Source: a virus. Taken from it: 64,000 nt of DNA. Below, in pieces: positions 1 through 64,000 of this stretch; position 1 is the first letter of the stretch, and each line of letters begins with the position of its first letter. The position numbers were made by a program, and so were the translations under genes. A model generated the notes under the pieces. That model searched no databases. It had not been told where the DNA came from and was given only the letters and a program-made list of their open reading frames with translations. The stretch is from positions 1 through 64,000 of IMG/VR virus record IMGVR_UViG_3300025120_014919. One strand, given 5' to 3'.

Positions 1-697
1 CAAGCCCTTCCAATCCAGCAGTATAAGTACCGTCGGATTGAATAATAGTAAAGGTTGTATCACTACCATAATGTGTAAGCTCTATTGTTTGATGTTCTGA
101 TCCAGACTGTACTAAGTTAAGATCATTACTATCACCTTGAAGTTGGATGGTTTGGCTATGACCGATACCAAAGTTACCACCTTCTTGAATTGATGTAATT
201 TGATTACCATTACCTATTAATGAAACATCAGATACTGCTCCAAGATTATCATTAAGATAAAAATCTAATATATTACCATTACCAATAATGAAGTTTTTTA
301 GAGTTTGTTGGGATATAACTGAAGCTTCTGAAGATGTATCGTCTTTTTGAAGTGAAATAACATTACCATCTCCAAGAATAGTATTGGTAAATGTATTTTG
401 ATCACCATTTACTATAAAGTCTTGAGTATTACCATTACCTTCAATATATAGACCAAAAGTAGTTTGATCTCCATCCCATTGAATATCTAATGTGTTACCA
501 TTACCAATTTGAGAAATATCGAAATCACTACTATCCCCTGCTATAGTAGAAATATTAGTTGATGTACCGATTTTATTACCAGAACCAACTTGAGTGATGT
601 CAAACGTCCCGGTAGATCCGTCTTGTTCTAAGTATATTTCATTATTTGCAAATGCAATAGTACTTGTTAATAATAATGCTAGTAGTGTTGTTTTCAT
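1..697 (-). CDS. Secreted curlin-repeat (CsgA/CsgB-like) beta-solenoid protein, 3' end outside window
   Basis: Not in ORF track. Manual translation from ATG 697: MKTTLLALLLTSTIAFA (signal peptide) NNEIYLEQDG..ITQVGSGN..ISQIGNGN..IEGNGN..ILGDGN..IIGNGN..LIGNGN..LQGDSN; recurring Q/I-x-G-x-G-N curlin units; open to position 1; directly downstream of csgG. Confidence 0.8.
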   Translation of the reverse strand, partial: MKTTLLALLLTSTIAFANNEIYLEQDGSTGTFDITQVGSGNKIGTSTNISTIAGDSSDFDISQIGNGNTLDIQWDGDQTTFGLYIEGNGNTQDFIVNGDQNTFTNTILGDGNVISLQKDDTSSEASVISQQTLKNFIIGNGNILDFYLNDNLGAVSDVSLIGNGNQITSIQEGGNFGIGHSQTIQLQGDSNDLNLVQSGSEHQTIELTHYGSDTTFTIIQSDGTYTAGLEGL

Positions 698-702
698 ATG
701 AA

Positions 703-710
703 TATTTATA
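703..710 (-). promoter_or_regulatory. T4-type late promoter TATAAATA of curlin gene
   Basis: Perfect TATAAATA on minus strand, 5 nt before ATG 697. Confidence 0.8.
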
Positions 711-730
711 AAAAACAACACTGTTTTTTA

Positions 731-1519
731 CTATTCAACAAAATTCCACAAACCTTTTTCGTCTCCTTGCAGCATCAAATCAATAATACATGCATCTATA
801 GCTTTTCTTGTAGCAATTGAAACTCTTTCATTTCTTGCATAACCAATTTCAGCTTCTCCATAATCATTAAATTCACCTAAATTTAATTCATCAGTATCAA
901 AATACTTAAAAAACGTAGCTCCTGTACCGACACTTAATATAGTTTTACTAACCGTTGAAGATAATAGTATTTGACCTGAATTAACACTAACAAATCTCAT
1001 TGAAACTGTAACATTATCTTTTCTATATTGTTTAGAAAACCCAATACCTAAATAACTGGCTCCTATACCACCAGATACGATATTACTTTCGTATGAAATA
1101 ATACCACCTTCAACAATCATACCAGCAAATAATAAAGCTCCTATACTTTCTTCAGTATCATTAAAAGATTTCCTATTAGTTTTAATAATATTTCTTTCAT
1201 TTAATAAGTTAGCAAGATTTGCTCTCTCAACTACATTAAACCATTTACCATTACCTGCTTCTATTAATGATTCTATTACCCAAGCCTCTCCTCCTTGTGT
1301 AACTGCAGATGAAAAAGATGCATAATTATCAGCTGTTTTTCTTTGACCTGTTTTATCATCGAACGAATAGACCGCTACAAATATCGGTGCTTCCTTTACA
1401 TCTTTCATATCCCCCTGATCAATCATATATGGGGGTTTCTGCACCCAAGGTGGATTTTGAACAGGTGTTGAAACACATCCCACCATTAGTAGTAAAGTTA
1501 AACTAATTAAAATTTTCAT
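731..1519 (-). CDS. csgG: Curli secretion channel lipoprotein CsgG
   Basis: Lipobox MVGC; VAVYSFDDKTGQRK, SSAVTQG, WFNVVER, EGGIISYESN motifs; adjacent csgF. Confidence 0.93.
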   Translation of the reverse strand: MKILISLTLLLMVGCVSTPVQNPPWVQKPPYMIDQGDMKDVKEAPIFVAVYSFDDKTGQRKTADNYASFSSAVTQGGEAWVIESLIEAGNGKWFNVVERANLANLLNERNIIKTNRKSFNDTEESIGALLFAGMIVEGGIISYESNIVSGGIGASYLGIGFSKQYRKDNVTVSMRFVSVNSGQILLSSTVSKTILSVGTGATFFKYFDTDELNLGEFNDYGEAEIGYARNERVSIATRKAIDACIIDLMLQGDEKGLWNFVE

Positions 1520-1983
1520 TATGGGGTATCGGTCGATGCTGGTGGTATATACAATGAACCAATTGGTATAACTATACTAGTCGTTGAACCGTCAATTAAA
1601 TCGTTAATAGTAATATAAATTTGATCATCAGAAGATTTATACCAAGTTAATTCACTATCTTCAATTGCAAAAGTACCTGTATCTAACCCGTCATCTGCAA
1701 ATAATTGTTCTGTTACCTGTTTGGCTAATTCAGAATAAATTCTTGCTTGTAAACTTGATAAGAAAGTATTAACAGCAGATCTTTCATCAGCTAATTCAGC
1801 TTGTATTTGAGCTGATTCAATTTCATCTTCGATAGCTTTTTTTCGATTAAATGAAATTTGCTCTAAAGTTAATTTATGAGCAGAATAGCCTACCCCGGTA
1901 AATGTTGGTGATTTAAATTGAAATACAATCTCACTACCAAATAACATACAAGGTAGTAATAAACAAAGAAAAATATTTTTCAT
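1519..1983 (-). CDS. csgF: Curli assembly protein CsgF
   Basis: Signal peptide then SEIVFQFKSPTFTG (cf. CsgF FQFRNPNFGG), F..SLQARIYSELAKQ, C-terminal TSIVIP. Confidence 0.88.
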   Translation of the reverse strand: MKNIFLCLLLPCMLFGSEIVFQFKSPTFTGVGYSAHKLTLEQISFNRKKAIEDEIESAQIQAELADERSAVNTFLSSLQARIYSELAKQVTEQLFADDGLDTGTFAIEDSELTWYKSSDDQIYITINDLIDGSTTSIVIPIGSLYIPPASTDTP

Positions 1984-1988
1984 AAAAC

Positions 1989-1996
1989 TATTTATA
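1989..1996 (-). promoter_or_regulatory. Late promoter TATAAATA of csgF-csgG
   Basis: 5 nt before ATG 1983. Confidence 0.8.
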
Positions 1997-1998
1997 TA

Positions 1999-2307
1999 CT
2001 ATTTCTTATTTTTCAATAATTCTTCTTCTTTGCGTTTGTATTCGTTTTCCATTATTTCTCGTCTATCTTTTTCTTGAAGAATCATTTTCAATTTTATATT
2101 AAGACGTATCATATCATTATCTAACATTCTAACTTTATCGATTAATTCAATTAGCGTTTTTTTAGATGAACCGATTGTAGGTGATACGTCTTTTGTTACC
2201 CATTGCCATACATAATAAACAAAATAACCTAAACCTATGGCTGCTATAACTGGAAAGCCAAAGTCCTGTACAAGCTTCGAAAAGTGATCTATCATTTGAT
2301 CATTCAT
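1999..2307 (-). CDS. Small single-TM + coiled-coil membrane protein (YvrJ/holin-like)
   Basis: GFPVIAAIGLGYFVYYVW TM segment; paralog-like to 2310..2591. Confidence 0.6.
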   Translation of the reverse strand: MNDQMIDHFSKLVQDFGFPVIAAIGLGYFVYYVWQWVTKDVSPTIGSSKKTLIELIDKVRMLDNDMIRLNIKLKMILQEKDRREIMENEYKRKEEELLKNKK

Positions 2308-2309
2308 AA

Positions 2310-2591
2310 TTAATCTTTCCTTGCATCTTCTTTACCTTCGGAAGCTGCTATCCTATCTAAGTTGGGTTCGACATTAAATGCATGAGATATTAAAGTATCA
2401 ATTTTAACTATTTCATTTGTCATGACATCTACTCTATTCTGTAAACTACCTATCATAGCTCCGATACCTTCGATAGATCCTTTCACCCCGTTTAATATAA
2501 ATTTTAAAATAATGAATATAAATAAACCACCGGATAAGGCACCAGCAATTGGAAAACCTACCTCAGTCAAAAATCTAATAAACCCACCCAT
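2310..2591 (-). CDS. Small single-TM + coiled-coil membrane protein (YvrJ/holin-like)
   Basis: EVGFPIAGALSGGLFIFIIL TM segment; TAAATA 6 nt upstream. Confidence 0.6.
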   Translation of the reverse strand: MGGFIRFLTEVGFPIAGALSGGLFIFIILKFILNGVKGSIEGIGAMIGSLQNRVDVMTNEIVKIDTLISHAFNVEPNLDRIAASEGKEDARKD

Positions 2592-2671
2592 ATAAAATAT
2601 TTATTAAAACAAGGTGGTTGAAATATATATTATAATAAGTAAATATTAGCATTAAATAAAAAACTGGGTAT

Positions 2672-3052
2672 ATGGAACAATTGATTTTACATTTAACGGG
2701 TGACTATCTGTTACAAAGTGACTGGATGGCACTTAATAAGATTAAGAATAGTAGAGCAGCAGCAACGCATGCTTTAGTTTATTCGATACCATTTTTATTA
2801 TTACAACCGTCTCTTGAAGCTTGGTTTATAATCTTTTTTACCCACTTTTTAATTGATCGATTCGCAATTGCAAAATATATAGCATTTGCTAAAACTAAAG
2901 TAGCTCCTTGTAAGTGGTGGCCATCATGGAAAGATTGTCACGTTAATGGTTATAATAAAGATATACCAGTTTGGTTATCGACATGGTTGTTGATTATTAC
3001 TGATAATACAATTCATTTAATTATTAATTATTTGGCTTTAAAGTATCTATAA
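2672..3052 (+). CDS. DUF3307-family membrane protein
   Basis: HLTGDYLLQSDWMA, H..VY, THFLID, DNTIH motifs. Confidence 0.75.
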   Translation: MEQLILHLTGDYLLQSDWMALNKIKNSRAAATHALVYSIPFLLLQPSLEAWFIIFFTHFLIDRFAIAKYIAFAKTKVAPCKWWPSWKDCHVNGYNKDIPVWLSTWLLIITDNTIHLIINYLALKYL

Positions 3053-3080
3053 AAAAACTCTACTATTGCTAGTAGAGTTT
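3051..3080 (-). terminator. Intrinsic terminator between convergent genes (possibly bidirectional)
   Basis: Stem aaactctacta/tagtagagttt, GCAA loop and U-run on minus strand. Confidence 0.8.
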
Positions 3081-3102
3081 GTATTAAAAAATAATTATTA
3101 AA

Positions 3103-3309
3103 TTATTTCTTAGCTTTAGTAGCTGGCTTCTTAGTCTTTTTAACTACAGGCTTTTTTAGCTCAGCTTTTAGTTCTTTTAGCTCAGCTTCTGCCTTTGCTG
3201 CAAGATCTTTTGCTTCATTAACTACTTTATTAACTTCTTCTTGATTGTTTCTCGCTACGAGTGCGCCTACGACGAACCCTACGATGAATATAATTACATT
3301 TATGATCAT
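3103..3309 (-). CDS. Small membrane-anchored coiled-coil protein with basic tail
   Basis: N-terminal TM, Lys/Ala-rich C-terminus. Confidence 0.65.
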   Translation of the reverse strand: MIINVIIFIVGFVVGALVARNNQEEVNKVVNEAKDLAAKAEAELKELKAELKKPVVKKTKKPATKAKK

Positions 3310-3316
3310 AAGAATA

Positions 3317-3967
3317 TTATTTAGTCACACCTTCTTTTGTTTTCCAGAAATATTCATCAGTATCTCCTAAACGATATTCGTATCCGCTTTCTACTTGATA
3401 ATATTTTGTACTAACTTTAAAGTCTGGCATCTTAGGTTTTTGCGGAGTTAAAGAATTATCGTAAACTCTCATTCTGTTATTTGGATATAACGCATATTGA
3501 CCGTTTTCTAATTCTAAACAGTTAAATGATTTATGTTCATCCGGTACTTCTGCTGTAGAATAATCAACACGGTCTGGGTCCGGGTGATAATTATCTAAAG
3601 TAAACATATATGTACCTTTAACAACTTGATGGCTTCTTGTAAAAACTTCGAAGTCCATCGAACCAATAAACTGCTTATATATCGCAACAACTCCATAGTC
3701 CATACAATTCCAAAATTGTAAATCTTGTAAAGGTAAATCTGGTTCAGGTGTTTCTGGAGAGGAAACAAATGCTGATATTGGTAGTTTATCAAAAAGAGCT
3801 CCATACTCCGGTAAGTATGTTTCAAAATAGAATGCTCTACCGGGTAATGATTTAGCACTAACCCAATGACCTTCTACAAATTCACCATGACCTTCTTCAC
3901 CGTCATGTAAATATTCTTTCCTAACATAAACTTTTGCATTAGGTAGATTACAAATTAATTCACTCAT
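3317..3967 (-). CDS. Hypothetical protein of a type common in marine T4-like phages
   Basis: Clean 216-aa ORF; TAAGTA promoter variant 6 nt upstream. Confidence 0.7.
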   Translation of the reverse strand: MSELICNLPNAKVYVRKEYLHDGEEGHGEFVEGHWVSAKSLPGRAFYFETYLPEYGALFDKLPISAFVSSPETPEPDLPLQDLQFWNCMDYGVVAIYKQFIGSMDFEVFTRSHQVVKGTYMFTLDNYHPDPDRVDYSTAEVPDEHKSFNCLELENGQYALYPNNRMRVYDNSLTPQKPKMPDFKVSTKYYQVESGYEYRLGDTDEYFWKTKEGVTK

Positions 3968-3989
3968 GTAATATACTTACTTGTATAAA

Positions 3990-4730
3990 TTAAACTTTCA
4001 ATGCCATATCCCAGATAACCAATTGCAATCGAGGACTAAATTTAAAGTTATGCTTCTTACATAACTCAGCTACCATAGCTGATTTCTGGGTATGTTCCTC
4101 TCGACTACCTGCACAAGGCATTAACCATACATTATCTGGATTAACTAGGCCGTTATCAATATATTTTTCGAATAATTCCTTCTCATCTTCTTCGTTATTA
4201 ATAACAAACTTAAAACATTCATTATGACTATTATGGTGAGCTATAACTTCAGGTTTATACCGACGACCTTCAGGGTCTCCATTATTACTCATTTTAGGAG
4301 ATAAAGTAAAATCAGCATTAAAATCATCATACCACCTATCTAAAGGTTTAAGAGTACTATTAGATTCAAAATCTATTTTAGGTATAAACCCAAATCTTTC
4401 AACAAATGTATCCATCCATGTTAATAATCTTTTTTGCTGTAAAAGAGGTTCACCTCCAGTTATTTTTAATAACGCTCCTCTTTTTAATTCTTTATCAAAA
4501 CCATTATTTTCATAAAAGTTATTAAGCTCATCATACGTATACCGATTTTTTATAGACCATGATACAAATGAATCACAACCATGAGGGGAATCTGGAGAAG
4601 CAAATCCTTGACAAGTTAAGTTGCACATTGCAAGTCTCATAAAGACTGAAGGCCAACCAATATACTTACCTTCACCTTCTACTGTATAGAAAACATGATC
4701 ATCACTTAACGATAAAATATCTTTACTCAT
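3990..4730 (-). CDS. queE: 7-carboxy-7-deazaguanine synthase (radical SAM)
   Basis: FYTVEGEG..G.PSVFMRL, CxxxC-x11-C, ITGGEPLLQ, TLSPK, FSPRLQ. Confidence 0.9.
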   Translation of the reverse strand: MSKDILSLSDDHVFYTVEGEGKYIGWPSVFMRLAMCNLTCQGFASPDSPHGCDSFVSWSIKNRYTYDELNNFYENNGFDKELKRGALLKITGGEPLLQQKRLLTWMDTFVERFGFIPKIDFESNSTLKPLDRWYDDFNADFTLSPKMSNNGDPEGRRYKPEVIAHHNSHNECFKFVINNEEDEKELFEKYIDNGLVNPDNVWLMPCAGSREEHTQKSAMVAELCKKHNFKFSPRLQLVIWDMALKV

Positions 4731-4736
4731 AATATA

Positions 4737-4765
4737 ATTATAGTACTGTTCCTTAGTGATATCAA
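4737..4765 (-). promoter_or_regulatory. sigma70-like promoter of queE
   Basis: TTGATA-N17-TATAAT-N6-ATG. Confidence 0.7.
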
Positions 4766-4845
4766 CATAGAGTATTATATTTATTGCATTTAATCACATT
4801 TTTTTACTATTTTCCTACACTTGGTTTACATATAAATATTAGTAT

Positions 4846-5616
4846 ATGTCAAAATCAACAACTACCCGTAAAAGGGTAAAATCGGTGAAGAGAAGAGTTA
4901 ATATTATTGATTCAATCTCAGATATAACGGTCGAAAAACCTGATAAAAATTGGGATTTAGACTTTAAAATAAACGAAGAATATAAATTAACACCTAATCA
5001 GGTGAATTTCTTAGTTAAAGCATTACATCAAGATACACGAATGTGTATGGTTGACGGCCCCGCAGGTACAGCTAAAACCTACTTAGCAGTATTAACTGCA
5101 TTAAAAATGCTTAATAGAAAACAAATAGATAATATAATTTATATAAGGTCTATAGTTGAAAGTGCTTCTAGAAGTATGGGTGCATTACCGGGGGAGTTAG
5201 AAGAAAAATTTGCTCCTTGGTCAATGCCTCTTATTGATAAACTTGAAGAAATTACCACCGCCGGAGCTGGTAGTAATTTAATGAATAAAGGTTATATTAA
5301 ATGTATACCTGTAAATTTTACAAGAGGTTTAACATTTAAAAATGCTTGCGTTATTATTGATGAAGCTCAAAATATGACTAATTCGGAATTAACTACCATT
5401 TTAACTAGATTTGGTGAAAATAGTAAATATCTAGTTGTAGGAGATACTTATCAAGCAGATATCGGTGTTAAGAGTGGTTTTAAAAGTATATTAAATGCTT
5501 TTGATGATAAATCATGTGTAGATAAAGGTATATCTACGTTTATATTTGATGAAGAAGATATTGTAAGAAGTGAAATCCTAAGATTCATCGTCAAGAGACT
5601 CAACACCATTCATTAA
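4846..5616 (+). CDS. phoH: PhoH-family ATPase
   Basis: GPAGTAKT, LPGELEEK, RGLTF, IIDEAQN, GD..QAD, DIVRS; TATAAATA at 4831-4838. Confidence 0.93.
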   Translation: MSKSTTTRKRVKSVKRRVNIIDSISDITVEKPDKNWDLDFKINEEYKLTPNQVNFLVKALHQDTRMCMVDGPAGTAKTYLAVLTALKMLNRKQIDNIIYIRSIVESASRSMGALPGELEEKFAPWSMPLIDKLEEITTAGAGSNLMNKGYIKCIPVNFTRGLTFKNACVIIDEAQNMTNSELTTILTRFGENSKYLVVGDTYQADIGVKSGFKSILNAFDDKSCVDKGISTFIFDEEDIVRSEILRFIVKRLNTIH

Positions 5617-5847
5617 TTCTTTTAAAGCTTGTTCAAGTCCTACTGAAGCTACACTTACACCTGGTTGAGGTTTTTCTTGATCATTTTGTAATGGAGCTAC
5701 AACCTCTTGCATTTTTGCAAATACATCTTGTTCTAATTTTACCTGTTGAGGGTCACGTTCTCTCATTACTGGTGCACCAGAAGATATACCTGTCTGGTTT
5801 ATTGAGGTTTTATTAACATTATGTTGATAAATATCCTCTAACCCCAT
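5578..5847 (-). CDS. Hypothetical protein
   Basis: 89-aa ORF overlapping the queD end; 3' overlap with phoH. Confidence 0.55.
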   Translation of the reverse strand: MGLEDIYQHNVNKTSINQTGISSGAPVMRERDPQQVKLEQDVFAKMQEVVAPLQNDQEKPQPGVSVASVGLEQALKELMNGVESLDDES

Positions 5848-6494
5848 GATGTTCCTTCAAATGGATTACTCATACCTTGAGTTACTTTATTATGTAATGG
5901 TGGAGTAGTTGGTTCATTTTTAACTTCGTCATTTTCTACTGCAATTGCTTCGATTTCCTTTTTCTTTAAATCAATATCAGTTAAAGTTCCTGTTTCTTGA
6001 TCAACCATACTACCAGGGTTTAAAGTAATATGACCAAAATCATGAGTTACATTTAATAGTTCCTCATATATAGCACTATTACCTTCATGTTCCCAAACTT
6101 CTACTTTAATAACTCTCACTCGATTGTTAGTTTGCTTAATTACAAACTTATTTGTATTTTCGTATACCCATTCAGCAGTTCTTTCAATACCAACCCCTTT
6201 ATCAGCAATACGTAAATCAATCATACCCTTCTCAGACATTAACTTAAATGTATCTAACTCTGGATCATCAGCAGCTACTACAGTTGTATGATCATATTGC
6301 TTCTCTAAAATATTTTTTATCTCTTTACAACCACCAAAATCGTATATCCAATTTTTATCATCTAATTCATCCGCTGTAAACCATAACTTACATTGTAATC
6401 TGTAACCATGAATTAATTTGCAATGACTATCTGCTCTCCACTGACGAAAGGCTGTACTACCCATCGGTATAATTTTTGTTGATACATATCTCAT
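5838..6494 (-). CDS. queD: 6-carboxytetrahydropterin synthase with C-terminal extension
   Basis: FRQWRADSHCKLIHGY, DFGG, DH, VEVWEH..NSA; start moved to ATG 6494 (TTGATT-N16-CATAAT-N6-ATG). Confidence 0.9.
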   Translation of the reverse strand: MRYVSTKIIPMGSTAFRQWRADSHCKLIHGYRLQCKLWFTADELDDKNWIYDFGGCKEIKNILEKQYDHTTVVAADDPELDTFKLMSEKGMIDLRIADKGVGIERTAEWVYENTNKFVIKQTNNRVRVIKVEVWEHEGNSAIYEELLNVTHDFGHITLNPGSMVDQETGTLTDIDLKKKEIEAIAVENDEVKNEPTTPPLHNKVTQGMSNPFEGTSWG

Positions 6495-6546
6495 ACTATT
6501 ATTATGATATAGATTCATCGAAAATCAACTTTTTTTTAAATAATAG

Positions 6547-6574
6547 TTGACTCTAAGAAAAATAATTTTATAAT
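6547..6574 (+). promoter_or_regulatory. sigma70-like promoter with no downstream sense ORF
   Basis: TTGACT-N16-TATAAT followed by purine-rich tract 6581-6604. Confidence 0.6.
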
Positions 6575-6605
6575 ATCTTTAGATAAGAGAGAAGGGACGA
6601 GATAA

Positions 6606-7778
6606 TCACCTATATCTTTTTATAATATCCTCAAAATTTTCTTCGCTCGAATCTAAAGGTAACTCTTCTTGTGTAGGTGGCTGTAATTGATTTGCAAATC
6701 TGTATTGATTATCATTATTCTTATCTTTTAAAGTCATCATACCAGTTTCTTGATCTATATCTTGCAAAATATATGCTGCTCCACTAGTACCTTTAACTTC
6801 TTTACCTATTTGATCTCTAAATCTGTTAGCTTGTCTAATCATTTCTGATCTTTGTTCTTCTAAAGATCTACCAGCTTGTGATGCTGCAACTTTTATTTTA
6901 TCCATTACATTTCTAGGACTTAATTTTGGACTTCTTTTAGAACCTCCAGGTTTTCTTTGCTGGCTTTTCATACCTTCAGGTATATTATCAAAAAGAATTT
7001 TATGTACTTTTGGATCTTTTGTTTGACTTTGTGATTTAATATATTTTGTAAAGGAATTAACTTCATTAGGATGCTTTTTAAATATTGGTGTTAACTTATT
7101 TGTAGCTAAAGTTACAATTTCAACATCAGTTGGTTTACCATAATTATCATCTTGTAATAAAAATTTTATATAGATATTTTTATCTGCTTCATTTTTTGGA
7201 TCTCCAAAAAATTTACCAATTTCTGGAGCTGCTTGACTAGTACCATCTATAAAAGTTTTTTCAGTTTGTTGAGCTATTTCTTTTTTAGCCGCTTGTTTAC
7301 CTGCTTCAATATCAACACCTTTTATTGCAGCATCAACCTTTTTCATACCATTTTTATAATCTGCATCTTCAATTGAAGTTAACTGTTCACCTCTAGCTAA
7401 TTTATCATATGCATTCTTAAATTTAAGATCACCCATATAAACTTTTTTCAATTCTGGGCTCATTTCAGATTTTCCTTGTGTACCACCGCCTTTTAATTCT
7501 TGTTGTTGTTTTTTTGCTTTTAATTGTTCTTGTCTTGCTTGAGCAACTGCAGTATCACGTTCAGCACTTCTCATGTCATAAGCTCTTGTACCAGGTATCA
7601 TTGCTCTTACTGCATTAAATGCATTACCAAAACCACCACCACCGGTCGGTGCACTCGATTTTCTAATTTCTAAAATAGTTTTATTAAAATTACCTTTATT
7701 GAAAACTTTAGATATATTTGTGTTTTCATTTAAATTAAATTCTTTAGAAACTTTTTCAAATAATTCTTTATCTGTCAT
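6606..7778 (-). CDS. Hypothetical late protein, probable internal head protein
   Basis: TAAATA-N5-ATG; N-terminus MTDKELFEKVSKEFNLNEN; Lys/Gln-rich. Confidence 0.65.
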   Translation of the reverse strand: MTDKELFEKVSKEFNLNENTNISKVFNKGNFNKTILEIRKSSAPTGGGGFGNAFNAVRAMIPGTRAYDMRSAERDTAVAQARQEQLKAKKQQQELKGGGTQGKSEMSPELKKVYMGDLKFKNAYDKLARGEQLTSIEDADYKNGMKKVDAAIKGVDIEAGKQAAKKEIAQQTEKTFIDGTSQAAPEIGKFFGDPKNEADKNIYIKFLLQDDNYGKPTDVEIVTLATNKLTPIFKKHPNEVNSFTKYIKSQSQTKDPKVHKILFDNIPEGMKSQQRKPGGSKRSPKLSPRNVMDKIKVAASQAGRSLEEQRSEMIRQANRFRDQIGKEVKGTSGAAYILQDIDQETGMMTLKDKNNDNQYRFANQLQPPTQEELPLDSSEENFEDIIKRYR

Positions 7779-7811
7779 TGAAATATTTAATCTATATGGT
7801 ATAATAGATAT

Positions 7812-8864
7812 ATGTCCGAAAAAAATAAAAGTTATGAATGGTTAGGTGATGATGTAAGTGAAAGTGAACTTACAGGTGAGAAGGATATTATTGCAAAAGA
7901 AATAATGGGTGAAGAATATAGTAAGAGTTATTTTCCTCCTATTAGAGTTTATGATAATAAAGTTAAAGCTGATAGAAAGTATATTTCATCGTTACCTGAT
8001 TTACAAAATGGTCCATCAAGTTTAATTCAAGGTGCTGCAGTACCTATTCAACAAGTAGGTATACATAACTTTAAGTTACCTCTTACATATAAAAAGAGAG
8101 ATGGTAAAACTATTAATCTCGAAACTAGTGTAACTGGTAGTGTTAGTTTAGAAGCTCATAAGAAGGGTATTAATATGTCCCGTATTATGAGAAGTTTTTA
8201 TGATCATAAGGATGATCTATTTAGTATTGATAATATTAAAGATGTATTAGAGTCATATAGAGAAAATCTTAAATGCTTTGATTCAAGAATTATGCTTAAG
8301 ATTTCATACCCTATTAAGCAAACTAGTTTACGTAGTGGTTTAGAAGGTTATCAATATTATGATGTTGTATTTGAAGGTGATATTACTAAAGAAGGTAAAT
8401 TTAAAAAATATATTCACTTTGATTTTGTTTATTCATCTGCATGTCCTTGTAGTTTTGAATTAAGTGAACATGCTGAAAAGTATCGTAACCGTGCTACTGT
8501 ACCTCATAGTCAACGTAGTGTTGCAAGAGTTAGTGTACGCTTTGACGATATGTTATGGGTTGAAGATATACAAGAGTTATGCTTAGCAGCTCTTCAAACC
8601 GAGACTCAAGTAATGGTTAAGAGAGAAGATGAGCAAGCGTTTGCTGAATTAAATGGCTCTAATCTAAAGTTTGTTGAAGATGCAGTACGTTTAATGTATG
8701 AAAAGCTAAGTAGTGAATCCCGTATTAAAGACTTTAAGATTGTAGCATCTCATAATGAGAGTTTACATAGCCATAATGCAATATCAGTTATTGTAAAAGG
8801 GGTTGAAGGCGGCTTTTCTGCTGGTGTTGCTAGAGATGTATTTGAAACTACAGGTTTAAGATAA
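7812..8864 (+). CDS. folE2: GTP cyclohydrolase IB (FolE2)
   Basis: LPDLQ, IQQVGI, KGINMSRI, SACPCS, PHSQRS, VKREDEQAFA, FVEDAVR, ESLHSHNA; promoter TTGAAA-N16-TATAAT-N6-ATG. Confidence 0.93.
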   Translation: MSEKNKSYEWLGDDVSESELTGEKDIIAKEIMGEEYSKSYFPPIRVYDNKVKADRKYISSLPDLQNGPSSLIQGAAVPIQQVGIHNFKLPLTYKKRDGKTINLETSVTGSVSLEAHKKGINMSRIMRSFYDHKDDLFSIDNIKDVLESYRENLKCFDSRIMLKISYPIKQTSLRSGLEGYQYYDVVFEGDITKEGKFKKYIHFDFVYSSACPCSFELSEHAEKYRNRATVPHSQRSVARVSVRFDDMLWVEDIQELCLAALQTETQVMVKREDEQAFAELNGSNLKFVEDAVRLMYEKLSSESRIKDFKIVASHNESLHSHNAISVIVKGVEGGFSAGVARDVFETTGLR

Positions 8865-9302
8865 TTAATCTAAATTACCTTCAGCACTTACATCGATTAA
8901 ACCACCTAGTTCTTCAATAAATTCTTTACCAACTAGTATTTTATACTCGTTACCGTCTCTAGACCCGATAGAGAATTTTGTATTAGGGTACATTTTATCA
9001 CCTATTTCGATATCAAACTCGACCACAGGTCTATTATCAATAGTTGGTGTATCATCTGGACCAGAACCAACATTAATATCAATAAATTCTAATACTTCCT
9101 TTTCTAAGTTTTTATTATTAACTGTATCAAAAGTTACGCGTGATTTATCTTCATTAAAAACTAAATTAATACCGTGTAATACATTATAAGCCCCATTACC
9201 ACTATCGATTTTAGCTTCAACTGGGCCTAAATCTTGAAAAGTTATAGTTTCAATTAAACCTAACGGTTTATTAGATTCGTAGAATTTTTTAAATTTAATC
9301 AC
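8865..9302 (-). CDS. Retropepsin-like putative protease (RimK-associated ATP-dependent Zn protease family)
   Basis: AKIDSGNG, RPVV, F...R, ILVG motifs; GTG start 5 nt after TAAATA. Confidence 0.75.
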   Translation of the reverse strand: MIKFKKFYESNKPLGLIETITFQDLGPVEAKIDSGNGAYNVLHGINLVFNEDKSRVTFDTVNNKNLEKEVLEFIDINVGSGPDDTPTIDNRPVVEFDIEIGDKMYPNTKFSIGSRDGNEYKILVGKEFIEELGGLIDVSAEGNLD

Positions 9303-9310
9303 ATTATTAT

Positions 9311-9499
9311 TTATGCTTTATTACTATTCTTTACGTCTTGTATTTCTTTTCTTATAGTTTTTGTAAGTTTAGCAATTTCCAGAAGAGCTTTTCTTGCTCT
9401 TGTACCAGCTGCTGCTACACCTTTTTCATTAAACTTTTCAATTTCTTCTTGAAAAGAGTTATATTGTTCAACTAATATTTTTAAGTTTTCATCATTCAT
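9311..9499 (-). CDS. Histone H1-like Hc1-domain small protein
   Basis: KF.EKG..AAGTRARKALLEI.KL.K..RKEIQ. Confidence 0.8.
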   Translation of the reverse strand: MNDENLKILVEQYNSFQEEIEKFNEKGVAAAGTRARKALLEIAKLTKTIRKEIQDVKNSNKA

Positions 9500-9509
9500 A
9501 ATAATTTAT

Positions 9510-10157
9510 TTATACCAATACCTTATTTTTATCAAACCATGAATTAATATATTCATGTATACCGTAAATAAAATCTTCATTTTTATAATCAACTATATTT
9601 TTATAAAATTCAAAATATTTACTACTCAATAAAGTACAGTCATAACTTTTTATATTGTAATAATTATATAAAAAATGCTGACCATTAAGATTCAATACAT
9701 TAATTATATCGTTTTGATTTTTATCATAAAATAATTTTTGTAAATGCTTTAATTGTTTACATAATTTTTTAAAAAATATAGAATTATTATTATACATAAT
9801 ACTATTACATATATAACGATCTACTTTTCTACTGAATAAAACAGCATTTTTATTAAAAAATAATTCTTCAACATTTTTATAAAAAAAGATATCTATATCT
9901 GTATAAAAACCACCTTCGTAATCTAATATAAAAAATCTTGCAGCATCAATTTTTTCTATATTATAATTAAAACTATCAAATGTATCTAGAAAATAGTTAT
10001 ATTCTGTTTTTATTAAAGTTCTGCATCTATCTAAATCCCATAAATTATATTGCCAACTGGGATGATTGTCTAATAGAGATAATTGATGTTGTTTAAAATC
10101 TTCTGGATATTCACCTTTATCCCAAATTTGGTGAATTTTTTTAACTATTTTTGACAT
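9510..10157 (-). CDS. GT32/OCH1-like DxD glycosyltransferase
   Basis: KKIHQIW, HPSWQYNLWD, D.ARFFIL..EGGFYTDID. Confidence 0.85.
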   Translation of the reverse strand: MSKIVKKIHQIWDKGEYPEDFKQHQLSLLDNHPSWQYNLWDLDRCRTLIKTEYNYFLDTFDSFNYNIEKIDAARFFILDYEGGFYTDIDIFFYKNVEELFFNKNAVLFSRKVDRYICNSIMYNNNSIFFKKLCKQLKHLQKLFYDKNQNDIINVLNLNGQHFLYNYYNIKSYDCTLLSSKYFEFYKNIVDYKNEDFIYGIHEYINSWFDKNKVLV

Positions 10158-10897
10158 TTTTCTTTAAATGTTTCTTTAAATTTTTTAGCTCCATCTCCAG
10201 ACCACATAATAGAATCAATACTATGTGTTTTATCTTTATACTTACTATCTAATAATTTAAGAGTTAATTTATTTTCATCATAATATGTATGTAAAGCATA
10301 ATGATCTGCATTCCAACTAACATAATTACCTTCGGTAAAAATATAATTATTAATCTTTTGAATTAAATCCTTTACATTTTGATTATTTTTAAATAAAAGA
10401 AACCCTTCATTGCAAAATTTATCATTATCTTTTGGAGCTATTACTGAATATACATCCGACTGTAAATCATAAAAAATATCATCAAAGTTTTTTAAAGCTA
10501 TTGTATCGACGTCCAAAGAAAGAACGTTATAACCTTTCAATAATAATTCGTTTATAGATAAAAATCTTGAATGACATGTATAAAAACTGCGCGGGCTATA
10601 TAAAACTTTTTTTAAACCGAGTATATTTTTTATACCATATAAATGCTTTATTTCATATTTTTCTTTAGTTTTAAATAAAGTTCTTTTTTTACTTAATCCC
10701 GGATTATCAATTATTAGATTTATATTAGCGTATTTATTTTTAACTTCTTTTATTTGATCTTCGGTAAAATCTACCAATCTAACAAAAATTTTTAATTCTG
10801 TATTAACTGATTGTAATGAATCTAAAAAAGGATATAAAAATTTTAAATAATTATAATCAGTCGAGCAGGTTAATGCATTATTCGAAGTAGTTTTCAT
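10145..10897 (-). CDS. GT-A fold nucleotide-diphospho-sugar transferase
   Basis: RF, VLSLDVD, N.GF, W.AD motifs; operon context. Confidence 0.65.
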   Translation of the reverse strand: MKTTSNNALTCSTDYNYLKFLYPFLDSLQSVNTELKIFVRLVDFTEDQIKEVKNKYANINLIIDNPGLSKKRTLFKTKEKYEIKHLYGIKNILGLKKVLYSPRSFYTCHSRFLSINELLLKGYNVLSLDVDTIALKNFDDIFYDLQSDVYSVIAPKDNDKFCNEGFLLFKNNQNVKDLIQKINNYIFTEGNYVSWNADHYALHTYYDENKLTLKLLDSKYKDKTHSIDSIMWSGDGAKKFKETFKEKCQK

Positions 10898-11978
10898 ATT
10901 TACTTTTTCTCCTTACATCTAATGTAGTACAATGATGAGCACCTCCAAAAATTTCACAGTGTCTAAAAGGTGTACCTATAGCTTCTATTTTATATTTTTT
11001 TAAAACTTCGTTTAGTTTCTTTTCGTATTGCGGATGACATATTATTAATTCCTTTGATATACTAAATAGATTAAGTTCTATTCGAGGGGAAGCTAACTTT
11101 AAACCTTGTTTATTAAACTCATTTTCACTTCGCTCTCTCATTGGTATATGTATAAGATCCCATGACTGTAGTTCTTTTGGTAATCTTTCTTTAATAAAAT
11201 CTTTAGTAATAATTGCAAGACCTGGTCTCAATGGTAAAAAAGATGCATCTATATGGGAATCTGCTAGAGGAGCTGTTAAAACTTTATATTTTTCACCTAA
11301 CATATTTTGCAACCACACTGCACCAAGTCTTTGATTTTCATTTATTACATTCATCAATATATGACTACCTAATCTCATGCAATTTGCAGCATCAAATATA
11401 ATTTCATGACCGCAATCATAATAATTTTCATCTTGTTTTGAATCTACATAATATTGTCTACCATTATTTTCATCAATCCAAGATAAATCAAAACTATTAT
11501 CAGTCATTAAAGGTTTCGGTGCATGTACCCACGAACAACCATTCTTAAAATAATCTAAAAATAAATGATGTAATAAATTATTTTCAAAATAACGATATCG
11601 ACACGATGGTGGAGATTCAATAATCATATCACCTACAACCATTGCCATATCTCGTACATTTAATGCTGGGTGTATGGTACTTTCAAAAACCGGGGTAATA
11701 ACTTTTTGAATAGTTTCTGGTTTTTTAGGTCTTTTAACTTTAACTCCGAATGATTGTAATAGGGTTGCAAACTTTTCTATATCTTCCGAATGTTCTTCAC
11801 AGTGTCTTTTACTTATACTTTCTTTACCGAATTCATATGCTTTTGTATCGAAAAGATTTTCATGAAAAAAGAGTTTAAAGGTATAATCCAATAAAGGTAA
11901 GTTAGTTGGAAATCCATCACCAACAATTACTTCTTCAAGTTGATCCCATTCATTATGACTATTTACTATATTTTTCAT
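10878..11978 (-). CDS. L-arginine amidinotransferase (glycine/inosamine-phosphate type, StrB1/AGAT family)
   Basis: VNSHNEWDQLEEVIVG, RD, FDAA (Asp), HID (His), GGAHHCTTLDVRR (Cys): complete catalytic triad. Confidence 0.9.
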   Translation of the reverse strand: MKNIVNSHNEWDQLEEVIVGDGFPTNLPLLDYTFKLFFHENLFDTKAYEFGKESISKRHCEEHSEDIEKFATLLQSFGVKVKRPKKPETIQKVITPVFESTIHPALNVRDMAMVVGDMIIESPPSCRYRYFENNLLHHLFLDYFKNGCSWVHAPKPLMTDNSFDLSWIDENNGRQYYVDSKQDENYYDCGHEIIFDAANCMRLGSHILMNVINENQRLGAVWLQNMLGEKYKVLTAPLADSHIDASFLPLRPGLAIITKDFIKERLPKELQSWDLIHIPMRERSENEFNKQGLKLASPRIELNLFSISKELIICHPQYEKKLNEVLKKYKIEAIGTPFRHCEIFGGAHHCTTLDVRRKSKYENYFE

Positions 11979-12762
11979 CGAATATTTTCATTTCATTTAA
12001 TTGTTTCTCTAATGAATTAATATTTAAATTAAATTTTGTCGAAAGAGATCTATCTAAAATTTTATTAATTTTTTGATTTTCTATACTACTTGCTAGAGTT
12101 TTTTCAATGTTTATATTTAAAGAGTATATGTTATTAATCAATTTGCATAATTCATATTTTGATATTTTAGATGGGCTATGTAAATGTTTAACACCTTGCC
12201 ATAAAGTATCATTTACAATATTTTCTTTAATAAATTTAGCTAATTCTAACGCAGTTACCCCATTCCAAATACAATTATCATAACCATTAATAGATTTATT
12301 TTTATTTTCTAATAACCATTTAAATAAACCACTATATCTACCTATAAATGATGTTCTAATTATTGTACCGGCTTTAACTAATTTTTTTGATAAAGCATAT
12401 ATATCTTTTGCGTCAGTAGGATCATCTTCATTATAATTACCTTTATCTCCTGCAAATACACAATCAGAACAGATATGTATAAAGTGAGAATTATTTGAAT
12501 TACATATTTGATTTAATGAATTAGGAAAAGTAGAATTTATTAAAAATGTATTTTCAACCCCTACTTGTTTAATATTAGGTTTTAAAATACCTACACAATT
12601 AATAACAATATCTCCCGGGTTTAAAATAGATGTTAAAAACTTAAAATCTGTTGAAGCAGCATTAAAGTCTTTTCTTGTGAAAACTATACATTCAAAACTT
12701 TCTGATAAAAAGTTATTGATATATTTTCCAGCATTACCGTTACCTAAAATAATAATTTTCAT
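11959..12762 (-). CDS. rmlD: dTDP-4-dehydrorhamnose reductase-like SDR
   Basis: ILGNGNAG, INCVG, HICSDCVFAG, YALSK, WNGVT. Confidence 0.8.
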   Translation of the reverse strand: MKIIILGNGNAGKYINNFLSESFECIVFTRKDFNAASTDFKFLTSILNPGDIVINCVGILKPNIKQVGVENTFLINSTFPNSLNQICNSNNSHFIHICSDCVFAGDKGNYNEDDPTDAKDIYALSKKLVKAGTIIRTSFIGRYSGLFKWLLENKNKSINGYDNCIWNGVTALELAKFIKENIVNDTLWQGVKHLHSPSKISKYELCKLINNIYSLNINIEKTLASSIENQKINKILDRSLSTKFNLNINSLEKQLNEMKIFDEKYSK

Positions 12763-13382
12763 TTAAAACAATCAAGTTTTGATAAGTCTACTTTATATTC
12801 ATCACTGGATGAACTATCTTTATTAAAATTATTAACATTATAATAATTCTGTATACCAATAACTGCTTGTTCTGGTGACATATACATATGATAACCTATT
12901 TCTTCAACAGGGGTTGTAATCATATCATTATAAAATACAGAAGGTCTACCATCATATCTCATTTTTCTAAACCATTTATAAGCTTCTTTATCATTAGTAA
13001 GTATCATACCACCTTTACCAGTGGATAATATTTTTTTAAAATTGAAAGATAAACAATAAAACGTACCATTAACATACATATTTTTAGTAAAACGTTGAGC
13101 TGAATCGATAACCGGTAAGGGGTCTAACCTATAACAACCTGACCATTTTTTATCTATAAATTTAATATTATAACCAGCATGGATTATTTGCATTGGAACT
13201 GAAACATAGGTTCTTTTAGGTACATTTATAGTATTATCTTTATAATCTTTTTTATTATAACAATATTTTAATGATAGAAAAAGAGCATTAGTACAACTGT
13301 CAACTGCTATCGCATATTTACTACCCGCATACTCAGCTATAATTTCTTCAAATTTATCTACATTATCCCAAACAGTACTCAT
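12759..13382 (-). CDS. Short DegT/DnrJ/EryC1/StrS-family PLP aminotransferase (207 aa)
   Basis: FEE.IAEYAGSKYAIAVDSCTNAL, IDSAQ, SFNFKKILSTGKGGMILTND. Confidence 0.8.
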   Translation of the reverse strand: MSTVWDNVDKFEEIIAEYAGSKYAIAVDSCTNALFLSLKYCYNKKDYKDNTINVPKRTYVSVPMQIIHAGYNIKFIDKKWSGCYRLDPLPVIDSAQRFTKNMYVNGTFYCLSFNFKKILSTGKGGMILTNDKEAYKWFRKMRYDGRPSVFYNDMITTPVEEIGYHMYMSPEQAVIGIQNYYNVNNFNKDSSSSDEYKVDLSKLDCFK

Positions 13383-13999
13383 GATTTCTGATATATTAAA
13401 TTAAAACCTTCAGCATACAATCCATTACATTCCATACCTCGAAACATTGCATACGTTTTTATACCATCATATGATCTAGGATTTGGAAACTTTCTAACTT
13501 CATTTTTATATTCACAAAAACGTTCTATTTTAGAATTTAAATTAGTTAATGTTAATTCTTCATAATAATTACATTTAAAATTATTATTGAATGATTGTGT
13601 AGTTGATGATGGTACTTCATACATTAAGATCTTATCCGGGGAATGTTCTTGATATCTCCTTAAAACAACTTCACAAATTTCATGAACCGTTTTATGGTCT
13701 ATATTAAAATCATCTTTATTAGGTATAAAAACTATATTTGGTTTTAAATTATTGTATATATTTTCAATATTTTTTAATAATTTATTTTTTACAATATTAT
13801 ATGATTCATCTTGAAACGGTAAAATATGTACAGATGTAAAACAATTAGTAGCTTTCGCTATATGATTATCATCATCATTTTTTCTTACACCGCATATTAT
13901 TACATGAACTTCATTTCCAGCTTCAATATATTTATGAGCTGTACCACCGACTCCGAGTAGTTCATCATCTGCATGCGGGGCTATAATAAGAGTACTCAT
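13379..13999 (-). CDS. PIG-L/LmbE-family N-acetyl-sugar deacetylase
   Basis: APHADDELLGVGGT, DH, YEVPSS, RG....YAEGF; promoter TTGATT-N16-TATAAT-N6-ATG. Confidence 0.88.
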   Translation of the reverse strand: MSTLIIAPHADDELLGVGGTAHKYIEAGNEVHVIICGVRKNDDDNHIAKATNCFTSVHILPFQDESYNIVKNKLLKNIENIYNNLKPNIVFIPNKDDFNIDHKTVHEICEVVLRRYQEHSPDKILMYEVPSSTTQSFNNNFKCNYYEELTLTNLNSKIERFCEYKNEVRKFPNPRSYDGIKTYAMFRGMECNGLYAEGFNLIYQKS

Positions 14000-14029
14000 A
14001 ACTATATTATAAATACTTTACTGTAAAAA

Positions 14030-14950
14030 TCAATAATTTTTATTCAATATATATTCATAAAGTATTTTACTACCTTTAAGGAAATTAACTTTAGGTTCCC
14101 AGTTTATAAGTTTTTTAGCTTTAGTATTATCTACCACTTTACCTTTGTAATCACCTAATCTTTCTTCAGTATAAATAATTTTTACATCATTATTATGTAA
14201 TTCTTGAATTCTTTCAGCTACATTTTTTATAGATATTGTTTGAGCTCCTTCTAAGTTAATTATTTCGTTTTTTGCTTTTTCTTGTAAAGCTAATCTATTA
14301 CCTTTAGCATGGTCAGATACAAAAAGAAAATTTCTGTAAATTTTACCATCACCAGTTACAATTAACGGTTCATTATTAATAGCATTAGTAATAAATTTTG
14401 ACATTACTGTATCAGGATGACAGTTAGGCCCGTAAGCTATACCATACCTTAATATAGTAAAATTAATACCTTTTACTTTCTGATAATTTCGAATAATAGC
14501 TTCACATGTTAGTTTACACGTTGTATAAATATGCTCACTATTTGTTATAGATAAATTTGACTCTTCATTTACTTCAGTATTTTCACATACACTATATACC
14601 CAAACTGTAGACGAAAATATTATTCTATTAATATTCAATTCATACATCGCATCTAATGTATTTGTTAACGTTATTATATTTGTACTAACTGCATATTTTA
14701 TATCATTATGATTTTCTTTACTATCAGATACTGCAGCAAACATATAAACTGCATCATATTTTTTTAATGATAAACAATGTAATAATTTTTTATAATCTAA
14801 AGCATTAACTTGTTTATATTCAACCCGTTCATCTATTAAAGTACGTTTATCTTTATCTAGAATAGTAACATTATACCCATTATTAGCTAATTCTATAGCA
14901 GTATTGGTACCTATAAAACCATTACCACCTATAATAGCTATATTTTTCAT
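14030..14950 (-). CDS. NAD-dependent sugar epimerase/dehydratase
   Basis: GGNGFIG, SSTVWVY, YTTCK, LRYGIAYGP; promoter TTGATT-N16-TAAAAT-N6-ATG. Confidence 0.88.
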   Translation of the reverse strand: MKNIAIIGGNGFIGTNTAIELANNGYNVTILDKDKRTLIDERVEYKQVNALDYKKLLHCLSLKKYDAVYMFAAVSDSKENHNDIKYAVSTNIITLTNTLDAMYELNINRIIFSSTVWVYSVCENTEVNEESNLSITNSEHIYTTCKLTCEAIIRNYQKVKGINFTILRYGIAYGPNCHPDTVMSKFITNAINNEPLIVTGDGKIYRNFLFVSDHAKGNRLALQEKAKNEIINLEGAQTISIKNVAERIQELHNNDVKIIYTEERLGDYKGKVVDNTKAKKLINWEPKVNFLKGSKILYEYILNKNY

Positions 14951-14980
14951 ATGATAATTTTAGATTATTTTTTTAATTAA

Positions 14981-15514
14981 TCAACCTACTCTGTACCAAG
15001 GAGTTTCTAATTTATCGATATGGGTTTTAAAAATTTTATATTTTTCACATACTAAGGTAGTTCTAACTTTTTTACATTTTTTAACTTCATTAACACTATG
15101 AACTTTATTCGGAGGTATAGTAACTGAACTATTAGTAACTGGTTTAATAGAAGTTTCATCAATAACTATCTCACCACCTATCATTTCCGGATCAATATCA
15201 ACATAGTAAACTTCAGTCTCGGGTAAAAATATCATAAAACTTTTATCCTTTTCTTTTACAGTATCGAATAAATCAGTATCTACATGAGGTTTTATTCTTC
15301 CAGTTTCACCTGCAAAAAAACCTATAAAATTATATACGTTATAATTACCAGTAATAAAATGTTTTAAAAAATCAGGAACTTCATCTTTTTTAAATGTAAC
15401 TGAAAAACTTCTAAGAGTAGATTTATTATCAAGGTATTCACTATTATGTATCCAATTATAGATTTCATTACGATAATCTTCACTTAATAAATTCGTTTTA
15501 AGTTCTAAACTCAT
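14981..15514 (-). CDS. 2OG-Fe(II) oxygenase
   Basis: PHVD (HxD), GGE, HSV, R.TLV. Confidence 0.7.
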   Translation of the reverse strand: MSLELKTNLLSEDYRNEIYNWIHNSEYLDNKSTLRSFSVTFKKDEVPDFLKHFITGNYNVYNFIGFFAGETGRIKPHVDTDLFDTVKEKDKSFMIFLPETEVYYVDIDPEMIGGEIVIDETSIKPVTNSSVTIPPNKVHSVNEVKKCKKVRTTLVCEKYKIFKTHIDKLETPWYRVG

Positions 15515-16383
15515 AAATCATTTAAATTATCTTTACAAATACTGTATATAGTTTCCCCTCCATCATCTTCTAAAAAGTCTGGAGATGGTTGTAATATAGT
15601 CGGGTATTGATCAAAAATAATACTCGGTTCATTTGATTCGTCTATCATTTTAAAACTATCTACAACCGAAGTATTAATTAAGTCTTTAATAGTTTGAATT
15701 TCTAACATTTCTTCTTCATTATCTAAAAAGTTTTTGGATTCTTCATCTATTTCATTTAAAGATTTTGCTTGTCTACCTTTAATAATTTCTTTAAAAATTT
15801 CTTTAAATTTATTTAAATTATCTATTTTATCGTTTTTATATTCTTCAATAGATATATTAAAAATACAACTGAATAAACATTCATCATATTCTATAGTAGA
15901 TGATTTAAATAAAGTAAAATATGTATTAAATAAATCTTTGTTATAATCTTTATTATATTTCGATATATCTTCTATCAATGATATTTTTTTAACTTTATCA
16001 TTTTCTACTTTTTCTTCAACTAATTTAATTATTTTTTCGTTATATTTTTCAACTATATCATTATTGGAATCAAGTAATTCTTCTGGACTTTCAAAATTAA
16101 ATTCATCCAAATAGCGAAACTCTCCTTCTAATAATGGGTATTGTGAATTAAAATAAATTTTTACCCACTCGTTTTTATATAAATCATATAAAACATATGT
16201 TTCCATATCTAATAAATCATCTTCTATTCTTTCTTTTGTACTATCTATATATTTTTCATTCTTAGTTACAAAGGAAAGGTGTTTTAAACCGTCTTCAGCT
16301 TGATATTTTAAACAAAATATAGTTTTTTCGGCTAATAGCATATAGTAAGAATATACACTATCAAAAAGTATTTCTTCTTTCAT
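15511..16383 (-). CDS. Acidic hypothetical protein (possible fibre assembly chaperone)
   Basis: 290-aa ORF following a late structural-like gene. Confidence 0.55.
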   Translation of the reverse strand: MKEEILFDSVYSYYMLLAEKTIFCLKYQAEDGLKHLSFVTKNEKYIDSTKERIEDDLLDMETYVLYDLYKNEWVKIYFNSQYPLLEGEFRYLDEFNFESPEELLDSNNDIVEKYNEKIIKLVEEKVENDKVKKISLIEDISKYNKDYNKDLFNTYFTLFKSSTIEYDECLFSCIFNISIEEYKNDKIDNLNKFKEIFKEIIKGRQAKSLNEIDEESKNFLDNEEEMLEIQTIKDLINTSVVDSFKMIDESNEPSIIFDQYPTILQPSPDFLEDDGGETIYSICKDNLNDL

Positions 16384-16386
16384 TTA

Positions 16387-16968
16387 TTATGCGTCGTCGC
16401 TTGTCTTTTGGAGGCAGTTATATTTTTTAGTACCACCTCCATATGTAACGTTTACTAATTTATTAATTAATGATCCAGTTAAACCATCTTTAAAACGTAT
16501 TCTATAGTTTCCGTCATTTTTACTTCCATAACTATGATTACTAGCAGCTGCAATTGCAGCTGCATCAGAAGCTACAGCAGCACAAGTGGTAAAAGAAGAT
16601 GTATTATTAATGCTATAGGCAAAACTTTTCTTACCATCGCTACCAGTAACTACTGTATCAGGGTCCATAGAAATTTTAATTGCACCATTATTAGCGTCAC
16701 TATAATAATTAGGTGATTCTTGATTAGTTATAATTGTACCAGTTGTAATTGATGAGCAATACATATCACCAAATTTTATATTAGTAAGACCAGTAGCTCC
16801 TAGAGGCGCGCATAGTTTATTTTTAAATAAATCTCTAGATTTACAAACTGATATAGGTCTGTTACCGCAACTAGAATTAACTGGGTTCACCCTATTACGG
16901 GTAAATATAGTTCGCATTCTTGTAGCGCATACCCTACCACTTATTGGTATATTTCCTTCATCTGCCAT
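16387..16968 (-). CDS. Late Gly/Ser/Thr/Cys-rich protein, possible virion surface or fibre-tip protein
   Basis: TAAATA-N5-ATG; 7 Cys in 193 aa. Confidence 0.6.
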   Translation of the reverse strand: MADEGNIPISGRVCATRMRTIFTRNRVNPVNSSCGNRPISVCKSRDLFKNKLCAPLGATGLTNIKFGDMYCSSITTGTIITNQESPNYYSDANNGAIKISMDPDTVVTGSDGKKSFAYSINNTSSFTTCAAVASDAAAIAAASNHSYGSKNDGNYRIRFKDGLTGSLINKLVNVTYGGGTKKYNCLQKTSDDA

Positions 16969-16986
16969 AATATTATTTATTAGATA

Positions 16987-17256
16987 TTATTTTTTCTTCC
17001 AATTAACTCTTTTAGAAGATTTCTTATTATACATCTTATTTTTAATTTTCTTACATGCAGCTTTGGTTGGCCTACAAGCCGGATAACTACCGCCAGATTT
17101 TTTTGACTTCCTCCCGCAAGGTCCTCCAGTTTTGCAATTTATCCAACCACTAAATTTTTTACCTGTCTTAGGATCTTTACCTCCGCGTTTAAACCATTGA
17201 TGAAGGCTATCACTAGCTTCATTTAAGTAAAACTCATATAGATCATCAAAATTCAT
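16987..17256 (-). CDS. Small basic Cys/Lys-rich protein of marine T4-like phages
   Basis: SLHQWF..W..C..G.PCGR...YPACRP; N-terminus MNFDDLYEFYLNEA. Confidence 0.7.
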   Translation of the reverse strand: MNFDDLYEFYLNEASDSLHQWFKRGGKDPKTGKKFSGWINCKTGGPCGRKSKKSGGSYPACRPTKAACKKIKNKMYNKKSSKRVNWKKK

Positions 17257-17417
17257 TACTTACCAGCTTTACGCATTTTATTGGCATGTAATTTATCACC
17301 TGATTTTTTTGCAGCTTTATAAGCTTTACTACCTTTTTTTGCAGATTTTTTACCGGACTTTCTCTTTTTATTGATGTTAGCCCATAAACTTTCTAATATT
17401 GTATCGAATTGATTCAT
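17256..17417 (-). CDS. 53-aa highly basic protein (not in ORF track)
   Basis: MNQFDTILESLWANINKKRKSGKKSAKKGSKAYKAAKKSGDKLHANKMRKAGK; fills the gap exactly with ATGA and TAATG overlaps. Confidence 0.8.
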   Translation of the reverse strand: MNQFDTILESLWANINKKRKSGKKSAKKGSKAYKAAKKSGDKLHANKMRKAGK

Positions 17418-17998
17418 TTCTTTTTCCAAATTTTACCTTTTCGGCATCTTACCATCGCTCCTGATTTATAAGCTGAAGTTTTTTTACCATATACACTATC
17501 AGCTTTTCTTTTACATCTATCTTCTGCATCTTCAGCAGGAGTTAAACTATCAATATATGATTGAAGTTTTAATACCTCTATACCACCCATAGTATTAACA
17601 AAATCTTCATTACCACCTCCGACATCACGTTTAGGTAATTTTACTTGCTCACCTTTCGAGTTAAAAAGTTTACCATAATAAAAATTTCTTTCACCTGGGT
17701 CTTCATCTTCTTCGATCTCTAACTGGTAGCCTTTATAGCTAAATCCATAATCGTTAGATTTATCAAAGAATTGATCTTTTTCTATTTCCTCGATCTCTTC
17801 ATTTTCTGGACTTAATGGTGATTTTTTAAGGTGGTCGTGAATAGCGGCTACTTTTTGAGCTTTTTCAAGCCTTTTCTTAAGCATATCGACATATGCAGTA
17901 CCACCATATTCTTTAACCCTTTGAGGGTCCGGATTAGAAATTAAAGCTTTTAAACTTTCAATTTCTGCTTCTTCATATAATACTCTAAATGTTTTCAT
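17414..17998 (-). CDS. Probable internal head protein with basic C-terminal domain
   Basis: MKTFRVLYEEA N-terminus; DRCKRKA..YG...SAYKSGAMVRCRK. Confidence 0.7.
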   Translation of the reverse strand: MKTFRVLYEEAEIESLKALISNPDPQRVKEYGGTAYVDMLKKRLEKAQKVAAIHDHLKKSPLSPENEEIEEIEKDQFFDKSNDYGFSYKGYQLEIEEDEDPGERNFYYGKLFNSKGEQVKLPKRDVGGGNEDFVNTMGGIEVLKLQSYIDSLTPAEDAEDRCKRKADSVYGKKTSAYKSGAMVRCRKGKIWKKK

Positions 17999-18004
17999 AA
18001 TAAA

Positions 18005-18316
18005 TTACCATTTTTTGCATGACCAGTAGCCTGCAGTTGTTTTATCCTTCTTTTGATCGCATTTATGCCGGGCTCTGAAAGATCTACGAGCTGCTGGATT
18101 AGATTTGCGTATTCTCATTGTTTTCCTTTTTGCAGAAGTACCACCATGACCAAAATTAACCTTTTTTACGTTCCCGGTCTTAGGATTTTTAACATATACT
18201 TTAAACTTCTTTACATCACCCCTTGTAGGTTTATTAAGAGTTACCTTTCTGCCTTTGTATTCTGCGTCTTCATCAAATGCTTCCATAAGAGAATAATATA
18301 GTTTATCGAATGTCAT
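18005..18316 (-). CDS. Basic protein conserved in T4-like cyano/pelagiphages
   Basis: AEYKGRKVTLNKP..GDVKKFKVYVK..VNFG..RRSFRARHKC...GYWSC. Confidence 0.75.
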   Translation of the reverse strand: MTFDKLYYSLMEAFDEDAEYKGRKVTLNKPTRGDVKKFKVYVKNPKTGNVKKVNFGHGGTSAKRKTMRIRKSNPAARRSFRARHKCDQKKDKTTAGYWSCKKW

Positions 18317-18321
18317 GTAAT

Positions 18322-18334
18322 TATTTAATAAATA
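18322..18334. promoter_or_regulatory. Back-to-back divergent late promoters
   Basis: TATTTA-A-TAAATA, each 5 nt from an ATG (18316 minus, 18340 plus). Confidence 0.8.
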
Positions 18335-18339
18335 ATAAT

Positions 18340-18864
18340 ATGGATAATGATGCTAATCTAATTTTTGAACAATATAAATCGTTAAACGAAATGAGTGGGT
18401 TAGGACCTATGATTGGTAAAATGGTAAATGTACCAGGTCCAGGTTCACAAAATACAGCTTCTAAAGTAGTTGTATTAAAACTTAAGGGAGACGAAGATTC
18501 ATCTAAATGTGAAGATGGAGAAGCAGTATTTATCCAAGCTGGTGATCAAAATGAAAGTGATTGCGGTTGTGATGATTGTAATGATGATGATTATGATGGT
18601 GAATTAGATATGGCAAGAGCTGAATTACTTAAAGCAGCAGAGTATGCAACTAAGTTATTTAACCATCTTGAAAATTTAGATAATTTAGAAGGTTGGACAG
18701 CTTCAAAAATTACAAAAGCTGCTGATTACTTATCATCAGTCTACCATGCATTAGAATATGATGCATTAGATGCTGATGTTGAAGATGAAGAAGAAGATGA
18801 TGATATAGAAGTAGATGTTGATGATATGACCAAAACTGCTAAAGAAACTGGTTTTGGGGCTTAA
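18340..18864 (+). CDS. Acidic probable internal head protein
   Basis: Start corrected to ATG 18340 (MDNDANLIFEQY); MARAEL..LEGW..SKITKAADYL motif seen in T4-like head proteins. Confidence 0.7.
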   Translation: MDNDANLIFEQYKSLNEMSGLGPMIGKMVNVPGPGSQNTASKVVVLKLKGDEDSSKCEDGEAVFIQAGDQNESDCGCDDCNDDDYDGELDMARAELLKAAEYATKLFNHLENLDNLEGWTASKITKAADYLSSVYHALEYDALDADVEDEEEDDDIEVDVDDMTKTAKETGFGA

Positions 18865-20858
18865 ACTAATTTATTATCAAATATACGTTTAATATTTTCG
18901 TCCATCGAACCATATAAGTCTTGAATAAGCTCTTTTCTACCATCATCATCAGATGTTTTATATAATTCTCTTATTTGAGATGCACTTCTAATATCTTTAC
19001 CGAGTAAATTAAAATCCATAGTAGGTAAAATTGCAATATAACCGTGCTTCGAACCATATGCCATTTCTTTTAAACTTTTATATGGTTGAAAATAACTTGA
19101 AGTACCATCTTTTTTTAGTCCGAACTTAAACCGTGGTTTATCACCTTCCATGTCTTTTTCCGAAACAACAAATATAATTTTAGTTTTTTCTAAATCATAG
19201 TTACTAGTTATTTCATCTGCTAAATATGGATTATTTGTCATTTCTACAAATTTAGGATCTATACCTGCACTTTGGATCATCATTTGTTTTTCTCCGAATT
19301 CAAAAGGTGAATTATTGTCATTAGTTTTACCAGAAGTAGAGATATATATATCAGCAGTGGGAAACTGTTTAGTTAATTTATTATATATCGATGCATGACC
19401 TTTATGAAAGGGGTGAAATCTCCCCGGATATATAACTACTATTTTTGTTAAATCTTCTGCATCTTCAAATTCATTTAACATTTTATACATTTCATTAAAT
19501 GATCCGAACTTTTTTGAACCAGTTGGATGAGCTTGCAATCTTGTACCTTCACCTGAATTAAAAACTGGTGGGTTACTAATATATGATTCTTGGTTCTCCG
19601 GTGATGATGGTTTACCGGTACCAAAATTAGCGCGACTAAATTCTTCCCTATCTACCATTTTAGTAATTTCTGCACCTGCAGCTGTTACTTTTGATAAAGC
19701 AAAACCTTCTGGAGCAGTTGTTTGCCAGTTATTAGGACTTTCATCAAGATATGTACCTAACAGATCATTTTTAGTTATTTCATTAAAGATTTTAATTAAA
19801 TTATTTTTTAAATTAGCTATAATTTTAGTAATTTCGAAAGCATTTTTTATAGAAGGTTTAAGTTTTTGAAGAGATTTTAATGTAGATTTCATTTGCTCTA
19901 GCTTCTTAGCTTTACCTTTTTCACTTTTTAGTCTTTCTAAATCTTTAGAAAATCTACTACTAATATAATTAACATATTCTTCAGTTGACATCGATGTATC
20001 TTCTAAAAATCTACCTGATCTAATTTCATAATTAATATAAGTTTTAAGTGTACTAGTGTAATCATCTAATGCACTAAAATCTACCTTATCGGCTAATTTA
20101 AGCAGTTGTTTTTTCTTCGTTTTAACGTCTTTTAAAAGTAATTTACTAAAAGATGATTTATTATTTTTAGGTTTGTTAGCTAATACATTAAAAACGAAAA
20201 CTGTATTTGAAGGAGTGAATTCATCTGGTGAAGAAGTATATTTTTTAACCTTTAATATACCATTTTGCACCATATATTCAATATGAACTGCAACCCCTAT
20301 CTTTGATTTAGCTATTTGATCACCATAAGGACTATTTTCACTTACTGCATATTTAATAGTATTAGGGGTAAAGGTTAAAAATTTATTTTCATTTTTAACC
20401 CCATCGATAGTTTCTGGTGTTTCATATACTCTCATTTGCGGGTCAAACATATAATCCATTTGGTAAATACCTTTAAGATTTAAAGATGGTAAATACCGCA
20501 GGGCTAACTTTAATTTATCTGCTAAACCACCAGTACCGTGATTTGTAGTAATATCTTCTTCTGTATAGTTAATTTTTGGATTTTTTGCAAAAGCTGATTT
20601 ACTAGCTACAAAAAATTTATTATTAGTATCTACCCCAGCAACTATAGCAGGTGCTCCGTCGAATTTAGTAGATATTTTATAATCAGATTCATCTACAAAA
20701 TATGATATAGAAGATTCTATTTGGTTAATAGCTTCTATAACACCTTGCTTACCTTTATTAAGTATATTTTCTTCTAAATGGTCAATATGCTTTACTGCTC
20801 CGTCAATTGCATCGAAGAATTCTAATAATACGGTATGGTGTTGTTTAAATGTTTTCAT
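18861..20858 (-). CDS. Fusion: ATP-dependent ligase-like nucleotidyltransferase (DUF6267-like) + HxGH cytidylyltransferase-like domain
   Basis: HIDHLEE, STKFDGAPAI (KxDG), EGFA, KMVDREEFSRANF; C-terminal PGRFHPFHKGH..SASQIR; N-terminus MKTFKQHHTVLLE. Confidence 0.75.
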   Translation of the reverse strand: MKTFKQHHTVLLEFFDAIDGAVKHIDHLEENILNKGKQGVIEAINQIESSISYFVDESDYKISTKFDGAPAIVAGVDTNNKFFVASKSAFAKNPKINYTEEDITTNHGTGGLADKLKLALRYLPSLNLKGIYQMDYMFDPQMRVYETPETIDGVKNENKFLTFTPNTIKYAVSENSPYGDQIAKSKIGVAVHIEYMVQNGILKVKKYTSSPDEFTPSNTVFVFNVLANKPKNNKSSFSKLLLKDVKTKKKQLLKLADKVDFSALDDYTSTLKTYINYEIRSGRFLEDTSMSTEEYVNYISSRFSKDLERLKSEKGKAKKLEQMKSTLKSLQKLKPSIKNAFEITKIIANLKNNLIKIFNEITKNDLLGTYLDESPNNWQTTAPEGFALSKVTAAGAEITKMVDREEFSRANFGTGKPSSPENQESYISNPPVFNSGEGTRLQAHPTGSKKFGSFNEMYKMLNEFEDAEDLTKIVVIYPGRFHPFHKGHASIYNKLTKQFPTADIYISTSGKTNDNNSPFEFGEKQMMIQSAGIDPKFVEMTNNPYLADEITSNYDLEKTKIIFVVSEKDMEGDKPRFKFGLKKDGTSSYFQPYKSLKEMAYGSKHGYIAILPTMDFNLLGKDIRSASQIRELYKTSDDDGRKELIQDLYGSMDENIKRIFDNKLV

Positions 20859-22297
20859 TTTAATATAATTCTTGGTGATTTAGCTATTACAGTTTGTGAT
20901 TTAAAACTACCACCTTCATAGACATCAATATTTAGATCGAATACTACCTCAGGCAGGTCAACTAACTGATTATATACTTTTAATACATTAGCATTACGAC
21001 AATCGATTACTGCCATTGTCATTTTTTTATCATTACCAGTTGTAATAAGATCGAAACCTATTTTTTGTTGATATGATACAAGAGCTATTGCACCTACTAA
21101 TCGTTGAAAATTAGTATAATTTGAACGAGGGTTGAATTCCCTATAATCATTTGATGCAAAAAATTCTGCTAATTGCTTGTCAATACCTTTTGTATCTGAG
21201 TAAGTTTTAAATTCAGAATATATTCTAATATAATCCTCAGCTGTTAAATCATCAGTAATAAAGGTACTTATCTGACCAGGTAGGTTTGTACCAAGGTTAG
21301 CAGCTCTATTAACCGCTGACTCTATTTTTGCAGCTAACATTTTAATTGGGGTATTCAACCCACTGCCCGTCTGGCGAGCTCTTGGTGTAAAATCTTTATT
21401 AAGTTCTAAGTTAAAAAACTGATCAACATTAATAGTATTAAGAAGTCTTTCTAACTTTTGATTTTTAAACAAATTAAGTAAATTGGAAGATTTACTAATA
21501 AAATTTTTAAATAATGTTTTTGCTTTTTCAATATCATTAGGGTATACTTCTTCTATTTCTTTAATTTGATTATTATACTTTTTAAACTCACCAACTTTAA
21601 GGTTTTCATAATCAAGAACACTCTCTAATCGATCAGTTATTTTGTTAAGATAGCCATCGCCTCCTAAAATAGCACCAGAATTATCTTTACCGTTTGTTTT
21701 AACTTCTACCTCTAAACCGTCCCACTGCAAATCACCGCTCTTACCTTTTTGAGCTGTACCTAAAATTGTAAACGTACCTTCCCCTAAACCGACACCGGTT
21801 GAAGCTTTAGGAATAACATACATGTGTATATCACGAATAAATTCATCAACACCATCTTGATTAAAATTTTCTGGAAGTTTGTTCTTTATACCCTCAAGAA
21901 AGTCAAAAACAGAGCCGATCTCTAAATCAGATAAGCTATATAGATTTTGTTTATTACTGCCTACATAATCAAGTAACTCAACACTTGAAGGGTAAGAAGT
22001 TTTAATTGTTATATTTTTAAGTGCATCTTTTGCCGCTTTTTGATTACCGGTCCAATCTGCTAATTTAAAGATTTCATCTATTGAAGAATCTAATTCTTCG
22101 CTAGTATCAGCCTTAATTTGTTTCTTTAGAATTTTTGCATATGCATCTTCAATATTGTAGGTCTCTTTATCCATACCCCCACCCTCGAAGGTAACAGTTG
22201 ACTCACCTAAAAATGATACTCTCTGTCTTGGTAATTTAGATACACCCCTGCCTGCAGCTTTCTGTAAGTATACCCTTGTTAGTGATTCCCAGCTCAT
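20855..22297 (-). CDS. Putative PD-(D/E)xK nuclease
   Basis: GVGLGE...KSGDLQWDGLEVEVK. Confidence 0.55.
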   Translation of the reverse strand: MSWESLTRVYLQKAAGRGVSKLPRQRVSFLGESTVTFEGGGMDKETYNIEDAYAKILKKQIKADTSEELDSSIDEIFKLADWTGNQKAAKDALKNITIKTSYPSSVELLDYVGSNKQNLYSLSDLEIGSVFDFLEGIKNKLPENFNQDGVDEFIRDIHMYVIPKASTGVGLGEGTFTILGTAQKGKSGDLQWDGLEVEVKTNGKDNSGAILGGDGYLNKITDRLESVLDYENLKVGEFKKYNNQIKEIEEVYPNDIEKAKTLFKNFISKSSNLLNLFKNQKLERLLNTINVDQFFNLELNKDFTPRARQTGSGLNTPIKMLAAKIESAVNRAANLGTNLPGQISTFITDDLTAEDYIRIYSEFKTYSDTKGIDKQLAEFFASNDYREFNPRSNYTNFQRLVGAIALVSYQQKIGFDLITTGNDKKMTMAVIDCRNANVLKVYNQLVDLPEVVFDLNIDVYEGGSFKSQTVIAKSPRIILK

Positions 22298-22602
22298 GTT
22301 TCGATGTCAATATCTTGGGAATATTTTTTCATTATATTTATTAATCGTTCTAAAGAAGCTTTAGCATTGACTTCATTAATATCTGATAATTCACTCAATG
22401 TCTCAACATCACTAGATTCAATTTTTGTAACTAAAGCTTTTTTTATTAGCCTAACGAGTAATACTTCACCTTCAGGGGATAATTTTTCAATTTGTGGCTC
22501 GGGGGTTGGTACATCAACAGGTACATCAACAGGTACATCGGGGTCTCCCTCCGGTTCACCCTGTTCTAGTATAGAATTATATTGTTTAAGAAATTTTTTC
22601 AT
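22294..22602 (-). CDS. Probable internal head protein
   Basis: MKKFLKQYNSILEQ; PDVPVDVPVDVP repeat. Confidence 0.65.
   Translation of the reverse strand: MKKFLKQYNSILEQGEPEGDPDVPVDVPVDVPTPEPQIEKLSPEGEVLLVRLIKKALVTKIESSDVETLSELSDINEVNAKASLERLINIMKKYSQDIDIET
22508..22539. repeat. 12-bp in-frame tandem repeat (GGTACATCAACA, about 2.7 copies)
   Basis: ggtacatcaaca ggtacatcaaca ggtacatc, encodes VDVP repeats on minus strand. Confidence 0.85.
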
Positions 22603-22608
22603 TTTAAA

Positions 22609-23286
22609 TTATTTTACTTGTTTACCTAACGCTGCAAATTGCTTCTTTAAATTCTCAGTTTTCTTTTTGTATGCTGGTATACCTGCTTTATATACTTGAC
22701 CTCTATCTTTAACTGCTTGTTTTGCTTGCTGAGCTGCTGAGGCCACTAAACCTAAACCTGGTGCTCCTTTTGCTAGCGCGCCTGCTAAACCTGAACTAGC
22801 TGTTGCTGCTAAATCTTCTATACCACTTTCTAAATCTCCCATAGTTACTTGATTATCTTCTATTTCAACCCCAATATAACTAACTAATTCATTAGGAATA
22901 TATTCATCATTTACTATACGACCGTAATTACCATTAGAATAAAATTCTATAACATCGCGAAAAGTACTTTGTCTAGGTCTAATACCGTTTTTATCTTTAA
23001 AATCGTCTGAATGATTCGAAGCCATTTCAGGATCTATTAAATATGCTGGCCCATCAATACCAAATTGTTCCAATGCTTTATTCCTAATATCTTCATACTT
23101 TCTTAATGCAACTAAATGAGATTCTTTATCTTGTTTATGTATAGCGTCGAAAATTTCAGGTGTAAGAGCTTCCATTTGTTCAGCAAACTCATGATCATTT
23201 GATGGTTTCTCTTCCATTTCGTAGTTTTCGTTTGCTCTAAATTGCTCTCTTAGCATTTCATTAGCTAATTGTGTAAAGTTATTCAT
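22609..23286 (-). CDS. Probable internal head protein
   Basis: TAAATA-N5-ATG; MNNFTQLANEMLREQ. Confidence 0.65.
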   Translation of the reverse strand: MNNFTQLANEMLREQFRANENYEMEEKPSNDHEFAEQMEALTPEIFDAIHKQDKESHLVALRKYEDIRNKALEQFGIDGPAYLIDPEMASNHSDDFKDKNGIRPRQSTFRDVIEFYSNGNYGRIVNDEYIPNELVSYIGVEIEDNQVTMGDLESGIEDLAATASSGLAGALAKGAPGLGLVASAAQQAKQAVKDRGQVYKAGIPAYKKKTENLKKQFAALGKQVK

Positions 23287-23294
23287 ATTATTAT

Positions 23295-23855
23295 TTATCT
23301 AATTAGAAGCAGTTTTGTAGATAGCCTGTTAAAGTAATCTTTATTTAAAAATGTTAGCTCATAACGTTTGGTAAACTGTTTAACTTGTGAAAAGGTATAT
23401 TTACCGATATCCATATTGTTTATTTTTAAAATCATTGAATTTATCGTAGTTTGAGCCTTACCATCATTTATACTAATAAGGTGATTTAAGTATGTTATTG
23501 AATACTTGCTAATAAATATTTTTATAGGTAATATTTTATCTACTTTACGTAAAAAATTGGTAAAAAAGGTTAAAATTTCATTTTCTTTATAATATTTTGT
23601 TAATTCGCAGTCGTCTAATTGGGTATTATTGAAATAGATGATAGACTTTGATTTACTATCAAGTAATTTTTGACAAATATTGTATATAGTATAATGAAAT
23701 ATGAATTTTTTTACCTGTAAATTATTAATACTTTTTTCTAATAAATTAAATTCATGTAAAGAATTAATTATTTGAGGTTGTATATCGTTTATTAACAACT
23801 CATTGAAGTCTATTATTGTAAAATCATAATTTTCTATATGTAAATCAGCCATCAT
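23295..23855 (-). CDS. Hypothetical protein
   Basis: Likely start MMADLHIE overlapping the upstream gene end. Confidence 0.55.
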   Translation of the reverse strand: MMADLHIENYDFTIIDFNELLINDIQPQIINSLHEFNLLEKSINNLQVKKFIFHYTIYNICQKLLDSKSKSIIYFNNTQLDDCELTKYYKENEILTFFTNFLRKVDKILPIKIFISKYSITYLNHLISINDGKAQTTINSMILKINNMDIGKYTFSQVKQFTKRYELTFLNKDYFNRLSTKLLLIR

Positions 23856-24279
23856 CACCGTTATTATAATACTGTTCCAGAAACAACTTCGGTGCTTTAC
23901 CAATTCTACAGTTTATTATACCATTATAATAATTTTCACTTAACAAAACATCATTTTCAAACTGCATTTTCGCTTCAAAATACGATAATTCAAACTTACT
24001 TTGACAAAATTTAAGAATATTAAATTGAAACTTACTCATTCCAAGGGTTAAAATATCATTATTAAGGTAATCTGAAGAACCAGTATATGTTTTCCAATCA
24101 CTTTCGATAAAATCTATACGTTTACGTTTTTTACCCTTTAAAGGTTTACGTTTGATTCTTCTAACCATTTGTTTTTTACCAATATATTTTTTACCGTTAG
24201 TTATATTGGTAATTTCATATATAAAACCAAATCTATCTTCCGGTATGGGTATTTTTACCGTCCATATACCTGTATCCAT
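23845..24279 (-). CDS. GIY-YIG domain protein
   Basis: FGFIYEITN..NGKKYIGKK, ESDWKTYTGSS, E...Q, YYNGII; start 24279 is 5 nt after TAAATA. Confidence 0.75.
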   Translation of the reverse strand: MDTGIWTVKIPIPEDRFGFIYEITNITNGKKYIGKKQMVRRIKRKPLKGKKRKRIDFIESDWKTYTGSSDYLNNDILTLGMSKFQFNILKFCQSKFELSYFEAKMQFENDVLLSENYYNGIINCRIGKAPKLFLEQYYNNGDDG

Positions 24280-24287
24280 CAAGTTAT

Positions 24288-24641
24288 TTACTTTTTATTC
24301 TTGGATTTTCTAGTTTTTCTTTTTTTCTTACCTACTTTACCATTTCTTGAATAAGTTGCACCTAAAGCTGTTGGTCTTCTAAAATCACCAGGAGCATAAG
24401 CATCTGTACCTGGTGTACCACTAACCGTTGTACCATAACCCGCGGCTGCAGTAGGTCCTAATGCACCTCCACCAACTGTATTTTCATCTTCTTCACCTAT
24501 TTTTTTTCTACCTTCCGTTTTAGATGATTCTTTTTTCTTATCTTTATGGACCCGAGTCTTTGAACCCATTAATCCTTGACTATTTTTCCTTACGTTTAAA
24601 GATTTTTTAAATGCTTTTTCAAATAAAGTTGTTTTCTTCAT
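24288..24641 (-). CDS. Basic late protein, probable internal head protein
   Basis: TATAAATA-N5-ATG; MKKTTLFEKAF. Confidence 0.6.
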   Translation of the reverse strand: MKKTTLFEKAFKKSLNVRKNSQGLMGSKTRVHKDKKKESSKTEGRKKIGEEDENTVGGGALGPTAAAGYGTTVSGTPGTDAYAPGDFRRPTALGATYSRNGKVGKKKRKTRKSKNKK

Positions 24642-24662
24642 AATAGTATTTATAATTAATAG

Positions 24663-25058
24663 GTGAGTTTATTAGATCAATATATAGATGAAATAGAAAA
24701 AGATTTACAAATAAATGAATTTAATTTAAAAGATTCTTCTATGAGAGCACCAGCTCGTAAGCATTATTGGGTATCAAAATTAATAAGACATAAACAAAAC
24801 CTATTAAAACTTAGAATATTAAGAGATTCTGTAAAGAAAGAAATAGTAGGTAAAATTATAGAAGAAAGCCCTGTTAAAATCACTGTACCAGTTGCTGAGA
24901 AAGCAAGTTACAGGCATGAAAAAATGAAAGAAATATCAGAAAAAATTAGTAATGAAGAATTAATTATTGAATTTTTAGAAAAAACTGAAAAAACATTTGG
25001 TGCAATAGGTTTCGATATAAAAAATATTATTGAAATAATGAAAATGGAACAATTGTAA
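24663..25058 (+). CDS. uvsY: Recombination mediator UvsY
   Basis: DL.I.E.NL...S...P....YW and FDIKNIIE C-terminus; precedes uvsW. Confidence 0.75.
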   Translation: MSLLDQYIDEIEKDLQINEFNLKDSSMRAPARKHYWVSKLIRHKQNLLKLRILRDSVKKEIVGKIIEESPVKITVPVAEKASYRHEKMKEISEKISNEELIIEFLEKTEKTFGAIGFDIKNIIEIMKMEQL

Positions 25059-26476
25059 TGAAATTTGAATTAGCTAAAGAAAAAATTAGATTAATAACAG
25101 ATGATTTAGATTATATACGGGAATATTTCAGTGTAAAAGATGAAACAGCTCGTTTTCGAATGAGAGGGAGAGCGAGATTTTATTCTAACTCTCGAGTATA
25201 TTGTATAACACCCACGGGTCTCTTTGAACCAGGTCTTTTTTTTGATATTTTAAGTTATATAAAATTAGAATACCCTAATACAGATTACCAAATAGATCTA
25301 GATATTTTACCTATAGTTAAACCTGTATATAAAGAAGAAAGAGCATACGATAATCTAAAATTTCCATTAAGAGATTATCAATTAGACTCGGTAAAAGAAG
25401 CATTAAAATTTGGAAGAGGTATTATAAAACTCGGCACCGGAGGTGGTAAGACTCTAACTATTGCTTCTTTATTGATGAGTCTTTATTCTAATAATCCTAA
25501 AATAAAAATTTTAATAATAGTACCAGATCTCGGTCTAGTTAATCAAACATATAATGATTTTCTAGAATATAATGTATTGTTTAAATTTACTAGGTGGACA
25601 GGTAAGATAAAACCCGATTTAACTGCTAACTGTATTATAGCTAATAGAGGTATATTACAGAGTCAATTTGATAATAATGATTGGATAAAATATATAGATG
25701 TGTTAGTAGTTGATGAGTGTCATACAATAAAAAAATCAAATAAAGTAAGTAAGATGGTTAATAAAATACATACTTTTAATAAGTTTGGGTTAACAGGTAC
25801 CTTACCAGATGATAAACCAGAGCAATGGAATGTCATTGGTAAATTAGGTAAAGTCATATACGATAAGGATAGTTATCAACTTAGGTTAGAAAGCTATTTA
25901 ACTAACGTCGACATTAAGGTCATTAACATAGGTTATAAAGATAAACCTCTAGTTGTTAGTGGGAGTAATAATTTTAAAGCAGAATTAGATTTTATATATA
26001 CCAATAATTTTAGAAATAATGTTATTAAAAATATATGTTCAAAATTTAACAATAATTCTCTTATATTAGTTAATCACTTGGCTCATGGAGATGCATTATT
26101 TGATGACTTATCTCAAATTGACAATAAAAAAGTTTATTTCGTAAAAGGTGAAGTTGAAGTAGATAAACGGGAAAAAATTAAAAAAATAATGGAAACTAAT
26201 AATGACGTTATTTGTATTGCAATGAGTTCTATTTTTAGTACCGGGGTTAATATTAAAAATATTCATATGATTATGTTCGCTTCTGGCGGTAAAAGTTTTA
26301 TAAGAACAATACAATCAATTGGTAGAGGTTTAAGACTGCATGAAAGTAAAAATAAATTAATTATTATAGATCTTGCTGATAAATTAAAATACGGTACACG
26401 TCATTCTGAAAAAAGAAAAGAAATTTATAAGTCTGAAAAAATTAATTTTACATTAACTGATATAGTTGAAAAGTAG
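25058..26476 (+). CDS. uvsW: SF2 helicase UvsW
   Basis: LRDYQ, TGGGKT, DECH, GLTGT, FSTGVNIKN, QSIGRGLR. Confidence 0.92.
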   Translation: MKFELAKEKIRLITDDLDYIREYFSVKDETARFRMRGRARFYSNSRVYCITPTGLFEPGLFFDILSYIKLEYPNTDYQIDLDILPIVKPVYKEERAYDNLKFPLRDYQLDSVKEALKFGRGIIKLGTGGGKTLTIASLLMSLYSNNPKIKILIIVPDLGLVNQTYNDFLEYNVLFKFTRWTGKIKPDLTANCIIANRGILQSQFDNNDWIKYIDVLVVDECHTIKKSNKVSKMVNKIHTFNKFGLTGTLPDDKPEQWNVIGKLGKVIYDKDSYQLRLESYLTNVDIKVINIGYKDKPLVVSGSNNFKAELDFIYTNNFRNNVIKNICSKFNNNSLILVNHLAHGDALFDDLSQIDNKKVYFVKGEVEVDKREKIKKIMETNNDVICIAMSSIFSTGVNIKNIHMIMFASGGKSFIRTIQSIGRGLRLHESKNKLIIIDLADKLKYGTRHSEKRKEIYKSEKINFTLTDIVEK

Positions 26477-26499
26477 TATTTATATACTATAATTGTTAT

Positions 26500-26973
26500 A
26501 TGGCTAATACTAAAAAAGCAACCGGTAAGCGTAGAGGGCCGAAACCAAAAAAGACAGAATACTATGTTGACCCTCGAGAATTAAAACAAGAACTAATTGA
26601 TTATTATAAATGTGAGAATTGTACACCTAAATTGGGGGAAATGATTCATAAAATAGCTCACGGGTTAAGTTATTCATCTAATTTTATAAATTATACATAT
26701 CGCGATGAAATGGTAGGCGATGCTTTAGTTAAGATGTATACTGCGGTTACCAATAAAAAGTTTAATGTAGATTCAGAATACAATCCTTTTTCGTATTTTA
26801 CTACTATAGCGTTTCATGCTTTTATTAATAGAATTAAAAAAGAAAAGAAGCATACTGAGACTTTAAGTCAATATAAAGAAAAGGTTTACGAGCAAGAAAT
26901 GTTAAATTCGATGGATGGTAGGGTGTATGTTAAACCTATGAGCGACGAAGTTGATTTTGGTGATGACGCGTAA
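26500..26973 (+). CDS. gp55: Late-transcription sigma factor gp55
   Basis: NFINYTYRDEMVGDA, NPFSYFTTIAFHAFINRIKKEKK; promoter TTGAAA-N16-TATAAT-N6-ATG. Confidence 0.92.
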   Translation: MANTKKATGKRRGPKPKKTEYYVDPRELKQELIDYYKCENCTPKLGEMIHKIAHGLSYSSNFINYTYRDEMVGDALVKMYTAVTNKKFNVDSEYNPFSYFTTIAFHAFINRIKKEKKHTETLSQYKEKVYEQEMLNSMDGRVYVKPMSDEVDFGDDA

Positions 26974-28006
26974 AGTAGCTATATTTTCAGATTTACATTT
27001 AGGAGTGCACCAGAATAATGATTTTTGGTTAGGTATATCTAATAAATGGAGTGATTGGTATATTAAAGAACTTAAAGAAAAAAATATTACCGATATAATA
27101 TTTTGTGGTGACTTTTTTCATTATAGGGATGAAATTAGTGTTAAAACTTTAAATTTTGCAAAAGATCTTTTAGATAAGTTTAAAGATTTTAAAATTACAA
27201 TGATTACAGGTAATCATGATGCATGGTATAAAGATACATCAGAAATTAATAGTTTAAGTATTTTAAAAGGTTATGAAAACTTAACTGTATATGATAAACT
27301 AGCTACGGTTGACTATAAGGGTAGATTAATATCTTTCTGCCCTTGGGGTACTAAAATAGATGATATACCTGATAGTGATTTAATATTTGGTCATTTTGAA
27401 TTAGAAAATTTTAAAATGAATATGTTTAAAATATGCGATCATGGTGATGATCCAGATGTATTAGTTGAAAAATCTAAACTTATTTTCACCGGGCATTTTC
27501 ATGCTAGAGATGAAAAAACTTTTAAAAAGCAAGGTAGCTCTATAATATATGTTGGTAATCCGTATGAAATGGACTTTGGAGATACACTGCAAACGAAAGG
27601 TTATTATATTCTAGATTTAAATGATATGTCATATCAATTTTATGAAAATAATATTACACCGAAACATATTAAAATTATTTTATCTAAACTAATTAATATA
27701 ACTGATGTTGAAAAAGTATTAAAAGATTCATTACCAGGTAATATTATAAAATTAATTATCGATAAAAATATTAGTACTGACCATTTAGATGCTTTAGTTA
27801 CTAAATTAACTACATATAAGCCAGTAGAATTAAGAATTGATTATGATGTAAATTATAATAAACTTAAGATAGAAAATGATCAAGATTATGACTTATCAGG
27901 TGTCGATATTAAACATGCAATTGAAGAGTTTGTTAATATGTTAGATATAGAAAATAAAAAAGATGTAGTGAACTATTCGCAGTCATTATATGAAAGAGTT
28001 AAATGA
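26963..28006 (+). CDS. gp47: Mre11/SbcD-like recombination nuclease gp47
   Basis: SDLHLG, GDFF, GNHD, GHFE, TGHFH. Confidence 0.9.
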   Translation: MTRKVAIFSDLHLGVHQNNDFWLGISNKWSDWYIKELKEKNITDIIFCGDFFHYRDEISVKTLNFAKDLLDKFKDFKITMITGNHDAWYKDTSEINSLSILKGYENLTVYDKLATVDYKGRLISFCPWGTKIDDIPDSDLIFGHFELENFKMNMFKICDHGDDPDVLVEKSKLIFTGHFHARDEKTFKKQGSSIIYVGNPYEMDFGDTLQTKGYYILDLNDMSYQFYENNITPKHIKIILSKLINITDVEKVLKDSLPGNIIKLIIDKNISTDHLDALVTKLTTYKPVELRIDYDVNYNKLKIENDQDYDLSGVDIKHAIEEFVNMLDIENKKDVVNYSQSLYERVK

Positions 28007-29808
28007 AATACGTAAGTTTTAGAGAACTAAAAATTAAAAACTTTCTTTCAATTGGTGAAGAAAACGTAGTTGTAAATTTTGAAAAAGGTTTACATATCGT
28101 AACTGGTATCAATAGAGATAAAGAAGATAGAAGAAATGGTGTCGGTAAAAGTACTATTGCTGATGCTTTATATTTTGCTATATTTGGTCAAACTTTAAGA
28201 GATTTAAAGAAAAATTTTATAGCTAATAATCTTACATCTGGTACTTGTGAGGTTCAATTATCTTTTACTATTGATGACCCTAAGCACGGGGTTAACGAAT
28301 TTGATATTATACGCACTTTAAACCCTAGTAAAGTATATGTATATAAAAACGGCAATGATAAGACTAGAGATAGTATATCAAATACAAATGAATATATTAA
28401 TACAATTTTATCTTCAACACCTGAAATTTTTCAAAACTGTGTTATTATGACTCTTAATAATCATGTACCTTTTATGGGCAAGAGTAAAACTGAAAAACGT
28501 AAGTTTATTGAGCAAATATTTAACTTAGAAATTTTTAGTAAGATGCTTGGTGAATTACGTAATGAACATAATGAGGTTAAACGTAATTTTGATATTGAAA
28601 TTACTAGACTAGAAGAAACTAATAATCATTTAAATACTCAGCAGCAGCAAGTTGATAACTTTGAAGAAAATAAAACACAAAGAGTTAATAGAATTGAAGA
28701 TCAGATTAGTAATAAAAATAATGACTTAAAAAATTATAAAGAAGAAAAAGATACAGTAGAATCTTTGGACGAAAAACCTTATGTAGAAAAATCTGATAAA
28801 CTAAATGATGAAATATTAGATTTAAATATTACTAAAAATGAAAAGTATGAAAAAATTGTACAATTAAAAACTAACTTAACTACAAATAAAAGCACATTAG
28901 CAAAAATTGGTACAGATGAAGCTACATGTCCTATGTGTTTAAGACCTTTAGAAGATCATGATAAAGATTTAATTGAAGAAGAAAAAAGAAAAATTGATGA
29001 GGTGTTAAATGATATTTTAAATGATATAAAAATTAATAAAGAAGATTATGAAAATACAGTTAAAGAAATTAATAGTTATTCTGTTGCAAAAACTAAAATA
29101 GATAATAAACTTTCAAGTATAAAAAATCAAAAAGATAATATTTCTTATCTAGAACGTAATATATATGAAATAGAAAATATTATTAAACAATATCAAACTG
29201 ATATTGATAATATTAAAAATGAAACTAATTCATTTGATGATCTAATAAATGATACAACTAATAAAATTAATGATATAAAGCAAGAAATTGATTCAATTAA
29301 GAAGGTTATTAATTTAATGGAAGTAGTTAAATTTGTTGTAAGTGAAGAAGGGGTTAAGAGTTTTATTGTTAAAAAAATATTATCACACTTTAATGGTAAA
29401 TTAACTCATTTTTTAAAGAAGTTAGATAGTAATTGTGTTTGCGTTTTTAATGAATATTTCGAAGAAGAAATAGTAAATGAAAAGGGAAAGATTTGTTTAT
29501 ATAATAACTTTTCGGGAGCTGAAAGAAAAGCTATTGACTTAGCTTGTTTATTTTCTTTTATGGATATGAGGAAGTCTCAAGGAGATGTGTACTATAATAT
29601 TAGTTTCTATGATGAACTATTCGATAGTAGTCTAGATGAAAAAGGTGTCGATTTAGTATTAGAGATATTAAATGAACGTGTTGAAAAATATAATGAGTGT
29701 GTAATGGTTATCAGCCATAGAAAAGAAAGCATTAAATCTGCTAATGGAGATGTAATATTTTTAGAGAAGCATAATGGTATAACTAAACGGGTTAATTTCG
29801 TTGACTAA
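28003..29808 (+). CDS. gp46: Rad50/SbcC-like ATPase gp46
   Basis: KNFLSIG, NGVGKST, CPMC hook, FSGAE, DELFDSSLD, ISH. Confidence 0.92.
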   Translation: MKYVSFRELKIKNFLSIGEENVVVNFEKGLHIVTGINRDKEDRRNGVGKSTIADALYFAIFGQTLRDLKKNFIANNLTSGTCEVQLSFTIDDPKHGVNEFDIIRTLNPSKVYVYKNGNDKTRDSISNTNEYINTILSSTPEIFQNCVIMTLNNHVPFMGKSKTEKRKFIEQIFNLEIFSKMLGELRNEHNEVKRNFDIEITRLEETNNHLNTQQQQVDNFEENKTQRVNRIEDQISNKNNDLKNYKEEKDTVESLDEKPYVEKSDKLNDEILDLNITKNEKYEKIVQLKTNLTTNKSTLAKIGTDEATCPMCLRPLEDHDKDLIEEEKRKIDEVLNDILNDIKINKEDYENTVKEINSYSVAKTKIDNKLSSIKNQKDNISYLERNIYEIENIIKQYQTDIDNIKNETNSFDDLINDTTNKINDIKQEIDSIKKVINLMEVVKFVVSEEGVKSFIVKKILSHFNGKLTHFLKKLDSNCVCVFNEYFEEEIVNEKGKICLYNNFSGAERKAIDLACLFSFMDMRKSQGDVYYNISFYDELFDSSLDEKGVDLVLEILNERVEKYNECVMVISHRKESIKSANGDVIFLEKHNGITKRVNFVD

Positions 29809-29835
29809 CCAAAAAAATTAATTAACTATATACAT

Positions 29836-31047
29836 ATGATGATCGGTCAAAACCTCCCGTTTAAACAAAATAGCCCTTTTGGTATTACACCATTTAAAAC
29901 ACCTGTAAGTCCTGAACCCTCGAAAGAAGCGCCTAAAGCGCCAGAGGAAGGTTTACCTAGATTTTTGAATTATTATGCAGATTATTCTGGTTGCGGTCAT
30001 TGGAGAATGATATGGCCTGAACAAGTAATGAATGCTCATAATAAAGCAGTGGTTCATGGTACAACCGTTATGAATTTAGATGAACGCTATTATGGTCAAG
30101 TTAAAGGTGTACGGATTCAAAGACAAGCCACTCCACAACAATTACAATTTGTTAGATGGTTAAGAAGCTTAGCCGATAAAAATAATTTCAGACTAATATA
30201 TGAAATTGATGATATATGTTTTGGTGAAGATATACCCGATTATAATAAATATAAAACAGCATTTACCGATCCGGAAATAAGAAAATCATCTCAAGAAATG
30301 ATGGCAATGTGTGATGAAATTACAGTTACATGCCCTTTCATGCGAGATTATTATAAAGAAAAAACAGGTAATCAAAATGTAACAGTCTTACCTAATTTTA
30401 TGCCAAAATTTTGGTTAGATAGATTTTATGATGCAAGTCGTACAATGGACAGTTATGATAAAAATAAAAAGAAACCTAGAATATTATATGCTGGTTCTGG
30501 GGCTCATTTTGACGTTGAGCAAAGAGTTAAATTTAAAGATGATTTTTACCATGTAAATGAAGTAATAAGAAAAACAGTTGACAAGTATCAATGGGTTTTT
30601 CTTGGAGCTCACCCATTACCGATAATTGATTTAGTTCGCTCCGGTAAAGTAGAATTCCATCCATGGAAAAAATTGTATGAATATGGTCAAGGCCTCTACG
30701 ATCTGAACGTAAATATGGTAGTAGCTCCCTTAATGGATAATACTTTTAATAGAGCTAAATCAGATTTAAAATACATTGAAGCATGTGCTTTAGGTTTACC
30801 AATTGCGTGTCAAGATTTATGCACATATGAAAATGCACCTATTAAGTTTATAACCGGTGATCAAATGATTGCACAGATTGAAAAAACGTTAAGTGATAGA
30901 AAATATTATAAGGCTATTTGTAAGAAGAGTAGACAGTATGCAGAGACAAGATGGTTAGAAGACGATAGAAACATAGATTGCTATACTGAATTATATCAAT
31001 ATAATGTAGGTGATCCTAAAAGGGTGAATTTAGGTAGATATAATTAG
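29836..31047 (+). CDS. GT-B (GT4-like) glycosyltransferase
   Basis: SGCGHWRM, YEIDD, VLPN, APL.DN.FNRAKSDLKYIE. Confidence 0.75.
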   Translation: MMIGQNLPFKQNSPFGITPFKTPVSPEPSKEAPKAPEEGLPRFLNYYADYSGCGHWRMIWPEQVMNAHNKAVVHGTTVMNLDERYYGQVKGVRIQRQATPQQLQFVRWLRSLADKNNFRLIYEIDDICFGEDIPDYNKYKTAFTDPEIRKSSQEMMAMCDEITVTCPFMRDYYKEKTGNQNVTVLPNFMPKFWLDRFYDASRTMDSYDKNKKKPRILYAGSGAHFDVEQRVKFKDDFYHVNEVIRKTVDKYQWVFLGAHPLPIIDLVRSGKVEFHPWKKLYEYGQGLYDLNVNMVVAPLMDNTFNRAKSDLKYIEACALGLPIACQDLCTYENAPIKFITGDQMIAQIEKTLSDRKYYKAICKKSRQYAETRWLEDDRNIDCYTELYQYNVGDPKRVNLGRYN

Positions 31048-31068
31048 GAACTGATATATAATTAATGG

Positions 31069-33630
31069 GTGAGTTATCGTAATATATACTATGATCCCCG
31101 AGAAAGATGTATCAATTTATTTACTTGGGATACCGATGGTAAAAGAATTAAAGTAACTACGTCTTACGACCCATATCTTTACGTTGAAGGTAAAGGTGAT
31201 TATGAATCTATATTTGGTACTAAATTAGTTAAGAAGAGTTTTAGGACTCAGTATGATCGATTCAAGTATATTAAAGATACTGGTATTAAAAGAGTATTTG
31301 AAAATCAGCCAGCTGTTCAGCAGTACCTAATTGATACTTTTTGGAAGGTCAACGAAACGACTGAATTTAGTAAGAATCCTATTAAAGTAATGTTTTTGGA
31401 TATTGAAACTTATTCACCAGATGAGTTTCCTAATCCTCAAGACCCCACTCATACCTGTAATGTTATTACTTGCTTCGATTCATTAAATCGTCAATATCAT
31501 ACATTTGGTTTAGGTGAGTATAATAATAAAGATAAAGATGTAACATATGTTAATTGCTCTTCAGAGAGGGAGTTATTCATGAAGTTTATTGAGTATGTTG
31601 AAAAGGATTACCCTGATATTATGTCAGGTTGGAATAGTGAGTTTTTTGATTTACCATATATCTTAAATAGATGCACACGTATACTTGGCGAGGAATGGAC
31701 TAATAGAATATCACCTTCTGGTAAGGTTTATAGTAGAACGATACGTGGTCAGTTCGGTCAAGAACAACAACGTTGGTATGTTGAAGGTATTTCATTAATT
31801 GACTATTTAGATGTATATAAACGTTTTTCGGTTGGAGTCAAAGAAAGTTATAAACTTGATGCTATTGGTGAGGCTGAGCTAGGTGAGAAGAAAGTAGATT
31901 TTGGTAATATGAATCTTGCTACTCTTGCTGATACTGATTGGCAAACGTTTGTTGAATATAATATTCAGGACGTTAGACTGCTAACCAATTTAGAAGATAA
32001 ACTAAAATATACAGAACTAATTAAGATGTTAGCTTACGTTGGCTTGACTACCTTCGAAGCTGCTATGGGATCCCTTTCGGTGATCAACGGTGCAACAGCT
32101 GTTATATCAAGGAAGCGTGGTCAGTGTGTACCTTCGTTTATTAGGAATGCTGATACCGGTAAGAACCCTGGAGCATTTGTTGGAGAGCCTTTGAAAGGTT
32201 TTCAAGAAAATATTATATCGTTTGATGCTAATTCTCTATACCCGAATGTGATGATATCTCTTAATATGTCTCCAGAAACGAAAGTGGGTAAAATTGAAGA
32301 TAAAAATAATAATGAAATAGTCATACGACACGCAAATGGTAAAGTGTTTACTTTAACCCATGAAAAGTTTTTAAAGTTCTGTAAAAAGGAAGAGATAGCT
32401 ATTAGTAAAGCTAACGTGTTATTTACACAAAGGTTTAAAGGTGTAATGCCTGAAATTTTAGATTATTATTATGATAAAAGAGTCGTTGTTAAAACTAAAC
32501 TTGGTAAACTTAAAAGAGAATATTCAAAGAGTAAGGTTAAGAGTAAGGATCTTAAATTTGAAATCGATCAATTAGATGCTAAGCAATTATGTATTAAAGT
32601 TTTAATTAATTCAATTTATGGTTATTTTGGTAATAAGCATGCACCTTTTGGGGATGATGATATTGCAGCTTCAATTACTTTAACCGGTCAGGCAGTTATT
32701 AAACAATCTAACGAATTGCTTAAAAGGTACATTAAAGAAAAAGCTAATATTGAAGATGAAAAAACTCTTAATGATTGTATCATATATAATGATACTGATA
32801 GTAGTTATATTTCAGTTAAACCTTTAGTTAAAGCAGGTCTAACTTTTACCGATGAAAATGGTAAATTAACTCAAGCATTTCATGATGAGGTACAAAATAT
32901 TGAAGACTTTTTAAATGATGAAATTAAAGTATGGGGTGGTAAAAACTTAAATTCTAAAGACTGTAGATTTATCTTTAAACGTGAAGTAATTGCTGATACA
33001 GGTATATTCTTACAGAAGAAACGTTACGTTATGCATATTTTAGATGATGAGGGTATACCGATGGATAAGTATAAGTATACCGGGGTAGAAGTTGTAAGAA
33101 GTACAATGCCAGATGCTATTAAACCCCATGTTAAAGATATTATTGAAACGATGTTATCTACTCAAAGTCTTGCTGAAACGAATGCCGTGTTAGATAAAGT
33201 TTATAAAATATTCATTGACTTACCAGTTGAAGATATAACGTTTGTTTCCGGGTTAAAAGGTTATGAAAAATATGCTGGTCAATGTGATGATTGGAAGACT
33301 GCAAAAGGCATGCCTATCCACGTTAAAGCTGCTTATTATCATAATATGTTACTTAAAAAATTTAATATTGAAAAGGAATATGAAACTATTAGTTCTGGTG
33401 ATAAGGTTAGATACTTTTATTTACAGCAGCCTAACCCTTACAACCTACCAAGTTTAGCATACAAGTATTATTACCCGGAAGAGTTTAAAAAGATATTTCA
33501 CGTTGACTATGATAAAATGTTTGAAAAAAATCTTTATGCAGTTATTGAGAGATTTTATGATAATGTTAAATGGGCTATTCAAAAGCCTGGTAATGCGGTT
33601 CAAACAAACTTATTTGATCTTTTATGTTGA
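31069..33630 (+). CDS. gp43: Family B DNA polymerase gp43
   Basis: DIET exonuclease, SGWNSEFFD, YNIQD, FDANSLYP, K...NSIYG, YNDTDS, KKRY. Confidence 0.96.
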   Translation: MSYRNIYYDPRERCINLFTWDTDGKRIKVTTSYDPYLYVEGKGDYESIFGTKLVKKSFRTQYDRFKYIKDTGIKRVFENQPAVQQYLIDTFWKVNETTEFSKNPIKVMFLDIETYSPDEFPNPQDPTHTCNVITCFDSLNRQYHTFGLGEYNNKDKDVTYVNCSSERELFMKFIEYVEKDYPDIMSGWNSEFFDLPYILNRCTRILGEEWTNRISPSGKVYSRTIRGQFGQEQQRWYVEGISLIDYLDVYKRFSVGVKESYKLDAIGEAELGEKKVDFGNMNLATLADTDWQTFVEYNIQDVRLLTNLEDKLKYTELIKMLAYVGLTTFEAAMGSLSVINGATAVISRKRGQCVPSFIRNADTGKNPGAFVGEPLKGFQENIISFDANSLYPNVMISLNMSPETKVGKIEDKNNNEIVIRHANGKVFTLTHEKFLKFCKKEEIAISKANVLFTQRFKGVMPEILDYYYDKRVVVKTKLGKLKREYSKSKVKSKDLKFEIDQLDAKQLCIKVLINSIYGYFGNKHAPFGDDDIAASITLTGQAVIKQSNELLKRYIKEKANIEDEKTLNDCIIYNDTDSSYISVKPLVKAGLTFTDENGKLTQAFHDEVQNIEDFLNDEIKVWGGKNLNSKDCRFIFKREVIADTGIFLQKKRYVMHILDDEGIPMDKYKYTGVEVVRSTMPDAIKPHVKDIIETMLSTQSLAETNAVLDKVYKIFIDLPVEDITFVSGLKGYEKYAGQCDDWKTAKGMPIHVKAAYYHNMLLKKFNIEKEYETISSGDKVRYFYLQQPNPYNLPSLAYKYYYPEEFKKIFHVDYDKMFEKNLYAVIERFYDNVKWAIQKPGNAVQTNLFDLLC

Positions 33631-33659
33631 TTTATACGGTCATTAACTCATAATAAGAT

Positions 33660-34085
33660 ATGAAAATATTAATTTTTGGGTTACCTGGAAGCGGGAAATC
33701 TACATTAGCTGAACAACTATGTAGACATTTAAATGGAGTATGGCTTAACGCTGATAAAATTCGTGAGGAATATAATGATTGGGACTTCTCAATGGATGGT
33801 AGAATTAGACAAGCAAACCGAATGAGATTTTTATCTGACGGAGTTGTAAAAGCTGGTAAAATTTCATTAGCTGATTTTGTTTGTCCGACTGAAAGAGCAC
33901 GTACTGAATTTGATGCTGATTTTACTATATGGATGCAAACAATAAAAGAAGGTCGATTTGAAGACACAAATAGAATATTTGAAATTCCTACTAGCTATGA
34001 TTATGTGGTTAAAGAGTGGTCAAAAGATACCCATGCAAAAATTGTACCTTTAATAAATGAATGGATAGAAAAAAATAATGTTTAA
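33660..34085 (+). CDS. cysC: Adenylylsulfate-kinase-like P-loop kinase (short)
   Basis: GLPGSGKSTLA, LNAD.IR, DFS..GR.RQ, DFVCP. Confidence 0.7.
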   Translation: MKILIFGLPGSGKSTLAEQLCRHLNGVWLNADKIREEYNDWDFSMDGRIRQANRMRFLSDGVVKAGKISLADFVCPTERARTEFDADFTIWMQTIKEGRFEDTNRIFEIPTSYDYVVKEWSKDTHAKIVPLINEWIEKNNV

Positions 34086-34449
34086 TAATCAAAAACCAAC
34101 AGTACAAATGTTAGGTAGGTGGCAACCTTGGCATAAAGGTCACACAGAATTATTTAAAAGAGCTTTGCAAAAAACTGGTCAAGTTGCTATAATGGTTAGG
34201 GATTTAGATGGAGAAGATAACCCATTCGACCATGCTAATGTATATGAAAATATTATTCAAGGTTTATCTAAAGAAGGCTTTACACATAAAAGAGAATATA
34301 CTATTATTACAGTACCAAATATAGTTGATATAAGCTATGGTAGAGGGGTAGGTTATACTTTTACTGAGCATGATTTAGGAAAAGATGTACATAACATTAG
34401 TGCTACGAAAATAAGAAAAAAATTAAGAGAAGAAGGTAAATTAAGTTGA
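34078..34449 (+). CDS. Small HxGH nucleotidyltransferase
   Basis: GRWQPWHKGH, NPF, ISATKIR. Confidence 0.8.
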   Translation: MFNNQKPTVQMLGRWQPWHKGHTELFKRALQKTGQVAIMVRDLDGEDNPFDHANVYENIIQGLSKEGFTHKREYTIITVPNIVDISYGRGVGYTFTEHDLGKDVHNISATKIRKKLREEGKLS

Positions 34450-34479
34450 TTTACGTTTAACAGTTATTAAAATATATGT

Positions 34480-34860
34480 ATGTCAGATATAAATTATACT
34501 ACGTTCATCGATAATGCAGGCCGTGCCATTTTTGGAGCGGTAGAAGAAGAAACACAGGATACAATTAAGGTAAAAAACCCCGTAATGATTGCTGTTAACC
34601 AACAACAAAATGGTCAAATGGCGGTACAGCTATTTCCAATCTTTTTTCAAGAATTTGTTGTTGAAAGTGATAATACGAATCGTTCTAACTTCTTTACATA
34701 TACAAAGAATAATATTGCTTTAGGTTCAAATTTTGAAGTTGAACCTCGTATTGTAGATCAATACCAACGTATTGTTAATCCACAATTAGTTGCAGCTGAT
34801 AGCGGAGATTCTTCTGAGGAACCAGAAGTTATAAAGTTATTCGACGAAGAAGAAAAGTAA
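34480..34860 (+). CDS. Hypothetical protein (possible Sm-like fold)
   Basis: Own promoter TTGATT-N16-TAAAAT-N6-ATG; IFG.V..E..D.I.VKNP pattern. Confidence 0.6.
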   Translation: MSDINYTTFIDNAGRAIFGAVEEETQDTIKVKNPVMIAVNQQQNGQMAVQLFPIFFQEFVVESDNTNRSNFFTYTKNNIALGSNFEVEPRIVDQYQRIVNPQLVAADSGDSSEEPEVIKLFDEEEK

Positions 34861-34881
34861 AAATATAAAAACCAAAAAAAT

Positions 34882-34915
34882 AACCTCTCATATATTTTGT
34901 TATATATGAGAGGTT
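34882..34915. promoter_or_regulatory. 14-bp perfect hairpin (minus-strand terminator and/or RBS-occluding stem)
   Basis: aacctctcatatat-tttgtt-atatatgagaggtt; A-run 34874-34880; GAGAGG in 3' arm 9 nt before ATG 34923. Confidence 0.7.
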
Positions 34916-34922
34916 CCTATGT

Positions 34923-35147
34923 ATGACGCCGCAAGAAATATTTGATTATAAATTAGGATGGAAATCTTATTCATTCTCTGTACCGTTTCATTCAGACTGG
35001 GAAATGGAGTATGTAGATTATTGCAAAAAAAATTTTAATAAATGGCAATGGGATACACTTAAGTGGTCAAATGTATATGAGCATACAATGCTATTTGAAA
35101 AAATAAAAGATGCTGATAAGTTTAAAGAATTTATTGATAAACGATAA
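34923..35147 (+). CDS. Small Trp-rich hypothetical protein
   Basis: 74-aa ORF MTPQEIFDYK..W. Confidence 0.65.
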   Translation: MTPQEIFDYKLGWKSYSFSVPFHSDWEMEYVDYCKKNFNKWQWDTLKWSNVYEHTMLFEKIKDADKFKEFIDKR

Positions 35148-35168
35148 TCATATACTATAATAGTATAT

Positions 35169-36269
35169 ATGAGTAAAGAAATTGATGATATTTTATCTGT
35201 AATTGATAAATCTAATCCATATGCATCTTTCTTAAATGAAAGTGCTATTAGTAATGTAGATGGTTGGTTAGATACTGGGTCGATGGTACTTAATGGTATT
35301 GTATCTGGTTCATTATTCGGTGGTATACCGAGAAATAGAATGACCTTATTGGCTGGTCCAAGTATGACCGGTAAGAGTTTTATTTTGCAGAAGATTCTAG
35401 CTAATGCTCAAAAGGAAGGTTTAATACCAGTTATATTTGATAGTGAAAATGCTATTGATAAAGATGGGGCTGAAGCTTTAGGTTTAGATGTTAGTAAAGT
35501 AAAATATGTACCTGTTTTCAGTATTGAAGAATGTCGTAATACTATTTTTGACTTCTTAACTAAAGTAAAGGAAAATGGTCAAGAAGGTAAATTTATTATA
35601 GCTATTGATTCATTAGGTAATATGGAAAGTCAATTGCAGATTAATCGTCAGACAAAGGGGAATGTTAGTGCTGATATGGGTAGTAGAGCTAAAGCTATGA
35701 AATCTTTATTACGTACTTTAACTCAATTATCAGGATTAACTAAAACTACTATTTTAGCTACTAATCATATCTATGAAGATCCAGCTGCATTATTTCCTTC
35801 TTTAGTTAAAGCAATGCCAGGTGGTACTGCTACTGTTTATTTACCTTCAGTTACTATTCAATTAGCTCGTAAGCCAGTTAAAGAAGATAAAAATACGGAT
35901 GGTAAGTTAGCTGTAGGTCAGAAGAATTATTCAGGTGTTATTCTTAGAGCATTAACGGTAAAAAATAGATTCGTTAAGCAATATTTACAAGGTGAAATGT
36001 ATCTATCTTTTGATAAAGGTTTAAACAAATATTATGGGTTATTAGATCTTGCAGTAGGTTTAGGAGCAGTAATACAAACTGGTTCTACTTATACATTACC
36101 AGATGGTAAGAAACTTGGTTATTATAGTAAATGGAAAGACGATACAGAATTGTGGGATAATACTATTATACCCGTAGTAGAAGAGAAAATTAAACAAGAA
36201 TGGAAGTATAGTAATAAATCTGATGAAGATGAAATTATACCAGACGAAGTAGTAGAAGAAGATGAATAA
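35169..36269 (+). CDS. uvsX: RecA-like recombinase UvsX
   Basis: DTGS..LNGIVSGSLFGG, GPSMTGKS, FDSENA, DSLGN, DMG.RAK. Confidence 0.93.
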   Translation: MSKEIDDILSVIDKSNPYASFLNESAISNVDGWLDTGSMVLNGIVSGSLFGGIPRNRMTLLAGPSMTGKSFILQKILANAQKEGLIPVIFDSENAIDKDGAEALGLDVSKVKYVPVFSIEECRNTIFDFLTKVKENGQEGKFIIAIDSLGNMESQLQINRQTKGNVSADMGSRAKAMKSLLRTLTQLSGLTKTTILATNHIYEDPAALFPSLVKAMPGGTATVYLPSVTIQLARKPVKEDKNTDGKLAVGQKNYSGVILRALTVKNRFVKQYLQGEMYLSFDKGLNKYYGLLDLAVGLGAVIQTGSTYTLPDGKKLGYYSKWKDDTELWDNTIIPVVEEKIKQEWKYSNKSDEDEIIPDEVVEEDE

Positions 36270-36477
36270 AATTATAACAGCCCAATGGTGCGGGCCATGT
36301 AACGCATTAAAAGATGAAATAAAAAATGCTAAAATTGAAGTAGAGTATATCGATGCTGATGACAATATGGATTTTTGTAACAAGCTTGGTATTAAATCTA
36401 TACCAACTTTAATCACTAGTGAAAAAGAAATTATTACTTCTTATCCAGAGATTCTCAAAAAATTGAATATATTATAA
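36262..36477 (+). CDS. Thioredoxin/glutaredoxin
   Basis: WCGPC, GIKSIPTL. Confidence 0.85.
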   Translation: MNKIITAQWCGPCNALKDEIKNAKIEVEYIDADDNMDFCNKLGIKSIPTLITSEKEIITSYPEILKKLNIL

Positions 36478-36481
36478 TAAT

Positions 36482-37231
36482 ATGGTTAAAAAGAATAAAA
36501 TAGTAATTACGCTTAGCGGTGGTATGGATTCATCTGTTTTACTTTATAAAGCAGCTGAACAATATAAAGAAGTACACACCGTAACTTTCAATTATGGTCA
36601 ACGTCATAGTAAAGAGTTAGAAGCAGCTGAAAAGCAATTAGTAAATGCTAAGCATGACTTCCCTAACGTTACATTTACCAATAAATTATTAGACGTTACT
36701 TATATTAAGGATATAGCTGATACATCTTCCCTTACTAATGATAATATAGATACACCTGATGTAAAAGATATAATGGGTGAGGCTCAACCTAAATCATATG
36801 TACCATTCCGTAATTTAATGTTTTTGAGCATATTATTATCATATGCAGAAAAAATGGAAGCCGATGAAGTATGGTACGGTGCAGCAGAAGCAGATAGTTT
36901 AGCAGGTTATTGGGATGGTTCAGTACAGTTTGTCGATAAGATGAATCAGATTTGCTTGCTAAACCGTGAAGTAGATGTTAGAGTAAGGGCTCCCCTACTA
37001 AAAATGAGTAAAAAAGAGATTATTTTGAATGGAGTAGAGATTGGAGTCAATTTTGCTGATACATATACTTGTTATTCTGGGGAATATCCATGCGATGCAA
37101 ATAGCGCAAGTAGTGCTCTAAGATTAAAAGGGTTTGTAGACGCGGGACTACAAGATCCATTACGTTATAAACAGCAAGATAAGTTAGATTCAGTTTATAG
37201 AGATAATAATTGTAAATCTATATTAGATTAA
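36482..37231 (+). CDS. queC: 7-cyano-7-deazaguanine synthase
   Basis: LSGGMDS, FNYGQRH..E, YVPFRNLMFLS, YWD, PLL..SK, TYTCY. Confidence 0.92.
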   Translation: MVKKNKIVITLSGGMDSSVLLYKAAEQYKEVHTVTFNYGQRHSKELEAAEKQLVNAKHDFPNVTFTNKLLDVTYIKDIADTSSLTNDNIDTPDVKDIMGEAQPKSYVPFRNLMFLSILLSYAEKMEADEVWYGAAEADSLAGYWDGSVQFVDKMNQICLLNREVDVRVRAPLLKMSKKEIILNGVEIGVNFADTYTCYSGEYPCDANSASSALRLKGFVDAGLQDPLRYKQQDKLDSVYRDNNCKSILD

Positions 37232-38535
37232 TAACCCCATCTATTCATTCTTTCTTGAGAATGAGCATTTTGCATTTTTTGTCTATGCTGTGTTACTAGT
37301 TGCCGGTTAACTTCTTGTTGTGACATTGCAACTTGCTCTTCTTCTTCTGATTCAGACTTCTTTTTTCTAAGCTTACCTGTTACTGGGCATCTTTCTTCTT
37401 CTTCATCGTCTAAAGGTTCCATTTCACCCATTGTATCATCAGGGGCTGCGTCAGCAGGTGCATATTGATCATTAGCATCTTCATCTTTAGGTTCAATATC
37501 ATCATCATAATGATCTGCAACTGCTCTTGCATGATCCTGACCTGCTCTTTCTCGTTCTTTCTTCATTTCATCCTTTTCTTCGTTTTCTTCATCGTCACCT
37601 CCAAATGCAGCTTCTGCACGAGCTTTTTCATAGTCAGAAAGTTTACCATCGTTATCTAGATCAGCTTTCTTAAGATCGATTTCATCTTCTGATTTAGCTT
37701 GTATATTTCTACCATAACGATCAAATTTACCTTCTTCCCCTTCTGGAAAATCAGCAACTAATTTTTCTCTTTGACCCATTTCTATTTCACCACCAAATTT
37801 ATCAACTTGTTCCGTTTCACTAGGCTTAACGATAACAACTGATACAACATCGTCTTGTGATATATCGTCTAAATTAATTTTTTGACCTTTAAAAGAATTA
37901 AGTGTAACTCTATATTTTAATCCATCACTTACTACTGTGTATAAATCATTTTCACCAACTCCACCCTCGGAGTTTAAAGTCGTATCACTACCAAGATTCA
38001 ATTGTAAGGTTTCAAAACCTGTATCACCTTTCTTAAGACCTGCTTTTGCTGCTCCTCTTTCTCTTGTTGTAATTTTGACATCTGGTCTAGAAGCTAATGG
38101 TTTTGAAACATTAGCCATAATATTAATAGCATTTTGAATATCATCATCAGATAAATTTTCTAAATCTAATTCAGGATTTTCTTTTTGTAAATATCTAATT
38201 ACCTTAGTAGCAAAATATCTAGGGGTCATTGTACCTTTAAGATCTCTAATATCTTCCATACCCATTAGTTTTGCTCTAAGAGGATCAACAATCTTTTTAC
38301 CCCTTGCTTCTTCAACAATATGGTGCTGCCGGTCAGCATGCCCGAAGTTTGTATCGTCCATATATGTCGATGTACTCTCAGCGATAATTTCTGTATTTGA
38401 ACTCGGTTCAGCTATTGAAGGGTCCGTTATTTTTTTATTCTTTACTTCTTGTACAATATCGAAGTCTAGGTTATCCATGTAACTTGATGTGTTCTCGACG
38501 ATAATTTTTTTATTTGACCAGTTATGTAAACTCAT
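37228..38535 (-). CDS. Acidic late protein, probable internal head/core protein
   Basis: TAAATA-N5-ATG; duplicated II.E.TS.YMD motif; ADLDNDGKLSDYE EF-hand-like loop. Confidence 0.65.
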   Translation of the reverse strand: MSLHNWSNKKIIVENTSSYMDNLDFDIVQEVKNKKITDPSIAEPSSNTEIIAESTSTYMDDTNFGHADRQHHIVEEARGKKIVDPLRAKLMGMEDIRDLKGTMTPRYFATKVIRYLQKENPELDLENLSDDDIQNAINIMANVSKPLASRPDVKITTRERGAAKAGLKKGDTGFETLQLNLGSDTTLNSEGGVGENDLYTVVSDGLKYRVTLNSFKGQKINLDDISQDDVVSVVIVKPSETEQVDKFGGEIEMGQREKLVADFPEGEEGKFDRYGRNIQAKSEDEIDLKKADLDNDGKLSDYEKARAEAAFGGDDEENEEKDEMKKERERAGQDHARAVADHYDDDIEPKDEDANDQYAPADAAPDDTMGEMEPLDDEEEERCPVTGKLRKKKSESEEEEQVAMSQQEVNRQLVTQHRQKMQNAHSQERMNRWGY

Positions 38536-38582
38536 ATTATTATTTATTGATCTTTTCCATTTTTATACTATAATATAGTTAT

Positions 38583-39254
38583 ATGTGTGGTATATATTGT
38601 AGCAATGATTTGACTTCTTTCGAAGTTTTACAAGAAGCTAATAAAAAGCGGGGTAATTTTTCAACTGGCATATTTTATTGCTATAATAAAGCTAATTATA
38701 GAGTACTCAAGGAAAAGAATAATATAAACTGGAATAAAACTAAAATACCAAATCAAAAAGGGCATTTATATCTCGGCCATAACCAAGCCCCTACTGAAAC
38801 CGGTAGAGAATGGAATGAAGAAACGTCACACCCGTTTTGGGTTGGTGATTGGATAGTAGCTCATAATGGAGTGTTAACTAATTATGAGGAATTAATAGAT
38901 GAATATATACCAATGCATGATAACCCGGTAGATAGTAGCATAATACCAGCATTATTAGATGAATTTGAATATACACACGGTCCTTGTGAAGATGCTGAAA
39001 CTGAAGTACAAAATATATTATACACAATAGAAAAACTTAAAGGTACATTTGCTTTATGGATAGTGAACATAAAAACGATGAACATTTATATAGCAAGACA
39101 AGGTAGTACGTTGTTTTACAAAGACGCTAATATATCATCAATTAAGGGTCAAGGTTATAAAGAAGTATCACAAGGAGTACTTTACAACTATTCATATGAA
39201 GGTCTAACAGAGTTAGACGGATTTGTATATGACTCACCATTTTTAACATTATGA
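38583..39254 (+). CDS. Class II (Ntn) glutamine amidotransferase, stand-alone GAT domain
   Basis: MCGI (catalytic Cys2), RG, LGH.QAPT, HPF, VAHNGVL.N, VDS. Confidence 0.88.
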   Translation: MCGIYCSNDLTSFEVLQEANKKRGNFSTGIFYCYNKANYRVLKEKNNINWNKTKIPNQKGHLYLGHNQAPTETGREWNEETSHPFWVGDWIVAHNGVLTNYEELIDEYIPMHDNPVDSSIIPALLDEFEYTHGPCEDAETEVQNILYTIEKLKGTFALWIVNIKTMNIYIARQGSTLFYKDANISSIKGQGYKEVSQGVLYNYSYEGLTELDGFVYDSPFLTL

Positions 39255-39724
39255 ACATAAATTACGTAACAATTAACGAATGTAACGATTTAGATAAACT
39301 TAGATTTATTAAATTTATTTACGATAATACGGATTCATTTATATTGAATACGTTCGGCCATACTTGGTCAGGTAGAAACTGGTGGGAAAAATTTCCTATT
39401 GAAGTATGTGTAGACGATGCCGGCCAAGTTTTAGGTTTACATGCTTATACCACTAATGATAAGGCAAAAGGTACAATGAAAACATATTATATAGTTACCT
39501 CGAAGGAAGTAAGAGGTAAAGGTGTAGCAAAACTTTTAATTCTAAATGCAATTTACAAACATAAAGATAAAATTAAAAATTATTATGTTAATACAGATGT
39601 TAGAAGTAATGGTGTACAATTTTTTAAAAAATTATTAGGTGATAATTTTACTATTGAAAGTAACGATTTCAATTCCCAAGATATAATTTTTGAGGAACCT
39701 ATTTATAATATAATAGATGAGTAA
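39251..39724 (+). CDS. GNAT acetyltransferase
   Basis: IVTSKEVRGKGVAKLL motif A; N...FF. Confidence 0.75.
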   Translation: MNINYVTINECNDLDKLRFIKFIYDNTDSFILNTFGHTWSGRNWWEKFPIEVCVDDAGQVLGLHAYTTNDKAKGTMKTYYIVTSKEVRGKGVAKLLILNAIYKHKDKIKNYYVNTDVRSNGVQFFKKLLGDNFTIESNDFNSQDIIFEEPIYNIIDE

Positions 39725-40055
39725 ACTGAAGACAACTGGTAAACCTCGTCAGTTTTCAACTGGCGCACAACGAGATAATGCTGATGGTAAATTGCGTATG
39801 AGTTTATTACCTCATAATGCTTTAAATGGAGTAATGATGAGATATTTACAAGGAGCTGATACATACGGTGAAAATAATTGGAAGAAGGGTATGAAACATT
39901 CAGTTTTATATGATAGTGCAATGAGACATTTAATGCAAGATTTTACAGGTGATGATAGTGAAGATCATTTAGGAGCTGCTTTATGGAATATTATGGGTAT
40001 GATGTGGAATAGAGATAATAATCTTCATATGGATGATAGAAAAGAATATGAGTAG
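39717..40055 (+). CDS. dATP/dGTP diphosphohydrolase (DUF5664-like)
   Basis: FSTGAQRD..GK.RMSLLP, GA..YG.NNW.KG, SA.RHL, EDHL.AA.WN. Confidence 0.85.
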   Translation: MSKLKTTGKPRQFSTGAQRDNADGKLRMSLLPHNALNGVMMRYLQGADTYGENNWKKGMKHSVLYDSAMRHLMQDFTGDDSEDHLGAALWNIMGMMWNRDNNLHMDDRKEYE

Positions 40056-40707
40056 ATTTAAAATATATACTGCTACTAAGGATAAAAAAGAAGATACCTT
40101 ACTATATAAATCCCTTAATAAAAAATATCGCGATTTATCTGTACATTATGAAGAAAAAAATACTAAAAGTTTGCAAAGTTGTTATAACAGCTTTTTGGAA
40201 GACGCTCGTAGTAATAACGTTGATATCTGTGTGTTTATCCATGACGACGTTTCTATTAATTGCGACGATTTGTTGCATAGGTTGGACGATTATGGAAAAA
40301 TGTATACAGTTTTTGGTCTCGCAGGGGCTAGTACATGCAAGGTTAAAGAACCTGCTTTATGGCATCTTATGTCAGAAAGAAAGGACCAAAGAGGAAATGT
40401 TGCTCACGGACATCCTGACCAATATCAGTACACTTCGTTTGGTCCTATTCCAGGCCGTGTTTTGGTTGTTGATGGGGTCTTTATCGGTATTAATGTACAA
40501 ACTTTACCTACTAATGTAAAGTTTGATGAATCTTACCCATCTAAGTTTCATTATTATGATTTAGATTTTAGTCTAGAATGCAATAAAAATAATGTAAAAA
40601 TAGGGGTAGTTGATATACCAATAATACATTCAAGTCCTGGTTTGACTAACCCTAATAAAGAATTTTATGAAGGGCAAAAATATTTTATAAACAAATGGAA
40701 ACGGTAG
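40048..40707 (+). CDS. GT-A glycosyltransferase (Glyco_tranf_2_5/StrF-like)
   Basis: YN, VFIHDDV, GLAG, VDGVF, FDE..FHYYDLDFSL, H.S.G. Confidence 0.78.
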   Translation: MSRFKIYTATKDKKEDTLLYKSLNKKYRDLSVHYEEKNTKSLQSCYNSFLEDARSNNVDICVFIHDDVSINCDDLLHRLDDYGKMYTVFGLAGASTCKVKEPALWHLMSERKDQRGNVAHGHPDQYQYTSFGPIPGRVLVVDGVFIGINVQTLPTNVKFDESYPSKFHYYDLDFSLECNKNNVKIGVVDIPIIHSSPGLTNPNKEFYEGQKYFINKWKR

Positions 40708-41132
40708 TATTGGTTACAGGTGGATTTGACCCACTGCATTCCGGTCATTTAGCATATCTTAAAGCAGCTCGTAGGCTGGGAGATAAACTAATTGTTGGGG
40801 TTAATTCTGATTCTTGGTTGGAACGAAAAAAAGGTAAAAACTTTTTACCGTTAGCTGAACGTTTTGAAATAGTATCTGCTTTAAAATATGCAGATAATTG
40901 TATACTGTTTAATGATGATGATAATACTGCTATAGAGGCTATTAGAAATGTTATGATGTTATTTCCTTTTGATCGAATTATATTTGCAAATGGAGGGGAT
41001 AGAAAACAAGGTAATGTACCGGAGGAAGACCCTAATTTATTTCCAGAAAGAGAAATAATTTTTCAGTATGGTGTAGGTGGAGCAGATAAAAAAAATAGTA
41101 GTAGTTGGATATTGCAAAGATGGGAAAAATAA
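40695..41132 (+). CDS. Cytidylyltransferase (RfaE2/TagD-like)
   Basis: TGGFDPLHSGH, GVNSD.WL.RKKG, FANGGDR, KKNSSSWIL. Confidence 0.88.
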   Translation: METVVLVTGGFDPLHSGHLAYLKAARRLGDKLIVGVNSDSWLERKKGKNFLPLAERFEIVSALKYADNCILFNDDDNTAIEAIRNVMMLFPFDRIIFANGGDRKQGNVPEEDPNLFPEREIIFQYGVGGADKKNSSSWILQRWEK

Positions 41133-41431
41133 CAGAAACGAGGTGGGGTAGCTACAATGTTTTATTTGATCGTAATGGTTATAAAATAAAAACTTTACAT
41201 ATTAGTCCAGGTAAATCTTTAAGCGATCAACGTCATTTTAAAAGAAGTGAGCATTGGTTTATATTAGAAGGTGAATTATGCATTAACGGTGACCTATATC
41301 ATAAAAATGATTTTATCAATATACCAGTTGAGAATTGGCATAAACCAGCTAATATTAGTAATAAAGAATGCATTATTTGTGAAATACAATACGGTGAAGA
41401 GTGCATTGAAGAAGATATTGAAAGAAGATAA
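41120..41431 (+). CDS. Mannose-6-phosphate isomerase-type cupin
   Basis: RWG.Y, LS.QRH.KRSEHW, WH, EIQYG..C.EEDIER. Confidence 0.85.
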   Translation: MGKITETRWGSYNVLFDRNGYKIKTLHISPGKSLSDQRHFKRSEHWFILEGELCINGDLYHKNDFINIPVENWHKPANISNKECIICEIQYGEECIEEDIERR

Positions 41432-42771
41432 TGGAAGATATAGGTAGATTAAATTTAGATTATTATGAGCAGGTTATAGTTTATAAGAGCTTGACTAACG
41501 AAAGTTATTTAACTCAAATTATAGACCATATAAAGCCGGATTATTTTAATGATAAAAATATTAAGACTGTCTTTAGTTTAATAACCAATTTTTATATTAA
41601 AAGGCAAAGTATACCTACTATTACTGAATTAAAGTCATACTTAATTAATGATGAACTTAAGGAAAGTTTTAGATCTGTTGTAAAGAATTTTCCTAATATT
41701 GATAAGAACTTTAATGATGAAGAGTTAACTTCTAATACTGAACGGTTCTTAAAAGAAAGAGCAATATATAATACAATGTTATCTGTTGCCGAGGACGTTA
41801 GTAAAGGTGAAGTTAATACAAGTTTTATTTTAGATAGTTTCGAAAAAAGCTGTAACGTTAATTTAAAGGAAGAGATAGGTTTAGATTTATTTGAAAATAT
41901 TGATAAGGTTGTAGATGATCTAAACGTAGACCAACCTACAATATCTTCTGGTTGGAAATGGTTAGATGATAAGATAGAGGGAGGCTTCTTACAAAATGGT
42001 AGATCGTTGTACGTATTTGCTGGTGAAGCTAATGTTGGTAAATCTATATTTTTAGGTAATATAGCTTGTAATATAGCTTCTAAAGGCAAGACGGTTTTAG
42101 TTATAAGCCTTGAAATGTCAGAGATGATATACGCAAGAAGGTTATCATCTAATATAACTAGAATACCAATGAGAGAATTAAAAGGTGCTGGTCAATCTTT
42201 ATCATCTCAAATAAAGAGTTATAATAATGGTAAACCTAATAGTAAGATTTTAATTAAAGAGTTTCCACCTAGTACTGTTACGCCGCAGAATATACAAGGC
42301 TATATTACAGAATTAAAAAATAGAGGTATTAAAGTTGATGCAGTGGTACTTGATTATTTAAATTTGTTAAAAAGTCCTCTTGGTGATAACTCTTATGAAA
42401 GGGTTAAGCATGTTGCAGAAGGTATTCGTGCTTTAAGTTATGTTTTTGAATGCCCGTTTATTTCTGCTACTCAGTTAAATAGATCTGGTTACGATGAAGC
42501 AAACCCTGGTTTAGATACGATATCAGAATCGATTGGAATGGCTGCTACTGCTGACTGTATTTTCAGTATATTCCAAGACGATGAAGATAAAGAATTAGGT
42601 ATAGTTAAAATGGGTATGATGAAAAATAGATATGGTGCTAATTATGGTCATACAGCATTACGGTTAGATTATGATACCTTAACTATTTCTGAAGATGAGA
42701 CACTAAACGTTGATGATGAAGGTAGTGAGATGTCTGATTTAACTAATACTCTTAACATGTTGAGTAATTAA
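41431..42771 (+). CDS. gp41: Replicative DnaB-like helicase gp41
   Basis: GEANVGKS, SLEM, IKEFP, DYLNL, SATQLNRSG, KNRYG. Confidence 0.93.
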   Translation: MEDIGRLNLDYYEQVIVYKSLTNESYLTQIIDHIKPDYFNDKNIKTVFSLITNFYIKRQSIPTITELKSYLINDELKESFRSVVKNFPNIDKNFNDEELTSNTERFLKERAIYNTMLSVAEDVSKGEVNTSFILDSFEKSCNVNLKEEIGLDLFENIDKVVDDLNVDQPTISSGWKWLDDKIEGGFLQNGRSLYVFAGEANVGKSIFLGNIACNIASKGKTVLVISLEMSEMIYARRLSSNITRIPMRELKGAGQSLSSQIKSYNNGKPNSKILIKEFPPSTVTPQNIQGYITELKNRGIKVDAVVLDYLNLLKSPLGDNSYERVKHVAEGIRALSYVFECPFISATQLNRSGYDEANPGLDTISESIGMAATADCIFSIFQDDEDKELGIVKMGMMKNRYGANYGHTALRLDYDTLTISEDETLNVDDEGSEMSDLTNTLNMLSN

Positions 42772-42793
42772 AAAGAGGAACTAAATAAAATAA

Positions 42794-43669
42794 ATGCCTA
42801 AGATCCATATAATTACAGATGCAGATCTCGATGGAGCTGGTTCGTATCTTTGTTTAAAGCAAGCATATAAAGATACTACATTAACATACTCCGTTACAAC
42901 TGAAAAAAAGTTTATTAATGATATAGCCTATTTTAAATTTGAAGATTATGATTTAGTAATTATTAGTGATTTAAATCTAAAAGAAAGTGAAATTAGACTT
43001 TGTGATTTAAAAAACGTCATTGTAATTGATCATCACGCTGAGCATATAGAACTAATTCATAATTATAAAAATGCTAAACCAATAATAAAGGATTATCCTT
43101 CATGTACTAAGTTAATATATGATACTTTTAAGTTAGAAGATAAGCTTAATAAAAATCAAAAATTATTGGTTAAACTAATAGATGATTATGATAGTTATAC
43201 ATTAAAATTACCGTTTAGTAAACCATTGAATCAAGTATTTTGGTCTTATACAGGTGACAGAGTTAATAAATTTGAAAATGATTTTAAAGATGGTTTCTTC
43301 GGTTTTAATCAGTTTCAAAAAAATGCTTTAAAAATTATTGAAAATAAAATTGAAAGATTTTTTAAAGAAGAAACAATTCATAGGGGTAATTTAAAAATAG
43401 GCGATAAAAATTATAATGTTGCAGGTGTTGTGGTGACTTTTAGCCCTAATGAAATAGCAGAACGTATAATTAGTACATATGGAGTAGATTTTGTAATAAT
43501 GATTAATCTAATCGGTAAGAGTGTTTATATGAGACGTAGTACAGATTGTACGTTAAATATGGGTAAAATAGCTGCAAAACTAATGAACGGTGGTGGTCAT
43601 GAAGATGCCGCTGGTGGAACTTTAAACGATTCAGTCATTAATATTACTAAATTACTAAAACCCCTATAA
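42794..43669 (+). CDS. DHH/DHHA1 phosphoesterase
   Basis: DADLDG, SDL, IDHH, GGGHEDAAGG. Confidence 0.88.
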   Translation: MPKIHIITDADLDGAGSYLCLKQAYKDTTLTYSVTTEKKFINDIAYFKFEDYDLVIISDLNLKESEIRLCDLKNVIVIDHHAEHIELIHNYKNAKPIIKDYPSCTKLIYDTFKLEDKLNKNQKLLVKLIDDYDSYTLKLPFSKPLNQVFWSYTGDRVNKFENDFKDGFFGFNQFQKNALKIIENKIERFFKEETIHRGNLKIGDKNYNVAGVVVTFSPNEIAERIISTYGVDFVIMINLIGKSVYMRRSTDCTLNMGKIAAKLMNGGGHEDAAGGTLNDSVINITKLLKPL

Positions 43670-43670
43670 T

Positions 43671-43961
43671 ATGTCAAAAAATATACCATACGAATCTCTA
43701 TTAGAAGAAGAATTTAATAAAATCTTTTATTCATTCTGTACATTTGTGGCTTTAAATTGTGATAAAAAAATGAATTTCGCAACAGTTTTTTTAAAGATAC
43801 TAGAAAATAAAGCATTCCGAGATATTTTTATTAGTGTTTTAGAAGAGGAAAACGAATTTACAGCAATTAAAAAATTTATACAGACTGAACCTTCAGTTAC
43901 AAAAAGTAAATACGTTACGAAGTTTTTAAACAAGTTTGGTGGTCTAGATGAACAATTTTGA
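43671..43961 (+). CDS. Hypothetical protein
   Basis: 96-aa ORF in replication operon. Confidence 0.6.
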   Translation: MSKNIPYESLLEEEFNKIFYSFCTFVALNCDKKMNFATVFLKILENKAFRDIFISVLEEENEFTAIKKFIQTEPSVTKSKYVTKFLNKFGGLDEQF

Positions 43962-44580
43962 AAAAATAATTTATAACAATTTTTTAGAAGTAAGTAAAAA
44001 AATAAATAACAAGCCAGTCAAGTATAGAAAGAATTTTGAAAACTTTCCGGATACTAATTATATTATAATAAACAAATTAAGTAACTTCTTTAAAAAATTT
44101 AACCATTTAAAAGTAAAAGACTTTTTTGAAGCCCCATATTTTGTTTATAATGAGAACTATTTTGATTTAAAATTTTACTTAAGTCCTAAAGCTATTAAAG
44201 CTTATACACTTTATAATGATAAGTTTTTACTTAATAATCCTGATGATGGTAAAACGTTATTAAAAATGCAGGATTCGATAAAATTTATTTATAATTACTG
44301 TAAAGATAAAGGTATCAATATAAATGAATACTTAAACATAAACGAAGGTGAATATAATGTTTTTCTGAAACATATTAAAAATAGAGATGTTATAATTTTT
44401 GTTTTGTTTGCTTTCAATAATTTCGAAAAAACTTTATCATTAATTGACGGTGATATTAAAAATATGTATAGTTCTAATTTTTCAAAACTTAACTATATTA
44501 GGACCAAATATTATTCGAGTTCGAAGGCAAAAAAAATAATTAATAATTTTAAAATATTCGTTGAAAACCAAAAAGTATAG
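43948..44580 (+). CDS. Hypothetical protein, possible gp59-like helicase loader
   Basis: Size, basic helical composition and position just before gp32; inference only. Confidence 0.4.
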   Translation: MNNFEKIIYNNFLEVSKKINNKPVKYRKNFENFPDTNYIIINKLSNFFKKFNHLKVKDFFEAPYFVYNENYFDLKFYLSPKAIKAYTLYNDKFLLNNPDDGKTLLKMQDSIKFIYNYCKDKGININEYLNINEGEYNVFLKHIKNRDVIIFVLFAFNNFEKTLSLIDGDIKNMYSSNFSKLNYIRTKYYSSSKAKKIINNFKIFVENQKV

Positions 44581-44594
44581 TCTATAATAAGAGT

Positions 44595-45452
44595 ATGAGT
44601 AATATAACGAGTTCAATGTTTGATAGTATTAAGTCTGCATTAGCAGCAGATAACGATAATAATAAGAGTGCAATAGGTGATATCTTAAAGACACCTCCTG
44701 GTAATACCTTTACTGTAAGGTTGTTACCTTATGCTAAAGATCCTTCTAAGACGTTCTTTCATTATTATCAGCATGGTTGGAATAGTTTTGCTACTGGTCA
44801 ATATACTAGTGCAATCTCTCTTCAAACCTTTGGTGAGAGAGATCCTATTGCTGAAGAGCGATATAAGATCCTTCGTACTGGTAATGAAGAAGAAAAGGAG
44901 AAGGCTAAGGCGATCGTACGTTCTGAGAAATGGTTAGTTAATGTATATGTTGTTAATGATCCTGTTAATCCTGAAAATAATGGTAAGGTTAAAATGCTTC
45001 GTTATGGTAAGCAAATTCATAATATTATTACTGATGCAATTGAAGGTGATGATGCAGCTGAATTAGGTCCTCGTATATTTGATCTAGGTCCTGATGGTGT
45101 TAACTTTAGAGTTAAAGTTGAGAAGCAAGGAGATTTTCCGACTTATGTATCATCTAAGTTTGGTATGCCTAGTGCAATCGATAATCTGGATGAAGATCGT
45201 CATAATGCAATTTATGAAAATGTATTTGAACTATCTAGTGTATTTAGCGTTAAGAGTGTAAATGAACTTAAAACGATGATGGATGAACATTATTACGTAA
45301 GAGATACGTCAGCTAATAATAGCGTTGTTGAGAATGTAATTGTAGATACGCCTATTGAGGAAGCAACCCCTGTTGTTGCTCCGGTAACTGAAACTAAAAA
45401 AGATGATGAAGATGAAGTTCTAAAAGAACTACTTGAAGGTTTGGATGTATAA
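44595..45452 (+). CDS. gp32: Single-stranded DNA-binding protein gp32
   Basis: VRLLP, H.W, TFGERDP, NVYVVNDP.NPENNGKV...RYGK, NFRVK, acidic tail. Confidence 0.9.
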   Translation: MSNITSSMFDSIKSALAADNDNNKSAIGDILKTPPGNTFTVRLLPYAKDPSKTFFHYYQHGWNSFATGQYTSAISLQTFGERDPIAEERYKILRTGNEEEKEKAKAIVRSEKWLVNVYVVNDPVNPENNGKVKMLRYGKQIHNIITDAIEGDDAAELGPRIFDLGPDGVNFRVKVEKQGDFPTYVSSKFGMPSAIDNLDEDRHNAIYENVFELSSVFSVKSVNELKTMMDEHYYVRDTSANNSVVENVIVDTPIEEATPVVAPVTETKKDDEDEVLKELLEGLDV

Positions 45453-45456
45453 TTAA

Positions 45457-46023
45457 ATGAGTGATCAATTACCACCAATGATTCCTATGCCAGAATCTGG
45501 TCAACCAGGACAACCAGGTCCTACACCTGATCAGATTACTAGGCAATTAACTCCTAAGGAAGAGCAAGATGTATTGGTTAATTTTATGGGTAATATGTAT
45601 GGTGAGTCTAAAAAAATGGATAACCATATTATTGCACCTTCTAGTACTTTACAAAGAGGTAAAAGCGAAGAGATAAAGAAACATATTGAACAAGTTATCG
45701 CTCAACCTCAGCAGTCTGTACCTCAACAGGTGCAGGCTGCTCCTCTTCAACCAGAGCCTCAGCAGCCTCAAGTACAAGCACCGGTACAGGTGCCGATTAC
45801 ACCTATTGAACATCAATCAGTAGACAATAGTCAATTATCATTTAATTTTAATACTACTGAAAAAGATGAATTATTCATACTAATTGAAAAGGTGTCGACA
45901 CGTTTAGATCGTTTACATAAGAAGGTTGATGATTTAACTGAAATAGTAAAGAATTCTAAAGTGACTTCTTTACCTATAAAGAAGGCAAAAAAAAAATCAG
46001 TTGATAAAAAAGAGGAAGTTTAA
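45457..46023 (+). CDS. Pro/Gln-rich hypothetical protein
   Basis: 188-aa ORF between gp32 and gp45. Confidence 0.6.
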   Translation: MSDQLPPMIPMPESGQPGQPGPTPDQITRQLTPKEEQDVLVNFMGNMYGESKKMDNHIIAPSSTLQRGKSEEIKKHIEQVIAQPQQSVPQQVQAAPLQPEPQQPQVQAPVQVPITPIEHQSVDNSQLSFNFNTTEKDELFILIEKVSTRLDRLHKKVDDLTEIVKNSKVTSLPIKKAKKKSVDKKEEV

Positions 46024-46040
46024 TATAATAAACATAGTTT

Positions 46041-46772
46041 ATGAGTTATTTAAAAATAAAAAATAAAAAAGATTTTGTATCTAATTTTTTAGGACCTGTA
46101 TCTAATTTAAATGATGCTTGTATTTTATCTATAGAAGGTAATATTATAAGTTGTACTTTGGCATCCGCGGATGCTACTATTGTATGTAAATCGAAAATGG
46201 AAATAGATTCTGATATCGATAATGTAAAATTAAATTTACCAGATATTAAAAAATTAGTTCGAGTGTTAGATATTATACCTAGTACTGAAATTGAATTAAA
46301 AATTAATGAAAATAATATTTCGTATAATAAAGATGGCTATAAATTTAAATACCATTTATTAGATGATGGTATTATTAAGCAACCAGCATTAAATGTTGAT
46401 AAAATAAATAAACTTAATTTTAATACAAAGTTTACAGTCAAGGAAAATGATTTAAATACGTTGTTTAAAGGTAGTTCTTTTGCTACTGAAACTTCTAAAG
46501 TTTACTTATATGAAGAAGATGGTAAAATTTGCAGTGAATTAGGAGATCGTTCAAGACATAACTCAGACAATTTTGTATGCAGTCTAAGTGATAGTTTTGA
46601 AGGTAATATCGATAAACCATTACCGGTTAATTTTGATTCTTTTAGACTAGTTAGTTTTAATGGTAGTAGAGAAGTAAATTTCAATATTAATACTGAGATG
46701 GGTGTGATTACTTGTTTGTTTAAAAAGGGTGATGCAGAATTGATTTATATTATTTCAGCATTAATTAATTGA
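46041..46772 (+). CDS. gp45: Sliding clamp gp45
   Basis: 243 aa, PCNA/gp45-like pattern, C-terminal YIISAL; replication context. Confidence 0.7.
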   Translation: MSYLKIKNKKDFVSNFLGPVSNLNDACILSIEGNIISCTLASADATIVCKSKMEIDSDIDNVKLNLPDIKKLVRVLDIIPSTEIELKINENNISYNKDGYKFKYHLLDDGIIKQPALNVDKINKLNFNTKFTVKENDLNTLFKGSSFATETSKVYLYEEDGKICSELGDRSRHNSDNFVCSLSDSFEGNIDKPLPVNFDSFRLVSFNGSREVNFNINTEMGVITCLFKKGDAELIYIISALIN

Positions 46773-46773
46773 T

Positions 46774-47124
46774 ATGGTAGATTGGTCAGAACATAAAGTA
46801 AAAAATAAAATTAAAACCCCTGGTTATTTCATTAAGAGATTAAAGGATAACGGGTTTGTTGTATTAAAAATGTTTAATGCATATTCTAATGTAGATCCAA
46901 GAAGATGGACAGTTTTAGTCGACCCAGGTTACCATAGTGTATATATAACCTGTTATACAAATAAAGGTGAAAAAGGCGAGGTAATGTTTGAATTTGATGA
47001 CGGTGGTAATAATTTTAATAAAGGGTTTTATATTCAAACTAATAGTATTGAAAGCATAGTTAATAATCTAATTGAAAGGGGTGTTAATAATGACCCAAAA
47101 CAAAACCCTTTTGCAAAAGCTTAA
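46774..47124 (+). CDS. Hypothetical protein
   Basis: Clean ORF. Confidence 0.65.
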   Translation: MVDWSEHKVKNKIKTPGYFIKRLKDNGFVVLKMFNAYSNVDPRRWTVLVDPGYHSVYITCYTNKGEKGEVMFEFDDGGNNFNKGFYIQTNSIESIVNNLIERGVNNDPKQNPFAKA

Positions 47125-47132
47125 ATAATTAT

Positions 47133-47438
47133 ATGGATGAAAAGGATAAAGGTAATGAAGTAGAAAAGAAATCTACTAGCAAAGCTGATATCCGGGCCGA
47201 AGAAGTTATTAGAGAAGCTTTAAAGAAATTTGTAACAGAAAATATTTCTGAACGAAATACTGATAACGATATTAATGCTATGGTTTCCACTTGTAGTGAA
47301 TTTATGAAATCTTTTATAATTATGGGATATGATTTTCAGGGTAATGCAATCAAACCTGTTTTTTATGCTAAAACTGATATAGAAGCTGATGCATTAGCAC
47401 AACATATGCAGAAGTTTTTTATATCACAAATGAATTGA
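47133..47438 (+). CDS. Hypothetical late protein
   Basis: TAAATA-N5-ATG. Confidence 0.65.
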   Translation: MDEKDKGNEVEKKSTSKADIRAEEVIREALKKFVTENISERNTDNDINAMVSTCSEFMKSFIIMGYDFQGNAIKPVFYAKTDIEADALAQHMQKFFISQMN

Positions 47439-47468
47439 TTTACTAAAAATAGTTCATAAAATATATAT

Positions 47469-48341
47469 ATGAATATTTTAATTCTTGGCAAAGGTTATGT
47501 AGGTAACCATCTCCAAAAATACCTATCTGAGCAACAGGTACCGTATAATGATATATTTTTTAAATCAAAAAAAGATTTAGACTATACAAATTCAGAAGTG
47601 TTATATAACTTTTGCCTTTCAGAAGATATTGACACTGTAATTAATACATCTGGTTATACAGGTGCACCTAATGTAGATGGTTGTGAAGATAATAAAGAAG
47701 ATTGTTTTTATTATAATGTCAATGTACCTGTAATTATTGAAGGTATTTGCAAATCTTTAGATATGGATTTTATTCATATTGGGTCTGGTTGTATATATGG
47801 GGGTTATGATAAAGAGTATACAGAAGATGATACACCTAACTTTGGTGTATTTGAAAAGCAATCAAGTTTTTATAGTAAAACTAAACATATATCTGAACTA
47901 ATGCTTGATACTAATTTTACTAATATTATTCGAATTAGAATGCCTATCGAAAGTAAATTAACTAAGAAAAATCTATTAACTAAACTTATCAATTACCCTA
48001 ATTTAATCGATTTCGTTAATAGTAAAACAGATATGGTAGTTCTATGCGAATTTATTGAAACTGTAATGAAAAACTTTAAAGCTGGTATATATAATGCAGT
48101 TCATCATAGATCATTAGGTACTGAAGAAGTTATTGACATTTTAAAAGAATATGGTATTAAAAATGATAATTGGAAGTTTATACCTTATGATGAATTAGAA
48201 ATAAAATGTAATAGAAGTAATTGCGTATTATCTAATCAAAAAGCAAAAGATGATTTTAACTTTGATTTCGGTACCGAAGAACATTATCTAAGATTGAACG
48301 CTTCACTTATAGGAAAGGAACTAAAATGGGAAAAGAAATAG
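47469..48341 (+). CDS. NDP-4-keto-6-deoxyglucose 3,5-epimerase/4-reductase (NRS/ER-type RmlD family)
   Basis: GYTGAPNVDGCE, IGSGCIY, PNF...SFYSKTK, RIRMP. Confidence 0.75.
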   Translation: MNILILGKGYVGNHLQKYLSEQQVPYNDIFFKSKKDLDYTNSEVLYNFCLSEDIDTVINTSGYTGAPNVDGCEDNKEDCFYYNVNVPVIIEGICKSLDMDFIHIGSGCIYGGYDKEYTEDDTPNFGVFEKQSSFYSKTKHISELMLDTNFTNIIRIRMPIESKLTKKNLLTKLINYPNLIDFVNSKTDMVVLCEFIETVMKNFKAGIYNAVHHRSLGTEEVIDILKEYGIKNDNWKFIPYDELEIKCNRSNCVLSNQKAKDDFNFDFGTEEHYLRLNASLIGKELKWEKK

Positions 48342-48778
48342 TAGGTTTTACTGCAGGTAATTTTGACTTGTTACACCCAGGGTATATATATACTTTTGAA
48401 GAGGCTAAAAGACATTGTGATAGATTTTTAGTATTTTTACAAAAAGATCCATCTGCCACGAGGTATACAAAATATAAACCTGTAATACCTTATTATGAAC
48501 GGTATAAAACTTTAATGGCAATACAATATATTGACGATGTTTATTTGTATCAAACAGAAGAAGAACTGATAGAGTTAATTAAATTTTTTAAACCTGATAT
48601 TAGAATATTAGGTGAAGACTATATTGGTAAATCATTTACAGGTGATGATCTTTCTCCTGAAGTTATATACACAACCCGTTCACATGAATGGTCGACGACA
48701 AAAATTAAAGATTTAATCACGGTACAGACAATAACACAAAACCCTGATATAGTAAAAAATATACGTACAAAAAAATGA
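48326..48778 (+). CDS. Glycerol-3-phosphate cytidylyltransferase-like (TagD family)
   Basis: GFTAGNFDLLHPG, DPS..R..K.KP, RILGEDY, R.H.WST. Confidence 0.8.
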   Translation: MGKEIVGFTAGNFDLLHPGYIYTFEEAKRHCDRFLVFLQKDPSATRYTKYKPVIPYYERYKTLMAIQYIDDVYLYQTEEELIELIKFFKPDIRILGEDYIGKSFTGDDLSPEVIYTTRSHEWSTTKIKDLITVQTITQNPDIVKNIRTKK

Positions 48779-49632
48779 AAAATAAAAAAATATTAGTAAC
48801 TGGAGGAGCGGGATTTGTCGGTACAAATCTTATTAAAAAATTATTAAATGAAGGTCATACGGTAATATCAATTGATAATTATTCAACCGGATATGAAACA
48901 AATCATATAGATGGTTGTACTTATATTTCTGGAGATATTACAAATAATAAAGTTATAAATTTATTACCGACGGACGTCGATGTAATGTTTCATTTAGCAG
49001 CTCTTGCAAGAATCCAACCTTCATTAGTTAACCCTAAAAATACAATAGAGAATAATTTCAACGGTACTCTAAACGTACTAGAATATGCTAAAGTAAATAA
49101 TATTCAGGTCATATATGCTGGTTCAAGTTCAATGCATCATGGATTATATGGTAGCCCATATGCATGGTCAAAGTTTGGTGGGGAGGAATTATGTAAATTG
49201 TACAGTTCAGTATTCGACTTAAATACCACTATTTGCCGCTTTTATAATGTATATGGCCCACATCAATTAAAGACAGGTACATACGCTACCGTCATAGGTA
49301 TATTTTTAGATCAATTTAATAATAAACAACCTTTAACTATTACAGGGGACGGAGAACAACGAAGAGATTTTACACATGTTTTTGATATAGTAGATGCATT
49401 ATATCTTTGTATAGGTAAAGATTTTAGAGGTGAATTTTTTGAATTGGGTCGTGGGGTAAATTATTCAATTAATGAATTAGCTAATATGTGGGGAGAGTAT
49501 CCAAATGTACATATACCAGCTAGACCTGGTGAGTATCCATTTACTCTATGTGAAGATAAAAATGCATATAACAAGCTTGGGTGGCAACCTAAAATAGATT
49601 TAGAATATTATATTAAAAAGGAGATATTATAA
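48775..49632 (+). CDS. NAD-dependent sugar epimerase
   Basis: TGGAGFVG, HLAA, SPYAWSK, RFYNVYGP, QRRDFTHV. Confidence 0.88.
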   Translation: MKNKKILVTGGAGFVGTNLIKKLLNEGHTVISIDNYSTGYETNHIDGCTYISGDITNNKVINLLPTDVDVMFHLAALARIQPSLVNPKNTIENNFNGTLNVLEYAKVNNIQVIYAGSSSMHHGLYGSPYAWSKFGGEELCKLYSSVFDLNTTICRFYNVYGPHQLKTGTYATVIGIFLDQFNNKQPLTITGDGEQRRDFTHVFDIVDALYLCIGKDFRGEFFELGRGVNYSINELANMWGEYPNVHIPARPGEYPFTLCEDKNAYNKLGWQPKIDLEYYIKKEIL

Positions 49633-49634
49633 TA

Positions 49635-50564
49635 ATGGAAAATAAAAATATATTAGTTACCGGTGGCTGCGGGTTTATAGGTGGTAATTTTATAAGGTTT
49701 TTAAGAGATAACTTTCCTAAAAATACTATAACATGTTTAGATAAATGCGGATATGCATCAAATTTTGAATACATAAAAGACTATATCGATGTGATGATTA
49801 CTAAAGATATTTCTGAGGATATATCATCTGTATTTGCTATAAAATATGACTATATTTTTCATTTTGCAGCTGAAAGTCATGTCGATAATAGTATAGCGGA
49901 TCCTACTATTTTTGTTAAATCTAACGTATTAGGTACACAAAATTTACTTGAAGGTTTTCGTGAAGCTAATTACGGAAAATTTATACATATTAGTACCGAT
50001 GAGGTTTACGGACACTTAGGGTTCGATGATCCCTCATTTACTGAGTTAACCCCTATTGCACCTCGTTCTCCATATGCTGCAAGTAAAGCAGCAAGCGATC
50101 TCTTATGTTTATCATATATTAATACTTTTAATTGTAATATTAGTATTACTCGCTGTTGTAATAATTATGGTCCTAATCAACACGATGAAAAATTTATACC
50201 TACTATAATTAAATCATTGAAAAATGGTAAAAAAGTTCCAGTATATGGGGAAGGTATGAATATAAGAGAGTGGATTCATGTACATGATCATAATTTAGCA
50301 GTTTGGGCAGTTGCAAGGGAAGGTAAACAAGGGGTTTATAATATTGGATCTGGTTTAGAATTAACAAATATCGAACTTGTAGATAAAATATGTTGTGTAT
50401 TAGGTAAAGACCTAGATGAAAGTGTTATTTTTGTAAAAGATAGATTAGGTCATGATTTCAGATATAGTATTGATAGTACAAAAATAAAAGATGAACTATG
50501 TTTTGAACCGGTATATAATGATTTTGATAATCAATTAGAAGAATTGGTAAAAAATTATGGCTAA
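49635..50564 (+). CDS. rmlB: dTDP-glucose 4,6-dehydratase
   Basis: HFAAESHVDNSI, STDEVYG, PYAASKA, NNYGP.Q..EKFIP, REWIHV.DH, DRLGHDFRY. Confidence 0.92.
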   Translation: MENKNILVTGGCGFIGGNFIRFLRDNFPKNTITCLDKCGYASNFEYIKDYIDVMITKDISEDISSVFAIKYDYIFHFAAESHVDNSIADPTIFVKSNVLGTQNLLEGFREANYGKFIHISTDEVYGHLGFDDPSFTELTPIAPRSPYAASKAASDLLCLSYINTFNCNISITRCCNNYGPNQHDEKFIPTIIKSLKNGKKVPVYGEGMNIREWIHVHDHNLAVWAVAREGKQGVYNIGSGLELTNIELVDKICCVLGKDLDESVIFVKDRLGHDFRYSIDSTKIKDELCFEPVYNDFDNQLEELVKNYG

Positions 50565-50835
50565 GATAAAAATTAAAGCTGGTAACATGTATGCATGTCA
50601 CCATGGTGAATATGCTGGTCAGTTATTTGCATTTATTTGCCGAGATAAAAAGGAACAGACGTATAATTTTCTTAGAATGCCAGATATGATAATAACCAAA
50701 ATGTCTCAAACCGATTTTGATAATGGTTTAGATAAAGAAATTATTAAATTTGTAGAAAAATGTCCAAAATACGTGTTTAAAGTTATCCAATCACAATATA
50801 AGAAAAATGAAAATACTGACAATAGACGGAAATAA
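50557..50835 (+). CDS. Hypothetical protein
   Basis: 92-aa coupled ORF. Confidence 0.6.
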   Translation: MAKIKIKAGNMYACHHGEYAGQLFAFICRDKKEQTYNFLRMPDMIITKMSQTDFDNGLDKEIIKFVEKCPKYVFKVIQSQYKKNENTDNRRK

Positions 50836-51691
50836 TTTAGTACATCGGGTATATTGGGTTGCTAACAATATAAAAAACGTATCTGAAAACTATCACGTTT
50901 ATATGTTTTTAAATAGCGTTAAAAGTTATGTAGAAATGTACCAACCTGATAAAGTTATATGTGTATGGGATGAAAAACCTGACTATAGACCTAATAAACG
51001 TAAGGAACTTCTAGATGATTATAAAGGTAATCGAGATCCAGAGTATGGTAAAGAAGTTCATAATAAAAATGAAATGATTAAAGAAATGCTTAATACACTA
51101 GGAATACCGTCAATTTTTCCTAGATCATATGAAGCAGATGACGTTATTAAGATAATTAACGATGCATACGATAAATTAAGTCAGACTAAATTTTATTTAA
51201 CAAAAAAATTGTTCAAACATATTATTATTACCGTAGATAAAGACCTATGCCAGTTAATATCACATAAAGTCTCTGTATATGACCCAATAAAAAAGGTTGA
51301 AATTAATAAAGAAAATTTTGAAGAGGTGTTAAACTACAGTATAAAGGATTTTATCAAAGTAAAGGCATTAACAGGTGATAAAAGTGACAATATACCCGGT
51401 TTAAAAGGTTTTGGTAAAGTTAAAGTAAAAAAGTTTCTAGCTGGAGATGTTGTTTTAACTGAAAAGGAAAATGATACATATAAAAGAAATTTAGAATTAG
51501 TTACATTGACTGATGATAAAGATGAAAAAGAATATGTGATTAATCAGTTATCTGAAATTAAAGATGAGACGGACTATGAACAGTTTAAAAAATTAAGTAA
51601 AGATTATAATTTAAGTCAAATTCTTAAAAATGATACAAAATGGTATACTACATTTTTCCAGAAAAATAGATTAATAGAATTACTATCTTAA
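50807..51691 (+). CDS. rnh: T4 RNase H-like 5'-3' exonuclease
   Basis: IDGNNL, YKGNR, EADD, DKDL.QL, GDKSDNIPG. Confidence 0.9.
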   Translation: MKILTIDGNNLVHRVYWVANNIKNVSENYHVYMFLNSVKSYVEMYQPDKVICVWDEKPDYRPNKRKELLDDYKGNRDPEYGKEVHNKNEMIKEMLNTLGIPSIFPRSYEADDVIKIINDAYDKLSQTKFYLTKKLFKHIIITVDKDLCQLISHKVSVYDPIKKVEINKENFEEVLNYSIKDFIKVKALTGDKSDNIPGLKGFGKVKVKKFLAGDVVLTEKENDTYKRNLELVTLTDDKDEKEYVINQLSEIKDETDYEQFKKLSKDYNLSQILKNDTKWYTTFFQKNRLIELLS

Positions 51692-51699
51692 ATATTAAT

Positions 51700-51945
51700 A
51701 TGCAAGATCAATTTATTAACCCTCAGCAAATCCGTTCACCATATACCGGTGAAACAGTTAGACCTACATATAACACATATGATGCCAATGGCAAAACCTA
51801 TGAACAAGCAGTTATGTCTGACCCAGTTACAGGTCATATAATTAAAAAAGGTCTTGTTTCTATTAAAGATACAAAGACCGGGGAAGTAATACAAGATTAC
51901 CATTCAGCTTTATCTCAAAGTAATACAACACAAAGCAGAGGTTAG
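51700..51945 (+). CDS. Small late protein
   Basis: TAAATA-N5-ATG; SPYTGE/DPVTG/DTKTGE repeats. Confidence 0.65.
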   Translation: MQDQFINPQQIRSPYTGETVRPTYNTYDANGKTYEQAVMSDPVTGHIIKKGLVSIKDTKTGEVIQDYHSALSQSNTTQSRG

Positions 51946-51981
51946 ACTTGAAATATAGTATATTGCATTTATAATTATAAT

Positions 51982-53013
51982 GTGATAGTTATACCAGAGC
52001 AATACGTTGTAAACGTTTTATATGAGAATATCTATAAGATCTCATATAATAAATACAATAAATCGTATAACGGTTGTTGCCCTATTTGTAAAGAAGGTAA
52101 CTCGTGGGGTAAGAAAAAACGATTCTATTATATACCTGATAAAGAGTTAGCATATTGTCATAACTGCGGATATAGTAAAAAGGCTCTTACATTTATAACT
52201 GAAGTAACTAATAAATCTTTACATCAAATTATAAATGAAGTTAAAGAGTTTGATGTAGAGATTTTACCTATAGAAGAACCAATAGAAGTAAAAAAGGTAA
52301 TAGATAAAAGTCTTCCGGAAGATTGTATTAACTTATCTGATATAAGTCAAATAGAGTACTATAAAGATAATGCAGTTGTAAAAACAGCTTTACAATTAAT
52401 TAAAGATAGAAAACTTGATAAAGGTATTAATAAACCTAAAACGTTTTATATATCACTAAAAGATGTAGTGCATAAAAATAGATTAATATTACCGTTTTAC
52501 GATGAAAATGATGATATAATATTTTATCAATCTAGAGGATTAACTAAAAAGGATCTATTTGAAAGACCGAAATACCTTAGTAAGGTAGGAGCAGAGAGAA
52601 GCTTATACGGTATGCAAAATATAAATTCTAATTTAGATAACGTGTTTATATTTGAAGGTCCGATTGATAGTTATTTTGTTGAAAACGGTTTAGCTACTTG
52701 TGGTATTACCGAAAGAAGTGATAAGATGTTTACTTCTCTACAGAAGGAGCAGATCAATAAACTAAACTTATATGAAAAAATTTATGTGTTAGATAATCAG
52801 TACTGCGATAAAGCAGCTTTAAGTAAAAGTATTATATTGGCTGATAATAATGAAAAGGTTTTTATATGGCCTAAAGAATTAAAACGCTTTAAAGACTTTA
52901 ATGATATATGCGTGGCTGGTAATAAAGACAAAATAAAACCTGAATTTATATTAAAAAATACTCATTCAGGTCTTAAAGCTAAATTATTATTAACTGAGAT
53001 TAAAAATAGTTAG
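51982..53013 (+). CDS. gp61: DNA primase gp61
   Basis: CPIC..CHNCG zinc finger, FYQSR, PKY, FEGPIDS TOPRIM, LDN, KDFND. Confidence 0.92.
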   Translation: MIVIPEQYVVNVLYENIYKISYNKYNKSYNGCCPICKEGNSWGKKKRFYYIPDKELAYCHNCGYSKKALTFITEVTNKSLHQIINEVKEFDVEILPIEEPIEVKKVIDKSLPEDCINLSDISQIEYYKDNAVVKTALQLIKDRKLDKGINKPKTFYISLKDVVHKNRLILPFYDENDDIIFYQSRGLTKKDLFERPKYLSKVGAERSLYGMQNINSNLDNVFIFEGPIDSYFVENGLATCGITERSDKMFTSLQKEQINKLNLYEKIYVLDNQYCDKAALSKSIILADNNEKVFIWPKELKRFKDFNDICVAGNKDKIKPEFILKNTHSGLKAKLLLTEIKNS

Positions 53014-53558
53014 TTACGTTTATATTGACCAAGATCACGGTAACCCATTTGATCTTGCAAAAATCCTTTTAATATCTCAAATTCTTCTCCACTTAGATTA
53101 ACTAAGTATTCTAACTCAATATCTCCAATAGAATCAGCGAACTTTTCAGCCTTATCTTCAAAATTAGAAGAATCGCCTACTGATTCATCTTCTTCATTAC
53201 TTTTTCTAACGTATTCATCTTCATCATCATCATAATCCCAATCATTGGCATCAAAATTTTTAAAGTTTTGTACCATTTCATACTCTTCAGGAGATAAAAT
53301 AGACAATTCTTCAAGAGATGTATTATCTAAGTTATCTTCTTCCATTTCACCGTGAGTCTTATTAGATTGAGCACTTGGAGGTCGAGTTTTTCTATATCTA
53401 CCACCTGAACCATCTCTTGCAGCGTCCACATTACTTGGAGCACCACCACGTGACATATCATATGATTTACCTTTTGGAGCTTTAGAAGTGCCAGCTTCCC
53501 AATCTTCAGTTAAAGTTTGTGTATAAGCTTCGAAAATTAAATTTTGATCTGTATTCAT
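53010..53558 (-). CDS. Acidic probable internal head protein
   Basis: MNTDQNLIFEAY..LTE; TAAATA just upstream. Confidence 0.65.
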   Translation of the reverse strand: MNTDQNLIFEAYTQTLTEDWEAGTSKAPKGKSYDMSRGGAPSNVDAARDGSGGRYRKTRPPSAQSNKTHGEMEEDNLDNTSLEELSILSPEEYEMVQNFKNFDANDWDYDDDEDEYVRKSNEEDESVGDSSNFEDKAEKFADSIGDIELEYLVNLSGEEFEILKGFLQDQMGYRDLGQYKRN

Positions 53559-53573
53559 TATTATTTAAATAAG

Positions 53574-53990
53574 TTAGTTAAACTTATATTTAGGATCATT
53601 AGCACCTGCTAAATAACCTTTTAAGATTTCACTAAGTGAAGAAACTTCCATCGCAACTCTAGCAATCTTCTTTGTTTCGGCATTTGAAATACTATCAAAA
53701 ATTGTATCTCCTTCAGCTGAATTAAGCGAAGTTTGGATACTATCTGAAGTACCATTCAAGTAATCAGAAAATTCATCCATTTTTTGGATCCAACTATTTA
53801 ACTCCTCGAACATTTGTTTTGATTGAGAGCTTATTGGGCTATCTCCTTCAGGTACATCGACATCAAACTCATCAATCGATGTGTCGGGATCTAATGTAGA
53901 AGCCATTGCTTCTTGATCAGTTAATTCATCAGTATTTTCATCATCTTGCTCTCTTAAAAACTTAGAGAATCTTTTTTGGTATAAGCTCAT
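53574..53990 (-). CDS. Acidic probable internal head protein
   Basis: Start corrected to 53990 (MSLYQKRFSKFLREQ), 5 nt after TATAAATA. Confidence 0.7.
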   Translation of the reverse strand: MSLYQKRFSKFLREQDDENTDELTDQEAMASTLDPDTSIDEFDVDVPEGDSPISSQSKQMFEELNSWIQKMDEFSDYLNGTSDSIQTSLNSAEGDTIFDSISNAETKKIARVAMEVSSLSEILKGYLAGANDPKYKFN

Positions 53991-53995
53991 ACAAT

Positions 53996-54007
53996 TATTT
54001 ATAAATA
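53996..54007. promoter_or_regulatory. Palindromic bidirectional late promoter TATTTATAAATA
   Basis: Perfect palindrome; ATG exactly 5 nt beyond each end (53990 minus, 54013 plus). Confidence 0.85.
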
Positions 54008-54012
54008 TTAAT

Positions 54013-54384
54013 ATGAGATATACAGGAAAATTCAATGATTTTGTAAGATTACTTGAAGAACAAGATATGATACCAGATTCTAACAGGCAGGTATCCGGGA
54101 TGGCAACTGAAAATGAGCCATTAGCAACTAATGTTAATGACTTTTTTTCAAGTATTCAGAGGAAAGATGTATCACCAGAAAACATACCATATCCGTTGAA
54201 TGAATTTGATAGCGTAGCTAGTGACGCATACATAGCAATACAAAATTTAGAAAATATATTAAAAATAGCTGAAACTAATGCAGTTATAAAAAATAAAAAT
54301 TCTATAAGACCGATAATGGGTGAACTTATGGATTTAAAAAAAGAAATAGTTGATATTACGAATAAAGTCGGTAAAATAAAATAA
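54013..54384 (+). CDS. Late protein, probable internal head protein
   Basis: MRYTGKFNDFVRLLEEQ. Confidence 0.65.
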   Translation: MRYTGKFNDFVRLLEEQDMIPDSNRQVSGMATENEPLATNVNDFFSSIQRKDVSPENIPYPLNEFDSVASDAYIAIQNLENILKIAETNAVIKNKNSIRPIMGELMDLKKEIVDITNKVGKIK

Positions 54385-54746
54385 TGAAGAAGATACTAAC
54401 CTCTTTAACTCTTACCATTTTAGTAGGTTGTCTATTTGGTATATTATTTAAAAGTTTTTCAGTATTTGCAATTGCAATTATTTTACAATTTTTGTTTTTC
54501 TATTTCTTCAATTCAGCATATGAAAATCTACTCGTACAAAGAGTAGTAACTGCAAATATTGAGTTAGAAAAATCAAAAATAATAAATACCCTTGAAGTAA
54601 AATGCCCTTGCGGTGGTAAACAGGATGTTTTACTTTCATTTAGTGAAGATACTATATACAGGTGTAATGAATGTAAAAATGAGGTAAGAGTAGCAGTTAA
54701 TATCGGTACAGCTTTAGTAACTAACCCTATATTTACGGAAAAATGA
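54384..54746 (+). CDS. Two-TM membrane protein with zinc ribbon
   Basis: Two hydrophobic helices; CPCG..CNEC; promoter TTGATA-N16-TAAAAT-N6-ATG. Confidence 0.7.
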   Translation: MKKILTSLTLTILVGCLFGILFKSFSVFAIAIILQFLFFYFFNSAYENLLVQRVVTANIELEKSKIINTLEVKCPCGGKQDVLLSFSEDTIYRCNECKNEVRVAVNIGTALVTNPIFTEK

Positions 54747-55141
54747 ACGAATTAGAAAAACTTACCAAAGAAGTTAATCAAGACGGGTTTATTAAAAATA
54801 AAGAGGTTAACAAAATTGATATAGACGATATCGTTAATTTTTTTACAGATGACAATTTTGATAATAAAAGTAGGGTCATTGCCGGTAGAGTGTTTCAAAA
54901 AAATAAAAAAAACGATACCATCGAAACGTTTTTTAAATTAATTGAAGGGGAAATTAAAAAAATAGAATCTAAAAATAATAAAGATCCTGACAATTCATTT
55001 TTTAATCTTAATAAAAAGATTTTATCTAATAATATATACAACCTTAAAGAGATTATAAGAACATACGATATTGATAACGAAAAAATATTATATTTTTTAA
55101 TAGGAACTTTGATACAATATGTATATGAGTCAAAACGTTGA
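54743..55141 (+). CDS. Hypothetical protein
   Basis: ATGA-coupled ORF. Confidence 0.6.
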   Translation: MNELEKLTKEVNQDGFIKNKEVNKIDIDDIVNFFTDDNFDNKSRVIAGRVFQKNKKNDTIETFFKLIEGEIKKIESKNNKDPDNSFFNLNKKILSNNIYNLKEIIRTYDIDNEKILYFLIGTLIQYVYESKR

Positions 55142-55382
55142 TATAATAGAAGAATATGGTATAGATTTTGTAGCTAGATTTGCATGCCTCTATGAGGGTG
55201 TAAATACAGCATGTGATAGAGCTGAAAGGCTAGGTTACGATACCCAGACGAGTAATGTTTGGTGTAAACCTACTGCTTTACAAAAATATGTAAGTGAAAG
55301 GTATTTAGATATGAAACATGAAATACAATTACACCAGAAAGGTATTAATACAGATGAAATTTATCCCTGGAGCAAAGTTTAG
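55119..55382 (+). CDS. Hypothetical protein
   Basis: Coupled ORF; start may be 55125. Confidence 0.6.
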   Translation: MYMSQNVDIIEEYGIDFVARFACLYEGVNTACDRAERLGYDTQTSNVWCKPTALQKYVSERYLDMKHEIQLHQKGINTDEIYPWSKV

Positions 55383-55560
55383 TAATAGTACAATGAAAAA
55401 TACAAAACTCTTTAAACCAGGAGTTTTGTATATACTAAAAAACATTAATAAAACTGAAGAAGGCTATACATATACCTTTACAGTTAATGGTGAGTCTAAA
55501 GACATTAAGTTCAATAGTGTACAGCAAGCTGATGAGTGGTTGAATACTATTATTTTTTAA
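55354..55560 (+). CDS. Hypothetical protein
   Basis: Likely start MKFIPG. Confidence 0.5.
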   Translation: MKFIPGAKFSNSTMKNTKLFKPGVLYILKNINKTEEGYTYTFTVNGESKDIKFNSVQQADEWLNTIIF

Positions 55561-56360
55561 TAATAATCACCATATACATCAGTATTGTTCTGAGACATAT
55601 CAAATATATCATTTTTACTAACGTTATCTACATTGTAATCGTCGTACCCTGGCTTCTTAGTTTGTGATTCTGGGTTTGTACCTCCGCTTAATCTACCACT
55701 AAATGAATCTTCAAATACTTGATTATTACCTGAAATACCTTCAAACCTATTACTTGCGTTTTTATTATTGAAAGGTATATTAGGTTCGAAACTATAATCT
55801 AGACGTTTAGCTTTTAATAAAAATACGTAATGACCTCCTAATTGATTCATTGCTAATATATCTTGATCTAATTTTTGTGTAATTTCAAAATATTTACCTT
55901 GTCTATCATTCGGTCTATCGTTACCATATTCACTTAATTGGAATATATCACCTGCTTTAGGCTCAACTATACTGTATTGATTTTCAAAGGCACCACTTAA
56001 AGTAAAAAAGGTATCGAAAAAACTAGATATATGAATATATGCAGTAATTTCATCATCACTTTCAAAACCATATTGTGAAAGAGTAATTGCATTTTCATTT
56101 AAGGTTGCTGCTAAAATTAATTTTCTAGGCTCAGCAAATACTTTATTAGGGTCTTCACCGTAAAAATTATCTGCACTTAATACGTTATATGTATTGACGA
56201 AATAATCTACCTTTGTACCATATAAATTAATTTGTTCTCTCCACCAATTACTAAACAAAGTTCTTTCATTTTCCTGAATAGATTTATCAGAAAATCTGAA
56301 ACAAGTTTCATCGGTTTGTACTAAACCTGGGAAATCACAATTATAATCTGGTTGGCTCAT
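55557..56360 (-). CDS. gp14: Neck protein gp14-like
   Basis: EQINLYG..VDY, YGED..K.F, SQYG, EP.AGDIF, FEI. Confidence 0.7.
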   Translation of the reverse strand: MSQPDYNCDFPGLVQTDETCFRFSDKSIQENERTLFSNWWREQINLYGTKVDYFVNTYNVLSADNFYGEDPNKVFAEPRKLILAATLNENAITLSQYGFESDDEITAYIHISSFFDTFFTLSGAFENQYSIVEPKAGDIFQLSEYGNDRPNDRQGKYFEITQKLDQDILAMNQLGGHYVFLLKAKRLDYSFEPNIPFNNKNASNRFEGISGNNQVFEDSFSGRLSGGTNPESQTKKPGYDDYNVDNVSKNDIFDMSQNNTDVYGDYY

Positions 56361-56686
56361 CTTTCAATTACAAATTTATTTAAGTTAGAATCAAAATACA
56401 ATTTAATACCAGTACTACCTAATTTTTTAACTTCACCTTTATAGGGTATTACCTTATACTGGCTTTTTATATAATCTAAATCAACAGGAAAGCATACTTT
56501 CTTACCATGACCGTCTCTTAATTGTTCAATTTTTTGATTTTTAGATGGATCAGTTTTTAAGTAATCAGCCATTATGTTACCTTTTTTACGACTATTACTA
56601 TTTGGTATAACTTTTCTATGCCAGTGTTCAACCCCTGGTTTAGGCTTCTGATATTTATTCTCAAAAAACTTATCAAATCTTAACAT
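56357..56686 (-). CDS. Basic late protein
   Basis: TAAATA-N5-ATG; MLRFDKFFENK. Confidence 0.65.
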   Translation of the reverse strand: MLRFDKFFENKYQKPKPGVEHWHRKVIPNSNSRKKGNIMADYLKTDPSKNQKIEQLRDGHGKKVCFPVDLDYIKSQYKVIPYKGEVKKLGSTGIKLYFDSNLNKFVIER

Positions 56687-56700
56687 ATTTATATTTATGG

Positions 56701-56729
56701 AAAAAAAAGCACAACCAAATGGTTGTGCT
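56701..56729 (-). terminator. Intrinsic terminator
   Basis: agcacaacc-aaat-ggttgtgct stem followed by U-run on minus strand. Confidence 0.85.
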
Positions 56730-56750
56730 CTCTTTAATTATGTATTTTTT

Positions 56751-57623
56751 TTATTCGAAGAAATCTTGTCCGGTATGTAACCCAACTTTATTATTTTTAC
56801 CTTGTAAATGAGCTTTCTTATCTCCTAATTCCTTAGGTTCTGCTTCAACATACTTTTTAGTTGAATCAGATGCTTTATTACCTTTTGCTTTAATTGAACC
56901 TACTTTATTATTCTTTGACATTAATGATTGACCTGCAGAACTTGGAACTTCTTTCATCTCAACTGCTTCTTGATGAGTATCGTCTTCCTCTTCTTCTGTA
57001 TCTTCTTCTGCCTCTTCCATTTCCATTGAATAATCTTCATCAGCATCTGCTTCTTCACTATCATCATCTTCATCTCCCATTGCTGCTTGCAACATGTCGC
57101 AAAGTGACTTAGCCATATCACGATCAATCGTGATTGTAACTTCGTCTGATTCGGTTTCACCCACTTCGGTATCGATACCGAGTGCGTCCAATTCTTGTTC
57201 TTGGTCTGAGTGACCCATTTCTTCACCCATCACATTTTCAAATAATTTATCAAAAGTAGATTTCATAAAAATATTTATACTCTCTTTTACTTTTTTCTCG
57301 ATTTTTTTATCTTTTTTATCCTTTTTATTATAATTTTCTGCAGAATACTTATCACTATCATATAATTCGTCTTCCTTCTTGCTATGTTTAGGATCTATAG
57401 GTTTATTTAAACCATCAATTTCATAAACCGGTTCCGTGGTTCTTGGTCCTTTAGAATGCTGTTTATTTTTAGATTTATTAGAGTTTAAATCAACAGCACC
57501 GGGTCCTGGTTTCATTCCCATATTTTTAGTACCACCTTCAATAGGTCTACCTGCTTTACCTTCGCTGATAATATTATTATTATATGTATCCCATATTTCG
57601 GTTAGAGTATTTGCTCTTGTCAT
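56751..57623 (-). CDS. Highly charged late protein, probable prohead core/internal protein, with nested start at 57266
   Basis: TATAAATA-N5-ATG; acidic tract; followed by terminator. Confidence 0.7.
   Translation of the reverse strand: MTRANTLTEIWDTYNNNIISEGKAGRPIEGGTKNMGMKPGPGAVDLNSNKSKNKQHSKGPRTTEPVYEIDGLNKPIDPKHSKKEDELYDSDKYSAENYNKKDKKDKKIEKKVKESINIFMKSTFDKLFENVMGEEMGHSDQEQELDALGIDTEVGETESDEVTITIDRDMAKSLCDMLQAAMGDEDDDSEEADADEDYSMEMEEAEEDTEEEEDDTHQEAVEMKEVPSSAGQSLMSKNNKVGSIKAKGNKASDSTKKYVEAEPKELGDKKAHLQGKNNKVGLHTGQDFFE
57272..57279 (-). promoter_or_regulatory. Intragenic late promoter driving an in-frame short isoform
   Basis: TATAAATA-TTTTT-ATG(57266), in frame (357 nt from 57623). Confidence 0.75.
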
Positions 57624-57641
57624 TTAAATATTTATACGTCA

Positions 57642-59327
57642 ATGGTAAAAAATAAACAAAACTATATGAATAACCCTAATTTACCTGTGGTTGGGGCCGA
57701 ATTCGAGTATACTCCTGAAATGGTAACAGATTTAAAGAAATGTCAAAAAAATATTTTATATTTTGCAGAAAGATTTTTTTATATAATATCTCTAGATGAA
57801 GGTAAACAAACTATAGACTTACATTACTGTCAAAAAAGAGCTTTACGTAAAATGAGAGATAATCGTTTTTTTATATTATTAGCGAGTAGACAGATTGGTA
57901 AAACTACTATGATGACAATTTATGCTTTATGGGTTGCTTGTTTTAACTCAGATCAAAGAATATTAATTGTAGCAAATAAAGAAGGAACTGCTTTAGAAAT
58001 AATGAGCAGAATAAGAATGGCATATGAAGAATTGCCTAATTGGTTAAAACCTGGAGTTAAAGAATATGGTAAAACCGCTATAACGTTAGCCAACGGTACA
58101 CGAATAGGTATATCAACAACCACTGGCACTGCTGCTCGTGGTCAATCAGTTAATTGTCTTATATTAGATGAGCTTGCCTTTATTGAACCACATTTGGTTG
58201 ACGATTTTTGGAAATCAGTATATCCTATTGTTTCTGCATCTAAAAAATCTAAAATCTTTATAGCTTCGACTGCTAACGGTACAGATAACCTCTTTTATAA
58301 ACTCTATTCAACTGCTGATAATGGGGAATCTAATTGGGCTAGTGATAGAATATTGTGGGATGAAATACCAGGTAGAGACGAACGTTGGAAAAACGATACT
58401 ATATCATCGATTGGTTCGATGGAAGCATTTAATCAAGAATTTAACTGTGAATTTATATCTAGCGGTGAAAGTTCAGTTAACGATGAATTATTCCAAAAAC
58501 TTGCTACAAAAACGTCTGAACCGTTATTCGTATTTGATGATGGTAAGTATTTACTGTGGGATGAACCTAAAGAAGATAGAATATATGTTGCTAGCGTCGA
58601 TACAGGGGAAGGATTAGGTAAAGATTCATCTGTAGTGCAAGTTTTAGATTATACAGACTTAACTAATATTAACCAAGTAGCTGTTTATAGTAATAATGAA
58701 ATCGGTCCATATAATTTCTGCGAAAAAGTATTTGAAATATTACAGCATTGGGGTAACCCTTTAGTCTGTGTTGAAAGAAACAATAGTGGGGGTCAAATAG
58801 TCGATATATTAAAAAATACCCATAATTACGATAATATAGTATCATGGGGTAGTAAAGTAGCTGGTAGAAATAAAAGTCAATTAGGTATAGTTTCTCATAC
58901 TAATACAAAATATAAAGCAGTTACTAATATGAGATATTGGGTTAACGAATTAGAGTCAGTTAATATAAATGATTTAAGAACTATAAAGGAATTGAAAAAC
59001 TATGTAAAAGCAGCTAACGGTACATGGAATGCGAAGAAGGGATATCACGATGATTTAGTCACCTCACTAATGTGGAATCTTATTATATTAGCTGATGAGT
59101 TAGTTGAAACGTATTTTGAGGTGGTAAAAAGAGACTCAAATAATAAACCTTTACAACTACAGCAAATGGAGTTTGGTATTAAATACTTTTTAGACCCAAC
59201 TTCATTATATACTAATGAAAAACATGGTCAAGTAAATGCTTTACCAATTGTTATAGGGAATACAACTAAAACTGATAATGACATACAACAATTAGAAGCA
59301 CAAGGATATAAAATATGGCAACAATAA
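57642..59327 (+). CDS. gp17: Terminase large subunit gp17
   Basis: SRQIGKTT, ANK, RG, ILDELAFI, STANG, QEFNCEF, SVDTGEG, HDDLV. Confidence 0.95.
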   Translation: MVKNKQNYMNNPNLPVVGAEFEYTPEMVTDLKKCQKNILYFAERFFYIISLDEGKQTIDLHYCQKRALRKMRDNRFFILLASRQIGKTTMMTIYALWVACFNSDQRILIVANKEGTALEIMSRIRMAYEELPNWLKPGVKEYGKTAITLANGTRIGISTTTGTAARGQSVNCLILDELAFIEPHLVDDFWKSVYPIVSASKKSKIFIASTANGTDNLFYKLYSTADNGESNWASDRILWDEIPGRDERWKNDTISSIGSMEAFNQEFNCEFISSGESSVNDELFQKLATKTSEPLFVFDDGKYLLWDEPKEDRIYVASVDTGEGLGKDSSVVQVLDYTDLTNINQVAVYSNNEIGPYNFCEKVFEILQHWGNPLVCVERNNSGGQIVDILKNTHNYDNIVSWGSKVAGRNKSQLGIVSHTNTKYKAVTNMRYWVNELESVNINDLRTIKELKNYVKAANGTWNAKKGYHDDLVTSLMWNLIILADELVETYFEVVKRDSNNKPLQLQQMEFGIKYFLDPTSLYTNEKHGQVNALPIVIGNTTKTDNDIQQLEAQGYKIWQQ

Positions 59328-59899
59328 ATCAATCACAGTTAAATAAAGGAAGGTTAGATAAGTTTTTACTTGTTTTAAATTTACCAACCGCTATGCGAGC
59401 TGATACAAAAAAGACTTTAACTGGTAGAAGTAATAAAAATACAATACAAGATAGTTTACAATTTTCAGTATACGGTTCTATAGTGCCAAAAGTCGTAGTC
59501 CCGGAAGAAACATTAGGATATGCAGGTCAATCATTTAAAAAATCGACACATACAAGACCTCCATATGAAAATATTACTGTTAACTTTACAATTGATAGTG
59601 AATTTAATAATTATTGGGTAATTTATAAATGGCTAGATTTAATGAATGATGAAAAGACGTCACATTTTAATTCTAAAAAAGCCGCCGGTACAAATAAATC
59701 ATTTAAATCTCCTGACTTATACCAAACAAATTTTTCTATTTTTGCTAAAGATGAATTTGAAAAAAATAAAGTAAAGTTTACTTATACTAATGCTTTCCCA
59801 GTAAGTTTAGGTCAAATAAGTTATAATTATAGGCAATCGGGTGAAATTGAAACTACCTTTGAATTCGCCTTTTCTCAAATGATAGTCGAATTATTGTAA
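59315..59899 (+). CDS. gp3: Tail completion/sheath stabilizer gp3 (tail-tube fold)
   Basis: YE.ITVNF.ID..FNNY..IYKW, F.NAFPVSL. Confidence 0.65.
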   Translation: MATINQSQLNKGRLDKFLLVLNLPTAMRADTKKTLTGRSNKNTIQDSLQFSVYGSIVPKVVVPEETLGYAGQSFKKSTHTRPPYENITVNFTIDSEFNNYWVIYKWLDLMNDEKTSHFNSKKAAGTNKSFKSPDLYQTNFSIFAKDEFEKNKVKFTYTNAFPVSLGQISYNYRQSGEIETTFEFAFSQMIVELL

Positions 59900-59930
59900 A
59901 TTTTTAACTCGGGAAGCCATAAATAATTTT

Positions 59931-62900
59931 ATGGCACGTACAATACAATCTCCCGGAGTAGAAATAAAAGAAATTGATTTAAGTTTGAGAGCAAACTTAC
60001 CAATAGGTACTAATATTTTAGTACCAGGGTTTGCTGATGAAGGACCAACAGATCAAATTATTCAAGTTACATCAAGAAGTGAGTTTGAAACTATTTTTGG
60101 TCTACCTAAGACACCAGCTGAAAGATATTTTTACCATACAGTTACACCATTATTTGATTCACCAGCAAAGGTAAGCGTATATAGATTACCTTATGGTTCT
60201 AATAAAGGTGAAGGCTTTTCTTCAAACTATAGTGCATTAGCATATCCTGCTAAAGGTATTAGTATTAGTACAGAAGGAGCTGGTGCATCAGCAAAAGCTT
60301 CAGTTCATGAAGTTGCATTACAGACAAGAACATCTGATAATACATATTTTGGAGCTGCATCAGCTAGTTTAAGTGCATTCCAAGTTACGACACCTGATGG
60401 TACAGTTGCAGAAGCACCAGCATTAACACTTAACGATCCGTCAAACAAATTTGTATTTAGACAATATGATGGTTCAAATGCAGGTATAACAGTTACTGGT
60501 GGTTCTAATGCAATACCATTTGGTTTTACAACAGCCCTTTCAGGTGGTACTGATTTTACAACCAATGTAAAGTATTTCTCAGGTGGGTTTGATAAAGCAT
60601 CAGGATTTCCTCTAGATACAGCTGAGGAAGTGACCTTAGACTTTTATAGAAACACAGTATTACCTACAGTTTCAGGTGCAGTAGTAGCATTTACAGCATC
60701 AGGATCAGTATCAGGTAGTAATAAAGCACCATTCGTACAAGTTACTGCAGCAGATGGTGATAATTTAAGTCTTTTCTATACCGCTGCATCTTCGGTTAAG
60801 ACTAAAGTATTAGGAGGAGTTACCCAAACAGTAACTCGTACAAATGGTTACCCTGACGGAGGCGCTGGTTTCTTTGGTAATACAGTTAATCTTGATTTTA
60901 ATGAAAATAGCGAAATACAAGGTTCAAATTATGGTCAAGGTTTAACCACATATAATGAGCAAGCTTCAGGTAACTTGTTTGTTCTAGGTAAGCCAATACA
61001 TTTCCAACTTACTGAAGACCAATACAACAATATCCTACAAAAGAAGACATTTGATTGGGAAAATAGTATTGCAACATCTGCTACTTTAAGTAGTTTTGGT
61101 GAATTAGGTAAATCAGCAATGATTGTTCTAAATAAAGGTCAAACATCAATTGATGATAAGTTCCAAGGTTTTTATGTTGGTGCTCTTGATAATACAAATC
61201 TTAACCCAGCGACTAATTTTGATGGATTATTAACTGTTGAATCAGTAGCTCAATCAGCTAATATAACATCCACATATACCACACTACCAGTACAAAGACT
61301 TGATTTCTCATTATCTTCGATATCTGATAATAATACCGATACATTCGGTCAAGTTACTGATAGTCTTTCAGAAATAATGGAGAATGTGCAGTCATTTGAT
61401 ATATCTGATAAAGAATTCGATGATACGATTTCAGTAGGATTGTTTAGATTAAATCGTTCTAATTACTCACCAGACACCATTAAGTTAGCAGCTGGTTTAG
61501 GTGAAAAATATGTAGGTACATTCGATTATCATCGTCAAGTTAATAATCCTAATGGAGGTACACCAGAAAGCTTCTCATTGGAAACAAAAGAAGATGGTTC
61601 ACCTAATGTTCAAATTATTGTTAATGAGTTCTTAAGTCATAAAGATGGTAGTTCATATTTAGATATTAACGGTAATCCGACAACTAAGATAAGATTAGGT
61701 TCATCTAAGATTGATAGTAATGCATCTTCATTTGCAGATAGAATAACTTATTTCCAACAATTATCTACAGAATATGGAGCTACGACTCGTACGCAAGCAA
61801 CAATTCTATCAGGAGCGGTTGAATCAGCAGTTACAAGTGATATATTCCCAGCAGATTCGTTGTTTCCTTTAGGTAGCTACCAAAATAGTAGTAATGCTAA
61901 AGTTAAGAATTTAGGGTCTATACCTAAGAAGTTGAATAGATTAACTGATCTAGCAGAAGATCGCGATTTATTTGATATCGATCTTACAGTAGATGGTGGT
62001 TTAACTACTATTAATGCAGTTTCTGAATACTTAGAACGAGGTGGTAAAGGTAAATACTTTGATGATACGGTATCGGTTTCAGCTATTGAAGGTTTTTATG
62101 AATCAAATATATTAGATATATCACCTGAAGCAGTAGCATTTAGAAGCGACTGGAAGACAGTATTTGATGTATTTGCTAATTTTGCAGAATTCCGCAGAAA
62201 AGATCATATGTTTATTGCTGACTTACCGAGACATATATTCGTTCAAGGTAAAAACTTTAAGACATTAAATGATGATACTAAGAGCTTTTCATTTAACTTG
62301 ATGAACCCACTACGAGCAATGGTATCAGTAGTCAATACAAGTTACGCAGCAACGTATGCTAATTGGGCTCAAGTTTATGACCCAGTTTTAGATGACCAAG
62401 TTTGGGCACCAATCTCAGGCAATATAGCGAAAACGATGGCTAATTCGGATAGTAATTTCCAACCATGGTTTGCACCAGCTGGATTCACTAGAGGTATTAT
62501 TACCGGGGTTAATGACTTGGCACTATATCCAAAGCAGTCACAGAGAGATCAATTATACAATCGTTCAATTAATCCTATAGCATTCTTTCCGAATGAAGGT
62601 TTTGTAACATTTGGTCAAAAGACATTGCTTAAGAAGCCAAGTGCTTTCGATAGAATTAATGTAAGAAGACTATTCTTAAATCTAGAAAAAGCAACTAGAC
62701 GTACAGTTAAGTTCTTCGTATTTGATCCGAATACGTTAGTTACCAGAACAAGGTTAACAAATGTAATTCAACCTATATTTGAGAATGCTAAAAATACTGA
62801 AGGCTTATATGATTTCTTAATTGTATGTGATGAAAGAAATAATACACCAGAAGTAATCGATCAAAATGAGTTAAAGGTAGATATATACCTGAAACCAGTA

Positions 62901-62972
62901 AGAGCAGCAGAATTTATATTAGTTAATTTCTTTGCTACCAGAACTGGTGTTGATTTCAACGAACTTATTTAA
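59931..62972 (+). CDS. gp18: Contractile tail sheath gp18 (1013 aa)
   Basis: SPGVEIKEIDLS, PWFAPAGFTRG, INP, FGQKTL, SAFDRINVRRL, YLKPVRAAEFI; TAAATA-N5-ATG. Confidence 0.95.
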   Translation: MARTIQSPGVEIKEIDLSLRANLPIGTNILVPGFADEGPTDQIIQVTSRSEFETIFGLPKTPAERYFYHTVTPLFDSPAKVSVYRLPYGSNKGEGFSSNYSALAYPAKGISISTEGAGASAKASVHEVALQTRTSDNTYFGAASASLSAFQVTTPDGTVAEAPALTLNDPSNKFVFRQYDGSNAGITVTGGSNAIPFGFTTALSGGTDFTTNVKYFSGGFDKASGFPLDTAEEVTLDFYRNTVLPTVSGAVVAFTASGSVSGSNKAPFVQVTAADGDNLSLFYTAASSVKTKVLGGVTQTVTRTNGYPDGGAGFFGNTVNLDFNENSEIQGSNYGQGLTTYNEQASGNLFVLGKPIHFQLTEDQYNNILQKKTFDWENSIATSATLSSFGELGKSAMIVLNKGQTSIDDKFQGFYVGALDNTNLNPATNFDGLLTVESVAQSANITSTYTTLPVQRLDFSLSSISDNNTDTFGQVTDSLSEIMENVQSFDISDKEFDDTISVGLFRLNRSNYSPDTIKLAAGLGEKYVGTFDYHRQVNNPNGGTPESFSLETKEDGSPNVQIIVNEFLSHKDGSSYLDINGNPTTKIRLGSSKIDSNASSFADRITYFQQLSTEYGATTRTQATILSGAVESAVTSDIFPADSLFPLGSYQNSSNAKVKNLGSIPKKLNRLTDLAEDRDLFDIDLTVDGGLTTINAVSEYLERGGKGKYFDDTVSVSAIEGFYESNILDISPEAVAFRSDWKTVFDVFANFAEFRRKDHMFIADLPRHIFVQGKNFKTLNDDTKSFSFNLMNPLRAMVSVVNTSYAATYANWAQVYDPVLDDQVWAPISGNIAKTMANSDSNFQPWFAPAGFTRGIITGVNDLALYPKQSQRDQLYNRSINPIAFFPNEGFVTFGQKTLLKKPSAFDRINVRRLFLNLEKATRRTVKFFVFDPNTLVTRTRLTNVIQPIFENAKNTEGLYDFLIVCDERNNTPEVIDQNELKVDIYLKPVRAAEFILVNFFATRTGVDFNELI

Positions 62973-62996
62973 AAAAATAATTATCAATAATAAAAA

Positions 62997-63034
62997 AAAG
63001 ACCGGACTAATTAATTTTAGTTCGGTCTTTCTTT
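62997..63034 (+). terminator. Intrinsic terminator after sheath gene
   Basis: aaagaccggactaa/ttagttcggtcttt stem with U-rich tail; A-run on the other side. Confidence 0.8.
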
Positions 63035-63064
63035 ATATTTTACTTTTTGTAAATAAATATTAAT

Positions 63065-64000
63065 ATGGCTGACAGTAGACTTACAGATTTACCAAACTTT
63101 ACAGAAATAGACAATAATGATATTTTATATATTGTTGATGTGTCACAGGATACATCCAATAAAATAACTTATGGTAATTTAATAGGTAATAGAATAGACA
63201 CAATAAGTAATACAATAGACAGTTTAGGTATACCTAATATTGCATCTCTAACCACTAAGGTTGCAACTCTTTCGGTCATACAAAGAGACAAAGCAGACCA
63301 AAGTTCTCTTAATGCTACTGATGTAAGGGTAGAAGACTTAGAAATCGATAATACAGCAAATAAAAATAACATTGCCCAACTTCAAATAGATACAGGGTCA
63401 TTATCAGGTACAGGTATTGCTGGTAAAGCACCTTTATCCGCTATACAATTAATTAATAGTACTACTAGTTTCTTATCTACTCAAATTGATACAAAAGCAA
63501 CTCTTGTAGAAGATAGTTTAAAAGTTAATCAAACACAATTTGATAGTTTATCAAGTATAACATTTAATTTATCATCAGGTATTACCTTTAACGAGCAAGA
63601 TATAGATTTATTGCAAGCAGCTAATAATACACTTGATTCTGAATTTCAGGTGTTGAGTACTAATGTAACAACTTTATCTACAATAATACCGAATTTAGTA
63701 TCTAACACAGTAGCATTTGAATTAACTGCAGGTGTGCTAGACTTAGAAGACGCTGTCGATGATATAGAAACTGGTCTTAGTTTATCAGCTACAGTTATAA
63801 AGGTACCATTTGATATTAACATTCAAAGTAATACTAATGTATTATGTACATATACAGGGTTAACAGGTGCTCAAGGGTTATCATCAATTCCAATCGAACC
63901 TAATATATTAGGTACTGTAGTAACTGCATATATTAGTTCAGGTAATATGAACAGATATTTAAGTATGGAAGGTTTAATAACGCAGACGGTAGTAGTTAGT
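63065..64000 (+). CDS. Late fibre/structural protein, runs off window (not in ORF track)
   Basis: TAAATA-N5-ATG; MADSRLTDLP..DILYIVD....SNKIT fibre-type N-terminal module; open for 312 codons. Confidence 0.75.
   Translation, partial: MADSRLTDLPNFTEIDNNDILYIVDVSQDTSNKITYGNLIGNRIDTISNTIDSLGIPNIASLTTKVATLSVIQRDKADQSSLNATDVRVEDLEIDNTANKNNIAQLQIDTGSLSGTGIAGKAPLSAIQLINSTTSFLSTQIDTKATLVEDSLKVNQTQFDSLSSITFNLSSGITFNEQDIDLLQAANNTLDSEFQVLSTNVTTLSTIIPNLVSNTVAFELTAGVLDLEDAVDDIETGLSLSATVIKVPFDINIQSNTNVLCTYTGLTGAQGLSSIPIEPNILGTVVTAYISSGNMNRYLSMEGLITQTVVVS

Follow-up and report, generated by a model that had tools for sequence, protein, structure and literature searches.

The first 2,591 bases of the window, the 64,000-nucleotide stretch of viral DNA analysed here, most probably (about 0.7) carry the published pelagiphage-type viral type VIII secretion (curli) module, in which a curlin would be exported through a phage-encoded pore. 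The copy is truncated. The window opens with the first base of a linear IMG/VR contig of 105,613 bp, and the reading frame of the curlin-like protein, which stays open to base 2 over 232 codons, is therefore cut by the contig end. Its full-length counterpart has 254 aa in a related contig, L008 (~90% DNA identity to the window), so the final 22 codons are missing here.

A first-pass annotation of this DNA had placed csgF and csgG ahead of a curlin-like reading frame that starts at ATG 697 and runs to the window edge. Both pore genes are present, with Pfam scores far above their cut-offs, and the curlin-like frame was recovered on the minus strand. The features of the interval are as follows.

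2..697, minus strand: predicted secreted beta-solenoid protein of the curlin family (reading frame from ATG 697, 232 of 254 codons present)
703..710, minus strand: exact T4 late-promoter core TATAAATA (motif scan; N5, then curlin ATG 697)
731..1519, minus strand: csgG, 262-aa outer-membrane lipoprotein pore (Pfam PF03783 CsgG, 165.6 bits, E 1.3e-48, cut-off 20.8)
1519..1983, minus strand: csgF, 154 aa with a signal peptide (Pfam PF10614, 60.5 bits, cut-off 25.8; phrog_35372, 8.6e-31)
1989..1996, minus strand: exact T4 late-promoter core TATAAATA (motif scan; N5, then csgF ATG 1983)
1999..2307, minus strand: TM2, small membrane protein of 102 aa, a paralogue of TM1 (phrog_18771, 5.5e-28; phmmer cross-matches with TM1)
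2310..2591, minus strand: TM1, small membrane protein of 93 aa with one N-terminal hydrophobic segment and a helical tail (phrog_18771, 2.4e-25)
2598..2605, minus strand: late-promoter-like box AATAAATA (motif scan; N6, then TM1 ATG 2591)

Pore proteins and the small membrane proteins upstream

CsgG aligned with E. coli CsgG structures over residues 4-260 (5.7e-41), has the lipobox L-M-V-G-C and is 40-43% identical to the CsgG proteins of Pelagibacter phage HTVC008M and Methylophilales phage Melnitz. Within its constriction-loop region, D-x-T-G-Q and F-S-x-A-V, the latter with the loop Phe, are conserved, and the loop Asn is replaced by Ser. The csgF stop and csgG start codons overlap in TAATG, which couples csgG translationally to csgF.

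CsgF retains the N-terminal CsgG-binding motif F-x-x-P-x-F-x-G, in which six phage CsgFs and the E. coli protein share F23, P26, F28 and G30 without exception. Pairwise similarity elsewhere in the protein is weak: BLASTP against E. coli CsgF aligned the N-terminal 22 residues only (E 0.062), and a phmmer search of CsgF against PDB sequences recovered no CsgF.

TM1 and TM2 head the cassette, with TM2 starting 2 nt past the TM1 stop. TM1 lies upstream of csgF in 10 of 11 related loci, the remaining sequence (L025) beginning too close to csgF, and the synteny of TM2 is likewise conserved. TM1 matched no Pfam family at E<=0.1, and the ESM Atlas returned for it only virus clusters without a Pfam family. 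TM1 was named ‘HK’ (histidine kinase) in PMC9599517; that label was reproduced for TM1 and TM2 neither by Pfam (E<=0.1) nor by the ESM Atlas.

A predicted secreted repeat protein of the curlin superfamily

The signal peptide and repeated curlin units that had been described for the frame at ATG 697 were borne out. The protein has K2, hydrophobic residues at 3-17 (mean Kyte-Doolittle 1.87) and a cleavage motif in which A-F-A is followed, after the cut, by N-N-E. This Sec signal peptide was judged heuristically, on M-K, the 15 hydrophobic residues and A-F-A before N-N; a cleavable Sec signal peptide is kept in all 18 aligned homologues. Six G-x-G-N turns and one G-D-S-N turn follow at a spacing of 22-30 residues, giving 7-8 curlin-type repeats overall. 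Among 20,000 shuffled curlin sequences none reached six G-x-G-N motifs (the shuffle maximum was four), and all 18 homologues keep the G and N of each turn.

Comparison with the curlin repeat profile, which the first-pass annotation had proposed as a check, gave a divided answer. Scored as a whole protein against Pfam PF07012 (Curlin_rpt), the window fragment reached 20.6 bits and the full-length protein 20.2, just under the gathering cut-off of 20.7; a six-frame search found three repeat-level matches (21, 16.3 and 12.9 bits) that were flagged over the cut-off when summed. A profile search collected 937 relatives. Curlin_rpt was found in 38 of the 85 relatives sampled (E<=1e-3, best 2.8e-28), and no other family recurs among them. 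The two best PDB profile matches are curlins, both weak; in hhalign the family profile aligned with E. coli CsgA at a probability of only 46% (P-value 2e-4) and with CsgB at 13.5% (P-value 2e-3). No PHROGs family was found for the protein.

Structure prediction, also proposed earlier, returned the anticipated beta-solenoid. In the AlphaFold2 model, 16 strands pair into 8 hairpins (pLDDT 75.8, pTM 0.75, core pLDDT 85-95). When this model was compared with 48,161 chains using VIA-align, the top match was 8c50, the Pontibacter korlensis CsgA (Z 17.3, 206 residues aligned, 22% identity), at an rmsd of 9.0 A and with SufD-type beta-helices within 1 Z unit (Z 16-17). Foldseek against the PDB gave nothing at E<=0.001 and only weak beta-helix matches. 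On most tests, then, the curlin-like protein is a member of the curlin superfamily. Beyond the predicted solenoid lies a non-solenoid C-terminal tail of ~30 aa (pLDDT <50), which is conserved in the window’s lineage and absent from canonical CsgA.

Similarities and differences with bacterial curli

The E. coli curli system (csgBAC and csgDEFG) shares several parts with the phage cassette. Its CsgG lipoprotein pore can be aligned with phage CsgG over the full length, its CsgF has the same N-terminal F-x-x-P-x-F-x-G, and its subunit gene has its own promoter apart from the pore genes, just as the phage curlin gene has its own late box. With the CsgA structures 8ENQ and 8C50 the phage curlin shares a Sec signal, turns of the form Q/N-x-G-x-G-N and repeats of two strands each, stacked in a two-sheet beta-solenoid that is predicted for the phage protein. 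The phage cassette differs in having no CsgD, CsgE, CsgC or separate CsgB, all of which E. coli possesses. Its curlin has 8 repeats of 22-30 aa, compared with 5 of ~22 aa in E. coli, lacks the Gly-rich N22-type targeting segment of the E. coli subunit and is only marginally similar in sequence to CsgA and CsgB of E. coli. Unlike E. coli curli, the phage module is linked to a FecR-domain protein and an adenylate cyclase and would be driven by phage late-type boxes.

T4-type late boxes set directly before start codons

TAAATA late promoters had been called before the membrane-protein pair, csgF and the curlin gene, and all three boxes held up: each stands 5-6 nt from its ATG, and all are conserved in five relatives (L008-L012). 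At the TM1 position these relatives carry NATAAATA-N5/6-ATG, before the curlin gene they keep the TAAATA box at N5/6, and the csgF box is conserved in HTVC008M as well. The regions of HTVC008M and Melnitz have one or two such boxes, compared with three in the window’s cassette.

The late boxes of the cassette are in excess of chance. Genome-wide, TATAAATA is rarer than expected (27 observed versus ~47-49 expected); TAAATA-N5-ATG occurs 30 times, and 29 of these occurrences open a reading frame of at least 50 aa. The same NATAAATA-N5-ATG layout precedes the tail sheath, tail tube and tail-fibre genes, and a gp55-like late sigma factor is encoded at 26500-26973 (phrog_234, 2.2e-29). In T4, late promoters with the core TATAAATA are read by gp55 together with gp33 and the gp45 clamp; this genome has the same 8-bp core before its tail genes and a gp55 homologue. 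Sigma-70-like sites in 1-3400 were not above chance (27 seen versus 19.1 +/- 4.6 expected), none was well placed upstream of the cassette, and the intergenic region upstream of TM1 contained no good sigma-70 match. Module genes have been detected in metatranscriptomes (PMC9599517).

The distance from box to start codon separates this arrangement from that of T4. The gap in the T4 late region is 14-28 nt, enough for a leader that includes a ribosome-binding site, whereas here it is exactly 5 and sometimes 6-7 nt. A box 5-7 nt before the ATG therefore implies leaderless or near-leaderless late mRNAs, and judging by this spacing the transcripts probably start at or beside the start codon. Literature searches turned up no relevant report of leaderless late transcripts from marine T4-like phages.

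The module continues past the contig end

The curli cassette that the first-pass annotation placed at positions 1-2591 is incomplete: the contig end cuts a conserved module of 7-8 genes, of which the interval holds the first five. The order is TM1, TM2, CsgF, CsgG, curlin, a FecR-domain protein, in some cases a second curlin, and a CHASE2 adenylate cyclase. It is identical in 11 of 11 loci, HTVC008M and Melnitz included, across CsgG identities of 39-100%, and the curlin gene directly follows csgG here and in every one of them. Downstream of the curlin gene, L008 encodes an exported FecR-domain protein (PF04773, 6.5e-10) with its own signal peptide, then a protein with CHASE2 and Guanylate_cyc domains, the latter a class III catalytic domain; both are present in all other loci. 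The cyclase is the best-conserved module protein across lineages. Neither FecR nor the cyclase was found in the remainder of the 105.6-kb contig; the module is truncated rather than relocated.

In L008 the curlin, FecR and cyclase genes overlap, 50 nt being involved between curlin and FecR and an ATGA junction following. These genes have no box between them and therefore form a single unit behind the curlin gene’s late box. This tight linkage suggests that the module does more than make fibres, and since FecR and the cyclase belong to it, any mechanism must account for both.

Export model and competing explanations

We propose that, late in infection, a gp55-type sigma factor would direct host RNA polymerase to the three TATAAATA-type boxes ahead of TM1, csgF and the curlin gene. 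The host Sec system would carry CsgG (as a lipoprotein), CsgF and the curlin across the inner membrane, and CsgG would form an outer-membrane channel into which the conserved N-terminus of CsgF would plug. The unfolded curlin would then be threaded out to fold on the cell surface as an 8-rung, two-sheet beta-solenoid, copies of which could stack as a fibre resembling curli, with CsgF as its anchor. We put the odds that a true amyloid fibre forms at roughly even.

FecR and the cyclase invite a different use of the same parts, in which the solenoid stays tethered at CsgG/CsgF and FecR links it to the periplasmic CHASE2 domain, so that an event at the surface yields cAMP in the infected cell. Contact, a second phage or a ligand could provide the trigger, and the output could, for example, tune lysis timing. 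We regard such a trans-envelope sensor as possible, if unlikely. It would make sense of the single unit behind the curlin promoter in L008, of the signal peptide on FecR, of the CHASE2 and class III catalytic domains and of the position of the cyclase as the module’s most conserved protein, syntenic in 11 of 11 loci; the window’s lineage also has a single curlin gene whose conserved, lineage-specific C-terminal tail could be a docking peptide. Contact between curlin, FecR and CHASE2 is however purely hypothetical, with no such interaction known, the FecR and cyclase genes lie outside the window, past the contig end, and 8 curlin repeats with open solenoid ends fit a polymerising subunit as well. 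A fuller and rather doubtful version, specific to the single-curlin lineage, would make the solenoid with its docking tail the surface end of a CsgG/CsgF-FecR-CHASE2 relay, expressed from leaderless late mRNAs, with cAMP tuning the end of infection. The sensor and fibre readings are not mutually exclusive.

For Melnitz, CsgG/CsgF has been proposed as a gated outer-membrane channel for lysis timing, similar to a secretin or pinholin, with the curlin then a plug or accessory. The proposal (PMC9004378) draws on structural modelling and gene neighbourhood, and Melnitz-infected cultures did not clump, an observation that also counts against the fibre reading. Late-promoter boxes are compatible with a lysis-associated role, and the operon is headed by two small membrane proteins without an assigned function. 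We nevertheless consider a lysis pore improbable: PMC9004378 stated that csgA and csgB were absent, whereas the Melnitz GenBank record and the profile search show two curlin genes; a ~1-nm pore in the outer membrane leaves the inner membrane polarised; conservation of the curlin repeats and of the N-terminal CsgF motif resembles that of systems able to secrete; and no recognisable endolysin or spanin genes lie beside the cassette within the window. A repeat protein that is a virion fibre or decoration, next to csgG by coincidence, is the reading we reject. Phage tailspikes and fibres often contain beta-solenoids, several of which appeared at Z 10-12 in the fold search, and a late box identical to that of the tail genes precedes the curlin gene; against this stand the cleavable signal peptide in every aligned homologue, the fixed place directly after csgG in all 11 loci whatever their CsgG identity, and a position away from the structural genes, in a neighbourhood of auxiliary functions (DUF3307, QueE, PhoH, QueD) ~55 kb from the tail genes. 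Its sequence relatives, moreover, have Curlin_rpt and not tail-fibre families.

Relation to published phage curli modules

The window leaves the published picture unchanged. An annotation of this gene block dates from 2013 and its publication from 2020-2022, the fibre gene being covered in both. A curlin encoded by a phage is not new: HTVC008M (KC465899, GenBank 2013) has the gene under the label ‘curlin-associated protein / CsgB’, and the Melnitz record (MZ577097) labels it ‘curlin associated repeat protein’. The whole module, with CsgA/B in myo- and podo-pelagiphages, was described in PMC9599517 (2022), and PMC7029224 (2020) also has modules. Ecological roles that such a fibre might serve are likewise in print, aggregation or ‘sibling capture’ in PMC7029224 and a block to superinfection in PMC9599517. 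Phage curli systems are abundant, making up ~0.1% of the viral proteins assembled from global ocean viromes (PMC9599517). Their presumed hosts have been reported without any curli genes, and the module would give such hosts a whole secretion system.

What the window contributes is a truncated copy in an uncultured marine phage of a divergent T4-like lineage (~185 kb), together with clear sequence evidence for T4-type late boxes. HTVC008M (genes at positions 6900-13807) and Melnitz have the same gene order, with a curlin-repeat protein of ~230-260 aa after csgG, and all their module proteins give reciprocal matches with those of the window. Divergence from these cultured phages extends beyond CsgG to the curlin (~29% identity) and the tail sheath (at most 40%). 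A related contig measures 185 kb, compared with genomes of 141-147 kb for HTVC008M and Melnitz; the window’s lineage has one curlin gene where the two cultured phages have two, and its curlin bears the conserved C-terminal tail that theirs lack. Their modules, unlike the window’s, are not cut by a contig end. Both relatives are available in culture, HTVC008M on HTCC1062 and Melnitz on H5P1.

A minus-strand cassette at the contig edge

The contig is a linear IMG/VR viral sequence of 105,613 bp (GC 29.7%; ~50% complete by CheckV estimate), the window being its first 64 kb. ORF, Pfam and PHROG searches recovered csgF, csgG and an ORF starting at ATG 697, bearing out the coordinates and description of the cassette in the first-pass annotation: five genes, all on the minus strand and pointing at the contig end.

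2591-2310, minus strand: TM1, small membrane protein, 93 aa (phrog_18771)
2307-1999, minus strand: TM2, small membrane protein and TM1 paralogue, 102 aa (phrog_18771)
1983-1519, minus strand: csgF (Pfam PF10614, 60.5 bits against a cut-off of 25.8)
1519-731, minus strand: csgG (PF03783, 165.6 bits; lipobox L-M-V-G-C)
ATG 697, open at base 2, minus strand: curlin-like ORF, 232 codons (ORF scan)

A Pfam search assigned no family to TM1 or TM2. The csgG ATG overlaps the csgF stop codon (TAATG). E. coli CsgG matches the phage protein over residues 4-260 (5.7e-41), an alignment covering D-x-T-G-Q and the constriction-loop segment F-S-x-A-V. The overall match between phage and E. coli CsgF is weak; at the N-terminus, F-x-x-P-x-F-x-G is invariant across six phage CsgFs and E. 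coli CsgF, and in published CsgG:CsgF complex structures this motif is the part of CsgF inserted in the CsgG barrel.

Nearby, a hairpin with an 11-bp stem followed by a T-run (3055-3080) separates the ends of a DUF3307 gene (3052, plus strand) and a convergent gene for a 68-aa membrane protein (3103, minus strand), and is probably a terminator common to both.

The ORF after csgG encodes a predicted divergent curlin

Both features claimed for this ORF, a signal peptide and curlin-type repeats, were present. The protein opens with a Sec signal of typical form (K2, a run of fifteen hydrophobic residues, A-F-A|N-N-E). Seven turns follow at spacings of 22-30 residues, six of them G-x-G-N and one G-D-S-N; across 20,000 shuffles, no more than four G-x-G-N ever occurred. 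Cys is absent from the mature protein, in which G, I, T, N, D, S and Q are abundant. In L008, a relative contig with ~90% DNA identity over 6 kb, the protein is complete at 254 aa, and therefore only the last 22 codons are missing from the window copy.

Pfam Curlin_rpt scored 20.6 bits with the fragment and 20.2 bits with the full-length protein, against a gathering score of 20.7; three repeat-level matches in a six-frame search were jointly over the cut-off. In an alignment of 18 homologues, G and N are invariant in every turn. The best two of 177,635 PDB sequences found with this profile were both curlins, each a weak match (8c50, E 0.069; E. coli CsgA 8enq, E 0.19), and hhalign put the family profile and E. 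coli CsgA at 46% probability (P 2e-4). Among 1.84 billion representatives, a profile search returned 937 relatives at E<=1e-3; of 85 sampled, 38 carried Curlin_rpt (best 2.8e-28), and no second family recurred.

The AlphaFold2 model built on the 18-homologue alignment (pLDDT 75.8, pTM 0.75) pairs 16 strands into eight hairpins; pLDDT is 85-95 in the core blocks, and residues 1-16 and 229-254 are disordered. Foldseek returned no significant match for the model. In an alignment-based fold search of 48,161 chains, Pontibacter korlensis CsgA (8c50) came top with Z 17.3 over 206 aligned residues (22% identity, rmsd 9.0 A); SufD-type beta-helices, at Z 16-17, are in a statistical tie with it. Taken together, sequence and predicted fold place the protein in the curlin superfamily, as a divergent member.

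Curlins of the window lineage also share a conserved non-repeat C-terminal tail, predicted disordered (residues 222-254 of the full-length protein; L008 6006-6104), the first part of which lies at window 2-34. Y225, G228-L-E-G231, I235, F238, G240 and Y242 hardly vary. The tail aligned with neither the HTVC008M and Melnitz copies nor most remote relatives among the matches listed; it may serve in docking or capping.

The module continues beyond the contig edge

Contig L008 shows the continuation. Its curlin gene shares a 50-nt overlap with a gene for a 313-aa FecR-domain protein (PF04773, 6.5e-10) that has its own signal peptide, and an ATGA overlap joins this gene to the next, whose 682-aa product combines CHASE2 and class III cyclase domains. 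Neither a FecR nor a cyclase gene occurs elsewhere in the 105,613-bp contig. Profile and phmmer searches found the order TM1, TM2, CsgF, CsgG, curlin, FecR, (second curlin), cyclase in 11 of 11 loci, among them HTVC008M, Melnitz, IMG/VR contigs of up to 258 kb with CsgG only 39% identical, and one 4-kb contig (L025) that spans only csgF to the curlin gene. The first-pass cassette is therefore the first five of 7-8 genes. Across loci, conservation within the module is highest for the cyclase gene.

Putative late-promoter boxes precede start codons by 5-6 nt

A motif scan found all three late boxes claimed for the cassette: csgF and the curlin gene each have an exact T4 late core, TATAAATA, 5 nt upstream of the ATG, and TM1 has AATAAATA 6 nt upstream of its ATG. 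Genome-wide, TATAAATA is rarer than chance (27 observed, ~47-49 expected from Markov simulations). TAAATA-N5-ATG occurs 30 times in the whole contig, 29 of them opening ORFs of at least 50 aa, and other spacers before ATG are near background. Examples lie at window 59931 (tail sheath), 57623, 54013/53990, 24641 and 4846, with those at 64-104 kb covered by entries L013 and L014; the genes include tail sheath, tail tube and two tail-fibre-like proteins. The window encodes a gp55-like late sigma (26500-26973), sigma-70-like sites are not enriched, and five relatives (curlins 64-100% identical) keep the three cassette boxes at the same positions. HTVC008M has one box upstream of csgF and one upstream of the cyclase gene; the N5 layout is present there too, more weakly. 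Because the boxes are conserved, share the N5 layout with tail genes and occur alongside a gp55-like sigma without sigma-70 enrichment, we infer late expression of the cassette, a well-supported reading of the sequence.

In the T4 late region, the box lies 14-28 nt upstream of the ATG. The T4 late box occupies -13 to -6, so with a spacer of 5 nt, position +1 falls on the A of the ATG; by analogy, late mRNAs with this spacer are probably leaderless. We found no paper on the TAAATA-N5-ATG layout.

Several genes with this layout have further features. A 290-aa ORF at 56754-57623 (minus strand), lacking a PHROG match, holds a second in-frame TATAAATA-N5-ATG at 57266 that would give a 171-aa product; late transcription may begin inside the ORF at this site and yield a nested shorter protein, such products being known for T4 genes 17 and 21. 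Divergent genes at 53990 (minus strand, 138 aa) and 54013 (plus strand, 123 aa), neither in a PHROG family, each have TATAAATA-N5-ATG; their boxes overlap (54000-54007 and 54003-53996) and may form a compact bidirectional late promoter. The tail sheath (59931-62969, plus strand) is unusually long at 1013 aa, with the sheath-family match confined to its C-terminal third (~660-1012) and no PHROG match in the N-terminal ~650 residues.

Proposed role and relation to published phages

Most likely, the phage assembles a channel of CsgG/CsgF in the outer membrane of its host late in infection, through which its own curlin-type subunit would be exported; on the surface, the subunit would fold into an eight-rung solenoid and may polymerise. 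The main rival, in which solenoid, FecR protein and cyclase form a surface-to-cytoplasm sensor, is favoured by the overlapping genes and by how strongly the cyclase is conserved, and is compatible with fibre export. Weaker alternatives are a virion fibre for the curlin-like protein and a lysis pore for CsgG/CsgF; a lysis-timing pore was proposed in 2022 in work that stated csgA and csgB to be lacking and saw no clumping (PMC9004378).

The first-pass observation is borne out, and its interpretation is supported in part: it holds for CsgG/CsgF, the curlin-family protein and the late boxes; it took part of the module for the whole, and both module and curlin had already been published. The CsgF/CsgG cluster was described in 2020, with 'sibling capture' proposed (PMC7029224). 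In 2022, CsgA/B, FecR and cyclase were explicitly identified in myo- and podo-pelagiphages, the module genes were found in metatranscriptomes, and aggregation, superinfection defence, import and recombination were discussed, with no mention of promoters (PMC9599517). The 2013 HTVC008M GenBank record annotates the gene after csgG as 'curlin-associated protein; curlin minor subunit CsgB', and the Melnitz record annotates two 'curlin associated repeat' proteins, FecR and cyclase. Novelty is low because module and curlin gene are both published and annotated; the window copy is a divergent lineage of a known module, not a new kind. Its tail sheath is at most 40% identical to that of any cultured phage, its CsgG is 40-43% identical to those of HTVC008M and Melnitz, and its lineage has one curlin gene where HTVC008M and Melnitz have two. 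In HTVC008M, FecR and cyclase flank a 441-aa 'hypothetical protein' (record 10638-11963; 6708-8033 of the L004 region) that matches the curlin profile at E 8.5e-13; this is thus a second curlin gene, left unannotated in the GenBank record.

Follow-up and report, generated by a model that had tools for sequence, protein, structure and literature searches.

The window, a 64,000-nucleotide stretch of viral DNA, comprises positions 1 to 64,000 of IMG/VR record IMGVR_UViG_3300025120_014919. The complete record (105,613 bases) is a fragment amounting to about 50% of a phage genome. It encodes gp43 polymerase, UvsX, gp41, gp46, TerL and tail sheath, bearing out the phage origin assumed in an earlier note on this DNA, and its source is an uncultured, deep-branching T4-like myovirus. 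On the minus strand, from position 14950 to position 9510, lie the seven intact genes that the earlier note had listed, all of which gave family matches and which together combine sugar tailoring with an amidinotransferase and two glycosyltransferases. In order of transcription these encode a GalE-like extended SDR (14030–14950, 306 aa; PF01370, 3e-41), a PIG-L/LmbE-family de-N-acetylase (13379–13999, 206 aa; PF02585, 1e-16), a half-size DegT-family (NDP-sugar type) PLP aminotransferase that we call mini-DegT (12759–13382, 207 aa; PF01041, 1e-23), an RmlD-like NDP-4-keto-sugar reductase (11959–12762, 267 aa; PF04321, 1e-12), an amidinotransferase of the AGAT/StrB1/SxtG/HsvA family (10878–11978, 366 aa; phmmer against the PDB and a family profile), a GT-A glycosyltransferase (10145–10897, 250 aa; PF03407, 2e-9) and a GT32-type glycosyltransferase (9510–10157, 215 aa; PF04488, 1e-12, with a DXD motif).

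The note's reading of six overlapping genes is right: from PIG-L to GT32, the successive overlaps measure 4, 4, 20, 20 and 13 nt. Its description of the block as very AT-rich was right in direction and too strong in degree – GC content is 0.225–0.297 across 9–16 kb and about 0.30–0.33 in the flanks, a difference of about 5–7 points that is not dramatic. The listing of seven genes was also incomplete. The tight run continues upstream through a small 2OG-Fe(II) oxygenase gene (14981–15514, 177 aa) and two ORFs without an assigned family at its head (15511–16383, 290 aa, and 16387–16968, 193 aa), so that the operon spans 16968–9510 and starts upstream of the GalE-like SDR. The 290-aa head ORF is very acidic (net charge about −32) and the 193-aa ORF is rich in Ser, Thr, Gly and Cys; both are weakly conserved among close relatives and had no match in Pfam, NCBIfam or PHROGs and no usable Atlas match. 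A membrane-segment check of the cluster found no such segment in any of its proteins, and the 105-kb fragment encodes no multi-pass membrane protein.

The amidinotransferase had zero Pfam or NCBIfam matches and is publicly annotated as 'glycine amidinotransferase'. In phmmer searches against the PDB it matched SxtG (5e-45), HsvA (8e-45), StrB1 (2e-44) and AGAT (3e-37), with residues 3–365, effectively its full length, aligned to each. A phage-family profile recovered the same family at 2e-67 to 4e-58, with StrB1 at the top (2e-67) and AGAT at 4e-58, and 362 homologues were found at E ≤ 1e-10. The Asp/His/Cys triad recognised in the earlier note is intact: D196 (FDAAN), H242 (SHID) and C350 (HHC) align with AGAT D254, H303 and C407. 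Three further residues, D110 (NVRD), D244 and S297, align with AGAT D170, D305 and S355, and all six are invariant across 18 homologues. By homology, the phage protein is a full-length member of the AGAT/StrB1 family (pentein superfamily) and a predicted arginine-dependent amidinotransferase.

We rejected a more specific identity as glycine-specific AGAT. In the profile alignment, the phage loop opposite the AGAT '300-flap' has three residues deleted and lacks the Pro-Asn-Pro ('ltd...sHID' against 'kdpnpMHID'). Judging from StrB1 and published AGAT structures, this flap (Asn300, Met302) reportedly narrows the AGAT site to glycine; because it is incomplete in the phage enzyme, the label 'glycine amidinotransferase' is unjustified.

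Mini-DegT departs from the two-domain architecture of about 360–390 aa found in DegT/DnrJ/EryC1/StrS aminotransferases. Its PF01041 match falls in two stretches covering only profile positions 24–94 and about 183–277; one beta-alpha unit is missing, as is the C-terminal domain. It retains the DSAQ Asp motif (D93) and the SFNFKK Schiff-base lysine (K117), as aligned to PDB members, and D93, K117, T58, Y59 and S61 are invariant in 25–28 homologues. All top Foldseek matches of its AF2 model (pLDDT 90) are NDP-sugar aminotransferases (TMq 0.60–0.69), of which the model covers only about 0.38 (TMt). Mini-DegT is a minimal DegT variant that is widespread in phages, with at least 594 viral loci. An amidinotransferase accompanies it in only 11 of 79 sampled loci, which implies that most mini-DegT products are not amidinated.

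PIG-L scores 61.7 bits against a PF02585 cut-off of 28.2, has intact zinc-ligand motifs ('APHADDE' and 'DHKTVH') when aligned to the LmbE-related structure 2ixd (4e-5), and occurs in all but three of the 22 close-relative loci (19 of 22). Every characterised PIG-L/LmbE enzyme known to us acts on GlcNAc that is already linked to an aglycone. The nearest solved structure to the GalE-like SDR is the Thermotoga maritima UDP-Glc/GlcNAc 4-epimerase 4zrm (5e-33). This 306-aa protein carries SST...YTTCK, with SSTVWVY at the position of the dehydratase Thr-Asp-Glu; with that motif absent and 4-epimerases as the best matches, we rejected an RmlB-type NDP-hexose 4,6-dehydratase and suggest 'epimerase-like' as the safer label. 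The RmlD-like protein matched TIGR01214 far below its cut-off (2e-14) and structure 2ggs at 4e-11, with YALSK aligned as YxxxK.

Both glycosyltransferases are soluble. The GT-A enzyme, whose PF03407 family we take to include CAZy GT77, has a DVD motif at residue 129 and no membrane segment; its gene overlaps that of the amidinotransferase by 20 nt and lies directly downstream of it in 11 of 22 close-relative groups. The GT32-type enzyme has a DID motif at residue 87. The 2OG oxygenase had no match in Pfam or PHROG. Its H77-x-D79...H139...R151 residues are invariant in 11 homologues, Atlas feature matches were to PF13640 clusters (score 0.96), and the top Foldseek matches of its AF2 model (pLDDT 93) were a Dictyostelium prolyl hydroxylase (6t8m), PolD, Pseudomonas putida P4H and chlorovirus collagen P4H (E 2e-6 to 1e-5, TMq 0.55–0.6). 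On this basis the protein is assigned as a P4H-like 2OG-Fe(II) oxygenase, with the iron triad, the 2OG-binding arginine and a predicted double-stranded beta-helix; its substrate may be either protein or sugar.

To place the amidinotransferase in context, we surveyed 52 dereplicated viral loci that encode it (22 close-relative and 30 distant groups) within a radius of 6 kb. A sugar gene was present within this distance in 48 of the 52 loci and no recognised sugar gene in the other 4. Mini-DegT or PIG-L was kept in all 22 close relatives, including the rearranged ones, and Pfam-recognised glycosyltransferases in 21 of them; in three rearranged loci (L013, L016 and L019), glycosyltransferase and radical SAM genes lie between the amidinotransferase and a DegT-RmlD-SDR-PIG-L block. 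Among the distant groups, ten (23–33% identity) encode mini-DegT within 6 kb, abutting or overlapping the amidinotransferase in nine of the ten, while 20 have neither mini-DegT nor PIG-L in that range. In distant cyanophage-like loci the partners of the amidinotransferase are mini-DegT, a UDP-sugar dehydrogenase and a small gene resembling 2OG oxygenases. The linkage to sugar genes thus holds across 23–100% identity and through rearrangements. Glycosyltransferase content differs between close relatives, as would be expected of a diversifying glycan island; in relatives the GT-A paralogues number up to five or more and are joined by GT8, GT31 and GT32 families that vary from one close relative to the next.

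A neighbourhood survey was the check that the earlier note had proposed, and the lack of conserved sugar linkage that it named as refuting is not what we see. These results support the note's placement of the amidinotransferase in a phage sugar pathway; the NDP-sugar acceptor, the guanidino-sugar product and its attachment are treated here as predictions. We propose, at a probability of roughly 0.55, that 16968–9510 is a soluble cytoplasmic glycan-building operon in which the amidinotransferase would generate a guanidino sugar that the GT-A and GT32 enzymes incorporate into a short glycan. Since the amidinotransferase is intact, sits in a sugar operon and keeps this linkage in dozens of other phages, such viruses probably build a glycan containing a positively charged guanidino sugar.

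Gene identities, intact catalytic residues and conserved linkage are observed; the substrate, product, step order and target set out below are inferred. The first step would oxidise a nucleotide sugar of the host, for example UDP-GlcNAc, to a keto sugar. The cluster SDR looks like an epimerase rather than a dehydratase; candidates for this oxidation are the GalE-like SDR, the 2OG oxygenase and 4,6-dehydratase-like SDRs also encoded at 48775–50564. Mini-DegT would convert the keto group to an amine, and the amidinotransferase the amine to a guanidine, its active-site cysteine accepting the amidino group from L-arginine and passing it to the primary amine of the sugar intermediate. The product would then be transferred by the overlapping GT-A enzyme, with the adjacent GT-A and GT32 enzymes building a short glycan. 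PIG-L may free a second amine, or may itself be the amine source in relatives without mini-DegT. Our leading guess for the acceptor of the glycan is a virion protein; a phage protein ranks first, with the P4H-like oxygenase possibly hydroxylating the residue that carries the glycan. Known AGAT-family acceptors are small amines and one phosphorylated cyclitol, and we know of no member of the family that acts on an NDP-sugar or glycoside. The acceptor of the phage amidinotransferase could instead be a cyclitol, a glycoside or another amine.

An alternative that we consider unlikely is that no macromolecule is decorated, and that the end product is a small soluble metabolite of aminoglycoside-like or pseudo-oligosaccharide type (a guanidino cyclitol or sugar glycoside), which could target host translation or competitors. 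Aminocyclitol antibiotic clusters contain the same enzyme families – the amidinotransferase profile matches StrB1 best, the DegT family includes StsC/BtrR-type aminotransferases, and PIG-L and the RmlD-like protein presumably match 2'-N-acetylparomamine deacetylases and StrL, respectively – and all cluster proteins are soluble. Homologous genes in Synechococcus phage S-SCSM2R have been labelled 'antibiotic synthesis genes' (PMC12801897). However, no match to families of inosose synthases, inositol dehydrogenases, cyclitol kinases or exporters was obtained for the cluster ORFs scanned, Streptomyces-type homologues were found without homologues of the window's sugar genes nearby, and the many variable glycosyltransferase families in relatives look like the mark of diversifying oligosaccharides, not of one fixed metabolite.

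DNA, which the earlier note had named among possible targets, is a very unlikely acceptor. Under this explanation the glycan or amidino group would hypermodify phage bases against restriction, perhaps together with neighbouring 7-deazaguanine genes. T4-like phages are known for DNA glycosylation, the cluster enzymes are soluble, and a cationic group on DNA might help packaging and nuclease evasion. FolE2 (7812–8864) and QueD/PTPS (5838–6518) lie just downstream of the cluster, and QueC lies at 36482–37231. The linkage to FolE2 and QueD is confined to syntenic close relatives, though; the sugar genes persist without it in the rearranged relatives L013, L016, L017, L019, L020 and L032 and in almost every distant locus, and we conclude that it is mere synteny. 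The 105-kb fragment encodes no ThyA-like hydroxymethylase, TGT/DpdA or radical SAM QueE, a weak argument given that it is about 50% of the genome, and the narrow active-site channel of AGAT and StrB1 structures is said to be typical of the family and ill-suited to polymer-bound amines.

It is similarly improbable that the sugar island is incidental and the amidinotransferase a stand-alone auxiliary metabolic gene producing guanidinoacetate, homoarginine or HsvA-like amidinated polyamines. The public annotation, the four loci with no recognised sugar gene nearby and the single-sequence match to HsvA, a polyamine amidinotransferase as close as StrB1, would fit such a role. Against it stand the translational coupling of the amidinotransferase to sugar genes on both sides, the persistence of that linkage over the full range of identity and rearrangement, the direct abutment to the aminotransferase in distant lineages, and the shortened flap-aligned loop, unlike that of glycine-specific AGAT.

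Least probable is export of the glycan to the host envelope, where it would alter LPS or capsule and so keep out superinfecting phages: O-antigen modification by phage-encoded enzymes is well known and the GT-rich variable islands resemble O-antigen loci, but the solubility of all cluster proteins makes a lipid-linked surface route unlikely, and the 105 kb hold no candidate multi-pass flippase, polymerase or polyprenyl-phosphate transferase (which host enzymes, or genes in the half not covered by the fragment, could supply), so that the host-surface target suggested in the note is weakened.

Our literature search found no paper describing a phage pathway of the kind favoured here, a guanidino-sugar glycan, and to that extent the note's claim of novelty holds. 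The genes themselves had already been annotated in cultured phages, as a 'putative glycine amidinotransferase', with no interpretation offered, in Campylobacter phage CP220 (PMC2853527) and under the antibiotic label in S-SCSM2R (PMC12801897). The CP220/F379 gp086 amidinotransferase is 31% identical to the window's (5e-52) and that of S-SCSM2R 28%. In CP220 the gene sits among five radical SAM and two GT-A genes; S-SCSM2R has, in a row (ORF305–ORF310), a mini-DegT (ORF305, 52% to that of locus L054), a radical SAM enzyme, a glycosyltransferase, a 2OG gene (ORF308, a member of the small 2OG-like cluster), the amidinotransferase (ORF309) and a GT2. In both modules the amidinotransferase has GT-A transferases and radical SAM enzymes as its neighbours; unlike the window's cluster, these modules are radical SAM-rich and lack PIG-L, RmlD-like and GalE-like genes. 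Compared with AGAT (PDB 1jdw), the phage enzyme has full-length homology (3e-37 by single sequence, 4e-58 by profile) and keeps six active-site residues, but it is three residues shorter in the flap loop, without Pro-Asn-Pro, and its gene context is sugar tailoring rather than creatine/guanidinoacetate metabolism.

Viruses are known to glycosylate virion proteins with rare amino sugars, as in giant-virus fibril glycans and mycobacteriophage virions, and Skp1-type hydroxyproline glycosylation combines a P4H with GT-A enzymes. The phage cluster resembles the former in pairing a virus-encoded NDP-amino-sugar pathway with soluble GT-A transferases, and the latter in its P4H-like oxygenase beside PF03407 and GT32 transferases. 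It differs from both in including an amidinotransferase – we know of none, and hence of no guanidino sugar, in either type of system – and its protein target is putative. The streptidine branch of streptomycin biosynthesis offers the precedent for the chemistry, with StsC, a DegT-family aminotransferase, followed by StrB1, an L-arginine:inosamine-phosphate amidinotransferase (PDB 1bwd). The same two enzyme families are adjacent in the phage with the same keto-to-amine-to-guanidine logic, and the catalytic Cys, His and Asp of StrB1 occupy identical positions in the phage amidinotransferase. In contrast to that pathway, the carrier is a phage rather than an actinomycete, the amidinotransferase is only about 30% identical to StrB1, the aminotransferase is minimal, at 207 aa, and no inositol dehydrogenase, kinase or phosphatase family was matched by the phage cluster ORFs scanned. 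The phage module is instead embedded among GT-A, GT32 and GT8 transferases, which makes a glycan sugar, rather than a free cyclitol phosphate, its likely substrate.

The viral contig is 105,613 bases long, with an estimated completeness of about 50%, and the window covers its first 64 kb. Because the contig encodes a gp43-type DNA polymerase, UvsX, a gp41-type helicase, a gp46-like SbcC, a large terminase and a tail sheath, we assign it to a T4-like myovirus; its polymerase reaches at most ~31% identity to any cultured phage, and the lineage is therefore deep-branching. GC content is about 30% across the window, and 22-30% in the operon block versus 30-33% in its flanks. The block is a head-to-tail run of minus-strand ORFs from 16968 to 9510. 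An earlier note had listed seven genes at 9510-14950, and Pfam, NCBIfam and PDB searches recovered them all: a GalE-like SDR (14030-14950), a PIG-L deacetylase (13379-13999), a DegT-family protein of only 207 aa (12759-13382), an RmlD-like reductase (11959-12762), an amidinotransferase (10878-11978, from full-length PDB alignments), a GT-A transferase (PF03407; 10145-10897) and a GT32 transferase (PF04488; 9510-10157). As that note also stated, the last six overlap, here by 4-20 nt. Scans for promoters, terminators and T4 late promoters returned fewer sites than in shuffled sequence.

Two further ORFs, orf290 and orf193, head the operon; along with orf177 (14981-15514) and orf390, they had no match in Pfam, NCBIfam or PHROGs, and an Atlas search with orf290 was empty. 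Several ORFs in this region without family matches are strongly charged: orf290 (15511-16383) and orf184 (18310-18864) carry net charges of about -32 and -31, and orf89 (16987-17256) and orf103 (18005-18316) +18 and +20. DUF6267 (PF19782, 1e-78) is fused to a cytidylyltransferase-like domain in a 665-aa protein (18861-20858, minus strand) that is kept beside the island at 45-80% identity in several relatives. Elsewhere, a 188-aa ORF with 11% proline directly follows gp32 (45457-46023, plus strand) and is the sole Pro-rich ORF in the 105 kb, in which no collagen-like G-X-Y repeats occur.

The amidinotransferase has no Pfam or NCBIfam match. Four solved members of its family – SxtG, HsvA, StrB1 and AGAT – nonetheless align with it over the full length (E 5e-45 to 3e-37), and StrB1 scores highest (2e-67) against a profile built from 18 homologues. 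Residues D110, D196, H242, D244, S297 and C350 correspond to AGAT D170, D254, H303, D305, S355 and C407 and are all invariant, bearing out the earlier note's observation that the Asp/His/Cys triad (D196, H242, C350) is intact. Enzymes of this family move the amidino group of arginine to an active-site cysteine and then to a primary amine acceptor. The loop that aligns with the glycine-restricting flap of AGAT is three residues shorter, leaving the label 'glycine amidinotransferase' unsupported. At E≤1e-10 the protein database contains 362 homologues. Identity reaches ≥50% for at least 120, and many lie on contigs of 100-240 kb.

Two of the co-encoded enzymes could supply such an amine on a sugar. 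The 207-aa DegT protein (hereafter mini-DegT) is not a fragment: 28 dereplicated homologues are of similar size (185-240 aa) and retain K117 as Schiff-base lysine, D93 as pyridine-binding aspartate and a T-Y-x-S motif (T58, Y59, S61) that we read as PLP-contacting. The protein lacks one beta-alpha unit and the entire C-terminal domain. A structure search with its confident predicted model (pLDDT 90) ranked only NDP-sugar aminotransferases at the top (perosamine synthase, ArnB, PseC, DesV, WbpE and PglE). The second enzyme is the PIG-L deacetylase; every characterized PIG-L enzyme we know of acts on GlcNAc that is already linked. The GalE-like SDR has the SST...YxxxK signature without a Thr-Asp-Glu motif, and 4-epimerases are its closest matches, so the block has no obvious internal source of a keto sugar for the aminotransferase. 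Two 4,6-dehydratase-like SDRs encoded with a second RmlD-like gene at 47469-50564 could provide one. Other sugar genes outside the operon include a further glycosyltransferase and a small cytidylyltransferase (40033-41132), within a stretch (38583-41132) that also encodes a glutamine amidotransferase; the glycosyltransferase is GT2-like.

Directly upstream of the SDR, orf177 carries an invariant H-x-D...H...R pattern. Its predicted model (pLDDT 93) most closely resembles prolyl 4-hydroxylases (Dictyostelium PhyA, P. putida P4H and a chlorovirus collagen P4H) and the nucleoside-sugar oxygenase PolD, identifying orf177 as a small 2OG-Fe(II) oxygenase.

To determine how widely this arrangement is conserved, we carried out the neighbourhood survey that the earlier note had proposed. 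An IMG/VR scan yielded 165 viral loci, of which 80 were kept together with their flanks; ORFs were called, neighbouring genes were clustered, and dereplication at 90% identity left 52 groups. A sugar gene lies within 6 kb of the amidinotransferase in 48 of the 52. Close relatives (48-100% identity) encode mini-DegT or PIG-L in 22 of 22 groups, along with an SDR (17/22), an RmlD-like gene (15/22) and a Pfam-recognized glycosyltransferase (21/22), and this gene set is retained despite changes in order. In four loci (L013, L016, L017 and L019), GT-A, GT8 and radical SAM/SPASM genes separate the amidinotransferase from a DegT-RmlD-SDR-PIG-L block. A subclade at 48-51% identity has PIG-L and no mini-DegT, and its neighbours include GT8, GT31, GT32 and GT-A genes and an asparagine-synthase-like amidotransferase.

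The remaining 30 groups are distant (23-33% identity) and cyanophage-like. Most encode a UDP-glucose/GDP-mannose-dehydrogenase-family gene (24/30) and a 172-aa gene (27/30) whose member in the cultured phage S-SCSM2R carries a 2OG oxygenase annotation. Ten of the 30 have mini-DegT within 6 kb, in nine cases directly adjacent to the amidinotransferase or overlapping it. Five neighbour clusters from distant loci (c2, c4, c9, c13 and c18) had no Pfam, NCBIfam or PHROGs match, and profile searches of the PDB with c4 and c9 returned nothing significant. Cluster c2 is read as a 2OG oxygenase solely because ORF308, one of its members, is so annotated in S-SCSM2R, and hhalign detected no relation between c2 and the orf177 cluster, c12. 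In many of loci L036, L037 and L063-L081, a 244-aa and then a 415-aa protein directly follow the amidinotransferase. In the 415-aa consensus, a repetitive, Gly-rich middle precedes a C-terminus with the conserved pattern GWVCLG...W.NFG; the protein resembles a fibre or other structural protein and is a possible hint to the glycan target.

The mini-DegT family is far larger, with at least 594 IMG/VR viral loci in which it is mostly paired with SDRs only; an amidinotransferase is present in 11 of 79 sampled. The amidinotransferase thus looks like an optional extra step added to a widespread phage amino-sugar module, which the window carries in a PIG-L, RmlD-like and GalE-like version within a deep-branching, low-GC T4-like lineage.

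Taken together, the family chemistry, the co-encoded amine-making DegT and PIG-L enzymes and the step order of streptidine synthesis suggest, with a probability of roughly 0.55, that an amino sugar from the co-encoded pathway is the enzyme's substrate and that the amidinated product is transferred by the overlapping GT-A. The amidino group would come from arginine and the primary amine from mini-DegT or PIG-L. The acceptor could be an NDP-amino sugar or a de-N-acetylated glycoside, placing amidination before or after transfer, and the 2OG oxygenase could act either by making the keto group or by hydroxylating an acceptor protein. Among possible glycan targets we would rank phage protein first, because a P4H-like oxygenase adjoins PF03407 and GT32 transferases and glycosyltransferase content varies among close relatives.

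Two cultured phages encode related clusters. Campylobacter phage CP220 gp086 (31% identity, 5e-52, to the window's enzyme) is surrounded by five radical SAM and two GT-A genes; it was described as a 'putative glycine amidinotransferase' with no function given (Timms et al. 2010, PMC2853527). S-SCSM2R has a row of glycosyltransferases, a 195-aa 'AHBA synthase' that is a mini-DegT (52% to that of locus L054), a radical SAM gene, a glycosyltransferase, a 2OG oxygenase, the amidinotransferase and a GT2. In the paper on this phage, three genes of the row go under the label 'antibiotic synthesis genes' (PMC12801897); a small aminoglycoside-like metabolite as the product is, in our estimate, unlikely. 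S-SCSM2R also encodes a second, shorter 'glycine amidinotransferase' beside KdsA/KdsB and 2OG oxygenases (ORF266-269; L176, 17354-20337), and the proteome of its purified virions includes ORF266 and ORF269 (PMC12801897).

DNA hypermodification is improbable. The window encodes a partial preQ0/7-deazaguanine set – QueD/PTPS (5838-6518), FolE2 GTP cyclohydrolase (7812-8864) and QueC (36482-37231) – but the 105-kb fragment, about half of the genome, contains no TGT/DpdA or radical SAM gene (including QueE) and no ThyA-like gene, leaving DNA modification, including glycosylation through a hydroxymethyl-pyrimidine, without support in that half. We rejected a deazaguanine link as the main reading because TGT/DpdA and radical SAM genes are absent from the fragment and because relatives that are rearranged or distant keep the sugar genes but lose this linkage; FolE2 and QueD adjoin the operon in collinear close relatives only, which points to synteny. 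Between QueD and FolE2, orf390 (390 aa; 6606-7778, minus strand) had no PDB match and appears fast-evolving, at 34-46% identity in relatives against 74-98% for flanking genes. A stand-alone metabolic amidinotransferase is similarly hard to credit given the sugar genes around the viral enzymes. A cellular genome scan, which relied on two peptide patterns and could have missed further loci, found just 12 Streptomyces/Kitasatospora loci (32-33% identity), none with the window's sugar genes nearby. Host-envelope remodelling is very unlikely, since the cluster proteins have no hydrophobic segments and the 105 kb encodes no multi-pass membrane proteins, which disfavours a lipid-linked glycan on the envelope unless the phage draws on host enzymes.

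We tentatively propose, at somewhat less than even odds, that Campylobacter phages and aquatic T4-like and jumbo phages make a guanidino sugar, unknown in any glycoconjugate, through an arginine-dependent amidinotransferase and display it on virion proteins, where the fixed positive charges would change how the particle adsorbs, its stability or its recognition. The module extends well beyond one contig, with 165 IMG/VR viral relatives and versions in CP220/F379 and S-SCSM2R, two experimentally tractable phages that make the idea directly testable. The predicted product would be, as far as known, the first guanidino sugar in a glycan, its maker the first member of the AGAT family with demonstrated activity on a sugar, and the enzyme thereby a new tool for placing a permanently charged group on carbohydrates. 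The 'antibiotic synthesis genes' label would need correcting, as would 'glycine amidinotransferase' in AMG surveys, one of which discusses viral creatine biosynthesis. Mini-DegT is of interest in its own right as a minimal PLP enzyme.

Our literature search found no use of the term 'guanidino sugar', no proposal of such a sugar and no connection between amidinotransferases and nucleotide sugars in phages. Zanamivir is a synthetic guanidino sugar; we know of none in any glycan, the sole natural precedent to our knowledge being the cyclitol streptidine. The proposed order of steps is the same as in streptidine synthesis, where the aminotransferase StsC acts first and StrB1 follows.

Follow-up and report, generated by a model that had tools for sequence, protein, structure and literature searches.

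The closest described system to the one considered here is that of Flavobacterium phage immuto_2-6A, in whose DNA formyl-preQ1 (fdPreQ1) replaces 100% of guanine (PMC10516641). Cellulophaga phage phiSM also places a small group on the preQ1 aminomethyl nitrogen, in this case a methyl group added by the methyltransferase DpdM to give mdPreQ1, at a low modification level (PMC10516641). In Enterobacteria phage 9g, a Gat-QueC fusion and DpdA lead to dG+ (PMC6884629). Phages that replace adenine with 2-aminoadenine (Z) encode DUF5664, MazZ or DutZ proteins, nucleotide-pool enzymes that eliminate the canonical dNTP in competition with the modified base (PMC12884076). Phage DNA may also be glycosylated, as in the glucosyl-hmC of T-even phages and by the GT-A DNA glycosyltransferases of 5hmC phages (bioRxiv 10.1101/2023.12.21.572611).

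The DNA analysed here, a single stretch of 64,000 nucleotides (the window), is from an uncultured marine T4-like phage whose lineage, as read from its genes, substitutes a 7-deazaguanine for guanine. Between uvsX and a helicase gene lies an operon of overlapping genes in the order QueC, an opposite-strand late gene, Gat, GNAT, DUF5664, GT-A, nucleotidyltransferase, cupin and DnaB-type helicase (Table 1). Gene identities were assigned from Pfam, PHROG and NCBIfam; these and the ORF coordinates confirm the QueC-to-cupin block as given in a preliminary description. On the plus strand, each consecutive pair of genes from Gat to DnaB overlaps by 1-28 nt. The motif at the start of the inserted ORF identifies it as a T4-type late gene, and it is outside the deazaguanine pathway. 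In relatives, the gap between QueC and Gat is filled by one to four opposite-strand ORFs.

Table 1. Genes of the QueC-to-helicase block and the other deazaguanine genes of the window
Feature	Position	Strand	Evidence
QueC (7-cyano-7-deazaguanine synthase), degenerate zinc site variant	36482..37231	+	PF06508 E 1e-52; TIGR00364 162.3 bits vs cut-off 150.3
Inserted late gene, acidic low-complexity 435-aa protein	37228..38535	-	no Pfam/PHROG family; TAAATA-N5-ATG at start
Stand-alone class-II (Ntn) glutamine amidotransferase Gat	38583..39254	+	GATase_6/7; N-terminal Met-Cys
GNAT N-acyltransferase	39251..39724	+	PF00583
DUF5664 protein	39717..40055	+	PF18909 E 5e-19, 68.5 bits vs cut-off 27
GT-A glycosyltransferase	40033..40707	+	PF13712 E 7e-11, 42.7 bits vs cut-off 27
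Cytidylyl/adenylyltransferase-like nucleotidyltransferase, accessory	40695..41132	+	PF01467 E 3e-15; best match RfaE domain II, TIGR02199 E 6e-20, below its cut-off
Cupin, mannose-6-phosphate isomerase C-terminal type, accessory	41105..41431	+	PF01050 E 3e-17
DnaB-type helicase	41431..42771	+	
QueE-like radical SAM enzyme (CDG synthase)	3990..4730	-	phrog_2076 E 4.5e-44
QueD-like 6-pyruvoyl-tetrahydropterin synthase family protein	5838..6518	-	PF01242 E 3e-19; phrog_2389 E 6e-36
FolE2 (GTP cyclohydrolase IB)	7812..8864	+	PF02649 E 8e-73

QueC, QueE, QueD and FolE2 are all encoded within the window, whose contig represents about half a genome; DpdA3 and QueF were seen in relatives, outside the window contig. 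The window is collinear with a 185 kb contig, G001, at 80-86% nucleotide identity, its position 1 corresponding to about 59.8 kb. At 22.8 kb, G001 encodes a DpdA3 (phrog_19058 E 1e-68) that is 51% identical to the DpdA3 of immuto_2-6A and 49% identical to that of CP220. It is adjoined by genes for an AAA_28 (P-loop) kinase and a QueF of bimodular type. This QueF shares 46% identity with its immuto counterpart and retains both the ESKS-KLY motif and the catalytic Cys motif. DpdA3 was found in four of five further long contigs of the clade. Taken together, the window and G001 hold the same parts as immuto_2-6A, in which a P-loop kinase likewise follows DpdA3, and the gene content supports placing the 36482-41431 block in a 7-deazaguanine DNA pathway. 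The marine phages differ from immuto_2-6A in using FolE2 rather than FolE and in adding a stand-alone Gat, a conserved GT-A and, in a subclade, DUF5664, none of which had a match in a tblastn search of immuto. Moreover, the window and 19 other distinct loci have, at another locus, GNAT in place of DpdN, from which we predict an acetyl or other acyl group rather than formyl.

We think it somewhat better than even that the block provides the tailoring steps of a DpdA3-type guanine-replacement system in which GNAT acylates preQ1, yielding acetyl-preQ1 DNA. FolE2, QueD, QueE and QueC would convert GTP to preQ0, with the stand-alone Gat supplying QueC with glutamine-derived ammonia, by the logic of asparagine synthetase, as a split Gat-QueC. 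QueF would take preQ0 to preQ1. GNAT would then acylate preQ1 on its aminomethyl nitrogen, with acetyl the likeliest group and acetyl-CoA the likeliest donor; this would correspond to the DpdN formyl step predicted for sister phages and immuto_2-6A and to methylation by the methyltransferase of phiSM. The acceptor may be the free base, which DpdA3 would insert into DNA, or the base already in place. The base formed would be 7-(acetylamino)methyl-7-deazaguanine, probably in place of most or all guanine. Meanwhile, the DUF5664 protein would hydrolyse dGTP (and dATP) to the monophosphate, lessening competition from G. Further glycosylation might be contributed by GT-A and the adjacent strain-variable nucleotide-sugar genes, whether on the modified base or on another acceptor.

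The preliminary description reported a QueC lacking two of the usual C-terminal zinc-ligand cysteines. The observation holds: two of the four are retained, whereas all four are present in phage 9g Gat-QueC (to which the window QueC aligns at residues 250-471), CP220 QueC and Vibrio phage 2.275.O QueC. Its interpretation as a sign of new chemistry does not. QueC of the wider clade retains one of the four and that of immuto_2-6A, which has a SASS motif in common with the window protein, retains none, yet immuto DNA is fully formyl-preQ1 (PMC10516641). As the loss is clade-wide and shared with immuto, it gives no hint of new chemistry.

Gat is probably the glutaminase partner of QueC. Residues C2, H94-N95-G96 and D117 are at least 95% conserved among 121 sequences, and Gat also adjoins QueC in Vibrio phage 2.275.O and in the L232/L234/L237/L239 lineage. 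It aligns to residues 22-179 of 9g Gat-QueC (E 1e-5), although GlmS glutaminase domains score higher (NF001484 N-domain, E 5e-13, residues 1-177). Gat and QueC could thus be read as a split archaeosine synthase, homologous to and co-linear with the two halves of the 9g fusion, which makes dG+ together with DpdA. We regard this as quite unlikely, and the archaeosine-type product raised earlier has become less probable, because a true QueF is encoded in the lineage, as is DpdN in relatives, and these would consume preQ0 and preQ1; the pathway would continue to preQ1 where that of 9g stops at G+. Gat also sits beside QueC in other clusters that hold both QueF and DpdN. The two genes are separated here by the late gene, and the transglycosylase of the lineage is DpdA3 rather than the DpdA1 of 9g; DpdA3 phages analysed to date have dADG, dDG or fdPreQ1 in their DNA, not dG+.

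The case for acylation comes from the slot after Gat. Across 121 distinct Gat loci, this slot holds GNAT in 20, a DpdN orthologue in 15 and both in none, and it is never empty in the subclade. In one sister phage (L015), the ORF at the GNAT position belongs to PF00551 and matches immuto DpdN (YP_010114479) along its entire length at 42% identity (E 2e-44); the N-H-D catalytic residues are invariant. On the Gat tree the two states interleave, with at least seven changes needed and at least three to four forced by well-supported branches alone. Loci L202 (DpdN) and L014 (GNAT) have nearly identical Gat. The rest of the genome shows a related pattern. On the GNAT-bearing long contigs G001 (88% complete) and G009 (39% complete), DpdA3, kinase and QueF abut directly and DpdN has no match anywhere; on the GNAT-less long contigs G005, G006 and G007, DpdN adjoins the kinase. 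Similarly, DpdN is absent beside DpdA3 in the 52 loci whose DpdA3 is at least 67% identical to that of G001 and present in more distant loci.

From this exchange, GNAT is most likely an N-acyltransferase of preQ1, an analogue of DpdN, whose own role as a preQ1 formyltransferase is a published prediction rather than a reconstituted activity. GNAT carries an RGKGVA acyl-CoA loop, and the solved folds nearest to its AF2 model (pLDDT 89.5) are small-molecule amine N-acetyltransferases. Given that it stands in place of the relatives' formyltransferase, the phage probably makes acetyl-preQ1, which, if true, would be a DNA base not yet described. Of the two modifications first proposed, acylated or glycosylated 7-deazaguanine, the acylated form is now the best reading.

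Alternatively, GNAT may have nothing to do with DNA, DpdN having been lost and the DNA carrying plain dPreQ1 or another known deazaguanine; its target would then be a host or phage protein, a polyamine, an antibiotic-like molecule or a sugar. Arguing for this, the fold matches are generic, and genomes with dPreQ1 and no further tailoring exist (PMC6884629). Furthermore, homologues of the GNAT family were found only within this one viral lineage and in no cultured phage, so the slot swap is the only link between GNAT and preQ1. Counter to this, the slot is always filled, and its sole other occupant is also an N-acyltransferase, predicted to be dedicated to preQ1 tailoring. The states swap repeatedly between near-identical backgrounds, and overlaps of 4 nt with Gat and 8 nt with DUF5664 couple GNAT translationally to both. 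We consider a GNAT unconnected with DNA unlikely, though worth keeping in mind.

The DUF5664 gene is restricted to the subclade in which the slot acyltransferase is found as well. It is a stand-alone PF18909 protein of about 110 aa, like those of the Z phages, and goes with replacement of G rather than of A. PF18909 members are frequent, too, in phages whose DNA is ordinary. The stand-alone DUF5664 of Arthrobacter phage Wayne hydrolyses dATP, dGTP and dUTP to dNMP (PMC12884076), and the window protein is a probable dNTP pyrophosphohydrolase. Independent DpdA3 clusters repeatedly contain NTP pyrophosphatases too, with other folds. The suggestion of dGTP-pool editing is plausible.

In 120 of 121 distinct loci, down to 35% identity, GT-A follows Gat directly or with the slot genes in between; the adjacency was established in more than 100 loci, and a scan placed GT-A in at least 540 viral contigs. 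The AF2 model (pLDDT 94.3) best matches UDP-bound majastridin (2qgi, TM 0.73), and the HDD (DXD) motif is invariant. GT-A may move a sugar from a strain-variable NDP-sugar to the deazaguanine side chain, which would be compatible with acylation. Its gene lies with that of DpdN or GNAT in one operon of overlapping genes, and the neighbouring nucleotide-sugar genes vary by strain: a nucleotidyltransferase fusion, GDP-mannose dehydratase and epimerase, or nucleotidyltransferase and cupin. In 52 wider-clade loci, the ORF before Gat encodes a helix-hairpin-helix DNA-binding protein. The position in an early replication module, beside sugar genes that differ among strains, recalls the T-even and 5hmC phages, and in T4, beta-gt likewise adjoins uvsX. 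Unlike those phages, the window phage has no ThyA-family or Tet/JBP enzyme that we could find to supply a hydroxymethylpyrimidine acceptor, a point in favour of this reading. Nevertheless, the link of GT-A to Gat and QueC is one of synteny within a single family; other DpdA3 clusters are without GT-A, and L198 retains QueC-Gat without it. The structural match to TET-associated DNA glycosyltransferases is no better than to any other GT-A, with nothing specifically like known DNA glycosyltransferases, and DNA is a putative acceptor. It is not obvious where on an acylated aminomethyl group a sugar could be attached, and the several other sugar operons of the phage may serve virion or host glycans. 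A glycosylated 7-deazaguanine is accordingly a minority prospect in our view.

The genes from Gat to cupin could instead form an amino-sugar pathway for a virion or host glycan (amidotransferase, N-acetyltransferase, nucleotidyltransferase, isomerase, glycosyltransferase), with queC a mere neighbour. This would fit the GlmS-like Gat, the resemblance of cupin and nucleotidyltransferase to sugar-nucleotide enzymes and the abundance of sugar operons in the genome. We judge it very unlikely: Gat has no sugar isomerase or synthase domain to partner it, the slot holds DpdN in place of GNAT, and Gat stays beside QueC both in the GT-A-less L198 and in unrelated lineages. Cupin, nucleotidyltransferase and NTP pyrophosphatase also recur in a DpdA3 cluster with no homologue of this GT-A by tblastn. 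Among the relatives of the window phage, the nucleotidyltransferase and cupin genes are both sporadic. Elsewhere, a PF01467 gene follows QueF in the unrelated L244 cluster, and in several other lineages DpdA3 is immediately preceded by a cupin homologue (31-38% identity).

The gene block lies on a 105.6 kb IMG/VR viral contig, of which the window represents the initial 64 kb; the contig is ~50% complete (CheckV), with a GC content of ~30%, from a T4-like phage in which gp23, gp32 and UvsX are present. Cultured phages are distant, the closest UvsX match (34%) being to cyanomyophages. All ORFs of the preliminary description were found at the coordinates it gave, and its family assignments (QueC, Ntn glutaminase, GNAT, DUF5664, GT-A, cytidylyltransferase-like, PF01050 cupin and helicase) hold. 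From the stand-alone glutaminase, hereafter Gat, to the DnaB-type helicase, neighbouring genes overlap by 1-28 nt.

The window encodes a complete preQ0 gene set (GTP cyclohydrolase, QueD, QueE and QueC, the last above the TIGR00364 cut-off). Neither DpdA3 nor QueF was found on the half-complete contig. Searches of all contig ORFs with phiST DpdA3, DpdL and MazG (phmmer) returned noise only, and the Pfam TGT model (PF01702) had no match in the contig, its relatives or Vibrio phage 2.275.O. The missing transglycosylase is uninformative, because this model fails on known phage DpdA subfamilies (PMC10516641), DpdA3 among them, and the contig represents half a genome. A 390-aa ORF between QueD and FolE2 was considered as a DpdA and rejected, being Lys-rich, of low complexity and without a family match.

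Relatives were searched with the PHROG families of phiST DpdA3 in place of PF01702. The 185 kb contig G001 (88% complete) is collinear with the window at 80-86% nucleotide identity, window position 1 corresponding to ~59.8 kb. It encodes DpdA3 at 22.8 kb (E 1e-68), ~36 kb before the point where the window's contig starts. This protein is 51% identical to DpdA3 of Flavobacterium phage immuto_2-6A and 49% identical to that of Campylobacter phage CP220. DpdA3 was also found in four of five further long contigs of the clade. Directly 3' of it in G001 are an AAA_28 (NadR-type) kinase and a bimodular QueF, which scores 239 bits against TIGR03138 (cut-off 293) and is 46% identical to the immuto_2-6A QueF, with catalytic motifs intact. 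Given DpdA3, the kinase and QueF in relatives and the preQ0 genes in the window, the lineage has the same parts list as immuto_2-6A, in whose DNA all G is replaced by formyl-preQ1 (PMC10516641). Across this marine lineage, at least 554 viral contigs carry DpdA3 and at least 540 carry GT-A. Beside QueE is a 216-aa ORF with no Pfam match, too large for a plain ferredoxin despite its PHROG label, that may support this radical-SAM enzyme.

Positions of the features discussed, in the window and in fetched loci (L) or long contigs (G) of other phages
Feature	Source	Positions	Strand	Match or context
CsgG and CsgF homologues	window	731-1983	-	PF03783 E 1e-48; PF10614 E 2e-16
216-aa ORF	window	3317-3967	-	phrog_3704 ('ferredoxin') E 1.6e-109
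QueE	window	3990-4730	-	phrog_2076 E 4.5e-44
QueD	window	5838-6518	-	PF01242 E 3e-19
390-aa ORF	window	6606-7778	-	
FolE2	window	7812-8864	+	PF02649 E 8e-73
Two neighbouring ORFs	window	33660-34449	+	phrog_10255 'kinase'
Acidic 435-aa opposite-strand ORF	window		-	between QueC and Gat; T4-type late promoter TAAATA-N5-ATG
Promoter-like match	window	38547-38585		TTGATC-N16-TATAAT
DpdA3 + P-loop kinase	L031 (G001)	8315-10578		
DpdA3 + P-loop kinase	L119 (immuto_2-6A)	8992-11918		
DpdA3 + P-loop kinase	L121 (CP220)	13543-16036		
DpdA3 + P-loop kinase	L218-L281			
DpdA3 gene pieces	G005	C1:6-359 and 188269-189063		both contig ends
Cytidylyltransferase fusion, ~365 aa	L004	7522-8625		between DUF5664 and GT-A
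Cytidylyltransferase fusion, ~365 aa	L007	11466-12560		between DUF5664 and GT-A
GDP-mannose 4,6-dehydratase + epimerase	L015	11531-13409		between DUF5664 and GT-A
Carbamoyltransferase, 523 aa	L198	4863-6434		between UvsX and QueC
HHH_3 ORF	L034	8889-9233		just before Gat
HHH_3 ORF	L049	5115-5507		just before Gat
Tad3	L237	9993-10463		PF25185 E 9e-40; between QueF and QueC

Scans of IMG/VR, from which we fetched ~330 loci, show that the order UvsX, QueC, one to four opposite-strand ORFs, Gat, GT-A and helicase holds to 47% UvsX identity, and that block order is kept down to 35% identity of Gat and GT-A. GNAT is restricted to loci with a UvsX identity of 75% or more and DUF5664 to those with 83% or more, and the nucleotidyltransferase and cupin occur sporadically among relatives. 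These four genes are nested additions to a conserved block. A distant clade member without GT-A (locus L198) encodes a NodU/CmcH-type carbamoyltransferase, and weaker homologues (28-33%) lie near que genes elsewhere (for example, loci L223, L229, L244 and L276); this enzyme may be another tailoring option for preQ1.

The identity of the gene that follows Gat bears most directly on the chemistry. Locus L015 comes from a close relative (UvsX 96%). Where the window has GNAT, this locus encodes a PF00551 formyltransferase that shares 42% identity along its entire length (E 2e-44) with YP_010114479 of immuto_2-6A. The latter has been named DpdN and predicted to be a preQ1 formyltransferase (PMC10516641), and the family has the catalytic residues N-H-D without exception. 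We counted arrangements in the 121 distinct Gat loci whose downstream sequence was long enough. Gat is followed directly by GT-A in 85, by GNAT, DUF5664 and GT-A in 17, by GNAT and GT-A in 3, and by DpdN, DUF5664 and GT-A in 15; one locus has Gat alone, and none has both acyltransferases. On a maximum-likelihood tree of Gat, loci with GNAT and loci with DpdN are intermingled; their distribution requires at least seven changes, of which well-supported branches alone force at least three to four. Gat is near-identical in loci L202, which has DpdN, and L014, which has GNAT.

Long contigs extend this pattern beyond the slot. DpdN is absent from the window's contig, G001 and G009 (39% complete); in the GNAT-bearing G001 and G009, DpdA3, kinase and QueF abut, and in the GNAT-less contigs G005, G006 and G007, DpdN adjoins the kinase. 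Similarly, in 52 loci DpdA3 shares at least 67% identity with that of G001 and abuts the kinase; in loci with a more distant DpdA3, DpdN lies between the two genes. Slot exclusivity and the long-contig evidence together suggest exactly one N-acyltransferase per genome, with two kinds that seem to have been swapped for each other at a single site in near-identical phages. The window's GNAT is an analogue of DpdN and not a member of its family, because it sits where sister phages have DpdN and its contig has none. The simplest reading is that GNAT would do the job of DpdN with a different acyl group.

The protein itself is compatible with such a role. It matches PF00583 with 24.9 bits (cut-off 20.7), and its AF2 model (pLDDT 89.5) matches many GNATs with a Foldseek probability of 1.0. 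The acyl-CoA pyrophosphate-binding loop (R/Q-x-x-G-x-G/A) is present as RGKGVA, in which G91 never varies and R88 and A93 hardly do. Among solved structures, those closest to the model belong to amine acetyltransferases with small-molecule substrates rather than to sugar N-acetyltransferases. The ESM Atlas placed it in generic GNAT clusters only, tblastn with GNAT and GT-A against 50,697 cultured-phage records found no match, and sequence searches of solved structures with GNAT, GT-A, DUF5664 and Gat gave nothing useful.

Of the eight known 7-deazaguanine DNA bases, none is acetylated or glycosylated (PMC10516641). In the literature searched we found no report of either type of 7-deazaguanine in DNA, acetyl-preQ1 included. 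Given published m/z values of 296.1 for dPreQ1 and 324.1 for fdPreQ1, the GNAT/DpdN swap predicts a ninth base, acetyl-dPreQ1, at a calculated dPreQ1 + 42 Da (~m/z 338 for [M+H]+). The DpdA3/fdPreQ1 system is established; what would be new is a tailoring of 7-deazaguanine, most likely acylation, and the preliminary description was probably right in kind on this point. That near-identical genomes swap the group decorating a replaced base would be expected under pressure from modification-dependent host nucleases. The lineage occurs widely in marine viromes, where fully G-substituted DNA could bias surveys based on sequencing.

Upstream of this step, describing Gat and QueC as a split Gat-QueC is structurally fair. 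Gat aligns to the N-terminal half of the 9g Gat-QueC fusion and QueC to its C-terminal half, the two being separate genes 1.35 kb apart with the opposite-strand gene between them. Gat begins with Met-Cys. Across 121 sequences, conservation is at least 95% for its glutaminase residues C2, H94-N95-G96 and D117, which include the catalytic Cys and the Asn-Gly oxyanion hole. Its profile scores are better for GlmS glutaminase domains than for the 9g family. QueC is likewise followed by a stand-alone Gat in Vibrio phage 2.275.O and in another lineage whose cluster holds DpdA3, DpdN and QueF, and L198 keeps the pair without GT-A. From these contexts, we infer that Gat would feed ammonia to QueC for the steps from CDG to preQ0, in the manner of asparagine synthetase; that it makes archaeosine or serves the glycosyltransferase is less likely. 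The loss of QueC zinc ligands had also been highlighted. Two of the four Cys are indeed missing in the window's subclade, but we reject this as a sign of altered chemistry: one is kept in the wider clade and none in immuto_2-6A, whose base is nevertheless preQ1-derived and whose QueC shares a SASS motif with this one. A weak promoter-like match ends 8 nt before the Gat start codon and would give a nearly leaderless early transcript; a sigma-70-like promoter scan found sites in the region at levels not above shuffled background.

Whether the base is also glycosylated depends on the target of GT-A. The protein matches PF13712 with 42.7 bits (cut-off 27), its model (pLDDT 94.3) superimposes on UDP-bound majastridin (2qgi) with a TM of 0.73 and resembles generic GT-A enzymes, and the DXD-type motif H70-D71-D72 is invariant in 33 sequences. 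A DNA target would fit its constant location, in an early operon that also holds DpdN or GNAT, and the adjoining strain-variable sugar-nucleotide genes. A small plus-strand helix-hairpin-helix ORF (HHH_3, ComEA-like) just before Gat in 52 wider-clade loci points the same way, although it is absent from the subclade that holds the window. The lack of an enzyme for the classical acceptor, a hydroxymethylpyrimidine, is a further point in favour: no ThyA-family hydroxymethylase (PF00303) or TET/JBP enzyme (PF12851, searched without a positive control) was found in G000, G001 (88% complete) or G005 (93% complete). However, the linkage is confined to a single viral family, GT-A is missing from other DpdA3 clusters, and the phage has other sugar operons. 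Moreover, the fold is no nearer to TET-associated DNA glycosyltransferases than to any generic GT-A enzyme, the former ranking 31 and 42 against the model in BFVD (E ~3e-6, TM 0.52-0.56). Of the original interpretation, a new 7-deazaguanine tailoring is favoured, with glycosylation only a possible further step.

The genes between DUF5664 and GT-A differ among close relatives, being a cytidylyltransferase fusion in two, GDP-mannose 4,6-dehydratase with an epimerase in another and none in others, which suggests that the donor sugar varies by strain. Alternatively, the window's cupin and nucleotidyltransferase may belong to deazaguanine metabolism and not to sugar supply, because an unrelated cluster (locus L244) holds both types, in the order FolE, unknown ORF, cupin, MazG-like, DpdA3, DpdN, kinase, QueF and cytidylyltransferase-like.

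The DUF5664 protein scores 68.5 bits against PF18909 (cut-off 27), covering positions 3-99 of 99. In Arthrobacter phage Wayne, a stand-alone homologue yields monophosphates from dATP, dGTP and dUTP (PMC12884076). As the family is also frequent among phages without que genes, its presence alone proves little. Yet independent DpdA3 clusters repeatedly contain NTP pyrophosphatases with other folds, including a MazG/dUTPase-like gene in that of phiST, a PRA-PH/MazG type in L244 and a dCTP-deaminase/dUTPase type in L237, which makes the dGTP pool editing proposed earlier plausible and a reasonable role for DUF5664.

In the cases examined, DpdA3 is followed, directly or after DpdN, by a P-loop kinase (AAA_28/NadR-RNK-like). 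This order is found in CP220, immuto_2-6A and most fetched marine loci with both genes; in cultured phages the kinase is annotated as thymidylate kinase. Together with the recurrent dNTP pyrophosphatases, it may point to DpdA3 systems acting in part on nucleosides or nucleotides, and not solely once DNA has been replicated, and bears on how DpdA3 reaches 100% replacement. Combining these strands, abundant uncultured marine T4-like phages might swap all guanine for N-acyl-preQ1 bases, switch formyl and acetyl by cassette exchange between near-identical phages, and, in the window's phage, glycosylate the acetylated base through GT-A with a strain-specific sugar, the modification being made on nucleotides and not after replication. 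Nucleotide-level synthesis would explain the invariable kinase and the recurrent dGTP pyrophosphatases; as a joint proposition, we consider the whole improbable.

Several further observations concern the window and its relatives. The window encodes homologues of the curli-secretion proteins CsgG and CsgF. Elsewhere in it, two neighbouring ORFs correspond to the N-terminal and C-terminal portions, respectively, of a single PHROG family, the first APS-kinase-like and the second cytidylyltransferase/ATP-sulfurylase-like, indicating a split gene or a frameshift. Pieces of DpdA3 at both ends of G005 (196.9 kb) suggest that this genome may be complete, with terminal redundancy or circular permutation. 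Finally, the deazaguanine cluster of another lineage (L237) includes Tad3, an inhibitor of type I Thoeris.
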